From assembly GCA_963845755.1 (NCBI GenBank), contig CAWJTV010000012.1, positions 1 through 64,000 of the forward strand: a stretch of 64,000 nucleotides of DNA, read 5' to 3'. This stretch comes from an uncultured Planctomycetota bacterium. GTDB taxonomy: Bacteria; Planctomycetota; Planctomycetia; Isosphaerales; Isosphaeraceae. Under the pieces are notes generated by a model, which saw nothing but the letters and a program-made list of their open reading frames with translations, searched no databases and was not told the origin of the DNA. The translations under genes were made by a program, and so were the position numbers. Each line of letters begins with the position of its first letter. Position 1 is the first letter of the stretch. Of this stretch, positions 1 to 64,000 are shown one piece after another.

Positions 1-362
1 GCCGGCGGCTGGCTCCCAATCTCTCACCTCGCCGACGTCCACCGCGGAGACGTGATCGCCTGGAGCCTGACGGTCAACCCCGAAAAGGACCATAATACGG
101 GGCATGTGATGATCGTCGCTGACGACCCGGTCGAAGACGGTGACGACGTTCTGTCCGTCCGCGTCTACGACTCCAGCGACGTGATTCATTTCGACGACAA
201 GAGGCCAAGGGGGCGACTTCGCCGGCCACGGGCGTCGGAATGGGCAGCGTCCGAATTCGCGTCAAAGACGGCGTGCCGATCGAGTTTCAGTTTGGGCCGG
301 CACGGACCATGTTCCACACGCACCCGATCTCGATTGGCCGGATTGAACCGCTGAGCCCATAG
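1..362 (+). CDS. 3' part of a hypothetical protein, possibly NlpC/P60- or CHAP-like; 5' truncated by the window and frameshifted
   Basis: Frame 1 reads GGWLPISHLADVHRGDVIAWSL...NTGHVMIV...VRVYDSS. The GDxIxW...GHVxIV pattern resembles papain-fold amidases. The C-terminus switches frames. Confidence 0.35.
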
Positions 363-485
363 ACAAGGGCTTTGGATGAGCGACAGAGACGAGGCGAAGC
401 CTAAGGCCGCCAGCGGCCGTTGTTGCGATGCCCGCGGGCGGATAGAATTCATTGAAAGGTCCATTGGCGTTGGAGGGCTTAGCCG

Positions 486-865
486 TGTCGGAAAAGGGCG
501 AAGTGGCGAAGAGATTGGCGCAGAAGCACTCGATATCGAGCCGGGGATCACACGAATCTTTAAACTTCGGGAAAGCCCGAGCTCGAATCACTGTCTAGCG
601 CACGATAAAACTGCTAGAAATCAACGTAGACGCTGCGCCATCGGGGATCATGCCGCTCGCACTTCGGCCCCGTGCCGGGCGGTGGTATTGCCTTTCCCAG
701 TCGGTGATCGTGGAGGTCACGCCCGACGAATTCGAGAGGATCAAGTTGCAGGAATTGAAGCTGCCTGATGGCTGGTCGATCGACGAGGAGTATCCCAAGG
801 GAGACTCGTTGCCGGACACCACCGCCCAGATCCGCTTACCCACCAGACGGTTCAACCGCGTTTGA
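486..865 (+). CDS. Small hypothetical protein with multiple frameshifts
   Basis: Pieces in different frames join into one plausible protein: ..DIEPGITRIFKLRE..IKLLEINVDAAPSGIMPL..FGPVPGGGIAFP..SVIVEVTPDEFERIKLQELKLPDGWSI. Confidence 0.45.
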
Positions 866-953
866 GTGCTGAAGGCACCACTGCCCAATGGCAAAATAGA
901 AACCCCAGTCGCATCAAAGGAATAGGCTTGGGTTCTGACCGCGGGAGACTCTC

Positions 954-1262
954 ATGACGACGATCACGATCGAAATGCCCGACGATGTTTTCGCAACGCT
1001 GCGGCGCTCTCCGGACGAATTAGCCCGCGACGTCCGCCAAGCAGTGGCGATCCAGTGGTATAGCCAGGGACTCATCTCGCAAGGCAAAGCTGCCGAGATC
1101 GCGGGGCTCGATCGGACTGAGTTTTTGTACCGCCTAGCCCATGCCAAGGTCGATGCCTTCCAGATCAATGCCGAGGAACTCGCGGAGGAGGTTGAGCGTG
1201 ATCTTCAGGCGCGTCGTGAACGCCTCGCCACTCATCTTCCTGACGCGGTTGGGACTTCTTGA
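954..1262 (+). CDS. UPF0175 family protein (putative antitoxin)
   Basis: MTTITIEMPDDVF...AIQWYSQGLISQGKAAEIAGLDRTEFL matches the UPF0175 ISxGKAAELAG motif. GGAG RBS upstream. Overlaps the downstream PIN gene. Confidence 0.85.
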   Translation: MTTITIEMPDDVFATLRRSPDELARDVRQAVAIQWYSQGLISQGKAAEIAGLDRTEFLYRLAHAKVDAFQINAEELAEEVERDLQARRERLATHLPDAVGTS

Positions 1263-1683
1263 TGCGCTCAACGAGCCCGGCGTTCCGGTAATCGTTCCCG
1301 ACACGGTGCTTCTTGAGCTGGGAGGACTTGGTCCCAACGACCCGGCCGTGCTGGCCGTTCGCCAGTCCACCTGGTTGCATGTCGTTCCAACCCCGCCGGT
1401 CCCGGCGCCGGTTCAAGCCTGGAACCTTGACGCAGGCGAAACGGCTGTCCTGGCCCTCGCGCTTGAACAGCCCGATTCCCAGGCGATTCTCGACGACCTC
1501 GCTGCCCGGCGGTGTGCAATGGCGCTGAATGTCCCGCTCCAGGGAACGCTGGGGATGATCCTCGTGGCCAAGCAATTGGGAATGATCTCGGCGGTCCGCC
1601 CAATACTCGACATCCTGCGACAGTCCGGAATGTATGTATCCGATCGGCTGGCCCGGCAGGTTCTCGACCAGGCGGGAGAGTGA
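1198..1683 (+). CDS. DUF3368 PIN-like domain protein (putative toxin)
   Basis: VVNASPLIFL...LDAGETAVLALA...ILDDLAARRCA...GTLGMILVAKQLG. GTG start 8 nt after GGAGGA. Confidence 0.85.
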   Translation: MIFRRVVNASPLIFLTRLGLLDALNEPGVPVIVPDTVLLELGGLGPNDPAVLAVRQSTWLHVVPTPPVPAPVQAWNLDAGETAVLALALEQPDSQAILDDLAARRCAMALNVPLQGTLGMILVAKQLGMISAVRPILDILRQSGMYVSDRLARQVLDQAGE

Positions 1684-1739
1684 GTTAATGTGGTCGCGGT
1701 GCAGAACAGGCACGAAGTCATACCACCTCGAGGTGATCA

Positions 1740-2309
1740 TCACCGCGAGGATAGTTGCTTGAACCACCACGCCGACTCCGGCATAGTCGCCGTCGGGGTG
1801 AACCTCGCGAGCCGTTGGATGTCGCCCAGGACACGAACGAGCAATGCGCTGTCCGGCCGGGTCGCGTCGGCCCACGTCTTGATCAGCTCGGGACAAGAGA
1901 GCACGGTCAAGCCCGCCTGTTGGGCGACCCGGATGGCCTTGCGGTCATCGGTTGCGATTAGCCACCCGCGAGACTCAGCCAGAGCTACGCACATCGCCTC
2001 GCCGTCGGACCGAAATAGCTCGGCATAACGGACGAACAGCGTATTTTCGTCAGACGTGTCGGGCTGGCAGAGGCTCAGTACGCCTGAATCGATGTGCGGG
2101 GTAAGGTCGACCGCGACATTCAAGAATGCCCCCGGCTGGGCCGAATCTTCCTGTCGTACGAATTGAACTTCGGCGCGCACGGCTTCGGGCAGGTACCAGA
2201 CATGGCCAGAAGCCCCCAAGATCGCTTCCATTTCTCCCGAAGCGAGGAGATCAATCAGGCAGCAAGCGTCAATGAGTATTCGCTGGATTGGACGAGTTTG
2301 TGAAATCAC
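1740..2309 (-). CDS. PIN-domain protein associated with the XRE-IrrE gene
   Basis: ILIDACCLIDL...GEAMCVALAESRGWLIATDDRKAIR shows the PIN acidic residues. Start uncertain (GTG 2309 or ATG 2345). Confidence 0.75.
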   Translation of the reverse strand: MISQTRPIQRILIDACCLIDLLASGEMEAILGASGHVWYLPEAVRAEVQFVRQEDSAQPGAFLNVAVDLTPHIDSGVLSLCQPDTSDENTLFVRYAELFRSDGEAMCVALAESRGWLIATDDRKAIRVAQQAGLTVLSCPELIKTWADATRPDSALLVRVLGDIQRLARFTPTATMPESAWWFKQLSSR

Positions 2310-2362
2310 ACGGGGACGATTCGTTTTTCGATTACGCAAACCCATGGAGAAGGCTCCTCGTT

Positions 2363-2566
2363 GGCGCGGGTCTCACGACCCCGCCGGAGCGCCTGACCGA
2401 AGGTCTCCCGCGCCATCGTGGGCTCTGGCGTCGAGGACGTTGGTGCTTTCAGAGCACTCCTCCAAGGAAGGAGACCTACGGTCGGGCACTCGGGCGGGGT
2501 CAGGAGACCCGCGCCGAGCAAATGCGGCACTCGGGCGGGGTCAGGAGACCCGCGCCCAGCAAATGC
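2363..2566. repeat. REP/MITE-like long hairpin with a 41-bp tandem duplication
   Basis: Arm 2363-2407 (GGCGCGGGTCTCACGACCCCGCC...GGTCTCC) is an imperfect inverse of 2470-2515 (GGAGACC...GGCGGGGTCAGGAGACCCGCGCC). 2485-2525 is repeated at 2526-2566 with one mismatch. Confidence 0.85.
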
Positions 2567-2599
2567 ACGGTTGAAAGCTGCTTATGCAAAGGTGGCTCG

Positions 2600-3832
2600 T
2601 TAGCGGCTAACCTGCTCTCTTAGCAGGGACTTCGGAAAATCCATTCTCACGCGCTCTTCCCCCGAAGGATCCACCTCTTCGCTGGTCAAGGTCTGGTCCA
2701 CGGTCTCGCGCCGTGGCCACATCGCATCGAAGGTAGTGAGCAAGGTCGCTGTCGCCCAGCTCCCCTCGTTCGTAGGCATGGACGGCGAGGTATTTGTATC
2801 GTTCGGGCACGGTGCTACTGTCGATCGGGTGTGAGGGAAGGCCCAGCATTGCTTCCGCTTTGCGCGGGCGAACTTCGATTCCTTGAGAAGATCCCAGGTC
2901 CCCTTGGGAATCAGGCCCAAGTGCTCGACCCGTAAGGTCATTGCCTCCAGCGAGACGAAGTAGAAGTGCTTCAATCGGCAGATGTCAGCCACTTGAAAGT
3001 CGCCCGTCGTGGCCACAATCTCGTGGAATTTCTGCCTGACCGACGTGGCAGGCATCAAGAAGCTCAGGGCGAATGCCTCGGCAAACCGCTCGTTCGCGGG
3101 CCGGCGACCCGGCATCGCCAGGTAGTCAATCCCCGGCTTGTAGCGATCCGTGCTCAAGAGAAAATGACCATATTCATGGAGCATCGAGACCCGGCATCGC
3201 TCGGGGGGATGGTTGCCATTGATCAGAATGCACGCTCCGAGGTCGGCCGAATAGGCGTACATGCCGGCGATGTTCGAGGGAAGTTCCTTCGTGTAAAAGA
3301 TCCGCAGGCCCATATCCCACGCGAGCACGCTTCGAAGATTCATCACCGGTTGGTCGCCGAGTCCCAGCCGGTTCCGTTCCTGGTTGGCCACGACCTCCGC
3401 TTGCTCCGCCGGGTCGATCTTCAGGTTGAGCATCACCTCGGAGTGGTAGCTGAACCGAAGCGGGGCGTTCATGATCCGCTCAAGCTCCCGGTAGTCTTCA
3501 GCGAGAGCTTGGAGCTGGTCAATTGCTGCGTTCAGCGAGGCCTGACTCTGATCCCCCAACTTCATCTTATCGACGACGGCCCGCAGATGTGGCTGAAAGT
3601 CCGTGACCGACTCGCCCGATCTGACTAGCTCGTTGACCTTGCGGCCAAAGAGCGAAGCCAATTTGACGATCTCATCGGGCTTGGCCGCTCGTTCGCCCTT
3701 CTCGATGGCAATGTAGGTGGGACGGCTATATTCAAGAAACGCGGCGACCTCTTCCTGCGTCTTGCCACGGGCCTTACGTGCCTCGCTGATGCGCTGGCCG
3801 AGCACGCGATGGTCAATGTTAATGGGAAGCAT
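2600..3832 (-). CDS. XRE-family HTH fused to ImmA/IrrE (M78) Zn metallopeptidase; two compensating frameshifts near the 3' end
   Basis: N-terminal HTH LGQRISEARKARGKTQEEVA...YIAIEKGER. HEYGH zincin motif followed by ERFAEAFALSFLMP. The real C-terminal segment lies partly in ORF 2607-2849. Confidence 0.9.
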   Translation of the reverse strand: MLPINIDHRVLGQRISEARKARGKTQEEVAAFLEYSRPTYIAIEKGERAAKPDEIVKLASLFGRKVNELVRSGESVTDFQPHLRAVVDKMKLGDQSQASLNAAIDQLQALAEDYRELERIMNAPLRFSYHSEVMLNLKIDPAEQAEVVANQERNRLGLGDQPVMNLRSVLAWDMGLRIFYTKELPSNIAGMYAYSADLGACILINGNHPPERCRVSMLHEYGHFLLSTDRYKPGIDYLAMPGRRPANERFAEAFALSFLMPATSVRQKFHEIVATTGDFQVADICRLKHFYFVSLEAMTLRVEHLGLIPKGTWDLLKESKFARAKRKQCWAFPHTRSTVAPCPNDTNTSPSMPTNEGSWATATLLTTFDAMWPRRETVDQTLTSEEVDPSGEERVRMDFPKSLLREQVSR

Positions 3833-4248
3833 GTATCGCTCCTGACTCGACAGAGAATCGAGCCGGGGTCAAAAACCTCGCCCGCCTCGATCGCACGTCA
3901 CTTGGTACGGATGCAAACCTCCGTGAGTCCTTCAATCAAAATGATCGGTCGCCGGTTTTACAAAGTCAACAGCGATTTCATTTCACGTACACAGATTGTA
4001 AAGCGACAGAATCGACTAATTCATGAAAAGCAGGTACGAAAGTTCGTCCCCAGCGTGCTGCCCGTTCACGACGAATCACGCCCTCAACGCTTTCGCTCAG
4101 TGTTGGCATGATCGCCGTCGCCGTCGCGGCGTGAGCAATTCACGAGTGAACCGCTCTGCGACCTTGCGAACAGCGGCGGCCCTGGAGACGATGGTGCTTT
4201 GGGATTCATCGCTTGTGTCGTTAACCGATTTTTTCACTCCGTCGACCC

Positions 4249-7200
4249 ATGACCCCCAGCACTGAAGGCCACGCGATCGCCATCGCACGCATCGCGGACG
4301 AGAAGAAAAACCGCACCGGCTTCCTCGACCTCAGCCGACTCGGGCTGACGGAAGTGCCGGAGGAGCTGTTCGAGCTGGAGCACCTTCGGGGCCTGAACTG
4401 GGGGTCATCATGGTTTGATGAGCAAGGGAAACCGCATGAAGCGACATCGAATCTGGCCCGCGAATTCGCACGCGGGTCTGCTGCTCGCGCTTCATCGATT
4501 TCCGGGCCTAACGCTCCTGTCGGTCTCCCAAACGGACGTCCGCGACCTGACTCCGCTGGCTGCACTCCTATCTCTCCAGTCGCTCGACTGCTCTTCGACA
4601 CAGGTCAGCGACCTGGCTCCCCTGGCTGCTCTCCTATCTCTCCAGTCGCTCTACTGCTCTTCGACACAGGTCAGCGACCTGGCTCCCCTGGCTGCTCTCC
4701 AATCTCTCCAGTCACTCTCCTGCTCCTACACCAAGGTCAGCGACCTGGCTCCCCTGGCTGCTCTCCAATCTCTCCAGGCGCTCTACTGCTCTTCGACGCA
4801 GGTCAGCGACCTGGCTCCCCTGGCTGCTCTCCAATCTCTCCAGTCGCTCGACTGCTCTTCGACACAGGTCAGCGACCTGGCTCCCCTGGCTGCTCTCCAA
4901 TCCCTCCGGTCGCTCTACTGCTATTCGACACAGGTCAGCGACCTGGCTCCCCTGGCTGCTCTCCAATCTCTCCAGTCACTCTCCTGCTCTTCGACACAGG
5001 TCAGCGACCTGGCTCCCCTGGCTGCTCTCCAATCTCTCCAGTCACTCTCCTGCTCTTCGACACAGGTCAGCGACCTGACACCGCTGGCTGCTCTCCAATC
5101 TCTCCAGGCGCTCTACTGCTCTTCGACACAGGTCAGCGACCTGGCTCCGCTGGCTGCTATTCAATCCATCCAGTCGCTTGACTGCCGGGGGACCCGCGTC
5201 AGCGACCTGGCCTCGCTGGCTGCTCTCCAATCTCTCCAGTGGCTCGACTGCTCCTACACTAAGGTCAGCGACCTGGCTCCGCTGGCTGCTCTCCAATCTC
5301 TCCAGTGGCTCGACTGCCAGGGGACACCGGTCAGCGACCTGGCTCCGCTGGGTCGTCTCCGATCTCTCCAGTCGCTCGACTGCTTCTACACCAAGGTCAG
5401 CGACCTGGCTCCGCTGGTTGCTCTTCAATTTCTCCAGTCCCTCAACTGCTCTTGGACACAGGTCCGCGACCTGCCCGACGCGCTGGTCTGGCGGCAATCC
5501 CTTCGATGGCTCTCTCTCTACAGAACGCGAATCACCGAAATCCCCGCGGAGGTTTTGTCGTCGGGCCCCCACACGAACTGCCTGGAAAATCTCCGAGCGC
5601 ACATGCGCGATCTGGAGGAGGGAGAAGAGCGTCTACCGGACGTCAAGGTACTGGTTCTGGGGAACGGGCGGATCGGCAAGACGCAGATCTGCCGGCGGCT
5701 CCGGGGTGAGGACTTCCGGCCGGATGCCGACAGCACGCACGGCATCACTGTGAAAGCCGCCCCGCTGACTATGCCGCACGAGGACGGTGAACAGGCACGC
5801 CTCCATCTCTGGGACTTCGGCGGCCAGGATCTCTACCACGGCACCCACGCCCTCTTCATGCGCACCCGGTCCGTCTTCCTCCTCGTCTGGACTCACCAGT
5901 CGGAGAACACGCGCGAGCACACGTATCGCGGCATGACGTTCCGCAATCACCGGCTCGCCTACTGGCTGGAATACGTCCGACATCTGAGCGGCCTGGAAAG
6001 CCCGGTGATCATCGTGCAGAACATGTGCGACCAGCCCACCGACGAGGCGCGATACTCGCCAGTCGAGGATAAAGCCCTCAGCGACTTTCGCTTTCACAAG
6101 GAGCTGCACTACAGCGCCCTCAACAACCGGGGCTTCCCGACTCTCGCCGACGCGCTCCAGCAAGCATCCTGTGGCAGTGGGAAACGATCGGTCGGGCCAA
6201 GATCGGCAAGGGCCGTCTGGCGGTCAAGCGGAAGCTGGAGTCGTTGCGGGATGAGGACGCGTCCTTACCCGCCGACGAACGGAAATACCGCACGTTAACG
6301 CAGGAGTTCTTCGAGCAACTCTGCACCGAAACCGGCGGTGTGAGCAATCCGGCTCTGCTGCTCGATTATCTTCATCATGTAGGGATCGTGTTCTACCAGA
6401 AGGGGCTGTTCGACGACCGCATCGTCCTCGATCAGGAGTGGGCGCTGCAAGCGGTTTATGCCGTCTTTCAGCGCGAGAAGTGCTATCGCCAGCTTCGCGA
6501 TGCCCACGGTCGTTTTACACGCTCGCTGCTCGATGCGCTGGTCTGGAGCGAATATCGCGTCGACGAGCAGAGGCTCTTTCTCAGCATGATGCAGTCGTGT
6601 GGCGTTTGCTTCGTCCACCGGCCGGAGGATCCGAAACGCGCGATCGAGACGGAGTACATCGCCCCCGATTTGCTGCCTGGCCGCGACGACGTGGCGATGG
6701 ATATCGAAGCGATGTGGAGGGACGAAGCACCGCGCGGGGAACTGGTCGTCGAGCTCCCCTTCCTACACCCCGGCGTATTCGCGGGATCATCAGCCGGATC
6801 GGGAAGGAAGCAGGTATCAGCGCCCTGTACTGGAAATACGGCGTGTGTTTGTACGAAGGGACCACTCACAGCCGCGCACGCATCGAGCAGCGGTCGAGCG
6901 AGACTCCCACCACCTGGAACGGCCAGATCCTCGTCAGCACGCGAGGCGGCCAGGCGACGGAACTGCTGGAACGACTCAAAGAGTGGATCGGGGAAGAGCT
7001 GACGCGATCCGGATGCCAGGACGCTGAAACTCAGGGAGCCAACCGCCGATAAACCCCGATCGGCTCGCACGACGAAAGCCAGTGCACACCGCACCGTGAA
7101 AACCGAGCCGGAGGACAAAGCACCGCCGCACCGTTAAACTTCAGAGCGCCGCCTTCCGAGCGCGATCTCCTATTGCGTCTCCTACGCCTGGAACGATGAG

Positions 7201-7715
7201 AGCAAGGCCCTGGTCGATCGCCTGTGCGAGCAGGCGGAGACAGCCACGGCATTACGATCCTGCGTGACATCAACGGGCTATGGCTCGGAGCGAGCATCAC
7301 CCGCTATCATGCAGGGGCTCGCAAAAGGAGATCGCGTGTTCGTGGTCCTGAGTGACAAGTACCTCAAGTCGCCCAACTGTATGTACGAGTTGATGGAAGT
7401 CTGGCGAAACTGCAAGCTGGAACCCGAGGCGCTGCGCAAGAGCGCATCCGGGTCTATCGGACGACGGATGCCGCCATGTACGACCCATCGAGCGGATTGG
7501 ATATGCGAAATACTGGAGGGATCAGTTCCGCGAGCTGGACGCCGTTGTGCGTGAGGACCCGAGCCTACTGGGCAAGGCCGACTTCGAGCGCTACCGATTG
7601 ATGCAGGAATTCCGCCCACCAGGTGGGAGACATCCTGGCCCTGATCGCCGACACGCTCATGCCGAAAGATCTCGACGAGCTGGACAACTATGGCTTCGAT
7701 GACGGGTCAGAGTGA
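4249..7715 (+). CDS. Roco protein LRR-Roc(GTPase)-COR-TIR, frameshifted in this sequence
   Basis: N-cap FLDLSRLGLTEVPEELFEL, about 15 LRRs, Roc motifs GNGRIGKT/STHG/WDFGGQ, COR LLDYLHHVGIVFY...IVLDQEW, TIR YCVSYAW...DRVFVVLSDKYLKSPNCMYELMEV, stop TGA 7713-7715. Several frame switches join ORFs 4249, 4415, 6244, 6438 and 7264. Confidence 0.85.
4508..5500 (+). repeat. 66-bp tandem repeat encoding 22-aa LRR units
   Basis: Near-identical units CTCCAGTCGCTC...CAGGTCAGCGACCTGGCTCCCCTGGCTGCTCTCCAATCT, consensus LQSLxCxxTQVSDLAPLAALQS. Confidence 0.95.
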
Positions 7716-7760
7716 GGGGGTTTCGTCATTACTGGCTCCCTCTCCTTGGGGCATTGGTCT

Positions 7761-9085
7761 CTACAAGGGAATGCACACTCTTTTTACAGTAGCAAAGAGG
7801 GGCAAGTAATTCTCCAGCATGGCGTTGAGTTGGTCGGCGCCGTAGCGCGCGAGTCGGTCCACCGCGGCTTGCAACACCCACAGCCCGGCCAACAGGCCGC
7901 TGGTCGTGATCGCTCGGTGCCGCTTGGTCTGCCGACCGCTCAGTTGCATCAGCAATCGCTGGAATTCCTCCGACTCGGCGTCGTGCCGGCGCTCCAGTGC
8001 CCAGATCGAGGCGCCCGCCCCGAAGGCGATCAGCAGCTTGATCAGGAGCCGATGGCCGTCACGCTGCAGCCAGCCCTCCAACTGCCAGCCAGCACTCTTG
8101 AGCAGCTTGTGCATGCTCTCGATCCGCCAGCGGAAGTAGTACCACCGCGCGATCGTCGCCGCGTCGGCCAGGCCGCCGGCACGTTGGTCAGCAACAGCCA
8201 GCGTGCCAAGACACGTCCTTTCAGGTCGCGGACCTCGGTGACGACCAGCCGCAACGGCAACGGCGGCCCGGGGACCTCGACCTTCTTCTTGCCCAGGTTC
8301 CGTCGGCCGGGCCGGTGCAGGACGACCTCGGCCTCGGCGACGTACAGCCGCGCCACCCGGCCGTGATACCGCGCCGCCCCGGCATCCTGGAAGGCGTCTT
8401 CTTGGCGGAATCCGTCGGCGATTGCGACCAACGAGGTCTCTTTCCCCTGGCAGAGGACCTTGCGGTCATCGCCGCGGACCAAGGCCAGGTGGCCGTCGGC
8501 AGCCCACTGCCGCCAATGGTTGACCGAATCGGCCTCGCGGTCGATCACGTGGACCAGGGTCGTGCCCAAGCCCAGATCGTGGACATATTGCATGTCGCCG
8601 CGGACCTGATCGATGTGGCAGATGTCGGCAACCGGGTCGCCGTCGCGGGTGCTGAGCACACCATCGGCCGTGGTCAACGAGACCAGGGCCGGGGCGATCG
8701 GGGCGCCGTCGTCGCCGCGCACGATCAGGACGGAGGCGAGGTCGTAGCCGACGTCATCGGCATGGGTCAGCGTGGCACGGTCGGTCTTGGAGGGATGGTC
8801 GGCGAAGCTGAGCGTCGACCAGTCGTGGATGGCCAGCAGGACGCCGGGGCGGTCGGCCACCTCTTGGCGGATCGTCTGATGCATCGGCTCAATCAAAGCC
8901 GACTCCACGACCAGTGGGTGGATGCAGAACCGCCACAACTTTTGGGCAAAGGAGGCCGGCTTGAGCCCCGCGACCGTGGCCCCCGGGCCCGGCGCGGTGC
9001 TGGAGCCGGTCTTCCCGAACCCCTTGACGAGTATGGCGTAAGCGTTTTGGAGGTCAATCCCTAGCCGAGTTGGTAAATATTTCAT
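7761..9085 (-). CDS. IS4-family DDE transposase (frameshift near 8170)
   Basis: LAIHDWSTLSF, VHVIDREAD, WLLLTNV, then in the second frame W-Y-Y-F-R-W-R-I-E (YREK-like) followed by HKLLKSAGWQLE. The stop codon lies inside the left IR. Confidence 0.85.
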
Positions 9086-9092
9086 ACCAGCC

Positions 9093-9101
9093 ATTATAAC
9101 A
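9093..9101 (-). promoter_or_regulatory. Extended -10 promoter (TGtTATAAT) of the IS4 transposase
   Basis: Minus strand reads TGTTATAAT, then 7 nt, then the ATG at 9085. No SD sequence. Confidence 0.5.
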
Positions 9102-9275
9102 CAAAAACAATCTCTTGTAGAGACCAATGCCCTCGGGAGAGGGCTGGGGTGAGGGGGCGGGATGCGGCAACACCGTCGCGCAAATCGAATGACTCGCCGC
9201 GAGATATCATGGCGGGCACGAGAGCCTTCGCCGCCAAATACGAGCGGGTATTGAGGAGGCTTACGGTGGCACCGT

Positions 9276-9315
9276 CCCCTCACCCCAGCCCTCTCCCTCG
9301 GGAGAGGGAGCCAGT
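9276..9315. repeat. REP-like palindrome (intact copy); an inverted copy is split by the IS4
   Basis: CCCCTCACCCCAGCCCTCTCCCTCGGGAGAGGGAGCCAGT. Its reverse complement matches 7731-7751 joined to 9130-9156. Confidence 0.85.
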
Positions 9316-9449
9316 TTTTCTACGCATCGACGGCCCCTGTTCTGAGGCGGGGACTCTGGCCTCCCTGGCCGTCATCAGAAAAACCGCTCCCTGTGAGCCT
9401 CTAACACCCCTTCGCAAGGCGGGGAAATATTTCGCGCCATTGAGGTTTG

Positions 9450-9463
9450 TGTAGAGACCAATG
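9450..9463. mobile_element. Orphan IS4-type terminal inverted repeat
   Basis: TGTAGAGACCAATG is identical to the outer 14 bp of the IS end at 9116-9129 and is again followed by a CCCC..GGGG hairpin. Confidence 0.7.
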
Positions 9464-9592
9464 CCCCGCACAGCGGGGCAAGGCGTCCTTTTGTAATCGT
9501 TTCTAACACGTCCGCGCCGTCCGGCGCTCTGATCACGAAGATTGGCACCGTGTTTCGCTCTGCCCTATCAATCGCCTCGATTCCGGGCTTTA

Positions 9593-10807
9593 TTACGATT
9601 GGGTCGGCCGGAAGAGCGGCATTCGTTCGAAAGTTCCGTTCAGGGCATTCTTGGAGGCGAGTCCAAGCCAGTCTTCCAGGACAGTCGCATAAACGCGGCG
9701 GAAGTCAACCGTCATTTTCAAATCGCCGTCGACCAGATCGGTCAAGCTCGGATACGAGCCGATCAGTCCTGACTGAATGTGCGTGCCAGCCAGAAAGACC
9801 GGGCCGGATGTGCCGTGGTCTGTGCCGGCGCTCCCATTCTCGGCAACGCGCCGTCCGAATTCACTGAAGGCCATCACAAGCACGCGATCGAGCAACCCCA
9901 ATGCGCCGAGGTCGGCGTGAAACGCCTCGAGGGCGCCGGAGAGTTCATTGAGGAGCTGGAAGTGCGTTCCAGGCTGTGCCCTGTGCGTGTCATATCCGGT
10001 TTGTAACGTGTAGAAGACGCGAGCACCAAAGCCCCCTTTGAGCAGCCGGGCGATCAGGCCGAGCCGTTGGGCCAGCGCCGATGAAGGATAACGAGCGTTG
10101 GAGTCGTCGCGGCCCAGGGCTGCCAGGCGATCGGCCGTCGCGTAGGCGTCGAGCGCCGCGCGCTGAACGAACGACGCCACACTGTCCGACGATTCGCGGT
10201 TGTCCATCATGTCGCCGGCCGCGGGCTTCGCCGCGTTGGGTTGGTCGAGGGTGAGGTCGTCGATGTGTTCGAGCGAGCCGGCGGGCGCCGATGTGCCGCG
10301 TAGGGCTGAGGGAACGGCGCCGGCGCCGATATAGAGCGACGCCGGACCGCTCGCCCCGGGAACGGCTCGGGCATCGAGGCCGCGCCCGATCCAGCCGGGC
10401 CCGGAGTGATCGACCGGGTCGAGCCGGGCCGTATGCCAGATGGCCATGCTTCGGAAGTGGGAGCGGTCGGGATTCGGGTAGCCGACACCAGGCACAATGG
10501 CGAGGCGCCCGGCCTCGAGCATCCGGCCAGCACCTTGCATCGCGGGATGAAGGCCAATCCCCTCGGTGACGGAGATGAGCCGTTTCACCGGCAGTGCCAG
10601 CGCTTCGCGATTTCGGGCGTATCCTTCATCCGTGAAAGGGACGACCGTGTTGATCCCGTCATTGCCGCCGTCGAGCTGGATCACGACGAGCACCCGGCCG
10701 TCTTTCTGAGGCGCGGCGGCACGAGCCGACCGCGCGAGGAAGCCGGGAACGCTCGGGGCGAGCGAAATCAACGGGAGGGTGCGCAGAACATCGCGTCGCG
10801 TGATCAT
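9593..10807 (-). CDS. DUF1501 domain protein (complete copy, Tat-like signal)
   Basis: MITRRDVLR; LVVIQLDGGNDGINTVVP; NPDRSHFRSMAIW; GYDTH; FSEFGRRVAENGSAGTDHG. Confidence 0.9.
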   Translation of the reverse strand: MITRRDVLRTLPLISLAPSVPGFLARSARAAAPQKDGRVLVVIQLDGGNDGINTVVPFTDEGYARNREALALPVKRLISVTEGIGLHPAMQGAGRMLEAGRLAIVPGVGYPNPDRSHFRSMAIWHTARLDPVDHSGPGWIGRGLDARAVPGASGPASLYIGAGAVPSALRGTSAPAGSLEHIDDLTLDQPNAAKPAAGDMMDNRESSDSVASFVQRAALDAYATADRLAALGRDDSNARYPSSALAQRLGLIARLLKGGFGARVFYTLQTGYDTHRAQPGTHFQLLNELSGALEAFHADLGALGLLDRVLVMAFSEFGRRVAENGSAGTDHGTSGPVFLAGTHIQSGLIGSYPSLTDLVDGDLKMTVDFRRVYATVLEDWLGLASKNALNGTFERMPLFRPTQS

Positions 10808-10835
10808 CGTATTCTCCGGTTTCGGTGATTGGAGT

Positions 10836-12213
10836 TCAGGCGAGCTGGGATTCAGGCGAGGCGACGACCAATGCCACGGCCCGGCGCAGCGATTCGGGAG
10901 TTTGGTCCGAGATCATCGGTGCCAGCCGCCGGCGCTCCTGGAGCGAAAGGGTCGAGCCGTGCAAGAGCGTGGATGCCGCATCCGCGATCGCGTCGAACGA
11001 TGTCGTCCGACCTTGTGCCCTGGCCATCGCCGATGCATCGATCGGGGCCGGCAAGCCGATCGATCGGCCATCGACGAGCGCCGACGCAAACCTGGTCCGC
11101 GCGATGATCGACTTGCCGGTCAACCATTCGCGGCCCTCGGGCCAGCCGCCGACATTGGGTGGGTTGAAGAGGTCCTGGCCGAGCTGACGGATCCAGCCGG
11201 CCAATGAGAGCGTGCTCGGGGGCGGATGCGAGCGGCAAGAGCGTTCGGCAGGCGCCGATCACGAACTCAGCCGGTCCGAGCACTCGCGTTCGGATATTGG
11301 CTGACGCGAAGAATGCCCGCGAGCGGAGGATCGTTTCGACACCCCAGCCGATGTCGAGGTGATGGTCGCGCAGTCCGACGGCCAGTGCGGCGACGGCCGG
11401 AGCGTCGACAGCCTGCTCACCCATGAAGAGGCCGCACAACCGCGATGCCAGGCGATGGGCTGTCGCAGGCTGGTCGGCAAGCATCGCGACGAGCTGCGAG
11501 CCGCTCCAGCGGCCTGTCTTGCCGAGGATCGTCTTCTCGCCGTCGTCGTGCTCCGCGGGCGACTCGCGCAGCTCGCCATCCTCGAAGGTCCAGCCGGTCA
11601 GTGCCCGTGCCGCCGCTTTCACGTCGGACTCGGTGTAGTGGCCGATGCCGAGCGTGAAGAGCTCCATGAGCTCTCGGGCGAGGTTCTCGTTGGGACGGCC
11701 TTTGCGGTTGGCGGTCGCATCAAGGTAAAGGAGCAGCGCGGGCTCGCGAATCGCCGCGGCCAATAGCTCGCCGAACCGCGCGCGGGCGAGGCGGCGATGC
11801 GTCTCGTTCTGCCGGCGCATGGCGCGCAGGTCGTGGACCTTTTCGTTGCTGGTCGCGAAGTGGTTGTGCCAGAGGAGCGTCAGTCGTTCACCCAACGGGT
11901 CGGGTGAGAACAACAGCCGATAGACCCACCACGCCTGGAGGCGATGGAGATCACCCGATTGGACGGCCGCATCGGCGATCAGACTCGAGATGTGATCAAA
12001 GTCGGCGGGAACGCCGCTCGCTCGGGACCGTCCTGCCAGGATGCGGTCGATCGCCGCTTCGGGGCCGTCCGCAAGGTCGCGCTCGAGCTCGAGCCACGTG
12101 GCGCCGAAGCCGGCGCGGCGATGCAGATGAACCACCCTGCGTAGGTCCCAGGGGGCGCTCGCCGTGGCGGAATAGGGCGCCAAGGGGTCGGATCGATGCA
12201 CTGCATTTCTCAT
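10836..12213 (-). CDS. DUF1800 domain protein, copy 2 (frameshift near 11225)
   Basis: HLHRRAGFG; ERLTLLWHNHFATS; PNENLARELMELFTLG; LGQDLFNPPNVGGW; SPESQLA. Confidence 0.85.
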
Positions 12214-12221
12214 CGAGTGAC

Positions 12222-12722
12222 TCGGGAACGGCGCCGGCGCCGATGTAGAGCGACGCCGTACCGCTCGTCCCGGGAACGGCTCGGGCATCGAGGCCGCGCC
12301 CGATCCAGCCGGGCCCGGTGTGATCGACCGGGTCGAACCGGGCCGTATGCCAGATGGCCATGCTTCGGAAATGGGAGCGGTCGGGATTGGGATAGCCGAC
12401 ACCAGGCACGATGGCGAGGCGCCCGGCCTCGAGCATCCGGCCAGCACCTTGCATCGCGGGATGAAGGCCGATCCCCTCGGTGACGGAGATGAGCCGTTTC
12501 ACCGGCAGCGCCAGAGCTTGGCGATTTCGGGCGTATCCTTCATCCTGGAAGGGGACGACCGTGTTGATCCCGTCATTGCCGCCGTCGAGCTGGATCACGA
12601 CGAGCACCCGGCACGTCGTTCTCTGGCGCGGCGGCACGGGCCGACCGCGCGAGGAAGCCGGGAACGCTCGGGGCGAGCGAAATCAAAGGAAGGGTGCGCA
12701 GGACATCGCGTCGCGTGATCAT
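12222..12722 (-). pseudogene. Truncated DUF1501 paralog (N-terminal part only)
   Basis: Near copy of 10310-10807 that breaks off after YIGAGAVP and joins the leader of DUF1800 copy 2. Confidence 0.85.
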
Positions 12723-12753
12723 TATACTCTCCGGGTTCGGTGACTGGCGTTCA

Positions 12754-12821
12754 GAGGCCATTTCAAAAAGGGGACAGACACCTCGAAGACTCGGAGCCAG
12801 TCCTCTTTTTGAAATGGCCAG
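12754..12821. mobile_element. 68-bp MITE/REP hairpin flanked by a TCA duplication
   Basis: GGCCATTTCAAAAAGGGGAC (12756-12775) / GTCCTCTTTTTGAAATGGCC (12800-12819), 19/20 inverted match. TCA at 12751-12753 and 12822-12824. Absent from the paralogous site at 10836. Confidence 0.85.
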
Positions 12822-14196
12822 TCAGGCGAGCTGGGACTCGGGCGAGGCGACGACGAGTGCCACGGCCCGCGCAGCGATTCGGGAGTTCGGTTCGGGATCA
12901 TCGTCGCCAGCCGCCGGCGCTCCTGGAGCGAAAGGGTCGAGCCGTGCAGGAGCATGGAGGCCGCATCCGCGATCGCGTCGAACGATGTCGTCCGACCTTG
13001 TGCCCTGGCCATCGACAATGCATCGATCGGGTCCGGCAATCCGATCGATCGGCCCTCGGCCAGCGCCGACGCAAACCGGGTCCGCGTGATGATCGACCTG
13101 GCGGTCAACCATTCGCGGCCCTCGGGCCAGCCGCCGACATTGGGCGGGTTGAAGAGGTCCTGGCCGAGCTGACGGATCCAGCCGGCCAATGAGAGCGTGC
13201 TCGGGGGCGGGGCGAGCGGCAGGAGCGTTCGGCAGGCGCTGATTACGAACTCGGTCGGTCCGAGCACTCGCGTTCGGATATTGGCTGACGCGAAGAATGC
13301 CTGCGAACGGAGAATCGTTTCGACACCCCAGCCGATGTCGAGGTGATGGTCTCGCAGTCCGACAGCGAGCGCGGCGACGGCCGGGGCGTCGACAGCCTGC
13401 TCGCCCATGAAGAGGCCGCACAACCGTGATGCCAGGCGTTGGGCGGTCGCAGGCTGGTCGGCGAGCATCGCCACGAGCTGCGGGCCGCTCCAGCGGCCTG
13501 TCTTGCCGAGGATCGTCTTCTCGCCGTCGTCGCGTTCCGCGGGCGACTCGCGCAGCTCGCCATCCTCGAAAGTCCAGCCAGTCAGTGCCCGTGCGGCCTC
13601 TTTCACGTCAAGCTCGGTGTAGTGGCCGATGCCGAGCGTGAAGAGCTCCATCAGCTCTCGGGCGAGGTTTTCGTTGGGGCGGCCCTTGCGGTTGGCGGTC
13701 GCATCCAGGTAAACGAGCAGCGCGGGCTCGCGAATCGCCGCGGCCAATAGCTCGCCGAACCGCGCCGGCCGAGGCGGCGATGCGTTTCGTTCTGCCGGCG
13801 CATCACGCGCAGGTCCTGGACCTTCTCGTTGCTGGTCGCGAAGTGGTTGTGCCAGAGGAGCGTCAGCCGTTCACCCAGCGGGTCGGGCGAGAACAACAGC
13901 CGATAGACCCACCACGCCTGAAGGCGATCGAGACCACCGGATTGGACGGCGTCATCGGCGATCAGACCTGAGATGTGATCAAAGTCGTCGGGAACGCCGC
14001 TCGCTCGGGACCGTCCTGTCAGGATGCGGTCGATCGCCGCTTGGGGGCCGTCCGCAAGGTCGCGCTCGAGCTCGAGCCACGTGGCGCCGAAGCCGGCGCG
14101 GCGATGCAGGTGCACCACCCTGCGTAGGTCCCACGGGTCGCTCGCCGTGGCGGAGTAGGGCGCCCAGGGGTCGGATCGATGCGCCGCGTTCCTCAT
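12822..14196 (-). CDS. DUF1800 domain protein, copy 1 (frameshifts near 13765 and 12870)
   Basis: Same motifs as copy 2. ATGA overlap with the upstream gene and a GGAGG SD. Confidence 0.85.
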
Positions 14197-16358
14197 CGAG
14201 TGACCTCCCTTACGTCGCCGAGTTCCTTGGTTTCGCCGGGTTCGACGGCGTGTGGCCAGCTCACGGAGACGGTCGGTGCATACACGTCCTGAGGCACGAC
14301 CTTGATGACGTAGTCCCGATCGGGCACCAGACCGACAAAGGTGAAACGCCCGCTCGAGTCGGTCGTCACGTCCTTCGGAAAGGCCTGCGCGAAGGGCCTC
14401 CAGCCGAGGTAGGAATCTTGATAAGACAGGACCACGCCAGGGCCGCGGCTGGCCGTCGCGGTCGACCAGCCGACCGGAGACCGTGCCCCACGGCCGGAGC
14501 CGGGCCACGAGGGGGCCGGGCTCCGCGTCCCGGACGGCCAGCGTCCCGGCGAGCCGTCGGCCTTGATGGTGGATTGCCAGGTTGCGAATCCGATGGTGGA
14601 TCAGGCCGGTGACGCGAAAGACGCCGTGTTGCCGCGACTGCCACCAGCATTCACGGCTCAGATCTAACGACAGTGTGCCGCTGACGATTGCGCCCGCCAG
14701 CGGCTGTCCGTCGGGATCGAGGATCCTGACGATCGGCTCGGGCGCCGGCACGATTGACAGGTCGCATCGGTAGGTCTTCGCCGTCGATTCGGGCGTGATC
14801 GGCTCGAGCGCCTGGCATCGTTCCGGTGAAGTGACGCCCCGGATAATCCCGAGCTTACGAGCTTGCGCAGGCTGGTCTGCCCGTGCGCGATCGGCTGTGA
14901 GGAACCGGTCGTCCATCACGGACGCAACCACCACGCCAGGGCCGGGCAGGGTGGGGAGCGTGAAGCTGCCATCCGGGCGCGTCGCGATCGGCTCGAAAAG
15001 GCTGACGTCCTGGATGGAACTCAAGTTCGGATTCTCGAGCGTGGGAAGGTATTCGACGAAGGCCGCGACGGGCTTGCCGGTCGTCCGGTTCGTGACCTTT
15101 CCCTCCACCGGAATTCCGCGCACGAGTTTGAAGTCGAGCCTGGTGGGCCCGATGCCCGGCGCGTTGGGTACTTCCTGGGACATGGGTCGATACGGCGTTC
15201 GGTCGCTGAGCATCGTACCCAGCTCGACCGGATGGCCCACGGGCAGGCCGTCCCAGACGGTAATGCCCGCGCGCGTCCGTCGCGACTCGTATCGCCCTGT
15301 CCGGCCGCCATCGGATGAGCTCGGATAGGGATTCTCGAATGCACCGTAGTGGATCATCTTGGGGCGGATGACCACGCCCGGAACCGGCTGGCCCGTGGCG
15401 GCATCGACCACGTCGCCCTCGACATCCCGCCCGGGTGCGGCGATGTGCTCGAACTCGATCGGGTAGATCAAGATATCGGTCTCCACCTGCCCCTCGGGAA
15501 CCGGGGGCCGCATCGATTTCGACGACCCGACGCGCAGTCATCACCTGCACGACCCGCGTCTGGACCCTGTCGCCCTGGATCACGAGCGAGACGATCCGCT
15601 CGCGGCCCGCACCTCGGAGCCGGAATCGTCCGTCGGGGCCGGTCTTGGCCGGTGGAATCAACATCGAGAGGCTGGCCGGCGACCACCTCGTGAACATCCT
15701 GAATGCTCCGAAGGCCGTCTTCGGGTCGTTTTGAATCTTCGACAGCCACGGCGAGAGGTCCTCGGTCGGCGTGGCGTAGATCTGGACCACGTGCACGGTC
15801 ACGTCCGGCAGCGGACGGCCCTCGAGATCCATCAATCGGCCCGCGATCGGAGCATCGTCGGCGACGAGCTCGAGGCGGTTGCCGTCGGGGTCGTCGATCG
15901 TCAGCCCCGCGGTCCAGGCCGGTCCATAACCTTCCGCAAACGCGGCGAGGAACACGCCTGGGTAACTCGGTGCGGGCAAGGCCGGGAGGCGAGCTCAGTC
16001 CGATTGACCGTGAATCGAAACCCGCCGTCGGCGCCACTCATCGCACGGACGGGCGGCGTAATCGGCGTGTGCGTCAACGGCTCGTCAGGTTCGACCCACA
16101 AATACAACTTGGCGCCCGCGACGGGCTGACCCTTCCGATCGACGACGCGTCCCGCGATCGGCACTGTTTGGGGAACGGGCGTGACGTCAGGCTCCGCGCT
16201 CTGGGGCCGGTTGCGCGGGTCGAAGGCCGGTTGCGCGGCGTGCCTGGTGGCGCCGGCGAATCGCGGCAGGAGGGCCGATGTCGCCAGGATGAGGAGGGTC
16301 ACTCCGGTTATGCTTCGGGAGATCCATCGCGGGCGAGCACCATCATTGTCGTGTGTCA
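14193..16358 (-). CDS. Secreted protein with repeated carboxypeptidase-regulatory-like (beta-sandwich) domains, frameshifted
   Basis: Hydrophobic N-terminus TLLILATSALL. Repeated IAGRVVDRKGQPVAGA / IAGRLMDLEGRPLPDV / VEGDVVDAATGQPVPGV / VSGRLVDRDGQPRP and TxxDGRF motifs across ORFs 15901, 14855, 13651 and 14193. Confidence 0.7.
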
Positions 16359-18119
16359 TAGAAGGGTCGGGCCTCGGGTGGAAGAAGTGTTGAAGTCTGG
16401 CGGCTCGGCTCGCGCTGTCGGGCACTGCCGACCGGATACGATGAGTGGCGTGACCTGGCTTTAAGGGATTTGGATTGCCTCGCCGGAGTCGAGACGCCGA
16501 AGACGACCTCGTCGCCGCCACGGGTGATCAGCTCCACCAGCACGGTCGGATCGACGGATTTCTTGAACAGGCGCGGCCCGCCGTCGGCCATGACTCCCAC
16601 GAACTCCTCCTCGAATTGGCCGCCGAGTTGAGGCAACAGGCTGCGCCCCGTAAATGCGAGGTCCTCGGGTTTGGTCCAGGGAACGCCCGTCACGGCTTCC
16701 GCGATCATCAGCGTGTTGGAAGTCCCGTCGGTTACCAACCGGATATTCGCCATTCGATCGCGCTCGAACAGGGCGCCCCCGCCGACAAAACCGAGGTAGT
16801 GCGTGACGTATTTGTCCTTCTCGCCGCCTTTCGCGACCGTGGCGGCATACACCCTGGGCATCTTCGCGAGCAGGGCCTTGTTGTGCGGGCTGTCCCAGGG
16901 TTCCGACAGTTTGAACTGCCCGTAGAGGGCCTTCTCGCTCTCGCCCAGGTAAGGCAGGATCGCGACGCGCCAGCTCAAGAGAGGCGTGCCATTTGGGCCG
17001 ACGATCGCCGCGGCCGGGAAGTTGTGGTTGTTGGCCGCGAGATACGCAAGAATCGCCGTGGCGATCCGTTTCAAGTTCGTTGCGCTGCGGACGATCAATT
17101 CCGTCTTGCGGTCGGGTCCGGATTCGGCCTCCGCCTTTTCCCCTTGCACGGGGGCGGCGACCGCGATGGGCTCCGGATCGGGCTCGCGGCGCTCGGGCGC
17201 GGGCTGTTGTGGTGCCGGCTGCGGGGCGCGTCCGACGACGCCCATACCGACACCGACGCCGGTGGCGGCGGCTCCCAGGCCGACCAGCGCGGCGGCGATC
17301 AGTCCGATTTTCGCGAATAGCATGGATCTCAAGACTCCCTGGGAAAGACTGACGATCGTGACCGGGACGCTCCCGGCCGCGAGTCCTGTGGAAAGAGCCA
17401 TCACATTCTTGACGGTGGAACCGACAAGCGAGTTCGGGAGCACCGAGGGCCTTGTCGAGTCGATCGCGGCGGCGACCATTCCGCCCGGGTAGGCCAGCCC
17501 GCGGCGATCGAGCCGGCGGCGCAGCCGTTCTCTCGCGCGGGACACTTGCGAACTGATCGTGCCGACCCGGCGGCCTAGCCGCCGAGCCGCCTCTTCGTGC
17601 GTGAGCCCCTGGAGGTCGCAGAGCACGATGGCCGTCTTATACCGCGCGGGCAACCGCTCGATTTCTCGATGCAGGGCTTCGATCGCGTCTTGATTTGCCA
17701 GCGCGGTACGGATGTCGGCTTGATCCGTTCGAACGGTGTGCATGGTCGCTGTTCACCGCCGCCTCCGCTTCATGGCTCTTTCGCCGCGCGTTCTTCTCCT
17801 TCAGCCGCCGCGCCGTCCGGTGGGCGACGCCGTGGAGCCAGGGACCGAGCCGATCGGGCTGCCGGATCGAGCCTGCCTTGCGGGCCAGGACCATGAACGT
17901 GGCCTGGAAGGCGTCTTCGGCGTCGTGGGGGTTGCGGAGCAAGCTTTGACAGACACCGAAGACGAGCGGTCCGTGCTGCTTGACCAGGGCTCTGAAGGCC
18001 AGCTCGGCTTCTGTGTCTCGGTGAGACGCGAAGCGCTCCAATAATTGGCCATCGGTCAATCCGGCGACGGTCCCGCCGTCGATGATCGCGCGGAGCTCTG
18101 GCGTCACTCCTACTCGCAT
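16343..18119 (-). CDS. Planctomycete-type ECF sigma-70 factor with TM linker and C-terminal DUF1559-like domain (frameshift near 17730; true end possibly 16461)
   Basis: TDGQLLERF...HDAEDAFQATFMVLARKAGSI (region 2); LPARYKTAIVLCDLQGLTHEEAARRLG (region 4); hydrophobic segment; NLKRIATAILAY...PLLSWRVAILPYL...EPWDSPHNKALL...DGTSNTLMIAE. Confidence 0.85.
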
Positions 18120-18613
18120 GATCCCGACGCCCCCGTTGGTGTTCCTCTTTGCTCGAATCTCGGCTCGCGTTTTCTATTATCTCCCGCGCCGAACCGTAAC
18201 CCTTGCAACTTTTCTTGCGATACGCAGACGCCCGCGGCGCGCGGAGCCATAAGTCATGCAGCTTCAAGACATTGTATCTCGCGGCAACTGGCGACACGGT
18301 GGCCCACCGCGAGACGCGGCGGGTCGGAGTGTACCAGGCCAGGTCGTTGCGAACAGCGACAGCCAGCAGGGAGACGACCGAGTCGAGCGGCACGCGCCGC
18401 GACACCGGAAACATGCATCAAGATTCTCGGATTCGCTTGCTCGGTGCCACCCCGCGAGAGAATCGCACCGGTGGACTCGCAGGCCCCCGAGTGTTTCGGC
18501 TCGCGATGCTGCATTACCTTGCGTCCACCGCATCGCCACGATTGATGTGGCCCTTGGCGGTTGACTGAGCCCCGTATCGCGATGTGTCTCTCCGCTTCGA
18601 GAGGATGCTCTTG

Positions 18614-21600
18614 ATGGACAAGTCAACGTCCCGCGGCGAAGGGACTCACGACGCCGACCTCCATGCTGCGACCACGGCCATCGAAGGCCCTTCGACCCTC
18701 CCGCTCGTTGGCACCTCGGCCGTCCCCGGTCCCGTGGGGAAATGTCCGGCCAGAGCAGATCCCCAGCGTCCTACCGCGATCGAGGAGACGGCGCGCGGCG
18801 AGAACCGTGATGACGAACGGGCTACGACCACCGGTAGCGATGCGGCGAGACAGGCGGGACGAGCCAGCCCCAACATCCCCGGCTATGAAATCCTCGGCGA
18901 GCTGGGACGCGGAGGCATGGGCGTCGTCTACAAGGCCCGCCAGATTCGCCTCAATCGCCTGTGTGCGATCAAGATGATCCTGGCCGGCGCGCATGCCACG
19001 CGCGAGGCGGGCGCCCGCTTCCTCGCCGAGGCCGAGGCGATCGCCAAGCTCCAGCACCGGCACATCGTCGAGATCCACTCCATCGGCGAAGCGGAAGGGC
19101 TACCCTACTTCGAGCTGGAATACCTGCCCGGCGGCGGTCTGGAGCAGAGGCTGGATGGCACGCCCTGGGTACCGAAACGGGCGGCTCGACTGGTCGAGAT
19201 CCTGGCCCGGGCGATGGCCGAGGCGCACCAACTGGGGATCGTGCATCGCGACCTCAAACCCGCCAATATCCTCGTCGCCGCCGACGGCACGCCCAAGATC
19301 ACCGACTTCGGCCTGTCCAAAGCGATCGGAAGCGAGTCGGATCTGACCCTGAGCAATGCGATCCTCGGCTCACCCAGCTACATGGCGCCCGAGCAGGCGG
19401 GTGGCTATACCAAGCAGGCCGGACCAGCCTCCGACATCTACGCCCTGGGTGCTATCCTCTACGAGCTGCTCACCGGCCGGCCGCCATTCCGCGGCGCGAC
19501 AATCCTGGAGACCATCGAGCAAGTCAAGGGGAACGATCCGGTTTCGCCGTCGCGGCTCGTGCCGAACCTGCCGCGGGACACCGATACGATCTGCATGAAA
19601 TGCCTCGAGAAGGACCCGGCCAAACGTTACGAGGACGCACGGGCGTTAGCCGAAGACTTGAAACGATTCAAGGCGGATCAGCCGATCCTGGCCCGCCCCA
19701 TCGGCGCCACCGAGCGCGCCTGGCGGTGGTGCCGTCGCAATCGGCTGGTGGCCGGCCTGGCCGCCGGCATCGTCGCGACGATGCTAATGGGCACGATCGT
19801 CGCGACTTATAGCCTCGTCCGAGCCATCCGTGGCGAGCAACTGGCTTCTGAGAAGTCGACCGAAGCCCAGGCCAACGCGGAAAAGGCCCATGAACAGACG
19901 CAGCTCGCCAACATCGCGGCTGAGAAAGCGACCGCGGAGGCTCGCCGAGCCGATCAAGAGGCGAAGAACGCGGCGGCCGAGGCGCAGCGTGCCCGAGAGG
20001 AAGAGCGGCTCGCCGATAGTCGCTTGTACGTCGCCGAGATGAATCTCGCCCACCAGGAATGGGAAAAGGGCCGGGTAGACCTGATGCAGCAACACCTGCA
20101 AGAGGTCGTACTCGGGAAATCCGAGGACCCGGACCTGCGTGGGTTTGAGTGGTTCTACCACGATCGCCTCCGTCACGCGGATCTCCGCACCATGAGCGGG
20201 CATACCGCCGTCGTCCATGGCGTGGCGTACAGTCCTGACGGCCGACTGATCGCCTCGGCCGGCGGCGACCAGACCGCCAGGCTGTGGGACGCTGTCACGG
20301 GACGGGAAGTGCACACTTTGAAAGGGCACACGAAAGCCGTGGACCGCGTGGTGTTCAGCCCGGACGGCCGAACGCTCGCCTCCTCGAGTTGGGACGGTAC
20401 GATCAAGCTCTGGAATGTCGCCTTGGGAACAGAGGTTCGCACGCTGAAGGGGCATAGGAACAACGTTCGTGGCCTCGCCTATAGCCCGGACGGCCGAACC
20501 CTCGCCTCCTGCAGCGAAGGCGGCATTTTGAGGATCTGGGACACCTCCACTGGGCGGGAGACCGGCCCCGAGTTCAAGGTCGAGGTGGTCCATCTACGCC
20601 TGGCATTCAGCCCCGACGGTCGAACGATCGCCACCGGGACCAATGATCAAGTGCGGCTCTGGGACGCAGCCACCGGCCGGCAGGTCCGGGTCCTGAGCGG
20701 TCACACCGCTCCCGTCTGGGATGTGGCGTTCAGTCCCGATGGAAAGGCACTCGCCAGCGCCAGCCAGGATCGCACTGTGAGACTCTGGGACCCCAGCACA
20801 GGGCGCCAGATCTTGAACCTGCACGGGCATTCGAACATGATCCTCGCCGTAGCGTTCAGCCTCGACGGACAGACTCTCGCCTCCGCCAGCATGGATCACA
20901 CAGTGAAGCTGTGGGACGCCGCGACCGGAGAGAATCTTCGCACCGTGCGTGGGCACACCAACAGGGTCACAGGTGTCGCGTTCAGCCCGGACGGCCGAGC
21001 CCTCGCCACGACCAGTTGGGACGGGACGGTCAAGATCTGGGACGCGACCATCGATGCAGAGTCCATGCCCCTTCCCGGGCATACGGAGCTAGTCAGCGCA
21101 TTGGCAATCAGTCCCGACGGTCAGACCATCGCTTCGTCGGGCGAAGACCTCTCCGTGCGGCTGAGGGATGCGGACACGGGGGAGGAAAAACATGCCCTGC
21201 GCGGGCATACTAGCCGCGTCGGATGCGTGGCGTTCAGCTCCGACGGGCGAACCCTTGCTTCCGCCAGCGAAAACCTCTACACCCCTAACATCGAGACGAT
21301 GGTGCGACTCTGGAATGTCGCCACAGGCCGCGAGACACGGACCCTGATGGGGCATACCTCTCCCGTCGAATCCCTGGCATTTAATCCCAACGGGAGCACC
21401 CTCGCCTCCGCCAACTGGAAAGATGGCGTGAAGCTGTGGGATCCCGCCACAGGCCGGCAGGTTCGGGCGCTGCGCGGGCAGAACGGAGGAATGAAGTTCT
21501 TGGCATTCAGCCCGGACGGACGCATCCTCGCCACGAGCGGCTCATCCCAGAACGTGCAACTCTGGGACACCACCACGGGCCAGGAGGTCCGATCGATCAA

Positions 21601-22198
21601 GGTCAGTGAGGAGATCGAGTGTTGTTGGGGCTTGGCATTCAGCCCTGACGGTAGGACGCTTGCGGTCGCCCTCCACGATGGAGTGTCGATCGGCGCCGAA
21701 CACTCCATCAAGCTCTTGGACCCGGCTACGGGTCAGGAGAGGATGACCCTCCGCGGATATCCCTCCAGGGTCTTCAACCCCACCTTCAGCCCCGACGGAC
21801 GTCGCATCGCGGCGTCCCACCTCTACGGGACCCTCTCCATCGGGGACCTTGGCACGGGCAGGACGGTTCTGAACCTGCTCGGGGGGACATTCTCGGCCAG
21901 GTCGCCGCTGTTCACGCCGGACGGTCGCAAACTTGTTGCCGTTTCGGACGAGATCGTGAAAGTCTGGGACGCCACACCCATGACACCAGAGCAGCGAGTC
22001 ATTCGCGAAGCCAGGGGATTGGTCGCGTTCCTTTCCGCGAAATCGCCGCCGAAGGACGAATTCCTCGCGCGAATCCGCCGAGATCCCACCATCAGCGAAG
22101 CGGTGAGGAAACGCGCCCTCGACCTGGCCCTGCGATTTTCTTCTGTTTCTGCCCTCCCTAATCGGCGACCACCTACGAAACCCGGACGACCTCACTAG
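18614..22198 (+). CDS. Hanks-type Ser/Thr protein kinase with TM helix, coiled coil and WD40 repeats
   Basis: GELGRGGMGVVY, AIKMI, HRDLKPAN, DFG, then many GH...VAFSPDG...LASAS.D.TV.LWD repeats. Uninterrupted ORF. Confidence 0.95.
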   Translation: MDKSTSRGEGTHDADLHAATTAIEGPSTLPLVGTSAVPGPVGKCPARADPQRPTAIEETARGENRDDERATTTGSDAARQAGRASPNIPGYEILGELGRGGMGVVYKARQIRLNRLCAIKMILAGAHATREAGARFLAEAEAIAKLQHRHIVEIHSIGEAEGLPYFELEYLPGGGLEQRLDGTPWVPKRAARLVEILARAMAEAHQLGIVHRDLKPANILVAADGTPKITDFGLSKAIGSESDLTLSNAILGSPSYMAPEQAGGYTKQAGPASDIYALGAILYELLTGRPPFRGATILETIEQVKGNDPVSPSRLVPNLPRDTDTICMKCLEKDPAKRYEDARALAEDLKRFKADQPILARPIGATERAWRWCRRNRLVAGLAAGIVATMLMGTIVATYSLVRAIRGEQLASEKSTEAQANAEKAHEQTQLANIAAEKATAEARRADQEAKNAAAEAQRAREEERLADSRLYVAEMNLAHQEWEKGRVDLMQQHLQEVVLGKSEDPDLRGFEWFYHDRLRHADLRTMSGHTAVVHGVAYSPDGRLIASAGGDQTARLWDAVTGREVHTLKGHTKAVDRVVFSPDGRTLASSSWDGTIKLWNVALGTEVRTLKGHRNNVRGLAYSPDGRTLASCSEGGILRIWDTSTGRETGPEFKVEVVHLRLAFSPDGRTIATGTNDQVRLWDAATGRQVRVLSGHTAPVWDVAFSPDGKALASASQDRTVRLWDPSTGRQILNLHGHSNMILAVAFSLDGQTLASASMDHTVKLWDAATGENLRTVRGHTNRVTGVAFSPDGRALATTSWDGTVKIWDATIDAESMPLPGHTELVSALAISPDGQTIASSGEDLSVRLRDADTGEEKHALRGHTSRVGCVAFSSDGRTLASASENLYTPNIETMVRLWNVATGRETRTLMGHTSPVESLAFNPNGSTLASANWKDGVKLWDPATGRQVRALRGQNGGMKFLAFSPDGRILATSGSSQNVQLWDTTTGQEVRSIKVSEEIECCWGLAFSPDGRTLAVALHDGVSIGAEHSIKLLDPATGQERMTLRGYPSRVFNPTFSPDGRRIAASHLYGTLSIGDLGTGRTVLNLLGGTFSARSPLFTPDGRKLVAVSDEIVKVWDATPMTPEQRVIREARGLVAFLSAKSPPKDEFLARIRRDPTISEAVRKRALDLALRFSSVSALPNRRPPTKPGRPH

Positions 22199-22914
22199 TG
22201 CTTTGTCACAGCTTAATCTTAGGGTAGACCGACGTGAGTTTACCGCGAGCATCGTCGATCTTCATTTGCCAATCCACGCCGCGCTGGGTGCTGTTGACAT
22301 CGGATGACCAAGCGCCGGTCTCCGCTCGCAGGGTGGGAACATCGCCGAAGCGGCGACCGGACACGCACTGGCGTGTCAGGGAGCTCAGCTCATTCTCGGC
22401 GATGTTCAGCCAGCTACCGTGCTTGGGCGTGTAACAGAACTCGATGCGGCAGACCAACTGGTGCTGCCGGGCGGGTGCAAAACTCTCGTAGAATGCGCCT
22501 TTGGTGTGCGTGTTCAAGTTGTCGCACACGACGATCACGTGCTCGGCGTCGGCGTAACGGCCTTCCATCAGTCGAGCCATCTCGATCGCCCAGTCCACCT
22601 TGGTTTTCGTCTCGCGAACGGCCACCTCGCACAACCCGCCAGTGGTTCGGTGAACATGAAGATGTTCGCTGTCCCGCGCGCTCGTACTCATAGTCAACGC
22701 GCCGGCCGTGTCGGCGGGTGGCGGGGATGGGCACGCGGGTCTCCTTCAGCAACTGCACCGGTTGCTCGTCCATGCCCAGCACCGGACGGGCGGGATTATA
22801 AGGTATCGCGTAGGTCTCCAGCACTTCCTCCATGTTGGCTACGAACTCGCCGTCGGCCTTGGGCGGGATGACCCAGTACTCAAGCTTGCGGTTGGTCATG
22901 CCGTTTTTTTCTAG
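22195..22914 (-). mobile_element. IS630-family 3' half (DDE part plus one terminal end), inverted left arm
   Basis: Reverse complement of 24617-25337 with few differences. Encodes EYWVIPP..DEQPVQLL..VVCDNLNTH..TPKHGSWLNIAENE. Bounded by CTAG at both ends. Confidence 0.9.
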
Positions 22915-22946
22915 GATAGCAAAAGTAGCTGGGAAGCCCCTCGGCT

Positions 22947-22955
22947 TGGTATAAT
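22947..22955 (+). promoter_or_regulatory. Extended -10 promoter TGgTATAAT for the central transposase
   Basis: Perfect TGnTATAAT, followed by a GGAGG SD at 22981-22985 and ATG at 22992. Confidence 0.6.
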
Positions 22956-22991
22956 GGACGTAAGAACAGAACAGAGCAGAGGAGGCTTTCC

Positions 22992-24620
22992 ATGCGCAAC
23001 CACAAACGACGACCTCGACCGCAACCCGATCGCGCCTTAACCCTCACTCCGGTCCTCTTGAACTGCCCCGAGTGCCAGCACCGGACCGGTGCCGACTACA
23101 ACAACTTTCGCACCATCAGCACCCTCGACGGCGTCTTCCGGCTGACCCTGACGATCCGACGCTGCCCCAATCCCGCCTGCTCCCGCTTCCTGAGACCCTA
23201 CCGCCCTGAGGCTGAGCCCCACTTCGCCTTGCCCTATCACGAGTTCGGCCTCGACGTCATGGCCCTGGTGGGCCGGCTCCGCTATGCCGAGCACCGCAGC
23301 ATCCCCGAGATCCACCGCGAGCTCACGCACCGCGGGCTCATCCTGGCCGAACGCACCGTCACCAACCTGTTGGACCGCTACGACGAGCTGCGGTCCCTGG
23401 CCACGGCCGATCCCCAGCGACTCGGTCCGCTGTTGCGCCCGCAGGGCCGCGTCATCCTGGCCATCGACGGCCTGCAGCCGGATGTCGGCCACGAGGTCCT
23501 CTGGGTGCTGCGCGACTGCCTCTCCGGCGAGATCCTCCTGGCCAAGAGCCTGCTGTCGTCCACGGCCCAGGACCTGGCCGGCCTGATCGACCAGGTGCGG
23601 AAGGTCCTGCCGGTGCCGATCACCGGCGTGGTCTCCGACGGTCAGGAGAGCATCCGCAACGCCGTGGCTATCGCCCTCAAAGGTGTCCCCCATCAGCTCT
23701 GCCATTTCCACTACCTCCGCGAGGCGGCCAAGCCGATCTACGAGGCGGATCGCCACGCCAAGAAGGAGTTGAAGAAGCGGGTGCGGGGCATCCGGAAGAT
23801 CGAGCGTGCGGCGGAGAAGGAGCTGGAGGACGACGCGGAGGACGCGGAGGCGGAGGTGGTGCGGGACTACTGCGCCGCGGTGCGCGGGGCCTTGACCGAC
23901 GACGGACTGCCACCGCTTTCGGCCTCCGGGCTGAAGCGGCAGGATCGATTGAGCCGGATTGCCGCCAACTTGGACGATGTCGTCGCCAAGGCGGGCGACC
24001 TGCCCGGGGGTTTGAAACGGCTGAGGCAATTGCTGCGGCGCGGGCTGGAGGAGACGGCCGCGCTGTTCCCGGCGGTGCGCGAGTCGTACCAATGGGTCAA
24101 GCGCGCTGCCCGGATCCTCAAGAACGAGGAGGGGCTGCCGGCGAAGAAGGTGCGGCGGCGGCTGGTGCAACTGCTGGCGCGAATGCGCCGGGCGGTGGCG
24201 ACGACAGACGAGCCCACGGTGCGGGCGGGTTTGAAGCAGTTCGTGAAGGTGACCCGGAGCTACTGGCCGGGCTTGTTTGCCTGCTACGAGTCGTCGGATC
24301 TGCCGCGGACGAATAACGACCTGGAGCACACCTTCGGCAGTCATCGCTACCACGAGCGCCGGGCCAGCGGTCGGCGTCGGGGGTCGCCGGGCCTGGTGGT
24401 GATGGGCTCGGCGCGGGTGATCTCGGGGCTGGCGACGCGGCTGCGGCCGGACGAAGGCTTGGTGCTGAGCCCGGGCTATGTTGAGGATTGGAAGGGACTG
24501 TGCGCGGAACTGGAGGCGCGGCGGGAATCGCGGCGGAAGCAACGCCGGTTCCGCCACAATCCCGATGCCTACCTCAAGGACTTGGAGCACCGCTGCCTCC
24601 AGCTAACTTTGCCAGCCTAG
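22992..24620 (+). CDS. Transposase (Zn-finger N-terminus, RNase H/DDE-like core)
   Basis: CPEC...CPNPAC; ILAIDGLQP; VVSDGQ; HQLCHFHYL; PRTNNDLEHTFG. The stop codon coincides with the element end. Confidence 0.8.
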   Translation: MRNHKRRPRPQPDRALTLTPVLLNCPECQHRTGADYNNFRTISTLDGVFRLTLTIRRCPNPACSRFLRPYRPEAEPHFALPYHEFGLDVMALVGRLRYAEHRSIPEIHRELTHRGLILAERTVTNLLDRYDELRSLATADPQRLGPLLRPQGRVILAIDGLQPDVGHEVLWVLRDCLSGEILLAKSLLSSTAQDLAGLIDQVRKVLPVPITGVVSDGQESIRNAVAIALKGVPHQLCHFHYLREAAKPIYEADRHAKKELKKRVRGIRKIERAAEKELEDDAEDAEAEVVRDYCAAVRGALTDDGLPPLSASGLKRQDRLSRIAANLDDVVAKAGDLPGGLKRLRQLLRRGLEETAALFPAVRESYQWVKRAARILKNEEGLPAKKVRRRLVQLLARMRRAVATTDEPTVRAGLKQFVKVTRSYWPGLFACYESSDLPRTNNDLEHTFGSHRYHERRASGRRRGSPGLVVMGSARVISGLATRLRPDEGLVLSPGYVEDWKGLCAELEARRESRRKQRRFRHNPDAYLKDLEHRCLQLTLPA

Positions 24621-25337
24621 AAAAAAACGGCATGACCAACCGTAAGCTTGAGTACTGGGTCATCCCGCCCAAGGCCGACGGCGAGTTCGTAGCCAACATG
24701 GAGGAAGTGCTGGAGACCTACGCGATACCTTATAATCCCGCCCGTCCGGTGCTGGGCATGGACGAGCAACCGGTGCAGTTGCTGAAGGAGACCCGCGTGC
24801 CCATCCCCGCCACCCGCCGACACGGCCGGCGCGTTGACTATGAGTACGAGCGCGCGGGACAGCGAACATCTTCATGTTCACCGAACCACTGGCGGGTTGG
24901 CGCGAGGTGGCCGTTCGCGAGACGAAAACCAAGGTGGACTGGGCGATCGAGATGGCTCGACTGATGGAAGGCCGTTACGCCGACGCCGAGCACGTGATCG
25001 TCGTGTGCGACAACTTGAACACGCACACCAAAGGCGCATTCTACGAGAGTTTTGCACCCGCCCGGGCGCGCCAGTTGGTCTGCCGCATCGAGTTCTGTTA
25101 CACGCCCAAGCACGGTAGCTGGCTGAACATCGCCGAGAATGAGCTGAGCTCCCTGACACGCCAGTGCGTGTCCGGTCGCCGCTTCGGCGATGTTCCCACC
25201 CTGCGAGCGGAGACCGGCACTTGGTCATCCGATGTCAACAGCACCCAGCGCGGCGTGGATTGGCAAATGAAGATCGACGATGCTCGCGGTAAACTCACGT
25301 CGGTCTACCCTAAGATTAAGCTGTGACAAAGCACTAG
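24617..25337 (+). mobile_element. IS630-family 3' half, right arm
   Basis: Starts at an A7 run (AAAAAAACGG, KKNG), typical of the IS630 orfA/orfB frameshift site. DDE_3 motifs. Ends TGTGACAAAGCACTAG. Confidence 0.9.
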
Positions 25338-25839
25338 AGCGCCTATCGGTTGGATTGCGCACGCCCCAGGATGACGCGAAGACCCCGCTAAACCAGGCCT
25401 GGTTCAAACCAGGGTAACACTTGGAGGCGTAAAGCCCTCGGCGACTTGGCCGGAACACCTTGCCCTGAAATCGGTTGTGGCCGGAACGGCACGGCCATGG
25501 ATCGCGAAACGTGTTACCCTGGCTCCGAACGACGTGAACCACGCCCTAAACATCAGGCTGAAAATAATTTCGGATTTTTTATCTGCCGCTGGGACTGAGG
25601 GTTGGGGCGACTCTCGGCCGAAATCCCCGCTAGGTGCATTAACGGTTTCCCAAAGTTGCGGCATCCTGAGAGTATGGCCCACGTGCGATCACTCCCGAGA
25701 CGGACTCCCGGATCGCACCTCCCGGTCCAGGTCGTCGTCGCAACCGGATATCAGCCAAAGAGATCGGGGAGGGCGACCCGGGAAAAAGATGTCCCATTGT
25801 GCCACTTCATGACACCCGCATCGGTCGGTGAGTCCCGGA

Positions 25840-25889
25840 GGGGACCTGCGGTCGGCGGGGTGGCCAGGTCGGGAGACCGTGCCACAGCG
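25840..25889. repeat. Single REP arm related to the 2363-2566 family
   Basis: GGGACCTGCGGTCGGCGGGGTGGCCAGGTCGGGAGACCGTGCCACAGC resembles GGAGACCTACGGTCGGGC...GGTCAGGAGACCCGCGCC. Confidence 0.55.
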
Positions 25890-25958
25890 TGGGGCGCGCG
25901 CCACCCACGTGGGAGGCGCTCTACGCCGCTCGCGCTTGCTTCCCGGGGAAATGACCGA

Positions 25959-27433
25959 TCACGCCGCGCTGGCGGCCGCATTTGCCAGCGCATCGAAGAG
26001 GCGGTCGGCGGTGGTCTCGGCGGCGTGGATGCAGTCGGGAATCCCGACACCGTCGTAGGCGATTCCGGTGAGATACAGGCGGGGATGGCGCGCGAGCTTG
26101 CGGCGGATCGTCTCGACGCGGTCGAGGTGGCCGAGGATGTACTGGGGCATCGAACGGGGATGACGACCAATCCGTTGAAACAGGGGCTCGCCGGTCGCAC
26201 CGATCAGCGCGCCCAGCTCGTTGCGAACAATCTCGCCGATCGCCGCGTCGTCGCAGTCAAACAGCTCGGGTTGGGTGGCGCCGCCGATGAAGACGCGGAG
26301 CAGCACGGTGCCTGCCGGCGCACGGCTGGGAAACTTGATGCTCAGGAACGAGACGGCCAGGACAGGGCGACCCTCGATCGCGGGCACGACTGCGCCGAAC
26401 CCGTCGAGCGGATGTTGGATCTGGTCGCGCCGATAGGCGACGTTAACGATCACCGACGATGCATAAGGGATCGCACGGAGCTGGAGTGCCAGCGCGGGAT
26501 CCTGCGCGTCGATCAGCCGAGCGGCCGCATGAGCCTCGGTCGTCAAAACGACCGCATCGGCCTCCAGTGGCGGGCCGTCGAGCAACTCCACCAACCAGCG
26601 GGATACGGGCTCGTTGCGGACAATCCGGCGAACCGCCGTGTTCAGCCGGACGCAACCGTCCGGCAGCGCCGAGGCCAGGGCTGCAGGAAGCCCGTCCATG
26701 CCATCGTCCAGGGTGACGAACATCCCGTACCGCGCCCGGACGCCTGGCGCCGACGTGCTTCTGGCCCCGGCGCGCGCGCCTCGCGCAGTGCGCCCCGAAT
26801 GATGCTGCGATGCTCGCGCTCCATCGCCGGGAACTCCGGCAACGTCGCCTTGAGGCTCAGATTGTTGGGATCGGCCGTGTAGATCCCCGCGACGAGAGGC
26901 TGGATGAGCCGATCCAGGGCCTCGCGACCGAACCGGCGTCGGACGAAGCCCGCCACGGACTCCTCGATCTCGTCATCCCGACGCGGGAGGAACAGATCCA
27001 TCAGCATCCGAAACTTGCCGCGCCAGGAGAGGATCGGCGTCGTCAGGAGCGGTCCCAGACGCTGGGGTTTCATCAGCACAAACCCCTCGGGCACCGGCAA
27101 CAGCCGGCTCTTGCGGACCACGAACGAGCGTCGGCGGCTGGGATCCGTCTCGATCAGCCGGTCCCCCAGACCCAGACGCCTGCACAGATCCAGGCCCCAG
27201 GGCTTGTTCGTGATGAACGAGTCAGGACCTCCTTCGAGTGTGAACCCTTCGAATCGTTCCGTCGCGATCACGCCCCCCAGCCGTTCCTTGGCTTCCAGCA
27301 ATGTCAGGTTGACCGATCGGCGCAGGGCAGTCGATCTCTCCTGAATCCGATGCGCGACCGCCAGGCCGGAGAGTCCCCCTCCGATCACGATCACTCGATG
27401 GGCTTTCGACGGGTCGTACGTACGCTCGGCCAA
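25959..27433 (-). CDS. hemG: Protoporphyrinogen/coproporphyrinogen oxidase, HemY-type (frameshift near 26735)
   Basis: VIVIGGGLSGL; LEGGPDSF; SMPQYILGH; AYDGVGIPDCI. TTG start after GAAGGAG. Confidence 0.9.
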
Positions 27434-27808
27434 GTTTGCTCGCTCCTTCAACTCGTTGCGCAAACCGCGCTGCCGGGAGGAGTCTCTACGTCGGAGGACC
27501 TAGGCAATCGAGAGGATCAGGTGTCCCTGCGGGGCGTGTCCGTCCTGTGTCACTCCGTGCGTGACCGCCGGATCATACTCGATTTGAGGATACCAATGTT
27601 GGAAAAAAACAACGCCATGCTGGTTTTTTCTGGTCCACACTTCCGTGGAGCGTCGCCAGAATGGTTGCATTGTCCCAGGGTCTACTCTCTGTTCGTATTC
27701 TATTGCACTTACCGGGCCGGGACGAGAGGACGTGCCGCGGACCGCGCAGCGAATCCTCGGAAGGTTCGATTGATGCGATACCGCTTTGGCCGGCGAATCA
27801 CGGGTATT

Positions 27809-28905
27809 TCAGAGGCTGGCGACCGGTGCAAGGTCTCGGTGCGACTGCTCGTGGACAATCTCGACCAGGGCTCGGACATGATCGACGGGCGTATGAGGCA
27901 GAATGCCGTGTCCCAGGTTGAAGATATGGCCTGGGCGTCCGCCGGCCTGCCTCAGGATTCGGCGGGCCTGACTCTCGATCTCCTCGAGAGGGGCGAGGAG
28001 GACGACGGGATCGAGGTTCCCCTGCACGGCGACGCCGTCGCCAAGCCGTGCCCGAGCCTGGTCCAACTCGACGCGCCAATCCAGGCCGATCACCGAGCCC
28101 CCCGAATCCCGCTGGAGGTCCAGCAGCGAGCCCGTATCGGTCCCGAAGTGGATCGAGGGGATCGCCGGATCGAGCCGGGAGAAGAGACGTGTCATGTGTG
28201 GCTGGACGAACCGCCGATAGTCCGACGGGCTGAGAGTCCCAACCCAGCTATCGAAAACCTGCAGGGCCTGCGCCCGGCCGCCGCCTGGGCATTCAGATAG
28301 ATCGCGGTGGCGTCGACCAGATGCTCCATCAGCACATTCCAGGACCCCTCGTATCGATACATGAACATTTTAGCTTGATCGTAATGTCGCGACGCTCCGC
28401 CTTCGATAGCGTAGCAAGCAAGCGTGAACGGTGCGCCCGCAAATCCGATCAGCGGCGTGCCGGTGCGCAGAGAGGCACGGATCGAGCGGACGGCCTGAAT
28501 CACGTAATCCAGGGGTCCGGCATCGGCCAGCGGTCGGATCCGATCCACATCGGACGGGGCGCGAATCGGATTGTGAATGACCGGTCCCTCCCCCTTGGCG
28601 AATTCCAGCGCGAAGCCCAGCGGCTCGAGGATCAGGAGGATGTCTGCGAAGAGGATCGCGGCGTCAACACCAAGCCTTTCGGTGGCGGTGACGGTCACCT
28701 CGGTCGCCAGGTCGGGACGCTTGCAGAGTTCAAGGAAGGAGACTTTCGACCGCACGGAGCGGTACTCGGCCATGTAGCGGCCCGCCTGACGCATCAGCCA
28801 GATTGGTGTCACGTCCGTCGGTTCCCGGCGGCACGCCTTCAGGAAGGGAGAGTTCCAGAGATCGTCGTCGATACGCGATGGAAGGGGGGACGTCGGGCCG
28901 TTCAT
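27809..28905 (-). CDS. hemE: Uroporphyrinogen decarboxylase (frameshifts near 28270-28200)
   Basis: TPIWLMRQAGRYMAEY; DAAILFADIL; PLIGFAGAPFTLACY; VQGNLDP; HIFNLGHGI. Confidence 0.92.
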
Positions 28906-29198
28906 GAACGTGGAGCATTTCCCAGGAACAGCAAGTCGGCTCTGCCAGATGATGCGATTCTACAACACCCATTCGATCGCGGGGACCCGAATCCGCAATA
29001 AATCCTTGGTGAAGAACCTGACAGATAGCGCCAGCAGCCGTAGAATGTCCAGTGGAGTTCGATTTCAGTGAGCTCGTAGCCTACATTCTCACTCCTCATC
29101 GTCGAAGCCGAATGACGGCCAGGAGACCTTATGATGGACGGATGAGGCTCGAGCCCTTCGTTTGACGTAAACGAGTTTGTCGGAGAGTGATGGTCAGG

Positions 29199-30153
29199 AT
29201 GGAACGAGGAGAATCCGGCGAGTTGCGGGACGAACCGCAACTCGCAGCGAATGGACAGGCGGGCCCGGCTGCGATCCCAGGTGTTTCGGGTAGTTCTCGG
29301 CACAACGGAGTGTCGCGGCTCCCTTGGGCGGATCCGGGAAGCAGTGTCGGCCGCGTGAGAGGCAAGCCGACGTCTGACGAGCAACTGCTCGATCGGCCCA
29401 CGCCCGGCGAGCCGTTCCCACGTGCGCCGGAACTGGGCGGCGTTCACCCATACCGATTCCTGGCGAGTCTTGCGGATCCAGGGAGAGTTTGTCTACGGGA
29501 TCAATGCACTGGCCGAAGTCGGGTCCGCGGTGAGTATCTTTGGGTCGGCGCGGTTCGGCGAATCTCATCCGCTCTACGCGCCGGCCCGCCAGTTGGGCGA
29601 ACTGCTCGTTCATGCGGGTTTCGCGGTGATAACCGGCGGCGGCCCAGGCCTGATGGAGGCGGCCAATCGAGGGGCCTACGAGGCCGGCGGCCTCTCGATC
29701 GGCTGCAACATCGAGCTACCCTTCGAGCAGATCGGGAATCCTTACACGAACCTGGCTATTAACTTCCGTTATTTCTTCGTGCGGAAGACGATGTTCGTAA
29801 AATACTCCAACGGTTTTGTCATCTTCCCCGGCGGCTTCGGCACGCTTGATGAGTTGTTCGAGGCACTGACCCTGGTTCAGACTCGCAAGGTCACCCGATT
29901 CCCGATTATTCTCTATGGCCGGGCTTACTGGCAGGGCCTTCTGGATTGGATCACGCAAACCCAACTCGTCCAAGGGGCGATTTCGCCCGAGGACCTGAGC
30001 CTCCTCGTGCTGACCGATTCCGTCGAGGACGCTCGCGACATGCTAGTCGATTGTTACCAGACACACTCGGGGTCGAACTGGAAGCGGTCGATCCAGCCCA
30101 GGCCGGATGTCGTTCCCGCCACGACACCCGCGAAGGCCCTGGATTCCGGTTGA
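29199..30153 (+). CDS. LOG family (TIGR00730-like) nucleotide monophosphate nucleosidase (frameshift near 29438)
   Basis: VSIFGSAR; ITGGGPGLMEAANRGA; FRYFFVRKTMFVKYS; PGGFGTLDE. The N-terminal extension lies in ORF 29187. Confidence 0.85.
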
Positions 30154-30328
30154 GCCGATAGCCAATAAGCCCCAGTCCGTGAATTCTCGAGTCTGCGAGC
30201 CCTCGCGGCTTCCGCCCGAAGTCCGATCTCGTTAGCGATTCACAGGGTTCGGACCGCAGAGGAAGGGCCCCAAATGCCCGGTTCACGCACCGCGGACTCA
30301 ACGACCCAAGACTCAAGGACCCCGAGCG

Positions 30329-31543
30329 ATGAGTGAGCCACCCACGTCGGGCGCGACGTCGGATCCGGTAGCCGCCTCGACCAGCGGCACTGATTTTGAG
30401 TCGGTGCGAGCCGCCCTCGATAGCGAAGGCCCTCGAACCGCCCTCGAACGGCTGGCGGAACACCTCGAGGCGACCAGCGACTATCGCGCCTTGCTCGACG
30501 CACTCTTGCTGCGCGCCCGCTACGACCTCGACTTGCCTCTGGTCCCGTCGGGCTCCTTATCCGAGCTGCCCGAACCCGTACGCACGCAGTACGAGGAACG
30601 GTATCTCGATGCACTTCGCCTCGTGGGCTCGAAGTATCTGGAGGCTGGTGACATCCCCTCGGCGTGGGCGTATTTCCGAGCCATCGGCGAGACCGATCGC
30701 GTGGCTCGGGCAATCCAGGACTACCAGCCGTCGGGAGGTGACGAGCGGCTCGGCGCGGTGATCGAGGTCGCATTTAACCACGGCGTCAATCCTCTCCGGG
30801 GATTCGAGCTGATCCTGGAACATTACGGCACATGCTCGGCGATCACGGCATTTGAGCAGTTGCCGGCTCACGACGAAGCGGTGCGACGCGCCGGCGCCGG
30901 GCGGCTGCTGGAACGCCTGCACGAGGATCTCTCGACCAATTTGCGCACCGACATCGCGAACCGCGGGCAGTTGCTCCCGCGTACCCCAGCAACGATTGGA
31001 GACCTGATTGCCGGCCGCGATTGGCTATTCGCCGACGATGCCTACCATGTCAACATCTCGCACCTGGCCTCTGTGGTGCGCATGTCGATCCTGGTCGACG
31101 ACCCTGGGCTGACCGCCATGGCTGCCGACCTGACGGAGTATGGACGCCGCCTCTCGCCACGGCTCCAGTTCGAGGGGCATCCCCCTTTCGAGCGGATCTT
31201 CGACGACCACGCGATCTATCTCGCCGCACGGCTCGGCCGGGACGTAGATTCGGCCGTCGCCCATTTCCGGGACAAGCTATCGGCGTACGATCGCCAATCC
31301 GGCGAGGCGGCCATAACCGCCCAGACGCTCGTCAATCTTCTGGTCCGGCTCGAACGGCTCGACGATGCGATCGACGTAGCATCCGAGTATCTCGCGGGTA
31401 CGCCCGATGGCGCCCTATTCTGTCCCGGTGTGGCACAACTCTGTCAGCGTGCCGGAGACCCTCAGCGACTGGCGGCTATTTCACGTACTCATCACGACCT
31501 GGTGAACTACACCGCCGCCTTGCTGATGATCTCACGCCCTTGA
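30329..31543 (+). CDS. Hypothetical alpha-helical protein
   Basis: Uninterrupted 404-aa ORF with typical codon usage. No recognisable catalytic motif. Confidence 0.75.
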   Translation: MSEPPTSGATSDPVAASTSGTDFESVRAALDSEGPRTALERLAEHLEATSDYRALLDALLLRARYDLDLPLVPSGSLSELPEPVRTQYEERYLDALRLVGSKYLEAGDIPSAWAYFRAIGETDRVARAIQDYQPSGGDERLGAVIEVAFNHGVNPLRGFELILEHYGTCSAITAFEQLPAHDEAVRRAGAGRLLERLHEDLSTNLRTDIANRGQLLPRTPATIGDLIAGRDWLFADDAYHVNISHLASVVRMSILVDDPGLTAMAADLTEYGRRLSPRLQFEGHPPFERIFDDHAIYLAARLGRDVDSAVAHFRDKLSAYDRQSGEAAITAQTLVNLLVRLERLDDAIDVASEYLAGTPDGALFCPGVAQLCQRAGDPQRLAAISRTHHDLVNYTAALLMISRP

Positions 31544-31602
31544 AACCATGCAAGACGTTGACGACCGGTAGTGAATCAGCCCTCAACCAGCCGTGGTGCA
31601 GA

Positions 31603-31809
31603 TCACTCGCTCTTCGCCTCGACGAGGCACAACCCCGCCTCGGCAAGCGCCGTGCGGGGAAGTTCGAGGAAGCGGCTGAGGAGATAGTCCCGCCCCCAGT
31701 CCTCGTTCTCGAGGGAATCCAGGGGCGGCAAGTCGGTGACGCCAAATCGATCGGTAAGAATCTCGAATGCTTCCGAGACTCCCAACTCGATGATGGGGAT
31801 CAGCTCCAT
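31603..31809 (-). CDS. Small acidic hypothetical protein
   Basis: MELIPIIELGVSEAFEILTDRFG...; its start overlaps the stop of the M50 gene. Confidence 0.55.
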   Translation of the reverse strand: MELIPIIELGVSEAFEILTDRFGVTDLPPLDSLENEDWGRDYLLSRFLELPRTALAEAGLCLVEAKSE

Positions 31810-32603
31810 GGCGATGGCCTTGGCGCCGATTCGGGGAACCGGACAGAGATGGGAGCAAGCTGCCAGGTTCCGTTGCCTTGATGGACCCATCGATACCCCG
31901 CCGGAGCGACCCAGATTCCCGGATCCTGGACTGCGTATCGGCTTCTTCGTTCCTCGCTAAGGACTTGACTCTCCTCCATGCTGGCCGCGAAATAGATGAA
32001 CGCCGCCAGGGCGATGGGCATCGGGTTACCGGTCGAAGGCAGAGTCACGATTCCGAAAAGGCCAAAGAGCAATGCCAGCGTCCGGCCGATAGTTGCGGCA
32101 ATCGTCGTCGCCTGGGAGCGACCGAGCCATCCACCGAGCAGAGCCCTCAAGACACGCCCTCCGTCCATCGGGAAAGCCGGTATTAGATTAAACAAGCCAA
32201 GGACCAGGTTCATCTTCAAGAGGAAGCCCAGCGCCGTGTTCCCGGCAAGCTCCACCAGACCAATCGAGCCTAGACCGGTCAGCACTCCGACAATGGCGAA
32301 GTTGACCGCCGGCCCGGCCAGTGCAATCAACAGTTCAGCGCCAGGTGCCCGTGGCATGCGTCGCAGCCTCGCCACACCCCCGATAGGATACAGCGTGATA
32401 TCTTCCGTCTCGATCCCGAACCGTCTGGCCATCAAGGCATGACCGAACTCATGGAGCAACACACACCCGAAGACCGAAAGTACGAGGAGCACGGACAACA
32501 GGCCACCACTAAGGACGCCTGGGAGGAGCAAGACAAACAAAAAAGTCGGGTGCAGGTATACGTCGATTCCCGCAAACCGACCGAGTTTCCAAGAGACTCG
32601 CAT
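31800..32603 (-). CDS. Site-2 protease (M50) family protein
   Basis: HEFGH; IALAGPAVN; FNLIPAFPMDGGR; several TM segments. Confidence 0.92.
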   Translation of the reverse strand: MRVSWKLGRFAGIDVYLHPTFLFVLLLPGVLSGGLLSVLLVLSVFGCVLLHEFGHALMARRFGIETEDITLYPIGGVARLRRMPRAPGAELLIALAGPAVNFAIVGVLTGLGSIGLVELAGNTALGFLLKMNLVLGLFNLIPAFPMDGGRVLRALLGGWLGRSQATTIAATIGRTLALLFGLFGIVTLPSTGNPMPIALAAFIYFAASMEESQVLSEERRSRYAVQDPGIWVAPAGYRWVHQGNGTWQLAPISVRFPESAPRPSPWS

Positions 32604-32828
32604 CCGAATCATGATCCTTTCTCCGAAGGCATTGGCCTTCGGTCCCTTCCCTATATTGTACTTCGTTGTCAATTTGAGGAAAGTTCGCTCTCTTTGATCT
32701 TCGAGTCCGTGCGGGCTCTGGACGATCTCAGAACCGGCATTCGGGACTCGGCCGATGCCAATGACGGACGATTCCCATCGAGTAGGGGTTGAACGGGATC
32801 TGCCGGAGTAATCTGAGGCTGAGGAACT

Positions 32829-34100
32829 TCAGCGTTCCAGGATGCCCGGCCGTGGAATGATGAATCCCTTAACCGCAACATCGATTTGTGGCCAGTCCTG
32901 GCATGCAGTCACGACCTCGTAACCGCGGGTGTCAACGACGATCGTGTCCTCGGTGCGAGCCGCCCCGACGCTGGGACTCCAGGAAAGTGCGGTGTCGCTC
33001 TCCAGGACCAGGCTACTATCGGGCCTGAGGACGGTTTCGCGGGGCGAGTAACCCACGAGGGTCCCCTGGTAGTCGAGGGTCCACTCATGCGGATGGTCGA
33101 ACTTCTCGTAAATACGCTTGGCACGACGGAAAACTTCGGAGACGGGTTCATTGGGACGTGAGAAGAAAATGCAGGTGGCATCGACCATGGTCGCCAGCGA
33201 ATGATGGGCCTTGTGCTCGGCGTCGACGGGCCCGAAAGCGACGGAGCGCGTGACCGAGGCGCAGAGCCCGTGGCGGCGGCCGGTGACGGCGATTGTTGCG
33301 CGCTTGAGGATGGGCGAGGCCTTGAAGATCGGCTGGCGGAACCGGGCCAGGCGATCGTCGCTGGCCACCCGCAGATCGACGGGCATCACGCCTTCGCGGA
33401 TCAGTCGGTGGGCCAAGTGGCCGGCCACGTCGGCCTCGCGTTCGCCCCGATCGAAGTTGCGGCATGTCGCCTCGACGGCCAGGGTCAACGTACGTCCCAA
33501 TTCGCGGAGTCTTTGCCTCTCCAAACCAGTCAGCCGGCGCCGTAGAGCGCGGAGCGCATCGCCCTCGCGACGCACCGGCGAGCAGCCATACCCTCCCATG
33601 TCGGTCGCCACCCGCTTGTTATGACAAAGCTCCGCAACGACCTGGAACGGGTCGTCATACCACGGCCGCTCCTTGAGTTGGAAACCCAGCCCCGCCAGCT
33701 CTTCCTCGAATACGCGGCTGCTCTGCACGTTGTCCGAGATCACCGCGCGGCAATTGCGATTGATGAACAGGAGGACCGCCCCGATGCCCGAGCACAGATC
33801 CCGACTCAGGTCGCCTCCCGAGGTGAACCAGGACACGGAGTCGGCCATCCCCAGCACCACGGCGTCGTGGCCGGTCTCATCCAGGAATCGACGAATCCGC
33901 TCGTGTTTCTCTTCCACGTCTTCGCGACGACGCTTCAATTCCCCGTCGCCATGATCGGCCGCGGGATCCGGGAGTGCCGGCAGGGAATCGTGGTGCGGGC
34001 GGTCCGCCGCGGTGTGAAGCACGCGATCGAATTCCATCGTCAAGTCGAGTGCACCGGGAACCGACGAACTCAAGCCGACGAGATGAAACGCGGTCGCCAT
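32829..34100 (-). CDS. M24/creatinase-fold protein
   Basis: Creatinase_N-like start; GLCASVTRSVAFG; ARTEDTIVV...PRPGILER. AAGGAGA SD before ATG 34100. Confidence 0.75.
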   Translation of the reverse strand: MATAFHLVGLSSSVPGALDLTMEFDRVLHTAADRPHHDSLPALPDPAADHGDGELKRRREDVEEKHERIRRFLDETGHDAVVLGMADSVSWFTSGGDLSRDLCSGIGAVLLFINRNCRAVISDNVQSSRVFEEELAGLGFQLKERPWYDDPFQVVAELCHNKRVATDMGGYGCSPVRREGDALRALRRRLTGLERQRLRELGRTLTLAVEATCRNFDRGEREADVAGHLAHRLIREGVMPVDLRVASDDRLARFRQPIFKASPILKRATIAVTGRRHGLCASVTRSVAFGPVDAEHKAHHSLATMVDATCIFFSRPNEPVSEVFRRAKRIYEKFDHPHEWTLDYQGTLVGYSPRETVLRPDSSLVLESDTALSWSPSVGAARTEDTIVVDTRGYEVVTACQDWPQIDVAVKGFIIPRPGILER

Positions 34101-34192
34101 GGATGCATCTCCTTGAGACGAACCCGAACTCCTACCGACCAGAGGTAGTCCTAGCGATATCCATTTCGTGTGCGTGCGAAAACAGGAAGGGT

Positions 34193-35251
34193 TCACTCAT
34201 CGTTCCACGTTCTCCCAAGAAATTCAAGGAGGCGGGGAATTAAATCCGCATAATGCGCGGGGAAATCCAGATCATGGCCGCCTGGAACGAGAATGAGCTC
34301 ATTTGGAACCCCTGCCGCAGTCAATGCAGCGGCCATCGTCGTGGACTGGCTAACAGGTATGAGCGGGTCTCGGGTACCGTGTACCAGCAGCATCGGCGAA
34401 TCGCTGGGCGAAACATGATCGATCGGTGAGGCCGCGGCATAACTCACGGGGATCTGTTGTGGCGATCCCCCGAGGAACTGGTGGGCCGCGAGGCCCGCCC
34501 AGTGACTCTCGGTGGGAAGGACCGACAGATTGGTCGGCGTCGAAAATGCAATGACAGCATTGACTTGAGTCGAGACATTCGAGAGAGGGTCTTGTCCCGG
34601 TTCCGTTCCGAGCAATGCCGCAAGATTCGCGCCGGCCGACTCGCCGATCGCCGCGACCCGATCCGGATCGATCCCCAGCTCGCCTACATGGGTGCGTACC
34701 CAGCCGACCACCGCCTGGACGTCCTCCAGATTGACTGGCCAGCTCGGACGCCCCGGTGCCGAAAGCTCATAATTCGGCGCAATCACAACATATCCCAGGC
34801 GCACGAAGGCGCTGGCGATCCGTTGCCCATAACCATCTTTGTTGAGTTTTCGCCACCCTCCTCCATGGATGGCAATGAGCACCGGCCGGCCGGCCGATGG
34901 GACCGGGCCATCCGGAAGATAGACGTTGAGCTGCTCCGCGGGTCCCGAGGGGGTCGGATAGTTCAGATTCGACTCGACGATCCCACGGAAGCCAATACGT
35001 CCAACACCGGCGCGATGCTCCATCGGATTGACGACGCGCTCAATCAATGCCGGACTTGGCCCTCCCAGATGCAGCGGTACATGGCCTTTCAAACCAGGGG
35101 AGGAAAGCAGAGCACGACACTCCAGTCCTGACGGTCCTTCGGGCAGAAACGCGCGGCTCCGCCGGCGCCCGCCCGTTGGGACGCGATGAACGTATGGAAA
35201 CTGATGTCTTGCGGGTCGAGGAAGAGACGAATCTCGAGCGGGGCTGTTCAT
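34193..35251 (-). CDS. Alpha/beta hydrolase (esterase/lipase) with a planctomycete LEPR-XLL-like leader
   Basis: IHGGGW; GESAG; HGTRDPLIP; GGH. N-terminal RRRSRAF..GLECRALLS. Confidence 0.85.
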   Translation of the reverse strand: MNSPARDSSLPRPARHQFPYVHRVPTGGRRRSRAFLPEGPSGLECRALLSSPGLKGHVPLHLGGPSPALIERVVNPMEHRAGVGRIGFRGIVESNLNYPTPSGPAEQLNVYLPDGPVPSAGRPVLIAIHGGGWRKLNKDGYGQRIASAFVRLGYVVIAPNYELSAPGRPSWPVNLEDVQAVVGWVRTHVGELGIDPDRVAAIGESAGANLAALLGTEPGQDPLSNVSTQVNAVIAFSTPTNLSVLPTESHWAGLAAHQFLGGSPQQIPVSYAAASPIDHVSPSDSPMLLVHGTRDPLIPVSQSTTMAAALTAAGVPNELILVPGGHDLDFPAHYADLIPRLLEFLGRTWNDE

Positions 35252-35534
35252 GGGATGGACTTCATGATGTCGGACGCGATGGATGACGGGTTCGTGCGTT
35301 CCCGGTGAACGCCGTTGCCTTTTGCGCGGCGCAAGCCTCGTCGACCTTTGACCTTCCAGAGCCTCAGACTGTGCGCCTGAAATGAGCTTTCCACACAATT
35401 CGCAGGAAGGCAAGGATATCGGAATCCCGATTTCCTTCGTGCAGCCTCTTAAATCAACTTGCGAAATGAGCGAGTCAAGAACGTGGGCGACCGACGCATG
35501 CCTGATCGAACCAGCCCACCAATGCGCGGCTAAT

Positions 35535-36989
35535 TCACGCAAGCAAACCCTTGAGCACGCGACCGCCGACGTCGGTGAGCCGCTCGTCGCGGCCGTTGTG
35601 CAGAAAAGTGAGCCGCCTGTGATCCAGCCCCATCAGGCGCAGGATCGTGGCGTGGATATCGTTGACGTGGGCACGGTCGGCGATGGCGTGGAGGCCGGCC
35701 TCGTCGGTGGCACCGACGATCGTGCCGCCCTTGACGCCGCCGCCGGCCATCCACATGGTGAAGCCGGTGGCGTTGTGATCGCGACCTCGGCCCCCGCCCT
35801 GACGGACGGGCGTGCGCCCGAATTCGCCGCCCCAGACGACCAGGGTCTCGTCGAGCAGGCCCGTCCGCTTGAGATCGGTCAACAAGGCGGCGACTGGTTT
35901 GTCGGTCATACCGCACATCTTCTCGTGGTTGGCGTCGATATCGTCGTGCGCGTCCCACTGCATCGCAACCGGGCCGCCGCCCGAGTAAAGCTGGACGAAC
36001 CGGACCCCGCGCTCGACTAACCGACGGGCCAGAAGGCAGCGCGTCCCGAACTCGACAGTCCGTGGATTATCCAGGCCGTAGAGCGTCCGGATGGATTCCG
36101 GCTCGCTGGCGAGGTTGACCGCCTCGGGAGCCGCGCTCTGCATCCGGAAGGCCAACTCATAGCTGGCGATCCGGGCCGAGAGTTCGGTGTCGGACGGGTC
36201 GAGGTCTTGCTCGTTCATCGCTCGGAGCAAGTCGAGCGTCCCGCGCTGCTCGGAGAGCGAGACCCCCACGGACGGCTTGAGGTTGACGATCGGAACCGGG
36301 CCGCTTCGAAACAGCGTCCCCTGGTGATGTGCGGGCAGGAACCCGGCGCCCGAGCACGGGGCGCCCCCTTCCGGTGTCCCCTCGGGCTGAGTCATCACCA
36401 CGTAGGCCGGGAGGTCCTCACTCTCGGAACCCAGGCCGTACGTCACCCAACTCCCCAGGCTCGGGAATCCCATCATGACCCGGCCGGTCGTCATCTGGTA
36501 CATCGCCGGTGCGTGGATCACGTTATCGGCATAGCAGGAACGGATCAGAGCGATGTCGTCGGCATGGGCGTGCAAGTGGGGGACGAGGTCCGACATGTCC
36601 ATCCCCGACTGCCCGTATTTCCCCCAACTGCGATGACTGCCGAGACAGAGCGGGTCGTTCTCGAGGAACTGGCTGTGGATCTTGCCGAAACTTGGCGGTA
36701 GGTGCTGACCATCGAGCCGGCTGAGGAGCGGCTTGGGGTCGAACAGGTCCATCTGGCTCGGCCCGCCCGTCATGAACAGGAAGATGCAGCGTTTGGCCTT
36801 CGCGGGGATATGGCCGGGCCGGGGGGCCAGCGGGCTTACTGGGGAAGCGGGACGCGCTCCCTGCGCGAGGAGGTCGGCCAGACCGAGCATGCCGAACCCA
36901 CAGCCGGCCACCTTGAGGAACTCGCGCCGGCTGCGCGGTAAGAACGGCTGGGGGCCGGGACAGCGGCGGGGCGTTGAATATTCGGGCAT
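35535..36989 (-). CDS. DUF1501 domain protein (Tat signal)
   Basis: [59 protein letters not shown]. Confidence 0.92.
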
Positions 36990-37031
36990 GGGTTCGGTCC
37001 TCGATGATTCGAGGGAGAGACTCTCGATAAA

Positions 37032-37676
37032 TCAGACGTCTTGGTTCAGCACTGAGAACAATTCACTCAGATCGAGGTGGAATCCGGGCAGGACATCGTC
37101 GCCCTCCAGACTCTGCGAGGCTTCAAGTACCGTGAACCCTCCGTCAGGCGTATAGACCGTAATCGTCCGCGGCTTGGGATCGACCTCCCAAATCACCCGC
37201 ACGCCGGACGCGAAGTATTCATCCCGCTTCATCCTCAACTCGATCTTTGTGTTCTGTTGGTGTACCACCTCGGCGACCGAGTCAGGCACAATGGAAGAGA
37301 TGGGTTTTCTCGAGTCGTTGCTGCGTCGGATGCGGTCCCAGGAAGAATAGGCGATGTCGGGAGTCCGTACCAATCCGGGCAGCAATCGAATCCATCCAAC
37401 CGTCGCGTTGACTATTCCAAGGTCGTGGTTGTGCAGAAAGGTTCGAATTGGTTCCGACAGGACCGACACCAGCAGAGATTCAGGGTTACCCGTCGGCTTT
37501 TCCACCAGAACCCGATTTATCAGTTCGTAGAGGCGGTTGTACCTCCGCGTGCAGTCGATCAGGTCTGTCTCGGTGGCGACCCCTGGGCCTGGCGTAGCCA
37601 GCACGCGAGACAAGGGAATCTTCCCAAGCTCTTCGTAGAGATCCTGCAAGGTCCACGGCTTGCTGGGGAGTGACAT
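37032..37676 (-). CDS. Uma2 family (PD-(D/E)XK-like) protein
   Basis: YELINRVLVEK; VRTPDIAY; KRDEYFASGVRVIWEVDP; LEGDDVLPGF. Confidence 0.85.
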   Translation of the reverse strand: MSLPSKPWTLQDLYEELGKIPLSRVLATPGPGVATETDLIDCTRRYNRLYELINRVLVEKPTGNPESLLVSVLSEPIRTFLHNHDLGIVNATVGWIRLLPGLVRTPDIAYSSWDRIRRSNDSRKPISSIVPDSVAEVVHQQNTKIELRMKRDEYFASGVRVIWEVDPKPRTITVYTPDGGFTVLEASQSLEGDDVLPGFHLDLSELFSVLNQDV

Positions 37677-37689
37677 CCAGTTGGCCCCC

Positions 37690-40018
37690 TCACGGCACGT
37701 AAAGGAACTCATTACAATTCAGCAATGCGAGGGCAATATCGACCCACGCCGCGGCCTCGGCCGGATCGATCCCATTGGGCTGGCGGACTTCCGTTCGACC
37801 ATCGCGGGACTGATTGCGAATCCGATCGGCCTGGGCCTTCAAGAACGATCTTGCGCGTTCGACCTCATTCGATTTCGGCGCACGGGCCAGCGCGAGTTGA
37901 TAGGCACGTCGAATCCGATCGTCGGTCTGGGCTCCTCCCTCGCGGAGAGCGCGGCCCGCGAGGACTCTGGCTCGACCGCCGGCGAAATCGCTATTGAGCA
38001 GCGTGAGAGCCTGGAGCGCGTGGGTGCTGGTTTCTCGACGAGGGCAGGCGCTCTGTGTGTCGGGCGCATCGAAGGCGTCGAAGAGCGGATAACGCACATT
38101 GCGCTTGCGGAAGAGATACAACGAACGCCTCAGGTGCTGGGACGGGTCCGGATCTTCGGGCCAGAGGTCGACAACCTCCGCCTCGGTGAAGATGAGGTCC
38201 TTGAGCTCCTTCTCGAGCGGGGCAAGGATTCCCGGACCGCCCATCTGGGGATTGAGCTCTCCCGAGACGGCGAGCATGGCATCGCGGATGCCTTCCGCAT
38301 CGAGTCGCCGGCGATTCATGTGGCTGAGCAAAGCGTTCTCGGGATCATCGGCGGCCTGCTTGGAATTCGGCAGGCTCGATTGTCGATAGGTTGCCGAGGT
38401 CACCATGAGCCGATGTAAGGATTTGAGTTTCCAGCCATCGGAGATCAACACATTCGACAGCCAATCGAGCAACTCGGGATGGGACGGAGACTCGCCGCGA
38501 ACGCCGAAGTCGCTCGGCGTGGCGACAATCCCCCGGCCGAAGTGATATTGCCAGAGCCGGTTGACGATGACACGCGCGGTCAAAGGGTTATCGGATCGGG
38601 CCAGCCAGCGAGCCAGCGCCGCGCGACGGCCGGTCTTGTCGTCCTTCGGCACGATCGAGGAATTCGTGAACGCCCCGGTCGGCTGTGTGGCCAGGATCAC
38701 GCCCGGCGGCCGAGGAGCGACCTTGGGGCCACGGTTCTGGTAATCGCCGCGTCGGAGGACGAACGTCTCGGTCTCTCTGGATTTCTGGTCAACCAGGGCC
38801 ATGGCATGTGCGGGTGGGCGCGGCAGGGTTCGTTCGATCTCGTAGATCGCGCGCTTGAGGGTCTCTCGCCGATCGTGGACGGACCGATCGGGATCGGCGG
38901 CGACGGCCGCGGCGACATCCTCCCACGTGACCCGTAGCGACGTCTCGAGTCCCGCGGCGAGCTTCTTCTGCGCAGCCGTTCGTTGCTTTGAGGGCGTGTT
39001 CATCACGACTCGCTCCTCGGGGCTCAGCATGGCGACCTTGCGATCCTTGATCGCCTTTCGATAGGGTGCCTCGAGCTGGGCGAGCTCGCGCCTTGAGTGG
39101 TGCGGATTTGGCGTGGACCGCTTTCTCGGAGACTGCGAACGCGTCGCGCTCGGTCTTCGACGCGATCGACACGTCGTCGAGCTTCGACGTGGCGAAGAAC
39201 GCCTGGAGCCGGTAGTAATCGGTCGTGGGGATCGCGTCGAACTTGTGATCGTGGCAGCGGGCGCACCCGATCGTCAGGCCGAGGAAGACCGAGCCGACGG
39301 TGCCGGTGATCTCCGAGAGTTCCGACTGCCGCTTGACCTCGGGGATCACGTTGCCGCCCACGACCTCGCGTGGGCCGCACCGGCAGAACCCCGTGGCGAT
39401 CAGGGCGTTTCGATCGCCGGCCTTGAGGTCGTCTCCGGCAACCTGCAGCTCGAGGAAGCGATCGTAGGGCAGATCGGCGTTCAAGGACCGGATGACCCAG
39501 TCCCGGTATCGCCAGGCATCCGGGCGTTCGGCGTCGAGCTCGAAACCGTTGGAGTCGGCGTAATGCGCCAGGTCCAACCAGTGTTGTCCCCACTTCTCTC
39601 CATACCTCGGGCTGGCCAGCAAGCGATCGACCAGGCGCTCGTAAGCATCCGGCCTGTGGTCGCCAAGGAACGCGGCTGTGTCCTCGGGCGATGGCGGAAG
39701 CCCGGTCAAGTCGAAAGTGACCCGGCGGATCAAGGCCACGCGCTCGGCATCGGGAGCGGGTGACCAGTCTACCTCCTCCAGCACCGCCAGGATGAACCGG
39801 TCGATCGGATTGCGTACCCATCCGACGGCCTTGACCCTCGGCGGCTCGATGATCTTTAGCGGCTGGTAGGCCCAATGACTCCGCTGTTCGCTGGTGAAAG
39901 ACTCGGGCGGGGCGAACCCGTCGGACTGAGCGGGAGGCTCGCTCGCCATCGTGAGCGGGAGGATCGGGAGGAGTATCGCAAGGGGGATCAGGGCGATTCT
40001 GCGAACAGCCACAGCCAT
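37690..40018 (-). CDS. DUF1549/DUF1553 (PSD) domain protein (frameshift near 39090)
   Basis: HWAYQP; NPIDRFI; LIRRVTFDLTGLPP; CARCHDHKFD; NPLTARVIVNRLWQYHFGRG; PSHPELLDWL. Confidence 0.92.
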
Positions 40019-40256
40019 GGACATCCCTTCGATGAGGGCCGCGCGCGGGCATCCCTGGCAGGGCCCCACGCCTTCTTGAGCGGCAAGTCATTCGTGGAGA
40101 AGTGCCGCCGGTCGGGACCGGACTTGCCCGTCTTGGTTGATCATTGCCACTTGTGACTCGCCGATGGCACCTACCAATTGTGCAGGAATGGGCCATCGGC
40201 GACAAGGGTCAGGGACACGAAGTGTCTTGGCGCGTTCAGTCGCGACTCCATCATCG

Positions 40257-41588
40257 TCAGACGAGTTCCCGAATCACCCTGCCGTCATAATTGATCTGGA
40301 TCGGCCGTCCGTCCGGAGTCTGATGGGTGGTGTCGAGGGGGATTCCCAAACATTGATAGAGGGTCGCCGCGACATCCTCGGTGTAATAGGGGGCTTCGGT
40401 CGGCTGTTCCGCCAGGGCATTCGTTCGCCCGACGGCGATGCCCGGCCGCAGGCCGCCGCCGGCCATCAGGGCGATGCCCGCCGTTCAACCAGTGATCGCG
40501 CCCAGCCGAGGGGTTGACCTTCGGGGTCCGCCCGAAATCGCTGAGGACGAGGACCAACGTCGAGTCGAGCTGACCGCGGGTCGATAGGTCGCAGAGCAGG
40601 CCGGAGAGGGCCGAGTCCAGGCGCGGAAGAAGGCGACTCTTGAGCGCGCTGAAGTTGTTCTGATGGGTGTCCCAGCCGCCGTCGGTCACCGTGACGAACC
40701 GGACGCCGGCCTCGATGAGGCGACGGGCCAGCAAGCACCCCTGACCGAGCGAGTTCCGCCCGAAACGGTCACGTAGCCGCGGGTCTTCGGAATGGATGTC
40801 GAATGCCTTCTTGGCGTGGGGTGCCGTGACCAGGTTGTATGCTTTTTGGTAGAACGTACCTGCCGCTTGAAGCGGCGTCGGGCTCGAGTCGTCCTCCATC
40901 CGGCGCTGCCAGGTATCCACTGTCTGGAGGGCGTTCATTCGCCGCTGGAACCGGACGCGATCAACGCCACCGGGAAGCACGACATCCCGTACCGTGAAAC
41001 CTGGGCGCGACGCATCTCCGGGCAACACGAACGGGTTGTATTGATCGCCGAGGAACCCGGCCACCCCCCCACCGAATCGCTGATCGATCGAGGCCCCAAC
41101 CTGTACGTAAGGAGGCATCGCGTTGCGGTCTCCCTCCTGCTTCGCGATGACCGCCCCGTACGACGGGTAGACCACCGAAGGATTGAAGGGATGCCCGGAC
41201 ATCATGTAGGCATCCGCCACACCGTGCGACCCATTCTTGGGATTGAGCGAACGGAGAATGGAATACTTCTCCTGGTGCTGGGCGAGCTGGGGCAACGGGT
41301 CGCAGATCTGAATCCCCGGCACCTTGGTCGCGATCGCCCCGAACTCGCCGCGGATCTCCTCGGGGGCCTTCGGCTTCGGATCGAAACTGTCGATGTGGCT
41401 GATGCCACCTTGAAGCCAGATGAGGATGCACGAGACTTCCCGACGGGTTTCTCCCCCCGAAGCCCGCGCCGGAGTTCCAGCAGTGTCGGTAAACACAAAC
41501 CGAGCGCAGCCAGGGAGCCGACCTGAATTACATCCCGTCGCGTCACTCTGTCGCAGGTTCGTTTCGAACCCAGCATCAACTCGAACAT
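40257..41588 (-). CDS. DUF1501 domain protein (frameshifts near 41460 and 40485)
   Basis: TRRDVIQVG; ILIWLQGGISHIDSFDPKP; GWDTH; SDFGRTPKVN..GRDHW. Confidence 0.88.
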
Positions 41589-41859
41589 CGGACCCTCCCC
41601 CTTCGATCACGTTCGGGACGGATCTCCGAACTCTCGATCGCCAGGACACCCGACAACCTCGATGATCGTCGAGTATTTGAGGAAAGTTTAACATTCGGTT
41701 TGTCGTCTGGACAAGGTGGTGATGGCGCACGTTCTGCGCTCCGGCTCAATGGCGCCTGTCTGAGATCGTCTCGCGTCTGACCTATCGAAGGCTTACGCTG
41801 GATGATCGAAGTGGAAGGACGATGATCGGATCCCGGACTTCGAAGTGAGAGGAGACTCC

Positions 41860-43016
41860 TTGGCGGAGATCAATTTGAAGCAGCTTTCGAAGGGTTTTGG
41901 AGGAGGAATCCCGGTCCTCGAAGCCATCGATTTGAATATCCGTTCCGGCGAGCTGCTGGTCGTGTTGGGGCCATCCGGGTCGGGGAAAACGACTTTGTTG
42001 CGACTCATCGCCGGTCTGGAGTCACCGAGCTCGGGCCGGGTTTGGATCGACGGTCGTGATGCAACCTCGGTCCGACCGGCTCGTCGAGACGTGGCCATGG
42101 TTTTCCAGCAGCCTGCCCTCTACCCCCATTTGACGGTCTTCGACAACCTCGCGTTCGGTCTGCGCGCGCCGGGGCATTCCCCGGAATCAGATTCGGTCCA
42201 AGGTGAATACGATCGCCGGACTGCTGGGACTGGACTCGCTCCTGGCCCGTCGACCAGGCACACTCTCTGGAGGCGAACGCCAGCGCGTGGCGATCGGCCG
42301 CTCGATCGTGCGACAACCGCGCGTGCTCCTCTTCGACGAGCCGTTCTCGAGCCTCGACCTGCCACTGCGCGTCGGCACTGCGCGAGGAAGTGGTTGAGCT
42401 TCACCGCCAGTTCGGGACGACGTGGATCCTCGTGACGCACGATCAGGCCGAAGCGCTCCTCTTGGGTGATCGAGTCGCCGTCCTCGATCGCGGCCGACTG
42501 CTCCAGTGCGGCCCACCCCGAGCGATCTACCAACAACCAACGAACCGGTTTGTCGCCACTTTCGTCGGTTCACCACCGATGAACATCCTGGCCTGCGAGG
42601 TCGAACGCGACGGCGACCGCCTCCAAATCCACGTCATCGCGGCGAAGCAAGGGTTGAGCTGGCCCATGGCCGGCAGTGGGCCGCCCGCCGTATGGCTGGA
42701 GGGGATCGACCGCATCGAACTCGGACTCCGGCCCGAAGCGATCAGCGTACGGACGTATGGCCCATCCTCGGAAGCCCCACCCTCGTCGCCAACGTTCCCG
42801 GCGCAGGTCCTCCGGCTGGAGTTTAACGGACCCGACCTCCTCGCCACCCTGGCCCTCGGTCCTCATCTCCTGGTGGCCCGTGTGCCCGCCAGCCAGCCCA
42901 TCTCTGAGCGGGAAGTTGTCCAGGTCGTCCTCGACCTCGACCGGGCCGTCTGGTTCGACCCCGCGACGGGCCGAGCATTGAATCTCGGTGGACAGGCGGC
43001 GACTAGTTCAACGTGA
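41860..43016 (+). CDS. MalK/MsiK-like sugar ABC transporter ATPase (frameshifted)
   Basis: Walker [40 protein letters not shown]-like C-terminus. Confidence 0.88.
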
Positions 43017-43505
43017 TCAGTCCGCCGCGGAAGTCCAGCATCAGGATCCGCTCGCGGAGGAAGGCGAGACCGAGAACGCCGTCAATGTTGGCGTCGGAAC
43101 GATTGCGAGAATCAAGAGTGGAGATCCGTCCGGCTCCAACCATGAATGATCGGTGCAGCAAGAGCCCAAGATCACGCGAGACTCGGAGACAAACGCAAGA
43201 GCCGTCCTGCGTCCGGGAGGCATTGGAATCGTCCAGTCCGGGGTATCAGCTCTCGAGTTCCGGCGGGAGTAACCCCCGAATCGCGTGTGGAAAAGACAAC
43301 GTCTGGCGACCTCTTCCTTCCGTTCCTCTGCCGATTCATACGCAATCGCCAATTCATGAGCTAATCTTGGATCGAGAGATCGAGCGGGTCAGGGGTCCGG
43401 ACCGGAAAAACCCCTTGGCCATGGCCAAGGCGAGATCGGACCCGCTCGTCGAGCCGACTTGCAACCCGATGGAATTCTTCGACTACGAGGAGACCTACCG
43501 AAGCG

Positions 43506-43886
43506 ATGAGCCAGCACATCCTCGTCATCGAAGATGATCCAATGAATCTCGATATGATCACTCAACGTCTAGAGTTGAGGGGCTATTGCGTCGCGGGAGC
43601 CGTGGACGGCCCGGAGGGGATCGAGCTGGCCGTCCTGGAGACGCCCGACCTGATCCTGATGGACGTCAGCCTACCGGGAATGGACGGCTGGGAGGTCACG
43701 CGTCGCCTCAAGGCCGAGGCAGCCACCCGGCACATCCCGGTCGTCGCGCTGACGGCGCACGCCATGGCGAGCGATCGGGACAGGGCCGTACAGGCCGGTT
43801 GCGACGAATACGTCACCAAGCCCGTAGATTTCCAGCGGCTGCTTGCGAAGATGGAAACGCTCCTCGGACGAAAGGCGATGGCATGA
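43506..43886 (+). CDS. Single-domain response regulator (DivK/CheY-like)
   Basis: ILVIEDD...LILMDVSLPGMDG...ALTAHA...YVTKP. Phospho-Asp and Lys intact. Confidence 0.95.
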   Translation: MSQHILVIEDDPMNLDMITQRLELRGYCVAGAVDGPEGIELAVLETPDLILMDVSLPGMDGWEVTRRLKAEAATRHIPVVALTAHAMASDRDRAVQAGCDEYVTKPVDFQRLLAKMETLLGRKAMA

Positions 43887-46064
43887 CGACTCGCGCGGCC
43901 TCTCTCCTCGTGGTGGACGACGAAGAGCTCAACCGGGACATGCTCTCTCAGCGTCTGGAGTTGAATGGGTATACGGTGACGGCCGTCGAAAGCGGACGGC
44001 AAGCACTCGCGTTCCTCAATCGACATTCCTTCGATGTCGTCCTTCTGGACGTGATGATGCCCGAGATGAATGGCCTGGACGTCCTGCGGATGGTCCGCCG
44101 AACTCAATCCGCCGCGGAGCTGCCGATCATCATGGTGACGGCCCGTGACCAGAGCGAGGATGTCGTCGAGGCATTCGAGCTGGGGGCCAACGACTATGTG
44201 ACCAAGCCGATCGACCTTCCCGTCGTGCTGGCCCGGATCGCCACTCAGGTCTCCCACAAGCGGGCGCATGCAGCACTGCGCGAGAGCGAGGCACGGTACG
44301 CCCTGGCCGCCCGCGGTACGAACAATGGCCTGTGGGACTGGGACCTCCGAACCGATGAGGTCTTTTTCTCGCCGCGCTGGAAGGCGATGCTCGGGTACGA
44401 GGAAGATGAGCTCGGCACCAGTCCGGACGAGTGGATCCGGCGAATCCATCCGGTAGATACTCCTCGGGTCCGTGCCGCTCTCGACGCCCACCGACAGGGA
44501 TGCACACCTCACTTCGAGAGCGAACACCGGTTGCTGCACAAGGATCAGACCTATCGTTGGATGCTTGCACGCGGGTTGGCGGTCCGGGATTGCGACGGCT
44601 GTGGGCAACGCATGGCCGGCTCGCTGACCGACATCACGGAGGGCAAGGTGGTCGATGCGCTCACGGGCCTACCGAATCGGATCCTTCTCATGGATCGCCT
44701 CGAACGCGCGCTGCGAGCGCTCCTGGCGGAACCCGGACTATCAGTTCGCCGTCCTGTTTCTGGACCTCGATCGATTCAAATTGGTCAACGACAGCCTCGG
44801 CCACCTCATCGGAGACCAACTCCTGACCGCGTTCGCGCGGCGCCTCCAGGGAACTCTCCACGCCCTCAACTCTTCCATCGGATGGTCGGTCGAGCCAACC
44901 ATCGCGCGCCTCGGGGGGGATGAATTCACGATCCTGCTGGAAGACATCAAGGACCCGGCCAACGCGATCCGCGTGGGAGAACGGATCCAGAACGACCTCG
45001 CAACCCCCTTCAACTTGAGCGGACATCAAGTGTTCACCACCGCCAGCGTCGGTATCACCCTGAGTGGTCCCGAGTACGAACGGCCGGAAGATCTGCTGCG
45101 CGACGCGGACACGGCGATGTACGGCGCCAAGGCGACAGGCAAGGCCCGCCATGAGGTGTTCGACGCGAAGATGCGTGCCCGGGCGATGGCTCGGCTGGAG
45201 TTGGAGACCGAGTTGCGCTGGGCCCTCGAGCGCCGCGAGTTCCGGCTTTACTACCAACCGATCGTGACACTGGAGTCCGAGCAACTGATCGGGTTCGAAG
45301 CCCTCGTGCGCTGGCAGCACCCCCGGCGGGGCCTCCTGCTCCCGGAAGAATTCATCCCGGCCGCAGAGGAAAACGGGCTGATTCTATCGATCGGCTGGTG
45401 GGTACTCGACGAAGCCTGCTTCCAACTCTCCCATTGGAAGCACCGCTACTCCAACGAACAGCCCTTGATAATATGCATCAATCTCTCGGGCAAACAGTTT
45501 TCCCAGCCCAACCTCGTCGAACAGATCGAGAGCCGGCTGAATGCGAACGGCGTCGACGCGCGGGCCCTCAAGGTGGAGATCACCGAAAGCGCGATCATGA
45601 GCGATCCGGAATCGGCGGCAGAGATCCTCTCTCGACTCCGCGGCATGGGCGTGCAGATCGGGATCGATGACTTCGGCACCGGCTACTCGTCCTTGAGCTA
45701 TCTACGTCACTTCCCCATCGACACCCTCAAGATCGACCGAGCCTTCATCCAGCGGATGCATGCCGACACCAAGGACTGGGAGATCATCCAGACGATCGTC
45801 CGGCTGGCTCACAATCTGGCCATGGACGTGGTCGCCGAGGGTGTCGAAACGCACGATCAGCGACACCAACTCCAGTCTCTCGGCTGCGAGCATGGCCAGG
45901 GCTTTTATTTCTCACAGGCTGTGGCCGGATCAGACGCCGAGGAACTGCTTTCTCGATACTGGCAAAGGCCCGAAACGGGAAGGGAACCGCGGGCCGACGA
46001 TGCGACCTCGCCCAGCCTGCCCGTCGCCTCGGCGGTCAACGCGGCCTGTTCGATCGGGCAGTAA
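43883..46064 (+). CDS. REC-PAS-GGDEF-EAL diguanylate cyclase/phosphodiesterase (frameshift near 44720)
   Basis: ATGA overlap with the RR. REC VVLLDVMMP; PAS GLWDWD..IHPVD; DALTGLPNR; ARLGGDEF; GFEALVRW; IDDFGTGYSS. Confidence 0.92.
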
Positions 46065-46146
46065 CACCTCTCGCCTTAGAGAGCCTTGACTCGACCGCTC
46101 CTCGCCCGTTCGCGAGAAAGAAAGCGGCATTTCCCCTGCCAGTCAC

Positions 46147-46177
46147 TTTACTCCCCAGGCCCCATGTTTTATATAAC
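46147..46177 (+). promoter_or_regulatory. Possible sigma-70 promoter upstream of hhyS
   Basis: TTTACT-17 nt-TATATA (overlapping TATAAC) in an AT-rich patch of GC-rich DNA. Confidence 0.3.
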
Positions 46178-46288
46178 TAGCTAGGTCAGTCAACTCGAGG
46201 CTGTTGTCGGTGGGCATTCGGAGCAATCGGGTCGGCTGGGCTCCGGACTCACTCCATCCCCTGGCTCCCATTGCAGAAAGGAACCGCC

Positions 46289-47323
46289 ATGGTCGAGCCG
46301 GCGATTCCGTATGGGCGGAGGACCCAGCCGTCTCCAGCCATCGCCGAGATGCACATCCTGTGGATCACCGCCGGACTTGGCTGTGATGGGGATTCGATCG
46401 CGATCACGGCCGCCACGCAACCCAGCCTTGAAGACCTGGTACTGGGTGCGATTCCGGGCCTCCCTACGATCCATTTACACCACCCGGTCCTGGCGTACGA
46501 GAACGGGGACGCGTTCCTGGAGTCGTGGTTCCGCGCAGCGGATGGCCGGCTCGACCCATTCCTGTTGATCCTGGAAGGTTCGATCCCCAACGAGCGGGAT
46601 CAGGAGGAGGGATACTGGGCCGCCGTCGGCGTGGACCGGGCCACCGGCCAACCGATCACCACTTGCGAATGGATCGACCGGCTCGCCCCGAAGGCGTGGG
46701 GCGTGGTCGCGGCCGGGACATGCGCGGCCTATGGCGGCATCCACGCTATCGAAGGGAATCCGACCGGCTGCATGGGCCTGCCGGACTACCTGGGTTGGAA
46801 CTGGCGCTCCACGGCGGGACTGCCGATTGTCTGCGTGCCGGGCTGCCCGGTCCAACCCGACAACTTCATGGAGGTGCTGCTGTATCTTCTCAATCATGCG
46901 GCGGGTCGGGCGCCAGCGATACCCCTTGACGAGGCATTACGGCCCGCCTGGTTGTTCGGGCAAACCCTCCACGAGGGTTGCGATCGAGCCGGGTATTACG
47001 AGCAGGGCGACTTCGCCAAGGATTATGGGACGCGGGAGTGCATTGTGAAGCTGGGATGCTGGGGACCCGTGGTCCAATGCAACGTCGGAAAGCGAGGCTG
47101 GATGGCCGGCATTGGCGGCTGTCCCAATGTCGGTGGCATCTGCGTCGGTTGCACCATGCCCGGTTTCCCCGACAAGTTCATGCCGTTCCTGGATATGCCG
47201 CCGGGTGCCCAGTTGTCCACGACGGCGGTCGCCATGTATGGAAAAGCCATCCGCGCCCTGCGGCAGTTCACCCGCGCGTCGATGAATCGGGAGCCCGAAT
47301 GGCGTGCGCGGGCCGCGAATTGA
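46289..47323 (+). CDS. hhyS: Group 1h-type [NiFe]-hydrogenase small subunit
   Basis: HILWITAGLGCDGDS (CxxD proximal cluster); GTCAAYGG; PGCP; HEGCDR; KLGCWGP..CNVG..CPNVGGICVGCTMPGFPD. No canonical Tat signal. AAAGGA SD. Confidence 0.9.
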   Translation: MVEPAIPYGRRTQPSPAIAEMHILWITAGLGCDGDSIAITAATQPSLEDLVLGAIPGLPTIHLHHPVLAYENGDAFLESWFRAADGRLDPFLLILEGSIPNERDQEEGYWAAVGVDRATGQPITTCEWIDRLAPKAWGVVAAGTCAAYGGIHAIEGNPTGCMGLPDYLGWNWRSTAGLPIVCVPGCPVQPDNFMEVLLYLLNHAAGRAPAIPLDEALRPAWLFGQTLHEGCDRAGYYEQGDFAKDYGTRECIVKLGCWGPVVQCNVGKRGWMAGIGGCPNVGGICVGCTMPGFPDKFMPFLDMPPGAQLSTTAVAMYGKAIRALRQFTRASMNREPEWRARAAN

Positions 47324-47495
47324 CGAGGTTATCGAAGTCCTTTCCACGAATCACCGGGGAGGACCGTCGGACCGGAGCGACCAGGAAGGAATCAATTTGA
47401 AGATTCCAAATTCAATAATGAACATTTTCTTTAATATTTGAATTTTTGACCTTGTTTATGGATGGACTACTCTGATCCGCCGAGGGGCCCGCGAC

Positions 47496-49295
47496 ATGAC
47501 AGCAGGGGCAAATAATCCATCGTCCGGGCAGTCCGAACCACCTCATCTGGTCGAGATGTCGTGGGACCCGATCACCCGGATCGTCGGCAGCCTCGGCATC
47601 CACACCAAGATCGACTTTGCCAACCGGCGCGTGGCGGAGTGCTTCAGCACCTCGTCGATCTTCCGGGGTTACAGCGTCTTCATGAAGGGGAAGGACCCGC
47701 GCGACGCTCACTTCATCACCAGCCGGATCTGCGGCATCTGCGGCGACAACCACGCCACCTGCGCCTGCTACGCGCAGAACATGGCCTTCGGGATCAGGCC
47801 GCCGGCGCTGGCCGAGTGGATCATCAACCTCGGCGAAGCTGCCGAGTATATGTTCGACCACAACCTCTTCCAGGATAACCTGGTGGGCGTCGATTTCTGC
47901 GAGCAGATGGTCAAGGAGACGAATCCCGGCGTCCTGGAACGCGCCGAGCGGACCGAGTCACCCCACGCCGCCTTGCACGGCTACCGCACGATCGCCGACA
48001 TCATGCGGTCGCTCAACCCTTTCCGCGGTGACTTCTACATCGAGGCGCTCCAGATGAGCCGCCTGACCCGGGAGATGTTCTGCCTGATGGAGGGCCGGCA
48101 TGTCCACCCGTCAACCCTCTATCCGGGCGGCGTCGGGACGGTAGCCAGCGTGCAGCTCTTCAGCGATTATCAGGTGCGATTGTTAAAGTATGTGGAGTTC
48201 ATGAAAAAGGTCGTCCCGCTGCACGATGACCTGTTCGACTTCTTCTACGACGCACTGCCCGGTTATGAGGAGGTCGGGCGGCGCCGGGTGCTCCTGGGTT
48301 GTTTCGGGTCCTTCAACGATCCGGAGTCATGCGACTACTCCTACCAGCGGATGACTCAGTGGGGCCGGGCCATGACGGTCACGCCTGGGATCGTTATTGA
48401 CGGCGAATTGATCAGCACGGACCTGGTCGAGATGAACCTGGGTCTTCGAGTCTTGCTCGGAAGTTCTTATTACGACGACTGGCAGGATGCGGAGAGATTC
48501 GTAAAGGAGGACCCGCTGGGCCATCCGATCGATCAGAGGCACCCCTGGAATCAGACCACGATCGCGAAACGGCAGAAGCGCGACTTTCAGGGGAAGTACA
48601 CGTGGGTCATGTCGCCCCGATGGTATGACCCGCGTACCCAGGAGTATCGGGCGCTGGACACCGGCGGGGGCCCGCTGGCGCGCCTCTGGGTCACGGCCCT
48701 GGCCGGCCTCGTGGACATCGGTTACATCAAGGCCACCGGTCGGAGCGTCAAGATCTACCTTCCCAGGACTGCCTCGTTGCCGGAGGTCGAGTTCGAGTGG
48801 GCGATCCCGCGATGGAGTAACACACTGGAGCGCGACCGGGCGCGGACCTACTTCCAGGCGTATGCCGCCGCGGCGGCCCTGTACTTCGTCGAGCGAGCGC
48901 TCGAGGAGGTGTATGCCGGACGGACACGGACCTGGACCGAATTCAAGGTGCCCTTGGAGGCAATCGGTTGCGGCTTCCATGAGGCCGTGCGCGGTATGCT
49001 CTCGCACCACGTGGTGATTCGCGACGGGAAGATCGGCAATTACCATCCCTATCCGCCCACCTGCTGGAACGCCAGCCCGCGCGACATCTACGGCACGCCG
49101 GGGCCCTACGAGGACGCCGTGCAGAATACTCCGATTTTCGAAGAGAACGGCCCCGACCGCTTCAAAGGAATCGACATCATGCGCACGGTCCGGAGCTTTG
49201 ATCCCTGTCTGCCCTGCGGGGTCCACATGTACCTGGGAGATGGCCGGACGGTCCAGGTGCGCCACGCGCCGATGTTCGGCGTCGCAGAGGGGTGA
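47496..49295 (+). CDS. hhyL: Group 1h-type [NiFe]-hydrogenase large subunit
   Basis: L1 TSRICGICGDNH and L2 SFDPCLPCGVH are the group 1h (former group 5) signatures. C-terminal extension MYLGDG... follows L2. Confidence 0.93.
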   Translation: MTAGANNPSSGQSEPPHLVEMSWDPITRIVGSLGIHTKIDFANRRVAECFSTSSIFRGYSVFMKGKDPRDAHFITSRICGICGDNHATCACYAQNMAFGIRPPALAEWIINLGEAAEYMFDHNLFQDNLVGVDFCEQMVKETNPGVLERAERTESPHAALHGYRTIADIMRSLNPFRGDFYIEALQMSRLTREMFCLMEGRHVHPSTLYPGGVGTVASVQLFSDYQVRLLKYVEFMKKVVPLHDDLFDFFYDALPGYEEVGRRRVLLGCFGSFNDPESCDYSYQRMTQWGRAMTVTPGIVIDGELISTDLVEMNLGLRVLLGSSYYDDWQDAERFVKEDPLGHPIDQRHPWNQTTIAKRQKRDFQGKYTWVMSPRWYDPRTQEYRALDTGGGPLARLWVTALAGLVDIGYIKATGRSVKIYLPRTASLPEVEFEWAIPRWSNTLERDRARTYFQAYAAAAALYFVERALEEVYAGRTRTWTEFKVPLEAIGCGFHEAVRGMLSHHVVIRDGKIGNYHPYPPTCWNASPRDIYGTPGPYEDAVQNTPIFEENGPDRFKGIDIMRTVRSFDPCLPCGVHMYLGDGRTVQVRHAPMFGVAEG

Positions 49296-49301
49296 GCGGC
49301 C

Positions 49302-50901
49302 ATGTCGGGAGCTCCGGCCGCCAACGATGAAGAGCTCGAGAACCCGGATTTACGATTACGGACGTTTCGACGCGTGGGCCTGCCCATGATCGCCAATCCA
49401 GAACCTGCTCAACTCGCAACGGCCCCCGAGAGAGGGCTTAGCGATCACTCTGCGGAGGGTGGCCTGACGCTCGAGGAGGCCGAGGAGATCCTCCGGAACC
49501 TGGCTGACTCGGAATCCCGGCCTGAGGCGGCGCAGCTTCGACGGCCCGTTCCGATCGTCCCGAAAGAGGTCGGGAACGCAGTCGGTCCCGAGCCGTTTCA
49601 GCGGGCGGAAGCCCGGTATCGCACTCTGGTCGAGCAGCTTCCGGCAGTCACATTCATGGCGGCCCTCGAAGGGGGAGAAAACGAACTTTACGTCAGCCCT
49701 CAGATCGAGTCGCTTCTGGGCTTCTCCCAGAAGGAATGGCTGGAGGACCCGATCCTCTGGTACCGACAGCTCCACCCGGACGACCGGGTCCGCTGGCACA
49801 ACGAATTCGCGCAGACGTGCGCGATGGGAAAGCATTTTCGCTCAGAGTACCGGTTCCGGGCCCGCAACGGTCGTGTCGTCTGGGTTCACGGCGAGGCAAC
49901 GGTGGTTCGCGATGAGCATGGCAATCCTCTCTTCCTCCAGGGCATCGCTTTCGATATCACGGCACGCAAGCAAGCAGAAGCGACGCTCCGCAGGAACCAC
50001 GAGGAGCTGGAGCGTCGCGTGAGCCAGCGAACGGCCGAGCTCGCCACGGCCAACGACGTCTTGCAAGGGGAGGTCTGCGAGCGGCAGCGAGTCGAGGGAG
50101 AGCTGCGCCGGGTCAATGCCGATCTCGTCGTGGCCCACGAGCGGGCGCTGGAGGCCAGCCAGGTGAAGAGTACGTTCCTGGCCAACATGAGTCACGAGTT
50201 ACGAACACCCCTGAACGCCATCATCGGCTACAGCGAGCTCCTCCAGGAGCTGGCCGCCAAGAACGTCCCGAAGGACCCGACGCCCGGCCTGGAGAAGATC
50301 AACCGAGCCGGCAAGCATCTGCTCACGATTATCAACGATATCCTCGACCTCTCCAAGATCGAGGCAGGCAAGATGCAGCTCTTGCCGGAATGCTTCCTCG
50401 TTTCCGACCTGGTCCGAGAGATGGAGACGACCGTCCAACCGCTCCTGGCCAAGAACGAAAATGCACTGGAAATCCGGTACGATGAGCACCTCGGTACGAT
50501 GTTCACCGACGTGACCCGCGTCCGACAATGCCTCCTCAACCTCCTATCAAACGCGTGCAAGTTCACCCAGAGAGGAACCATCCGCATGGACGTAGCGCGC
50601 GAGACCGAGTCGGATGGCGACTGGGTGCGCTTCCGGATCCAGGACAGTGGCATAGGCATGTCACCCGACCAGGTCGGCCGGCTGTTCGATGCCTTCACCC
50701 AGGCCGATGCCTCGACGACGCGCAAATATGGCGGGACCGGACTGGGTCTGGCGATCACCCGGAAACTCTGCCGAATGTTGGGTGGCGACGTCTCCGTCGA
50801 GAGTGAGCTGGAATCGGGGCTCGGCATTCTTGATCCGGATCCCCGCATCCATCGAGGTAGGTCGGGTCGAGCCTGCCAGTCTGGCGGCGAGAGGCGATTG
50901 A
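49302..50901 (+). CDS. Cytoplasmic PAS-domain sensor histidine kinase (frameshift near 50815; true end 50901)
   Basis: PAS/PAC YVSPQIESLLGF..LHPDD..LQGIAFDIT; H-box FLANMSHELRTPL; NLLSNACKFT; DSGIGM; GGTGLGL; then GSAFLIRIP in ORF 50689-50901. Starts 6 nt after the hhyL stop. No TM segment. Confidence 0.9.
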
Positions 50902-51107
50902 CAGGCTCTCACCAAACGGGCGTCGTCGATTCCGGATCCGGATCGTCTCATCCTCCGGAGAGCGGCCGGATTCGGCTTCGATGGTCTCGGCTCCAACCAC
51001 CTCGACCCAGACGGGCTGATGCGATACACTCATCTCTATCACCGAGAGTCCGACCACCGTGACATGGCATCGGAATACCTAACCCGGCCTTCGGCCGCAA
51101 CCCCATC

Positions 51108-51197
51108 GGGATTCCCGATTCGAGATTCCGGATTCCCGAAGGGGAATGATCCGGGAATCCGGAATCGCGAATCCGGAATCGCGAATTCGGAATCCCC
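51108..51197. repeat. Inverted heptamer arrays (STRR-like hairpin)
   Basis: 4x GATTCNN (51110-51137) facing 6x NNGAATY (51153-51194). Confidence 0.8.
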
Positions 51198-51243
51198 AGA
51201 GGCGCGCACGGCGCAGGGATCGTACCGAGGAAGACTCTAACGT

Positions 51244-52368
51244 ATGCGCGACGTCGTGCGACAAGTCGTCCGGGTGCTGGAAATGGATCGCGAATTGATC
51301 CTCTGCCAGGTCGTGGAGACCCGAGGATCCACGCCTCAGAAGGGGGGCGCGGTGATGGTCGTCGATCCGACCGGCGGGCAGATCGGAACCCTCGGCGGCG
51401 GCTGCGTCGAGAACGAGGTGAAACAGAAGGCGATGCGGCAACTCGGCGGCACCGGCGCGGCCTTGCATTCGTTCCTCCTCGACCATGACTACGGCTGGGC
51501 GGATGGGCTGATCTGCGGTGGCAAAATGGTGATCGTCAGCCAGCCGTTGCGCGGTGCGGAACCGCTGGCCTACTTCCTAGCACTCGAGCGCGTCCTGGAA
51601 GCCGGTGAGGGCTTCACGGAAGCCGTGGTCATCCATCCCGAATCGGACGCCAGTCCGGCCATGGGGAGCCGATTTCTGTTCGATGGAGCGGGACGATTAC
51701 GGGCGAGTTGTCCGTCGCTCTCGGTACCCGAGCGGCTGGCATCGCGGGTCTCGCCAGTCGTTGAGCGGCTAAAACCCCGCGTCGAAGGGGGAGTGGCCTA
51801 CCTTCCGAGCTGGCCGCGGATCCGGCTGGTGATCGTCGGTGCGGGACACGTGGGCCAGGCCGTTGCCGGTCTGGCGGCCCAGGCGGATTTCGACGTCTGG
51901 GTCGTCAACGATCGCCGACAGTACGCCAATGCCGAGAGGTTTCCGTCGGCCCAGCGGATTCTCGTGGGACCGATCGAGGAGGTCCTCGGTTCGTTAGAGG
52001 CGACTCCCCACACATATGCCCTCATCGTCACCCGGGGACATGGACACGACCAGGAGGCGCTCTATCACCTGGCTCCAACGTCTGCATCGTACGTGGGGCT
52101 GATTGGCAGCCGTCGGAAAATCCGCCTGATCTTCGAGGGTCTTCGAGACCAGGGGATTAGTGAGTTGACCCTGAGGCGAGTCGCGGCCCCAGTCGGCCTG
52201 GATATCGGCTCCCAGTCGGTCATGGAGATCGCCATCAGCATCGTGGCTGAGCTGATCGCACGACGCAACCTGGGTCCGAAAGGGCTGTCCTCGCGTCCTC
52301 ACGGCGAGCCTCTCGGGGGCGCGACCGAAGGCGCACATTCGTGTGCCGGCGTCGCGCAGGCATCATGA
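51244..52368 (+). CDS. xdhC: XdhC/CoxI family Mo-cofactor maturation protein
   Basis: GSTPQKGGAVM..GTLGGGCVE; GLICGG; GAGHVG; VTRGHGHD; YVGLIGSRRK; APVGLDIG. Confidence 0.9.
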   Translation: MRDVVRQVVRVLEMDRELILCQVVETRGSTPQKGGAVMVVDPTGGQIGTLGGGCVENEVKQKAMRQLGGTGAALHSFLLDHDYGWADGLICGGKMVIVSQPLRGAEPLAYFLALERVLEAGEGFTEAVVIHPESDASPAMGSRFLFDGAGRLRASCPSLSVPERLASRVSPVVERLKPRVEGGVAYLPSWPRIRLVIVGAGHVGQAVAGLAAQADFDVWVVNDRRQYANAERFPSAQRILVGPIEEVLGSLEATPHTYALIVTRGHGHDQEALYHLAPTSASYVGLIGSRRKIRLIFEGLRDQGISELTLRRVAAPVGLDIGSQSVMEIAISIVAELIARRNLGPKGLSSRPHGEPLGGATEGAHSCAGVAQAS

Positions 52369-53342
52369 TCGCCGCGATCGTTCCCGCCGCTGGCAAGAGC
52401 ACCCGGATGGGGCGGCCGAAACTGCTGATGTCGCTTGACGGGGCGACGCTGCTCCATCGCGTGGTGACCGCGCTGCGCCAAGGGGGGGTGGAGCGCGTGG
52501 TCGTGGTGGTTCCTCCAGCCGATTCGCCCGAGGGCCCCCTGATCGCCGATGAGGCCCGGCACGCGGGTGCCGATGTCGTGAACCCCGTCACCCGACCCGC
52601 GGACATGCGGATGTCTGTCGAACTGGGACTGGCGCGGCTCAGGTCCGATGTGACCCCAAAGGTCGTGCTGCTGGCGCCCGCCGATGCACCGGGCATCTCG
52701 GCCGATCTCGTCGCTCGCCTGGTCGAGACCGCGCTGGGACGGCCCGGCTCGATCGTCGTCCCTTTCCACGAAGGCCGACGCGGTCATCCACTGGTACTAC
52801 CCTGGAACCTTGCTGAGCAGATCCCGGCTTTACCGGCAGGCGCGGGCGTGAATGCGCTCGTCGCTCGCAGCGCGAACTCGATTGTCGCGTTGAACTCGGC
52901 CAATCCCGACGTCCTCGTGGATCTCGACACACCCGAGGACTGGGATAAATGGAGGTGCCGTTCACTCGATAACGATCCCATGAACCAGGATGCGGGCTCG
53001 AATTCCTTTGACCGGTCTCCACTCCCGACTACCAAGATGCAGGTAAGAGTTCGTCTGTTCGCGATCGCGAAGGAGCGCGCCGGTCGCGCTGAGATCCTGA
53101 TTGAACTGCTCGCTCCGGCAACGATCGCGGACCTTCGAACCGCGCTCTGCGCTCATTTCATCGAGCTCGCCCCGTTGTGGTCGAGCGCGCTCATCGCGAT
53201 TGACGAGGAGTATGCCGACGATGAAGCAACCATCTCACCGGATTCTCAGATCGCCGTGATTCCCCCGGTGAGCGGCGGCGCCAGGACGATCTCGACCGCC
53301 CGCCACGATCACTCGAATGAGAGTTTCACCATCGATGATTGA
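52365..53342 (+). CDS. MocA-like nucleotidyltransferase fused to a MoaD/ThiS sulfur carrier
   Basis: PAAGKSTRMGRPKLL; GRRGHP; DLDTPED; then in frame MQVRVRLFA...IAVIPPVSGG plus 20 extra residues. Confidence 0.8.
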   Translation: MIAAIVPAAGKSTRMGRPKLLMSLDGATLLHRVVTALRQGGVERVVVVVPPADSPEGPLIADEARHAGADVVNPVTRPADMRMSVELGLARLRSDVTPKVVLLAPADAPGISADLVARLVETALGRPGSIVVPFHEGRRGHPLVLPWNLAEQIPALPAGAGVNALVARSANSIVALNSANPDVLVDLDTPEDWDKWRCRSLDNDPMNQDAGSNSFDRSPLPTTKMQVRVRLFAIAKERAGRAEILIELLAPATIADLRTALCAHFIELAPLWSSALIAIDEEYADDEATISPDSQIAVIPPVSGGARTISTARHDHSNESFTIDD

Positions 53343-53757
53343 GATCACGAAAACGACAATCGACCATGCGGCCGTCACGGAGCAAGTCCGATCGAACCGC
53401 GCCGGCGCGGTCTGCACGTTCCTGGGGACCGTCCGCGAGTTGACGGGTGATCGTCTCACAGTCTCGCTATCCTATGAAGCCTACCCCGAGATGGCCCTGA
53501 AGAAGTTGGCGGAGCTGGAAGCGGAAGCGCGCCGGCGCTGGCCGATCATCGAGGTGGCGATGGTCCACCGGGTCGGACACCTGGACCTGGGCGACGTCAG
53601 CGTGGTCGTTGCGGTGAGCTGTCCGCACCGGCAGGATGCATTCGAGGCGTGTCGATGGCTGATCGATACCCTGAAAGAGGTCGTACCGATCTGGAAAAAA
53701 GAGAACTGGGCCGACGGGACCGAGGAATGGGTCCACCCCGGGTTGGGGACGAGTTGA
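53335..53757 (+). CDS. moaE: Molybdopterin synthase catalytic subunit
   Basis: GAVCTFLGTVR; LSYEAYPEMA; HRVGHL; PHRQDAF; LKEVVPIWKKE. Confidence 0.93.
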   Translation: MIEITKTTIDHAAVTEQVRSNRAGAVCTFLGTVRELTGDRLTVSLSYEAYPEMALKKLAELEAEARRRWPIIEVAMVHRVGHLDLGDVSVVVAVSCPHRQDAFEACRWLIDTLKEVVPIWKKENWADGTEEWVHPGLGTS

Positions 53758-53849
53758 ACCCCATCGGACCGGCACCGAAATCGCTCCGCTCGTCAATTGT
53801 TCGCATAGAATGACCACGAAGACCTCGCAGGCCCCGAGCGACAGTATCC

Positions 53850-54850
53850 ATGACTGATAGAATCAATCGACTCGTGGACTCATTCGGACGTCCCCACAAC
53901 AACCTGCGGATCAGCGTGACGGACCGGTGCAACATCCGGTGCGTCTACTGCATGCCGGAGCAGGTCGAGTTCCTGCCTCGCACACAACTGCTGACCTTCG
54001 AGGAGATCGAACGATTCGTACGGATCGCCGTGACCCTGGGCATTGACAAGGTTCGGCTGACTGGCGGGGAGCCCCTGGTCCGGCGGCACCTGCCGATCCT
54101 CATCGAAAAGCTGGCCGCGATCCCGGGTATCAAGGACATCGGGCTGACCACCAACGGGATCCTGCTGGCACCGGTCGCCCGGACTTTGTGGGACGCCGGT
54201 CTGAGACGGATCAATGTGAGCCTGGACACGATGAACGCCGACAAATTCCAGGAGTTGACACGACGCACCGGTTTCGAGCAGGTCATTGAGGGGATCCTGG
54301 CGGCCAAGGAGACCGGCTTCGATCCGGTCAAGGTCAACGCCATAGCCATGCGCGGAGTTACCGAGGACGACGTCGTCCCCCTGGCTCAATTCTCGCGCAA
54401 GCAGGGTCTGGAGCTGCGTTTCATCGAATACATGCCCTTGGATGGCGGGCACCTGTGGGAGCGAGAAAAAGTCCTGTTCGCCGCGGAGATCCTCGAGTTA
54501 CTCGAGCGTGGAATCGGCCCGCTTCGACCCGTCGTCGATCAGGATCCCCGCGCACGGCGCTGGATTACGACTGGGTCGATGGGGGAGGACGGATCGGCTT
54601 TATCGCCTCGGTGAGCCGGCCATTCTGCCTGAGCTGCAACCGGATCCGGCTGACCTCCGACGGCAAGCTTCGGAATTGCCTGTTCGCGCTGGATGAGACG
54701 GACATTCGCGGATTGCTCCGCGGCGATGCCAGCGAGGCGGAGATTGTTCAGGCGATTCGCGACAGCGTCGCCGCGAAATGGGAAGGTCACGAGATCAATA
54801 CCGCCCGCTTCATCCAGCCCGAGCGGATCATGCACTCGATCGGCGGATAA
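53850..54850 (+). CDS. moaA: GTP 3',8-cyclase (frameshift near 54555)
   Basis: LRISVTDRCNIRCVYCM; RLTGGEP; FCLSCNRIRLTSDGKLRNCLF; C-terminal IGG. Confidence 0.93.
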
Positions 54851-54886
54851 CGCCCCAAGGAGCGTTCGGTTCAATCGAAAGCCTCA

Positions 54887-55180
54887 TCAGACACCGGCTG
54901 GCTCGACGGGAGCCCATGGCGCGCGAGCCAGGCGTCGCGAAGGATCAGGACGCAGACCAGAAACAACCCCGTCCCCGCGCCCATCAGAAGACCGCAGACC
55001 ACGCCCAGCCCGAATCCGAATTCGGTCGGGTTGAACCGGAGCGGCGCGTCCCGGTGAATGGAGCCAGCGTACGAATGAGGGGGCGAAACGGCCGACCGCC
55101 GCGCCGACGATCCCGCCAGCCGCGCCCGAACTCAGAGTACATGTCATCACGGCCACGATGGCCTGCGGCAGTCGAATCAT
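54887..55180 (-). CDS. Small putative membrane protein (3' end uncertain, likely frameshifted)
   Basis: AGGAGA SD; hydrophobic Gly-rich N-terminus MIRLPQAIVAVMTCTLSSGAAGGIVGAAVG. Confidence 0.4.
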   Translation of the reverse strand: MIRLPQAIVAVMTCTLSSGAAGGIVGAAVGRFAPSFVRWLHSPGRAAPVQPDRIRIRAGRGLRSSDGRGDGVVSGLRPDPSRRLARAPWAPVEPAGV

Positions 55181-55230
55181 CGAGGTCTCCTTCCTGTGAG
55201 ATCATCGCCGTGGGATCGTATCGATTCACG

Positions 55231-56378
55231 TCATCCGACTGTCTTGGCCGTAAACTCCCGCTGACGAACCTGATAACGACGGACTTTCGCAGGGTTGACC
55301 AGGACTCCCAGACCTGGTCGGGTCGGGACGCTGATCATTCCCGGTGCCGCCATGTCGATCATCGGGACAGTGTAATCATCCACGAACCAGCGGGTGCTGG
55401 GCTCGATGTCGCTGGGATACTTGCAGTTGGCCAGCGTGGCCAGGTGGATGCCGTGAGCCTGGCCGATCCCCAGTTCGGGCATGGTGCCGACCCAGCAGGC
55501 GACCTCCTGTTGATGGCAGAGGTTGTGAATCGCCAGCGCTGGGCCCAGTCCACCGACTCGCTGGATCTTCAAGTTGACGATCCGGCAAGCGCCCCGCTCG
55601 ATAGCCAGGGCGGTCCGTGCGAGGCTCTCGGCAGTCTCGTCCAGACAGACAGGCGTATTCACCGCGCGCTGCAACGCGGCCATCCCATCGAGGTCGTCAA
55701 CGCCCATCGGCTGTTCCAGCATCAGCAAGTCGTACTGGTCGAGTTCGCGGAAGATGTCGATATCGTCCGCCGTGTAAGCCGCATTGGCGTCGACCATGAG
55801 CTCGACGTCGCCGAAGTGTTGCCGGACGGCGTGGACCAAGTCCAGGTCCTCGCCCGGACGAATCTTGATCTTGACCCTCCGGTACCCGGCCTCGAGGTGG
55901 GCCTCGATCGTCTTGATCAGCTCGACGATGCTCGGATAGAGTCCGACGGCCAGGCCGGACTCGATTCCGAGGTCGATCCGCAAATCGGGGGCGCCGAGGA
56001 GCTCGGCGATCGTGGCATGGCGGGCCTGACCGAGCAGGTCCCAGAGAGCCGTCTCCGCGCCGGCCACGGCGAATCGGCCCGCATTCCAGGAGTTTGCGAT
56101 CGCATCGATGTCTTCGATGGCCGCGACGGTCTGACCCAGCAGAGCGGCGCGATCCTGGTCGTCAGCGCGTCCCAGCAGGTTTCCGGCGTGTCGCAGGGAT
56201 ATCCGAATGTTGCGGCCATGGGCGAGCTCTCGCCGAGCCCGATCGCCGTCTTGGTCTCGAGCGCGACCAGAATGGCGTCCTTGATGGCCACCTCTCCACC
56301 CGAGATCCGGAACGGTTCCTTGAGCGGGATCTGGATGTGGGTCAGGACGACCCTCTCGATGGGATCCGTGGTCGTCAT
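55231..56378 (-). CDS. Enolase-superfamily o-succinylbenzoate synthase / N-acylamino acid racemase-like protein (frameshift near 56145)
   Basis: IPLKEPFRISGG; RVKIKI; MVDANAAY; LEQP; CLDE; NLKIQRVGGL; PSDIEPS. No other men genes nearby, so the substrate is uncertain. Confidence 0.85.
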
Positions 56379-56603
56379 CGGCAACTCCTCGATCCGGTGA
56401 GTTTCGAACCCATCGCGGCTGCACCGGTCCGGCGGGGTCTCCGCGGATCCGGATGATCGAACGTTCGGCCGCGATGCGGAGTGGAGTACACAAAGCCTGA
56501 CTTGTCAGACGCTTGAAACTCGGGTGCTTGCCTCAGCCGTCTCGGTCCGATAGAGTAAGTGGGCTTCCGGACCCTCCAAGCTGACTGCTCATTCGGGTAC
56601 CCT

Positions 56604-57029
56604 ATGAGTGTAACGAAACCAAAAACACCTTGGTATCGAGACGGCCTGGCTTTTAGTTGCACGCGCTGCGGCGATTGTTGCACCGGAGCCCCGGGCTATG
56701 TTTGGGTCTCGGCCGAAGAGATTCAGCAACTCGCGGAGTTTCGCGGCGAGACGGTCGAGGAGTTCTCCGCGCGCTTCGTCCGACTGGTGAGTGATCGGTT
56801 CAGCCTGATTGAGAAGCCGGGAGGGGATTGCATCTTCTGGGACAAGCAGGCCGGCTGCACGGTGTATCCCGCGCGCCCGTCTCAATGCCGATCCTGGCCG
56901 TTCTGGCCGGAGAACATCGAGACCCCCCAGGACTGGGAGAGCGTGCGAGCGGTCTGTCCGGGGTCGGGCCGAGGCCGCGTGTACTCGTTATCCGAGATCC
57001 AATCCTCCATGGCTGTAATCCGAAAATGA
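56604..57029 (+). CDS. YkgJ family (CxxCxxCC) cysteine-cluster protein
   Basis: FSCTRCGDCC; CIF; CTVYPARPSQCRSWPFW. Confidence 0.9.
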   Translation: MSVTKPKTPWYRDGLAFSCTRCGDCCTGAPGYVWVSAEEIQQLAEFRGETVEEFSARFVRLVSDRFSLIEKPGGDCIFWDKQAGCTVYPARPSQCRSWPFWPENIETPQDWESVRAVCPGSGRGRVYSLSEIQSSMAVIRK

Positions 57030-57526
57030 TTGCCGAAGCAAACTTGTGCGTCGCCGACGATCCCTGCGACGGGTCTGAATTCCTGAGCGAACTTCGAGCC
57101 CTCTACGATCAGCTCGACGCGGAGGTCGCCCGCCTCGGGCCGATCTGTCAACTCAGCGGCCGGTGTTGTCGTTTCGGCGAATACGGACATACCCTCTTCG
57201 TTTCGGCGATTGAGGTCGCATTCCTGCTGGACGGGGCACCACAACCTCGAGGTCCACTCGATCGAGGGGACACGTGCCCCTGGCAGGATTCCCAGGGCCG
57301 TTGCGTGGCGCGGGAAGCTCGCCCGCTGGGTTGCCGCGTGTACTACTGTGATCCGGCCTACTTGCCCGCGGCGTCGGAACTCTCGGAGCGCTTCATCTCT
57401 CGGCTCAAGAGTCTCTCCGATCGCCATGGACTTCCCTGGAACTATGCTCCCCTCCATCGCCATCTTCACGAACAACGCGACGGTGGGCGCCTGGCCATCG
57501 ACCTTGCGATCGCCGGCCCAGTCTGA
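57026..57526 (+). CDS. YkgJ-like cysteine-cluster protein
   Basis: CQLSGRCC; CPW; CVAREARPLGCRVYYC. ATGA overlap with the previous gene. Confidence 0.75.
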   Translation: MIAEANLCVADDPCDGSEFLSELRALYDQLDAEVARLGPICQLSGRCCRFGEYGHTLFVSAIEVAFLLDGAPQPRGPLDRGDTCPWQDSQGRCVAREARPLGCRVYYCDPAYLPAASELSERFISRLKSLSDRHGLPWNYAPLHRHLHEQRDGGRLAIDLAIAGPV

Positions 57527-57665
57527 TCGGCTGCACGGCGGCCCGACGCGGTCGGTGAAGAACCTATAAAAACCGCAACTATCTTGACTCTACTCTAAGC
57601 TACCAATACACTTGAGCCATTTGCCGCCCAATACGGCTCGACTACGCCCCGCGGAGGTCGCCACC

Positions 57666-58049
57666 GTGACCAAGAAAGAGATTGTGAAGAAGATTTCCGA
57701 GGACATCAATCTCACCCAGCTCAAGACGAAAGACATCGTCCAGCGGACCCTCGACGCGATCATCCAGACGTTGGTCTCGGAGGGCCGGATCGAGCTCCGG
57801 AATTTCGGCGTCTTCGAAGTCAAACAACGTGCCCCGCGCAAGGCGCGCAATCCACGAACGGGGGACAAGGTCTATGTTCCCTCGAAGAACGTCGTGACCT
57901 TCAAGCCGGGCAAAGAAATGGAAGAATTGGTTCGAAAGATGGATCCGACAAAGCTTCCGATGGAGGAAGACGACGCGGATGCCGATGAAGATAACGACGG
58001 GCCCGTCGAGCCGGTTGCGGAACCGCAGACCAGATCGACGGCCGATTGA
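57666..58049 (+). CDS. HU/IHF family DNA-binding protein with an acidic tail
   Basis: [48 protein letters not shown]. Confidence 0.93.
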
Positions 58050-58306
58050 GCCAGGACCAGGAATTCCCTTCGGGTCCAGTGGCGGCTTGGCGCAGGATTG
58101 CTGCCGGGGTCGCAGGTAATGACCTGGGGGATCAGGGATCGCGCCCGGAATCACGTCTCCGGCGGACGGCACGCGCCGAACCACGGCGATCGGAATTCGG
58201 CTCGGGGCCGGGTTGTAGCCCCGGCCACAATTCTCTCGGTCGGGACCGTGCAAGGATGGCACGGAGCGACGGATCGAGGGAGCCAGCAAGACGGGAGGAG
58301 CCCGAA

Positions 58307-58540
58307 ATGCGGAAACTGTGCGCGGCCATGGCGATCACGGTCGCATCCCTCGCTCTGTTCGAGGGATGTGCGCCGGTCCCCTTGCCGCACTACGCGGCGT
58401 ACAAGCCAAGGCGAGTGGAAGAATTGCTCGTAGACTCGGAAAACCTGCGCCAGGCCGGCGACGAATGGGAGCGATTCTGGCTGCTCGATCAGCCCTCGCA
58501 CCTGACACCGTTCCGGACCCACGGCGGCGTGGGGCCCTGA
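58307..58540 (+). CDS. Small putative lipoprotein
   Basis: GGAGGAG SD; signal peptide ending LFEGC; SENLRQAGDEWERFWLLDQPSHLTPFRTHGG. Confidence 0.7.
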   Translation: MRKLCAAMAITVASLALFEGCAPVPLPHYAAYKPRRVEELLVDSENLRQAGDEWERFWLLDQPSHLTPFRTHGGVGP

Positions 58541-58763
58541 TCGTCAGATTCCCTGCAATGGGCTGACCGCCAGGGAGTTGGGTCCGCGAATCTCGCCTAT
58601 TCCAGGGGTTGAGATCGCGAATCGAGTCATAGTGACGACGAATGGACAGGCCGGCGGAGCGATCAGCGCTCCGAACCGGCCTTCTTGTCGTCTCGTGCTT
58701 GACCTCGAACTGCGGGTTCTCGTCGAGGACCACTTCGCGTAACGATCGGCGCAAGCCGTCCCC

Positions 58764-59676
58764 TCAGGGGCTGAGATAACTATCGAAGAACGCGCTTACT
58801 GTCTTCACATAGCCTTCGGGATTACTCATGTAGGCCTGGACGTGCTCCACGCCCGGTAAGGTCAGCGTTCGGCACGAACCACCGACCGTATGGGCGAGCT
58901 CATAGGCCTGGCTGACCGGGACCGTCGTGTCGGACTCGCCGTGGATCAGCAGGAGTGGCCGAGCTCCCCAATCCCGGGCGAAACGGATCGGGATCAAGTC
59001 GTCGGTTTCGAACGCCGTAGATCACGCGAGCCGCCAGAAGGATGCCCGGGTTGAACCATCGGGGTAAGCCGCTGTGCTTGCTCAGTTGCGTCTCCAATAG
59101 TTTTGGCAGATCGGCGTAGGGGCTGTCGATGACCGCGACCTGGATTCCCGGATTTCGGGCCGCTTCCATCAGCAGGGTCGAACCCCCCATCGAATACCCG
59201 AGCCATCCGATCCGGTCATCGGAAAAGCCGAACGATTCCGCCCAGTCCATCACGGCTCGAAGATCCGCGCGCTCCCGACGTCCCAGGTAGAGTCGAGACG
59301 GGTCGCTCTCTCCGTGCCCTCTGAGGTCGAATAGCAGCACGTCGAATCCCCGGCGATGCAGATCGCGTCCTAACCCGGCCATCTCCAGCCAGGAACTCCA
59401 CATCCCATGGACCAGTACGATCAAGTGTCGCCTCTCCTCCGTGGGAAGATACCACCCGCGCAACGTGAGGCCGTCCGCGGTCTGAGTCGACCAGGATCGG
59501 ACGTCGTTGCTGATTTCTCGGGGATCGACCATCAATCGATGGTTCGTGGGACGCGTCAGCCGTTCTGCGGTAAACAGCGAAATCCCCACGTACACCATGG
59601 CGAGCAGCACGACTGGAATCCCGATGATCCAGAGGGTCTTGCATCCGATACGTCGCTTTCTTTCGTTCGGCTCCAT
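58764..59676 (-). CDS. Membrane-anchored alpha/beta hydrolase (frameshift near 59000)
   Basis: N-terminal TM; DLRGHGES; GYSMGG; IHGESDTTVP; GVEH. Confidence 0.88.
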
Positions 59677-60095
59677 CGGCACGACCTCCTTGGCTGAATC
59701 CGGACGGAACCTGGGGGCTCCTGGCCTGGTTTATTGTAACTCAGACGCTCGCCCTCAGGCGGCATCGGAGTGAAAAAAGTTCGTATGTCCCTGCTGAATT
59801 GTGGCTTACACGACCGAATCGGATACAGTCCGGCGGTCTATTCAAAGTGCATCCTGTTCGTGCCGATGATCCGGTCGATTGTCCACCGGCTCCTCGCTGG
59901 TGTCAGAGAGGCGAACTACTAGCTTGCTGCGCACCGGCAACCTGGGCAGAATCTCTGTTCGGCGGGAACGAACGCACTGGCGTCGTTGGCCCAGGTGCGA
60001 AGACCTCTCGGGAATTCCGACAGTTCGGGCGACTGACTTCGGACAGGAAATCCCTTAGAAGAATCTAATATGCATTCCACAAAGGACTTATGAAC

Positions 60096-61142
60096 ATGGT
60101 CGGTATCGGGATCGTTGGCATTGGTTTCATGGGCATGATTCACTATTTGGCGTCACGCCGCGTGCCCGGCGCCCAGGTTGTGGCCCTTTGCAGCCGCGAT
60201 CCGAAGAAGCTCGCAGGGGACTGGACGAGCATTCAGGGGAATTTCGGTCCGCGCGGTACCCAGATGGACCTGTCTGGTTTGGCTCTGTACGACGATTATG
60301 CCGATATGCTTGCGGATCCTCAGATCCACCTGGTTCGACCTTTGCGTGCCGAACGACTTGCACGGTCGCCTGGCCGTTCAGGCATTGGACGCGGGGAAGC
60401 CCGTTCTGGTCGAAAAGCCGATCGCTTTGACGACCGAGGAGGCTGACGCCATGGTGAGGGCCGCGACTGATGCTGGAAAACTGCTGATGGTGGGTCACGT
60501 GCTCCCATTCGTTCCTGAGTTCGCTTTCGCCTGGGATGCGGTTCAATCCGGACGCTACGGCGCGCTTGCGCGGCTCATTTCCGTCGTGTGATCTCGAAGC
60601 CCGACTGGTCGAACGAAGTAGCCGATCAGACCAAGAGCGGTGGCCCAGCCATCGAACTTCATATCCACGACACCCATTTCGTCAGCCTGCTTTGTGGGAT
60701 TCCGCACGCCGTTTACTCACGCGGGGTCGTTGATCGAGGCGTCGTCGTGCACCTAACGACCCAATATCTCTATGACACGCCCAATCTGGCCGTCTCCTGC
60801 GTCTCCGGAGCGTTGAGCCAAAATGGCCGCCCCTTCACCCACGGGTTCGAGATCTACCTGGATGAGGCGACCCTCGCCTTCGAGTTTGCCAATCTCGGCG
60901 GCCAAGGGCACGTGGCGACGCCGCTCTCGGTCATCAAGCCGAATGGGACAGTCGATCGGCCCGAATTAGGATCGGGCGATCCGGTTGACGGGTTTGTGCT
61001 AGAGCTGACGGCCGCGACGGAAGCCGTGGCCTTGAATCGGCCGTCGCGTCCGCTCTCGGCAGAACTCGCCCGGCAGGCCCTTCGACTCTGCCTGGCGGAA
61101 ATCGAGAGCGTCGAGACGGGCCGTGCGGTCGAGGTGGCCTGA
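60096..61142 (+). CDS. Gfo/Idh/MocA family oxidoreductase (frameshifts near 60335 and 60570)
   Basis: IGIVGIGFMG; VLVEKP; LMVGHV; GGPAIELHIHDTH. Confidence 0.88.
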
Positions 61143-61224
61143 TAGGCCGTTGAAGACTCGACACCACGCAACTAATATATCTTTTTATAATAGATATAAT
61201 TTCTTATAAGTTAGGACTTTGCGT

Positions 61225-61548
61225 TCATTGATCTTTTTCTTGGAGCAGCCGACGAACGCGGTCCATCTCCTGGTCGTTCAACTCGCCCTCCGCATGGGCC
61301 TGCTCGAACGATTCGAGCAAGTCGATCGGGGAATCGGGTTCCTCTTCTTCGTGGATCTCTTGCCAGACACGGTAAGCATGGATTAATAGCATCATCGACA
61401 CGATGCTCAGCAGCAACAGGCCGACATAGTAGGCCGCCCCACCTAAAACGACCGCAGTCAAACCAGCGAGCTCGGTGCAAGCCGTTCGGCTCCAGAAGTC
61501 CATGGTTAAGTCATCCTGGCCGCTGGGCCATCTCTCGTTGACGATCAA
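61225..61548 (-). CDS. Small membrane protein with a SHOCT-like C-terminus (start uncertain)
   Basis: Two hydrophobic segments, then LLESFEQAHAEGELNDQEMDRVR. Confidence 0.55.
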   Translation of the reverse strand: MIVNERWPSGQDDLTMDFWSRTACTELAGLTAVVLGGAAYYVGLLLLSIVSMMLLIHAYRVWQEIHEEEEPDSPIDLLESFEQAHAEGELNDQEMDRVRRLLQEKDQ

Positions 61549-61973
61549 ACCGAGTGGTCATTGTGAACGCACGAACAGATCTATCTCAGGTCGAATTCGA
61601 TCCTTCGTTTAGATCCTTCGTCCAAGAGCCGTTTCGATCATCGGGATCGCTGGTCTAACTCTGCCGGGCCTTTGAAGATATCGCGTTTTTCTCGCTTCTG
61701 ACTTGTCGAATGGCTTATCCTGATTATGATTAAGAGTTTAGCCGGAGCGACATGAAGTGGGAATGCCGTTGAGTTTTCTCTTGGGTCGCGAATGCCGGCG
61801 ATCCGAATTCTCGTGAATGTACAGACATCGACGGCGAGGTCAGGCCAGCCGACCCACAAATGACGCCGGTTTCCGGTTCACTCGGCCCAAGGCCGACACT
61901 CGTACGGAGTTTCAGCCGTATCGCCCAGTCACGCGTTCGATCTCGATTCCCAAGTCGGGGAGAGGTGAGTCAC

Positions 61974-62567
61974 ATGCTACGGCACCTCGTTCGATTAGTA
62001 AGTGCGATGTTCGCACTGATGGTTTGTCTGTCGGGTTTCTCCGGCCGGGCCAACGCTCAGGCACTCGGGGCAGGCGGCGCCGACGTGTCAGATCCGTTCG
62101 CATTCTATTACGCGATCTACTTGCCAAATCAGCAGTTGCAGGCAATGCGTCCTCGGCCCTTGGACGCAGTCAACAATGCCATGGTTTCCCGGCAATACTT
62201 CGCACAGACGCAGCGGCGATCGCTCTACAACCCGATCTCCCCGTACGCGGATACATACGATCCCCTCCGTCCTTACTCGCAGCAGGGACAGGAACGCGTA
62301 GCCGCACCGTTCCGGTTCGCCCATGACCCCTCCAATACCAATGGGGAAGGCCCTTCCCTCTACTACAACCGCGTGGCACAATACTTCCCCGACCTCGCGA
62401 CACGACAAGGGCGTCGGCCGAATGCGAATACCGCCAGCACCCGGCGTGGGGCACGAGGGGGTCGAGGGGGCGGAATGGGTGGAATGGGCGGAGGTATGGG
62501 TGGAATGGGCGGAGGTATGGGTGGAATGGGCGGAGGTGGAATGGGTATGGGAATGGGGATGTTTTGA
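61974..62567 (+). CDS. Secreted hypothetical protein with a Gly/Met-rich tail
   Basis: GAGG SD; signal peptide ending ANA|Q; Tyr/Pro-rich core; C-terminal GGMGGMGGG repeats. Confidence 0.75.
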   Translation: MLRHLVRLVSAMFALMVCLSGFSGRANAQALGAGGADVSDPFAFYYAIYLPNQQLQAMRPRPLDAVNNAMVSRQYFAQTQRRSLYNPISPYADTYDPLRPYSQQGQERVAAPFRFAHDPSNTNGEGPSLYYNRVAQYFPDLATRQGRRPNANTASTRRGARGGRGGGMGGMGGGMGGMGGGMGGMGGGGMGMGMGMF

Positions 62568-62754
62568 TTCACGACGTCTCGTCCCCACCCATGCGTCCTT
62601 TTCGCCCCGGGGCGATGGTTGGACCGAATCGACCCAATTCCGTCCGACCATCGAGTTGTCCTCCCCGGATTGCGACGTTTCGAGGCTCCTCGGAAGCATG
62701 ACGATCCGTCGAGGAATTGGCCACACGTAGATTGAGTCATGTTAGGGAGCGGCC

Positions 62755-63258
62755 ATGTCCAGGGGTCCTGAGCAGCTGCGGCTGTCACCTGATGAACGGG
62801 CCGATCTCGTCGCGTATGTCGATGGCGAACTTCCGGAAGGCGTCTCTCGCTCTCTCTCGACCAAACTGACCCACAGTGGAACGGGTCGTTTGGAAGTGGA
62901 GATGTTGAAGAAGACCTGGGAATTGCTGGGATACCTCCCCCTTCCCGCGGCCCCACCCGATTTTGCGGACCGGACCGTTACGGAGATCCGGCGACGTGAA
63001 ACCAGATCGCCGGCCTGGGATCCCCGGGTCAAGACCTGGACGGCGCGGACAGGTTATGTCGTGGCGTACCTGGTGCTGGCGGTTCTGGGCCTTGGTCTGG
63101 GGTATGTCGGTACTCGTTGGTTCTGGCCGGATCCGTCGGCACGCCTGAATCGCGACCTCACGTTGGCCGAGCATCTCGACGAGTACCTGGAGGCTGGCTC
63201 GTTCGACTTCTTGAGACAACTCGTCGATTCGCGCGAATTCAGCGCAGATGCTCATTGA
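62755..63258 (+). CDS. Anti-sigma-factor-like membrane protein
   Basis: ADLVAYVDGEL..LKKTWELLGYLP; single TM; GGGAG SD. Confidence 0.7.
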   Translation: MSRGPEQLRLSPDERADLVAYVDGELPEGVSRSLSTKLTHSGTGRLEVEMLKKTWELLGYLPLPAAPPDFADRTVTEIRRRETRSPAWDPRVKTWTARTGYVVAYLVLAVLGLGLGYVGTRWFWPDPSARLNRDLTLAEHLDEYLEAGSFDFLRQLVDSREFSADAH

Positions 63259-63335
63259 CTCTCGTCCCGGACCCGACCCAATTCGGACTGGTCTCCGTTG
63301 ATGCCCCACGAAATGCCTGTCATTGACTCAACCCG

Positions 63336-64000
63336 ATGATCCTCGACAAGAAGCGTCACTCGATTCAAACCTGGGGGATGGTGAGCGTTTCGGCTCTCGC
63401 CCTGGTCCTGGTGGCGGCGGTATCCAACACCGACGTGAACTGGGCGCGGATTCGAGAGTTGCCGCCGGTACAGCGCGCCCAACTTCTCCAGAATCTGCGC
63501 AAGTTTGATCTGGAGTTGACGCCGGACAAACAGGCGACGATTCGCGAACTGGACCGTCGGATCACGGAACTCCCACCCGCAGAGCAGACTCGATACTTCT
63601 GGGTGCTCCGCCGCTATCACGATTGGCTCAACAGCCTTCCCGAGAATCGGCAAGGGGAATTGCTCGGCCAATCGCCGGACGAACGGATGGTGACGATTCG
63701 AAAGCTGGTCAGTGATCATCCCTTACCATCCTCCGGTACTCCGCGATTCCTGCAGATCGCCGAGGTGGGCGAGTTCTCGCCGTTCGAGTTAGCATCGGCC
63801 TTCAGAATCTGGCAGATGTTGACCGCGGAACAACGTAAGCTTGTCGAGCATAAGCCCCAGGAAAGCGGACGACGCGAGATGTTGTTCGAGTTTGGCAGAG
63901 AGCTGGAGAAGCCGATCCCGCGTGAGACCCGGCCGCCAGACTACGACCAGGAGAAATGGGTCGGCCTCTTGGAGAAACAGGGAATTCTCATCCGGCAGGC
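63336..64000 (+). CDS. Hypothetical exported helical protein, runs off the window end
   Basis: Open frame from ATG 63336 (MILDKKRH..VSALALVLVAAV..WARIRELPPVQRAQLLQNLRKF) with no stop seen before the window end. Confidence 0.65.
   Translation, partial: MILDKKRHSIQTWGMVSVSALALVLVAAVSNTDVNWARIRELPPVQRAQLLQNLRKFDLELTPDKQATIRELDRRITELPPAEQTRYFWVLRRYHDWLNSLPENRQGELLGQSPDERMVTIRKLVSDHPLPSSGTPRFLQIAEVGEFSPFELASAFRIWQMLTAEQRKLVEHKPQESGRREMLFEFGRELEKPIPRETRPPDYDQEKWVGLLEKQGILIRQ

Follow-up and report, generated by a model that had tools for sequence, protein, structure and literature searches.

A kinase-linked lineage of group 1h [NiFe]-hydrogenase in a soil planctomycete: a candidate H2 or redox sensor

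Introduction

Does a high-affinity hydrogenase encoded between a c-di-GMP enzyme and a histidine kinase serve energy metabolism, or does it report on H2? The question is raised by a 64,000-nucleotide stretch of DNA (the window) from an uncultured soil planctomycete, in which a first-pass annotation had proposed an H2-sensing system built on a group 1h [NiFe]-hydrogenase. For the group 1h enzymes, which consume atmospheric H2, we know of no sensor or regulator that has been characterised. PMC6883350 and PMC8027828 describe atmospheric H2 consumption as the principal sink in the H2 cycle.

Layout of the cluster

The cluster comprises five genes on the + strand, at 43506–50901, in the order response regulator (RR), REC-PAS-GGDEF-EAL protein, hhyS, hhyL and soluble PAS histidine kinase (Table 1). 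Open reading frames and Pfam matches bear out the co-directional layout of the first-pass annotation, with every gene where it had been placed, and the translations agree with its description of a cytoplasmic, receiver-less kinase close behind hhyL, of phosphorylatable receivers and of intact c-di-GMP motifs. The phospho-Asp is kept in the RR (LILMDVSLPG), which has orthologues of 63–79% identity upstream of the same cluster at loci L123, L126, L127, L128 and L056, and in the receiver of the GGDEF-EAL protein (VVLLDVMMPE), whose gene overlaps the end of the RR gene by 4 nt. The GGDEF, EAL and DDFGTG motifs of this protein are all intact; no RxxD I-site was seen when the translation was read by eye.

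Table 1. Positions of the cluster genes and of the downstream repeat within the window
Feature	Position	Strand	Basis
Single-domain response regulator RR, 126 aa	43506..43886	+	Pfam Response_reg, E 7.6e-29; sequence read
REC-PAS_3-GGDEF-EAL gene	43883..46064	+	Pfam matches in both frames
hhyS2, group 1h small subunit, kinase-linked and without tail	46289..47323	+	5AA5_A, 596 bits; clade placement
hhyL2, group 1h large subunit, kinase-linked planctomycete clade	47496..49295	+	5AA5_C, 1116 bits; tree
PAS_3-HisKA-HATPase histidine kinase, soluble, without receiver	49302..50901	+	Pfam; reading frames
33-nt inverted repeat of GGAATCN heptads	51106..51184	+	RNA fold -54.7 kcal/mol, z -2.9

For hhyS2 the ATG at 46289, with AAAGGA 8 nt ahead of it, is the more likely start, and the TTG at 46271 is an alternative. 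The kinase gene begins 6 nt past the end of hhyL2 and encodes the H box SHELRTPLN; neither a hydrophobic N terminus nor a receiver domain was found in its translation or by Pfam. Pfam searches of the neighbourhood in the window found no hyp, hha (NifU, DUF5947, DUF6084) or hupD gene near hhyS2L2. The gaps of 206–224 nt before hhyS2 and 172 nt before hhyL2 may contain promoters; a promoter and terminator scan of 42900–51400 returned counts at chance level (2 versus 1.7 and 6 versus 4.9 expected). Downstream of the kinase, the GGAATCN heptad pattern has seven matches, all within the inverted repeat, against 1.26 expected, and this repeat could possibly form a hairpin at the end of the operon.

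Reading frames

Two 1-nt frameshifts were passed over in the first-pass annotation. One extra base near 44713, between PAS and GGDEF, splits the GGDEF-EAL gene over the frames 43883–44923 and 44655–46064. Another near 50815, within a GGGG run, makes the listed kinase ORF continue in the wrong frame to 51062; the shifted frame ends ...GSAFLIRIPAS...ARGD with a stop at 50901. Both sites are in frame in a genome of the same genus, G446, and in the clean genome G452 each gene is one uninterrupted ORF, of 725 and 696 aa respectively. An ABC ATPase and MoaA elsewhere in the window and a second hhyL, on contig C20 of the same genome, are frameshifted as well, and related long assemblies carry frameshifts at different places. 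Because other genes are affected too, while both sites are in frame in G446 and the G452 orthologues are intact, assembly error is the likelier cause of both frameshifts. Contigs of two soil DNA runs matched 13% and 6% of the window's words and covered neither site; no RNA run was among those listed as containing the window.

The hydrogenase is of group 1h

In a search of solved structures, HhyL2 best matched chain C of 5AA5 (1116.5 bits, with residues 10–577 aligned to 12–579 of the chain) and HhyS2 best matched chain A (596.2 bits). The runners-up were the large subunit of E. coli Hyd-2 (155 bits) and a [NiFeSe] small subunit (150 bits); the group 2a Huc chains reached 112 bits with HhyL2, and no solved group 2b chain was among its best 60 of 62 matches. 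The translated L1 and L2 motifs of HhyL2 (RICGICGDNH and DPCLPCGVH) are not among its departures from conserved columns, and they fit the group 1h signatures, with the four Ni-Fe cysteines. HhyS2 keeps all 10 Cys columns that are invariant in canonical copies, together with the GCDGD motif, and thus has ligands for three Fe-S clusters; by eye, no hydrophobic export-signal region was seen at its N terminus. By these matches and motifs hhyS2L2 is a group 1h [NiFe]-hydrogenase, as had been proposed, other groups scoring at most 155 bits.

HhyL2 has 599 residues, 22 of them after its C-terminal CxxH, and the end of the mature 5AA5 chain aligns with its residue 577. Of 391 columns with 97% conservation or more in the 83 other rows of the alignment, HhyL2 departs at 20, mostly conservatively, and no row departs at more. 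Seven changes, again mostly conservative, are specific to its clade (T218S, D312E, I317L, I394L, A443T, L472V and P523C). A degenerate, sensor-like “dead paralogue” was rejected on the strength of this short list. HhyL2 is barely changed and keeps its C-terminal extension, and so does not have the hallmarks of group 2b sensors.

A second, canonical operon in the same genome

Contig C20 carries a hypF-hypD-SIS-hypE-hhyS-hhyL-NifU-DUF5947-DUF6084-hupD-hypB cluster. This is a second, canonical 1h operon that includes hyp and hha genes, of the kind for which a check had been suggested. Its subunits are 73% and 80–82% identical to those of the window. Counting this genome, a canonical pair, with tail (see below) and hha genes, coexists with a kinase-linked pair in seven genomes.

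Both subunits fall into kinase-linked clades

The kinase-linked subclade asked about in the first-pass annotation is present for both subunits. A tree of 127 small subunits (the window's, 48 kinase-adjacent and 78 canonical copies) places the window and all 48 kinase-adjacent HhyS in one clade (SH-aLRT 98) that includes none of the 78 canonical copies, and support is 99 in a 78-row tree with Gemmataceae loci added. The sampled loci are the best 80 of 591 relatives, mostly from Acidobacteriota, and such kin are not independent. Of the 48 kinase-adjacent copies, 47 are acidobacterial and have no large-subunit gene between the small subunit and the kinase.

Loss of a C-terminal tail marks the same clade. 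By a criterion derived in this analysis and not a published one, the motif L(T/S)(T/S)GY occurs in 81 of 89 canonical HhyS and in none of 57 kinase-linked ones; the window HhyS2, which ends ...NREPEWRARAAN, has no such tail. Clade-specific residues of HhyS2 adjoin the Fe-S ligands, at 42–44 after GC38DGD41, at Cys188, four residues before Cys192, and at 269 and 273 around Cys270.

For the large subunit, a careful tree search over 39 rows recovered a clade (support 96/92) of the window copy with eight type A and two type B copies. The 15 canonical HhyL lie outside it, including the paralogues from G446, G434, G433 and G462.

A PAS kinase family travels with the hydrogenase

The first-pass annotation held that linkage unique to this one contig would tell against its reading. 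The order hhyS-hhyL-kinase is in fact also found in seven further genomes from this family (G446, G434, G462, G440, G452, G429 and G433), four of which (G446, G440, G452 and G429) also have the RR and GGDEF-EAL genes upstream. In the Gemmataceae metagenome-assembled genome with locus L056 the order is RR-DGC-S2-kinase, with L2 on the opposite strand.

The conserved part of the kinase, at about residues 55–230, comprises the N-terminal helix and the PAS domain. This region is 40–60% identical to ORFs adjacent to hhyS at 52 acidobacterial loci and 76% identical at L056 (53 of 80 loci in all), and 54–86% identical in 14 genomes of the host's own family. Among 120 other genomes of this family, at E <= 1e-25, it is present in 14 of the 45 with HhyL and in none of the 75 without; within this set the PAS family is restricted to hydrogenase-bearing genomes. 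The transmitters differ, being HisKA in the window and HisKA_3 with a NarL-type response regulator in Acidobacteriota. A PAS domain that stays the same while its transmitters vary is what one would expect if it were a hydrogenase-linked input module. The partnership of hydrogenase and kinase recurs across phyla, but the partners kept are the small subunit and one PAS domain, not the large subunit.

An alignment of the PAS region has 15 invariant columns over 68 rows, with no conserved Cys or cofactor signature among them. In sequence and profile searches of solved structures, the matches were limited to generic PAS_3 domains and to the PAS that comes first in FixL and binds no heme; the idea of a relay through heme or flavin was dropped as unsupported. 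A complex prediction of HhyS2, with its three 4Fe-4S clusters, and the kinase N terminus with PAS scored 0.00, a value that counts neither way.

Two sets of genomes bear on the role of the kinase-linked enzyme. At the type B loci of G490, G480 and G298, genomes at least 95% complete, it is the only 1h enzyme and has a full hyp/hha cluster, with NifU, DUF5947 and hupD in all three and DUF6084 in G490 and G480; DUF6084 was not matched in the G298 cluster. In G452, which is 99% complete, the kinase-linked cluster, which includes a NifU-like gene, holds the only PF00374 hydrogenase; hypF/D/E, hupD and hypB are kept elsewhere in the genome, in which no DUF5947 was found.

Discussion

Considered together, the gene order, the two clades and the PAS family suggest that hhyS2L2 probably senses H2 or redox state and is not simply an enzyme of energy metabolism. 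More specifically, we consider it slightly more likely than not that the cluster encodes a group 1h hydrogenase in signalling form, read by the kinase and with c-di-GMP as output. HhyL2 would oxidise H2 and load the three Fe-S clusters of HhyS2, whose redox or conformational state would be read by the N-terminal helix and PAS of the kinase; the kinase would then set the phosphorylation of the RR and of the REC-PAS-GGDEF-EAL protein encoded upstream. In this way the supply of H2, or the redox state signalled by the hydrogenase, would be converted into a c-di-GMP level and through it into a lifestyle decision, with maturation (hyp, hupD) supplied in trans from the C20 cluster. Three links of this scheme are inferred: that HhyS2 touches the PAS domain, that the signal is H2, and that the kinase passes its phosphate to the two upstream receivers. 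As the outputs have no DNA-binding domain, nothing ties them to a known response. More tentatively, the complete S2-L2 pair of Gemmataceae might be a dedicated trace-H2 sensor, read by the PAS kinase and with c-di-GMP rather than hydrogenase transcription as its output.

The pair could instead be a second catalytic isoenzyme with a monitor, an uptake hydrogenase kept mainly for energy while the kinase follows electron load, redox or O2 to tune metabolism. We think this rather unlikely, although every metal ligand is kept, the large subunit is conservative, and G490, G480 and G298 have no 1h enzyme other than the kinase-linked type, there accompanied by accessory genes; G452 likewise has no other hydrogenase of this kind and a NifU-like gene in the cluster. 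Against it, a canonical pair with tail and hha genes coexists in seven genomes, the window pair has no accessory gene alongside, and the 48 kinase-adjacent copies, in Acidobacteriota, mostly come without a separate large subunit, which a catalytic role leaves unexplained. The 1h identity, the second operon, the subclades and the recurrence give partial support to the sensor reading of the first-pass annotation. The kinase-linked type need not be a pure sensor, since as the sole 1h enzyme of three relatives, with a full hyp/hha cluster, it would suit a functioning respiratory enzyme no less than a sensor.

Real frameshifts would make the cluster a decaying duplicate, pseudogenised in this genome. 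The one-base insertions relative to G446 and the high count of conserved-column departures in HhyL2 (20 of 391) point that way, but the frameshifts in the unrelated ABC ATPase and MoaA genes and in the canonical C20 hhyL, those at other places in related long assemblies, the open hhyS2 and hhyL2 with every ligand kept and the intact G452 orthologues make it improbable. A still lower probability attaches to chance neighbours, in which an ordinary two-component and c-di-GMP cassette would lie around a duplicated hydrogenase and be functionally unconnected to it. Kinases and receivers are very numerous in planctomycete genomes, and in this one tblastn gave 58 matches for the kinase and 49 for the RR; this reading is nevertheless disfavoured by kinase adjacency in two phyla, tracking a distinct clade of each subunit, and by the distribution of the PAS family (14 of 45 hydrogenase-bearing genomes against 0 of 75 others).

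Across phyla, one PAS kinase family accompanies a distinct lineage of each subunit, which in Gemmataceae appears wired to c-di-GMP. The locus is a candidate H2 or redox sensor on an O2-tolerant, high-affinity scaffold, a possible link from trace gas to lifestyle. If it is a dedicated sensor, H2 sensing would have arisen independently a third time among [NiFe]-hydrogenases, and decisions on attachment, dormancy or the cell cycle would be linked to H2 from air or soil; such a sensor would persist without any respiratory 1h enzyme in the near-complete G452. Surveys of H2 uptake based on hhyL and hhyS could separate putative signalling from respiratory copies by tail loss, Cys188 of HhyS and P523C of HhyL.

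Comparison with known systems

The first-pass annotation knew of no characterised example. This holds for the c-di-GMP-wired planctomycete form, on which our literature search found no paper; nor did the search, whose scope did not extend to Greening et al. 2015 (PNAS) or the supplement of PMC8027828, find a description of any kinase- or c-di-GMP-linked group 1h enzyme. The idea nevertheless has some precedent in the small subunit: PMC8027828 reports an “additional copy of hhyS ca. 3,600 bp upstream” in KBS 83, E. aggregans and P. methylaliphatogenes, and its expression in KBS 83. The window cluster shares with this acidobacterial module the HhyS clade, the tail loss and the PAS with its N-terminal helix. 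The module, however, pairs a PAS-PAS HisKA_3 kinase with a DNA-binding NarL-type REC-GerE regulator directly upstream of the canonical hhySL operon and has no large subunit of its own, whereas the window has HhyL2 between S2 and kinase, a HisKA kinase, and a bare REC with a REC-PAS-GGDEF-EAL protein at a separate locus.

Canonical 1h enzymes (R. eutropha HofKG, PDB 5AA5; actinobacterial and acidobacterial Hhy) are close relatives with which all metal ligands are shared; in contrast to them, the window locus has no hha, hyp or hupD gene, its small subunit is tail-less and both subunits belong to kinase-linked subclades. The putative diguanylate-cyclase-linked group 2c, itself uncharacterised, also has a GGDEF protein beside the hydrogenase, but in the window a histidine kinase and receivers intervene between hydrogenase and GGDEF-EAL enzyme. 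Membership of group 2c was rejected despite the GGDEF-EAL neighbour, the hydrogenase being of group 1h.

The large subunit of group 2b has no C-terminal extension for an endopeptidase to remove, and HoxA is an NtrC-type activator. The window differs on both counts, with the 22-residue extension of HhyL2 retained and receivers that carry no DNA-binding domain, and both its subunits are of group 1h, not group 2; membership of group 2b was rejected on the score of the large subunit and on its extension. Group 2b is labelled “Histidine kinase-linked, H2 sensing” in HydDB (PMC5037454). Like HoxBC-HoxJ-HoxA of Cupriavidus necator and HupUV-HupT-HupR, the window combines a two-subunit [NiFe]-hydrogenase without export signal and a soluble PAS kinase, with a second, energy-yielding hydrogenase elsewhere in the genome, so that “convergent with group 2b” would be a fair description of its apparent logic.

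Organization and identity of the hydrogenase cluster

Translations and domain annotation place five plus-strand genes at 43506–50901, where the first-pass annotation had put them, encoding a response regulator, a GGDEF-EAL protein, both hydrogenase subunits and a histidine kinase. The motifs it named, both receiver aspartates, GGDEF, EAL and DDFGTG, are legible in the translations, as are the kinase H-box, RICGICGDNH and DPCLPCGVH. Upstream, the cluster is bordered by DUF1501 and PSD1 genes and an ABC-transporter ATPase, and downstream by molybdenum-cofactor genes; the window annotation contains no maturation or hha genes (NifU, DUF5947, DUF6084) near the hhySL pair.

Features of the cluster and its surroundings in the window
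Feature	Position	Strand	Remarks
ABC-transporter ATPase	41845–43016		split: ABC_tran, then MalK OB/TOBE in another frame
Single-domain response regulator (RR), 126 aa	43506–43886	+	translation, domain search
REC-PAS_3-GGDEF-EAL protein	43883–46064	+	start overlaps RR stop by 4 nt
[NiFe]-hydrogenase small subunit (HhyS)	46271–47323	+	ORF from 46271; ATG at 46289, AAAGGA 8 nt before it
[NiFe]-hydrogenase large subunit (HhyL)	47496–49295	+	
PAS_3-HisKA-HATPase histidine kinase	49302–50901	+	frame-corrected; start 6 nt past large subunit
Inverted repeat	51106–51184		33-nt arms of GGAATCN heptads, between kinase stop and xdhC
Molybdenum-cofactor genes	51244–54850		XdhC-like; MobA-like NTP transferase fused to ThiS/MoaD domain; MoaE; MoaA
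MoaA	53850–54850		split: Radical_SAM, Mob_synth_C over two frames

The molybdenum-cofactor genes follow the kinase directly and show no linkage to the hydrogenase cluster in the loci of relatives. Within the window, the heptad pattern is confined to the inverted repeat (7 matches versus 1.26 expected), whose predicted fold has an energy of −54.7 kcal/mol (z −2.9) and which may serve as a terminator or as an array for protein binding.

Both subunits are by far closest to the solved R. eutropha group 1h hydrogenase 5AA5, at 1116 bits for the large subunit and 596 bits for the small, the next best solved structures scoring 155 and 150 bits, respectively; the original assignment to group 1h is thus borne out. 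The small subunit keeps all Cys columns that are invariant among relatives. In the large subunit, the metal-binding motifs are retained, as is a C-terminal extension of 22 residues.

Single extra bases, absent from the first-pass account, break two of the cluster genes. The reading frame shifts near 44713 in the GGDEF-EAL gene and near 50815, within a GGGG run, in the kinase gene, both sites being one-base insertions relative to a genome of the same genus (G446). Uncorrected, the kinase ORF extends to 51062; with the shift applied, it ends at 50901, as first annotated. The GGDEF-EAL and kinase orthologs are unbroken (725 and 696 aa) in G452, a related genome in two contigs and 99% complete. 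The ABC ATPase and MoaA genes are split as well, which suggests indel errors across the assembly, and the other hhyL of the window's genome is likewise split. Assembly error is the likelier cause of the two cluster frameshifts; the public contigs that align to this stretch span neither site. At a relative's locus (L128, contig C4 of G429; 12098–13153, minus strand), a kinase-linked HhyS runs in frame into HhyL with no stop, which is either a natural subunit fusion or an assembly error.

Recurrence of the kinase linkage

The linkage of a group 1h hydrogenase to this kinase is not unique to the contig and recurs both in other phyla and in the window's own family. Outside the family, we sampled the loci of the best 80 of 591 HhyL relatives (by record title, 73 Acidobacteriota, 5 Burkholderiaceae, 1 Gemmataceae and 1–2 Chloroflexia). 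Fifty-three of these 80 loci contain an ORF matching the window kinase at 40–76% identity (40–60% in 52 acidobacterial loci and 76% in L056, from a named Gemmataceae MAG), the match being confined to an N-terminal helix and the PAS domain, about residues 55–230. An extra small subunit lies immediately 5′ of the kinase in 48 of the best 80 loci. For two loci, L014 and L048, the gene order was detailed: an extra HhyS-like subunit, a PAS-PAS-HisKA_3 kinase, a REC-GerE regulator and canonical hhyS-hhyL-hha. Between 3789 and 11737, L056 carries RR-DGC-HhyS-kinase on one strand and an extra HhyL on the opposite strand; since this HhyL heads a canonical hypF-hypD-hypE-hhyS-hhyL-hha cluster, both systems are adjacent there.

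Within the family, the PAS region occurs (E ≤ 1e-25) in 14 of 120 other genomes, comprising 14 of the 45 with HhyL and 0 of the 75 without; the genomes are kin and not independent, so this co-occurrence should be read as a pattern, not as statistical evidence. Layouts were read from 20 kb around each PAS match. Type A has the order HhyS-HhyL-kinase, as in the window (G446, G434, G462, G440, G452, G429 and G433), with an RR and a GGDEF-EAL gene upstream in G446, G440, G452 and G429. Type B is a full hhy/hha/hupD cluster with the PAS kinase at its end (G490, G480, G461, G261 and G298, of which G261 and G298 belong to other families). In loci L134–L138 (G429 C6, G436, G430, G409 and G444), clusters that are canonical in all else have a PAS-only ORF inserted between hypE and hhyS; here the match stops near kinase residue 258–271, with no match to the kinase core. 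In G452 (locus L127, contig C2), a NifU-like gene of the HhaA type (8790–9377) lies between HhyL and the kinase.

The window's genome (14.27 Mb, 49 contigs, 87.9% complete) also holds a second, canonical 1h operon on contig C20. Its order is standard, hypF-hypD-SIS-hypE-hhyS-hhyL-NifU-DUF5947-DUF6084 followed by hupD and hypB, and its subunits are 73% (small) and 80–82% (large) identical to the window pair. Seven genomes, this one included, have both kinds of 1h pair.

Kinase-linked lineages and their sequence markers

Both subunits have a kinase-linked subclade. A 127-row small-subunit tree unites the window with the 48 kinase-adjacent copies in a single clade (SH-aLRT 98), into which 0 of 78 canonical copies fall; the window's nearest row is the kinase-linked copy of L056. 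A 78-row tree with the Gemmataceae loci, in which every second acidobacterial row was left out, recovers the clade with support 99; it comprises acidobacterial orphans, six type A copies, the window and four type B copies. Four rows from loci with PAS-only ORFs fall outside, as does the C20 copy. For the large subunit, a careful 39-row tree groups the window with 8 type A and 2 type B copies (ultrafast bootstrap 96, SH-aLRT 92), separate from 15 canonical Gemmataceae copies that include the second copies of G446, G434, G433 and G462.

One marker is a C-terminal L(T/S)(T/S)GY tail of the small subunit, present in 81 of 89 canonical copies and in 0 of 57 kinase-linked copies, window included; of the 8 tail-less copies labeled canonical, 3 are type B and at least two others look frameshifted. 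In the alignment, lineage-specific small-subunit residues adjoin Fe-S ligands: T/S-I-A replaces S-V-S after GC38DGD41, Cys188 replaces Asn four residues ahead of Cys192, and Gln269 and Gly273 flank Cys270. In the large subunit, lineage-specific positions number only seven; among them Pro523 to Cys, in PPT(C/P)WNASPRD, stands out, six residues before an arginine that we take to be the active-site canopy residue. Over 391 columns at least 97% conserved among 83 other rows of the HhyL alignment, the window departs at 20, the highest number of any row, mostly by conservative changes. Across 68 sequences drawn from two phyla, 15 columns of the hydrogenase-linked PAS domain are invariant, none of them Cys, and a short conserved helix, AE..L..LA, lies about 45 residues upstream. 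Searches of solved structures found no likeness to any cofactor-binding PAS.

Sensor or working enzyme

The most economical and most likely reading can be set out in four points. The small subunit of the kinase-linked lineage would be the element that the PAS domain senses, the hydrogenase would give its clusters an H2-dependent redox state, loss of the tail may free it from its usual partner, and the kinase would relay its state onward. Acidobacteriota couple the PAS input to a HisKA_3 kinase and a DNA-binding regulator. Gemmataceae couple it to a HisKA kinase, together with a bare receiver and a REC-PAS-GGDEF-EAL enzyme, and in the G452 kinase a GAF domain separates PAS from HisKA. One input on different transmitters and outputs is as expected of a portable input module. 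The window's outputs lack a DNA-binding domain, which points to a change in c-di-GMP as the likely product. Cyclase and phosphodiesterase motifs are both intact in the GGDEF-EAL protein, and either activity may dominate; no RxxD I-site was seen in its translation. G452 is informative: in this 99% complete genome the sole PF00374 hydrogenase is the kinase-linked one, hypF, hypD, hypE, hupD and hypB are retained on the other contig, and DUF5947 was not found. A paralog of the window's REC-PAS-GGDEF-EAL protein (44–52% identical) is encoded elsewhere in the window's genome (contig C31, about 300331–302451).

The first-pass annotation had proposed a convergently evolved H2 sensor built on the 1h scaffold. 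The second operon and the kinase-linked subclades both favor that interpretation and support it in part, and a spare pair away from accessory genes, with a canonical pair elsewhere, looks like a division of labor. A role as dedicated sensor nevertheless faces a serious rival, in which the kinase-linked hydrogenase is itself the working enzyme. In the type B genomes G490 (100% complete), G480 (96%) and G298 (95%), the one 1h enzyme present has a small subunit from the kinase-linked lineage and is encoded in a full accessory cluster. As their only enzyme is of this type, the lineage can probably act as a working enzyme while the kinase reads it.

Comparison with known systems

An acidobacterial relative has been described as an "additional copy of hhyS ca. 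3,600 bp upstream" and was found to be expressed in strain KBS 83 (PMC8027828). The available passages of Eichorst et al. 2018 (PMC5900883) give a single large subunit for each strain and make no reference to the kinase. Our literature search, whose scope did not extend to Greening et al. 2015, found no description of a 1h enzyme linked to a kinase or to c-di-GMP, whether in Planctomycetes or in other taxa. New here are the planctomycete kinase-linked lineage with a large-subunit clade of its own, the small-subunit tail and residue markers, as tested on the present sequence set, and the putative c-di-GMP wiring of a group 1h cluster.

HydDB includes in its listing group 2b sensors and a putative group 2c (PMC5037454). 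The window cluster is alike in logic to the former in pairing a hydrogenase with a PAS kinase, and to the latter in pairing one with a diguanylate cyclase. It belongs to neither, since its two subunits are of group 1h type and the large one retains its extension. Its sequence places it in group 1h, but it differs from canonical members in lacking both their operon context and the small-subunit tail. The cluster would fall within a known kind, hydrogenase-based signaling.
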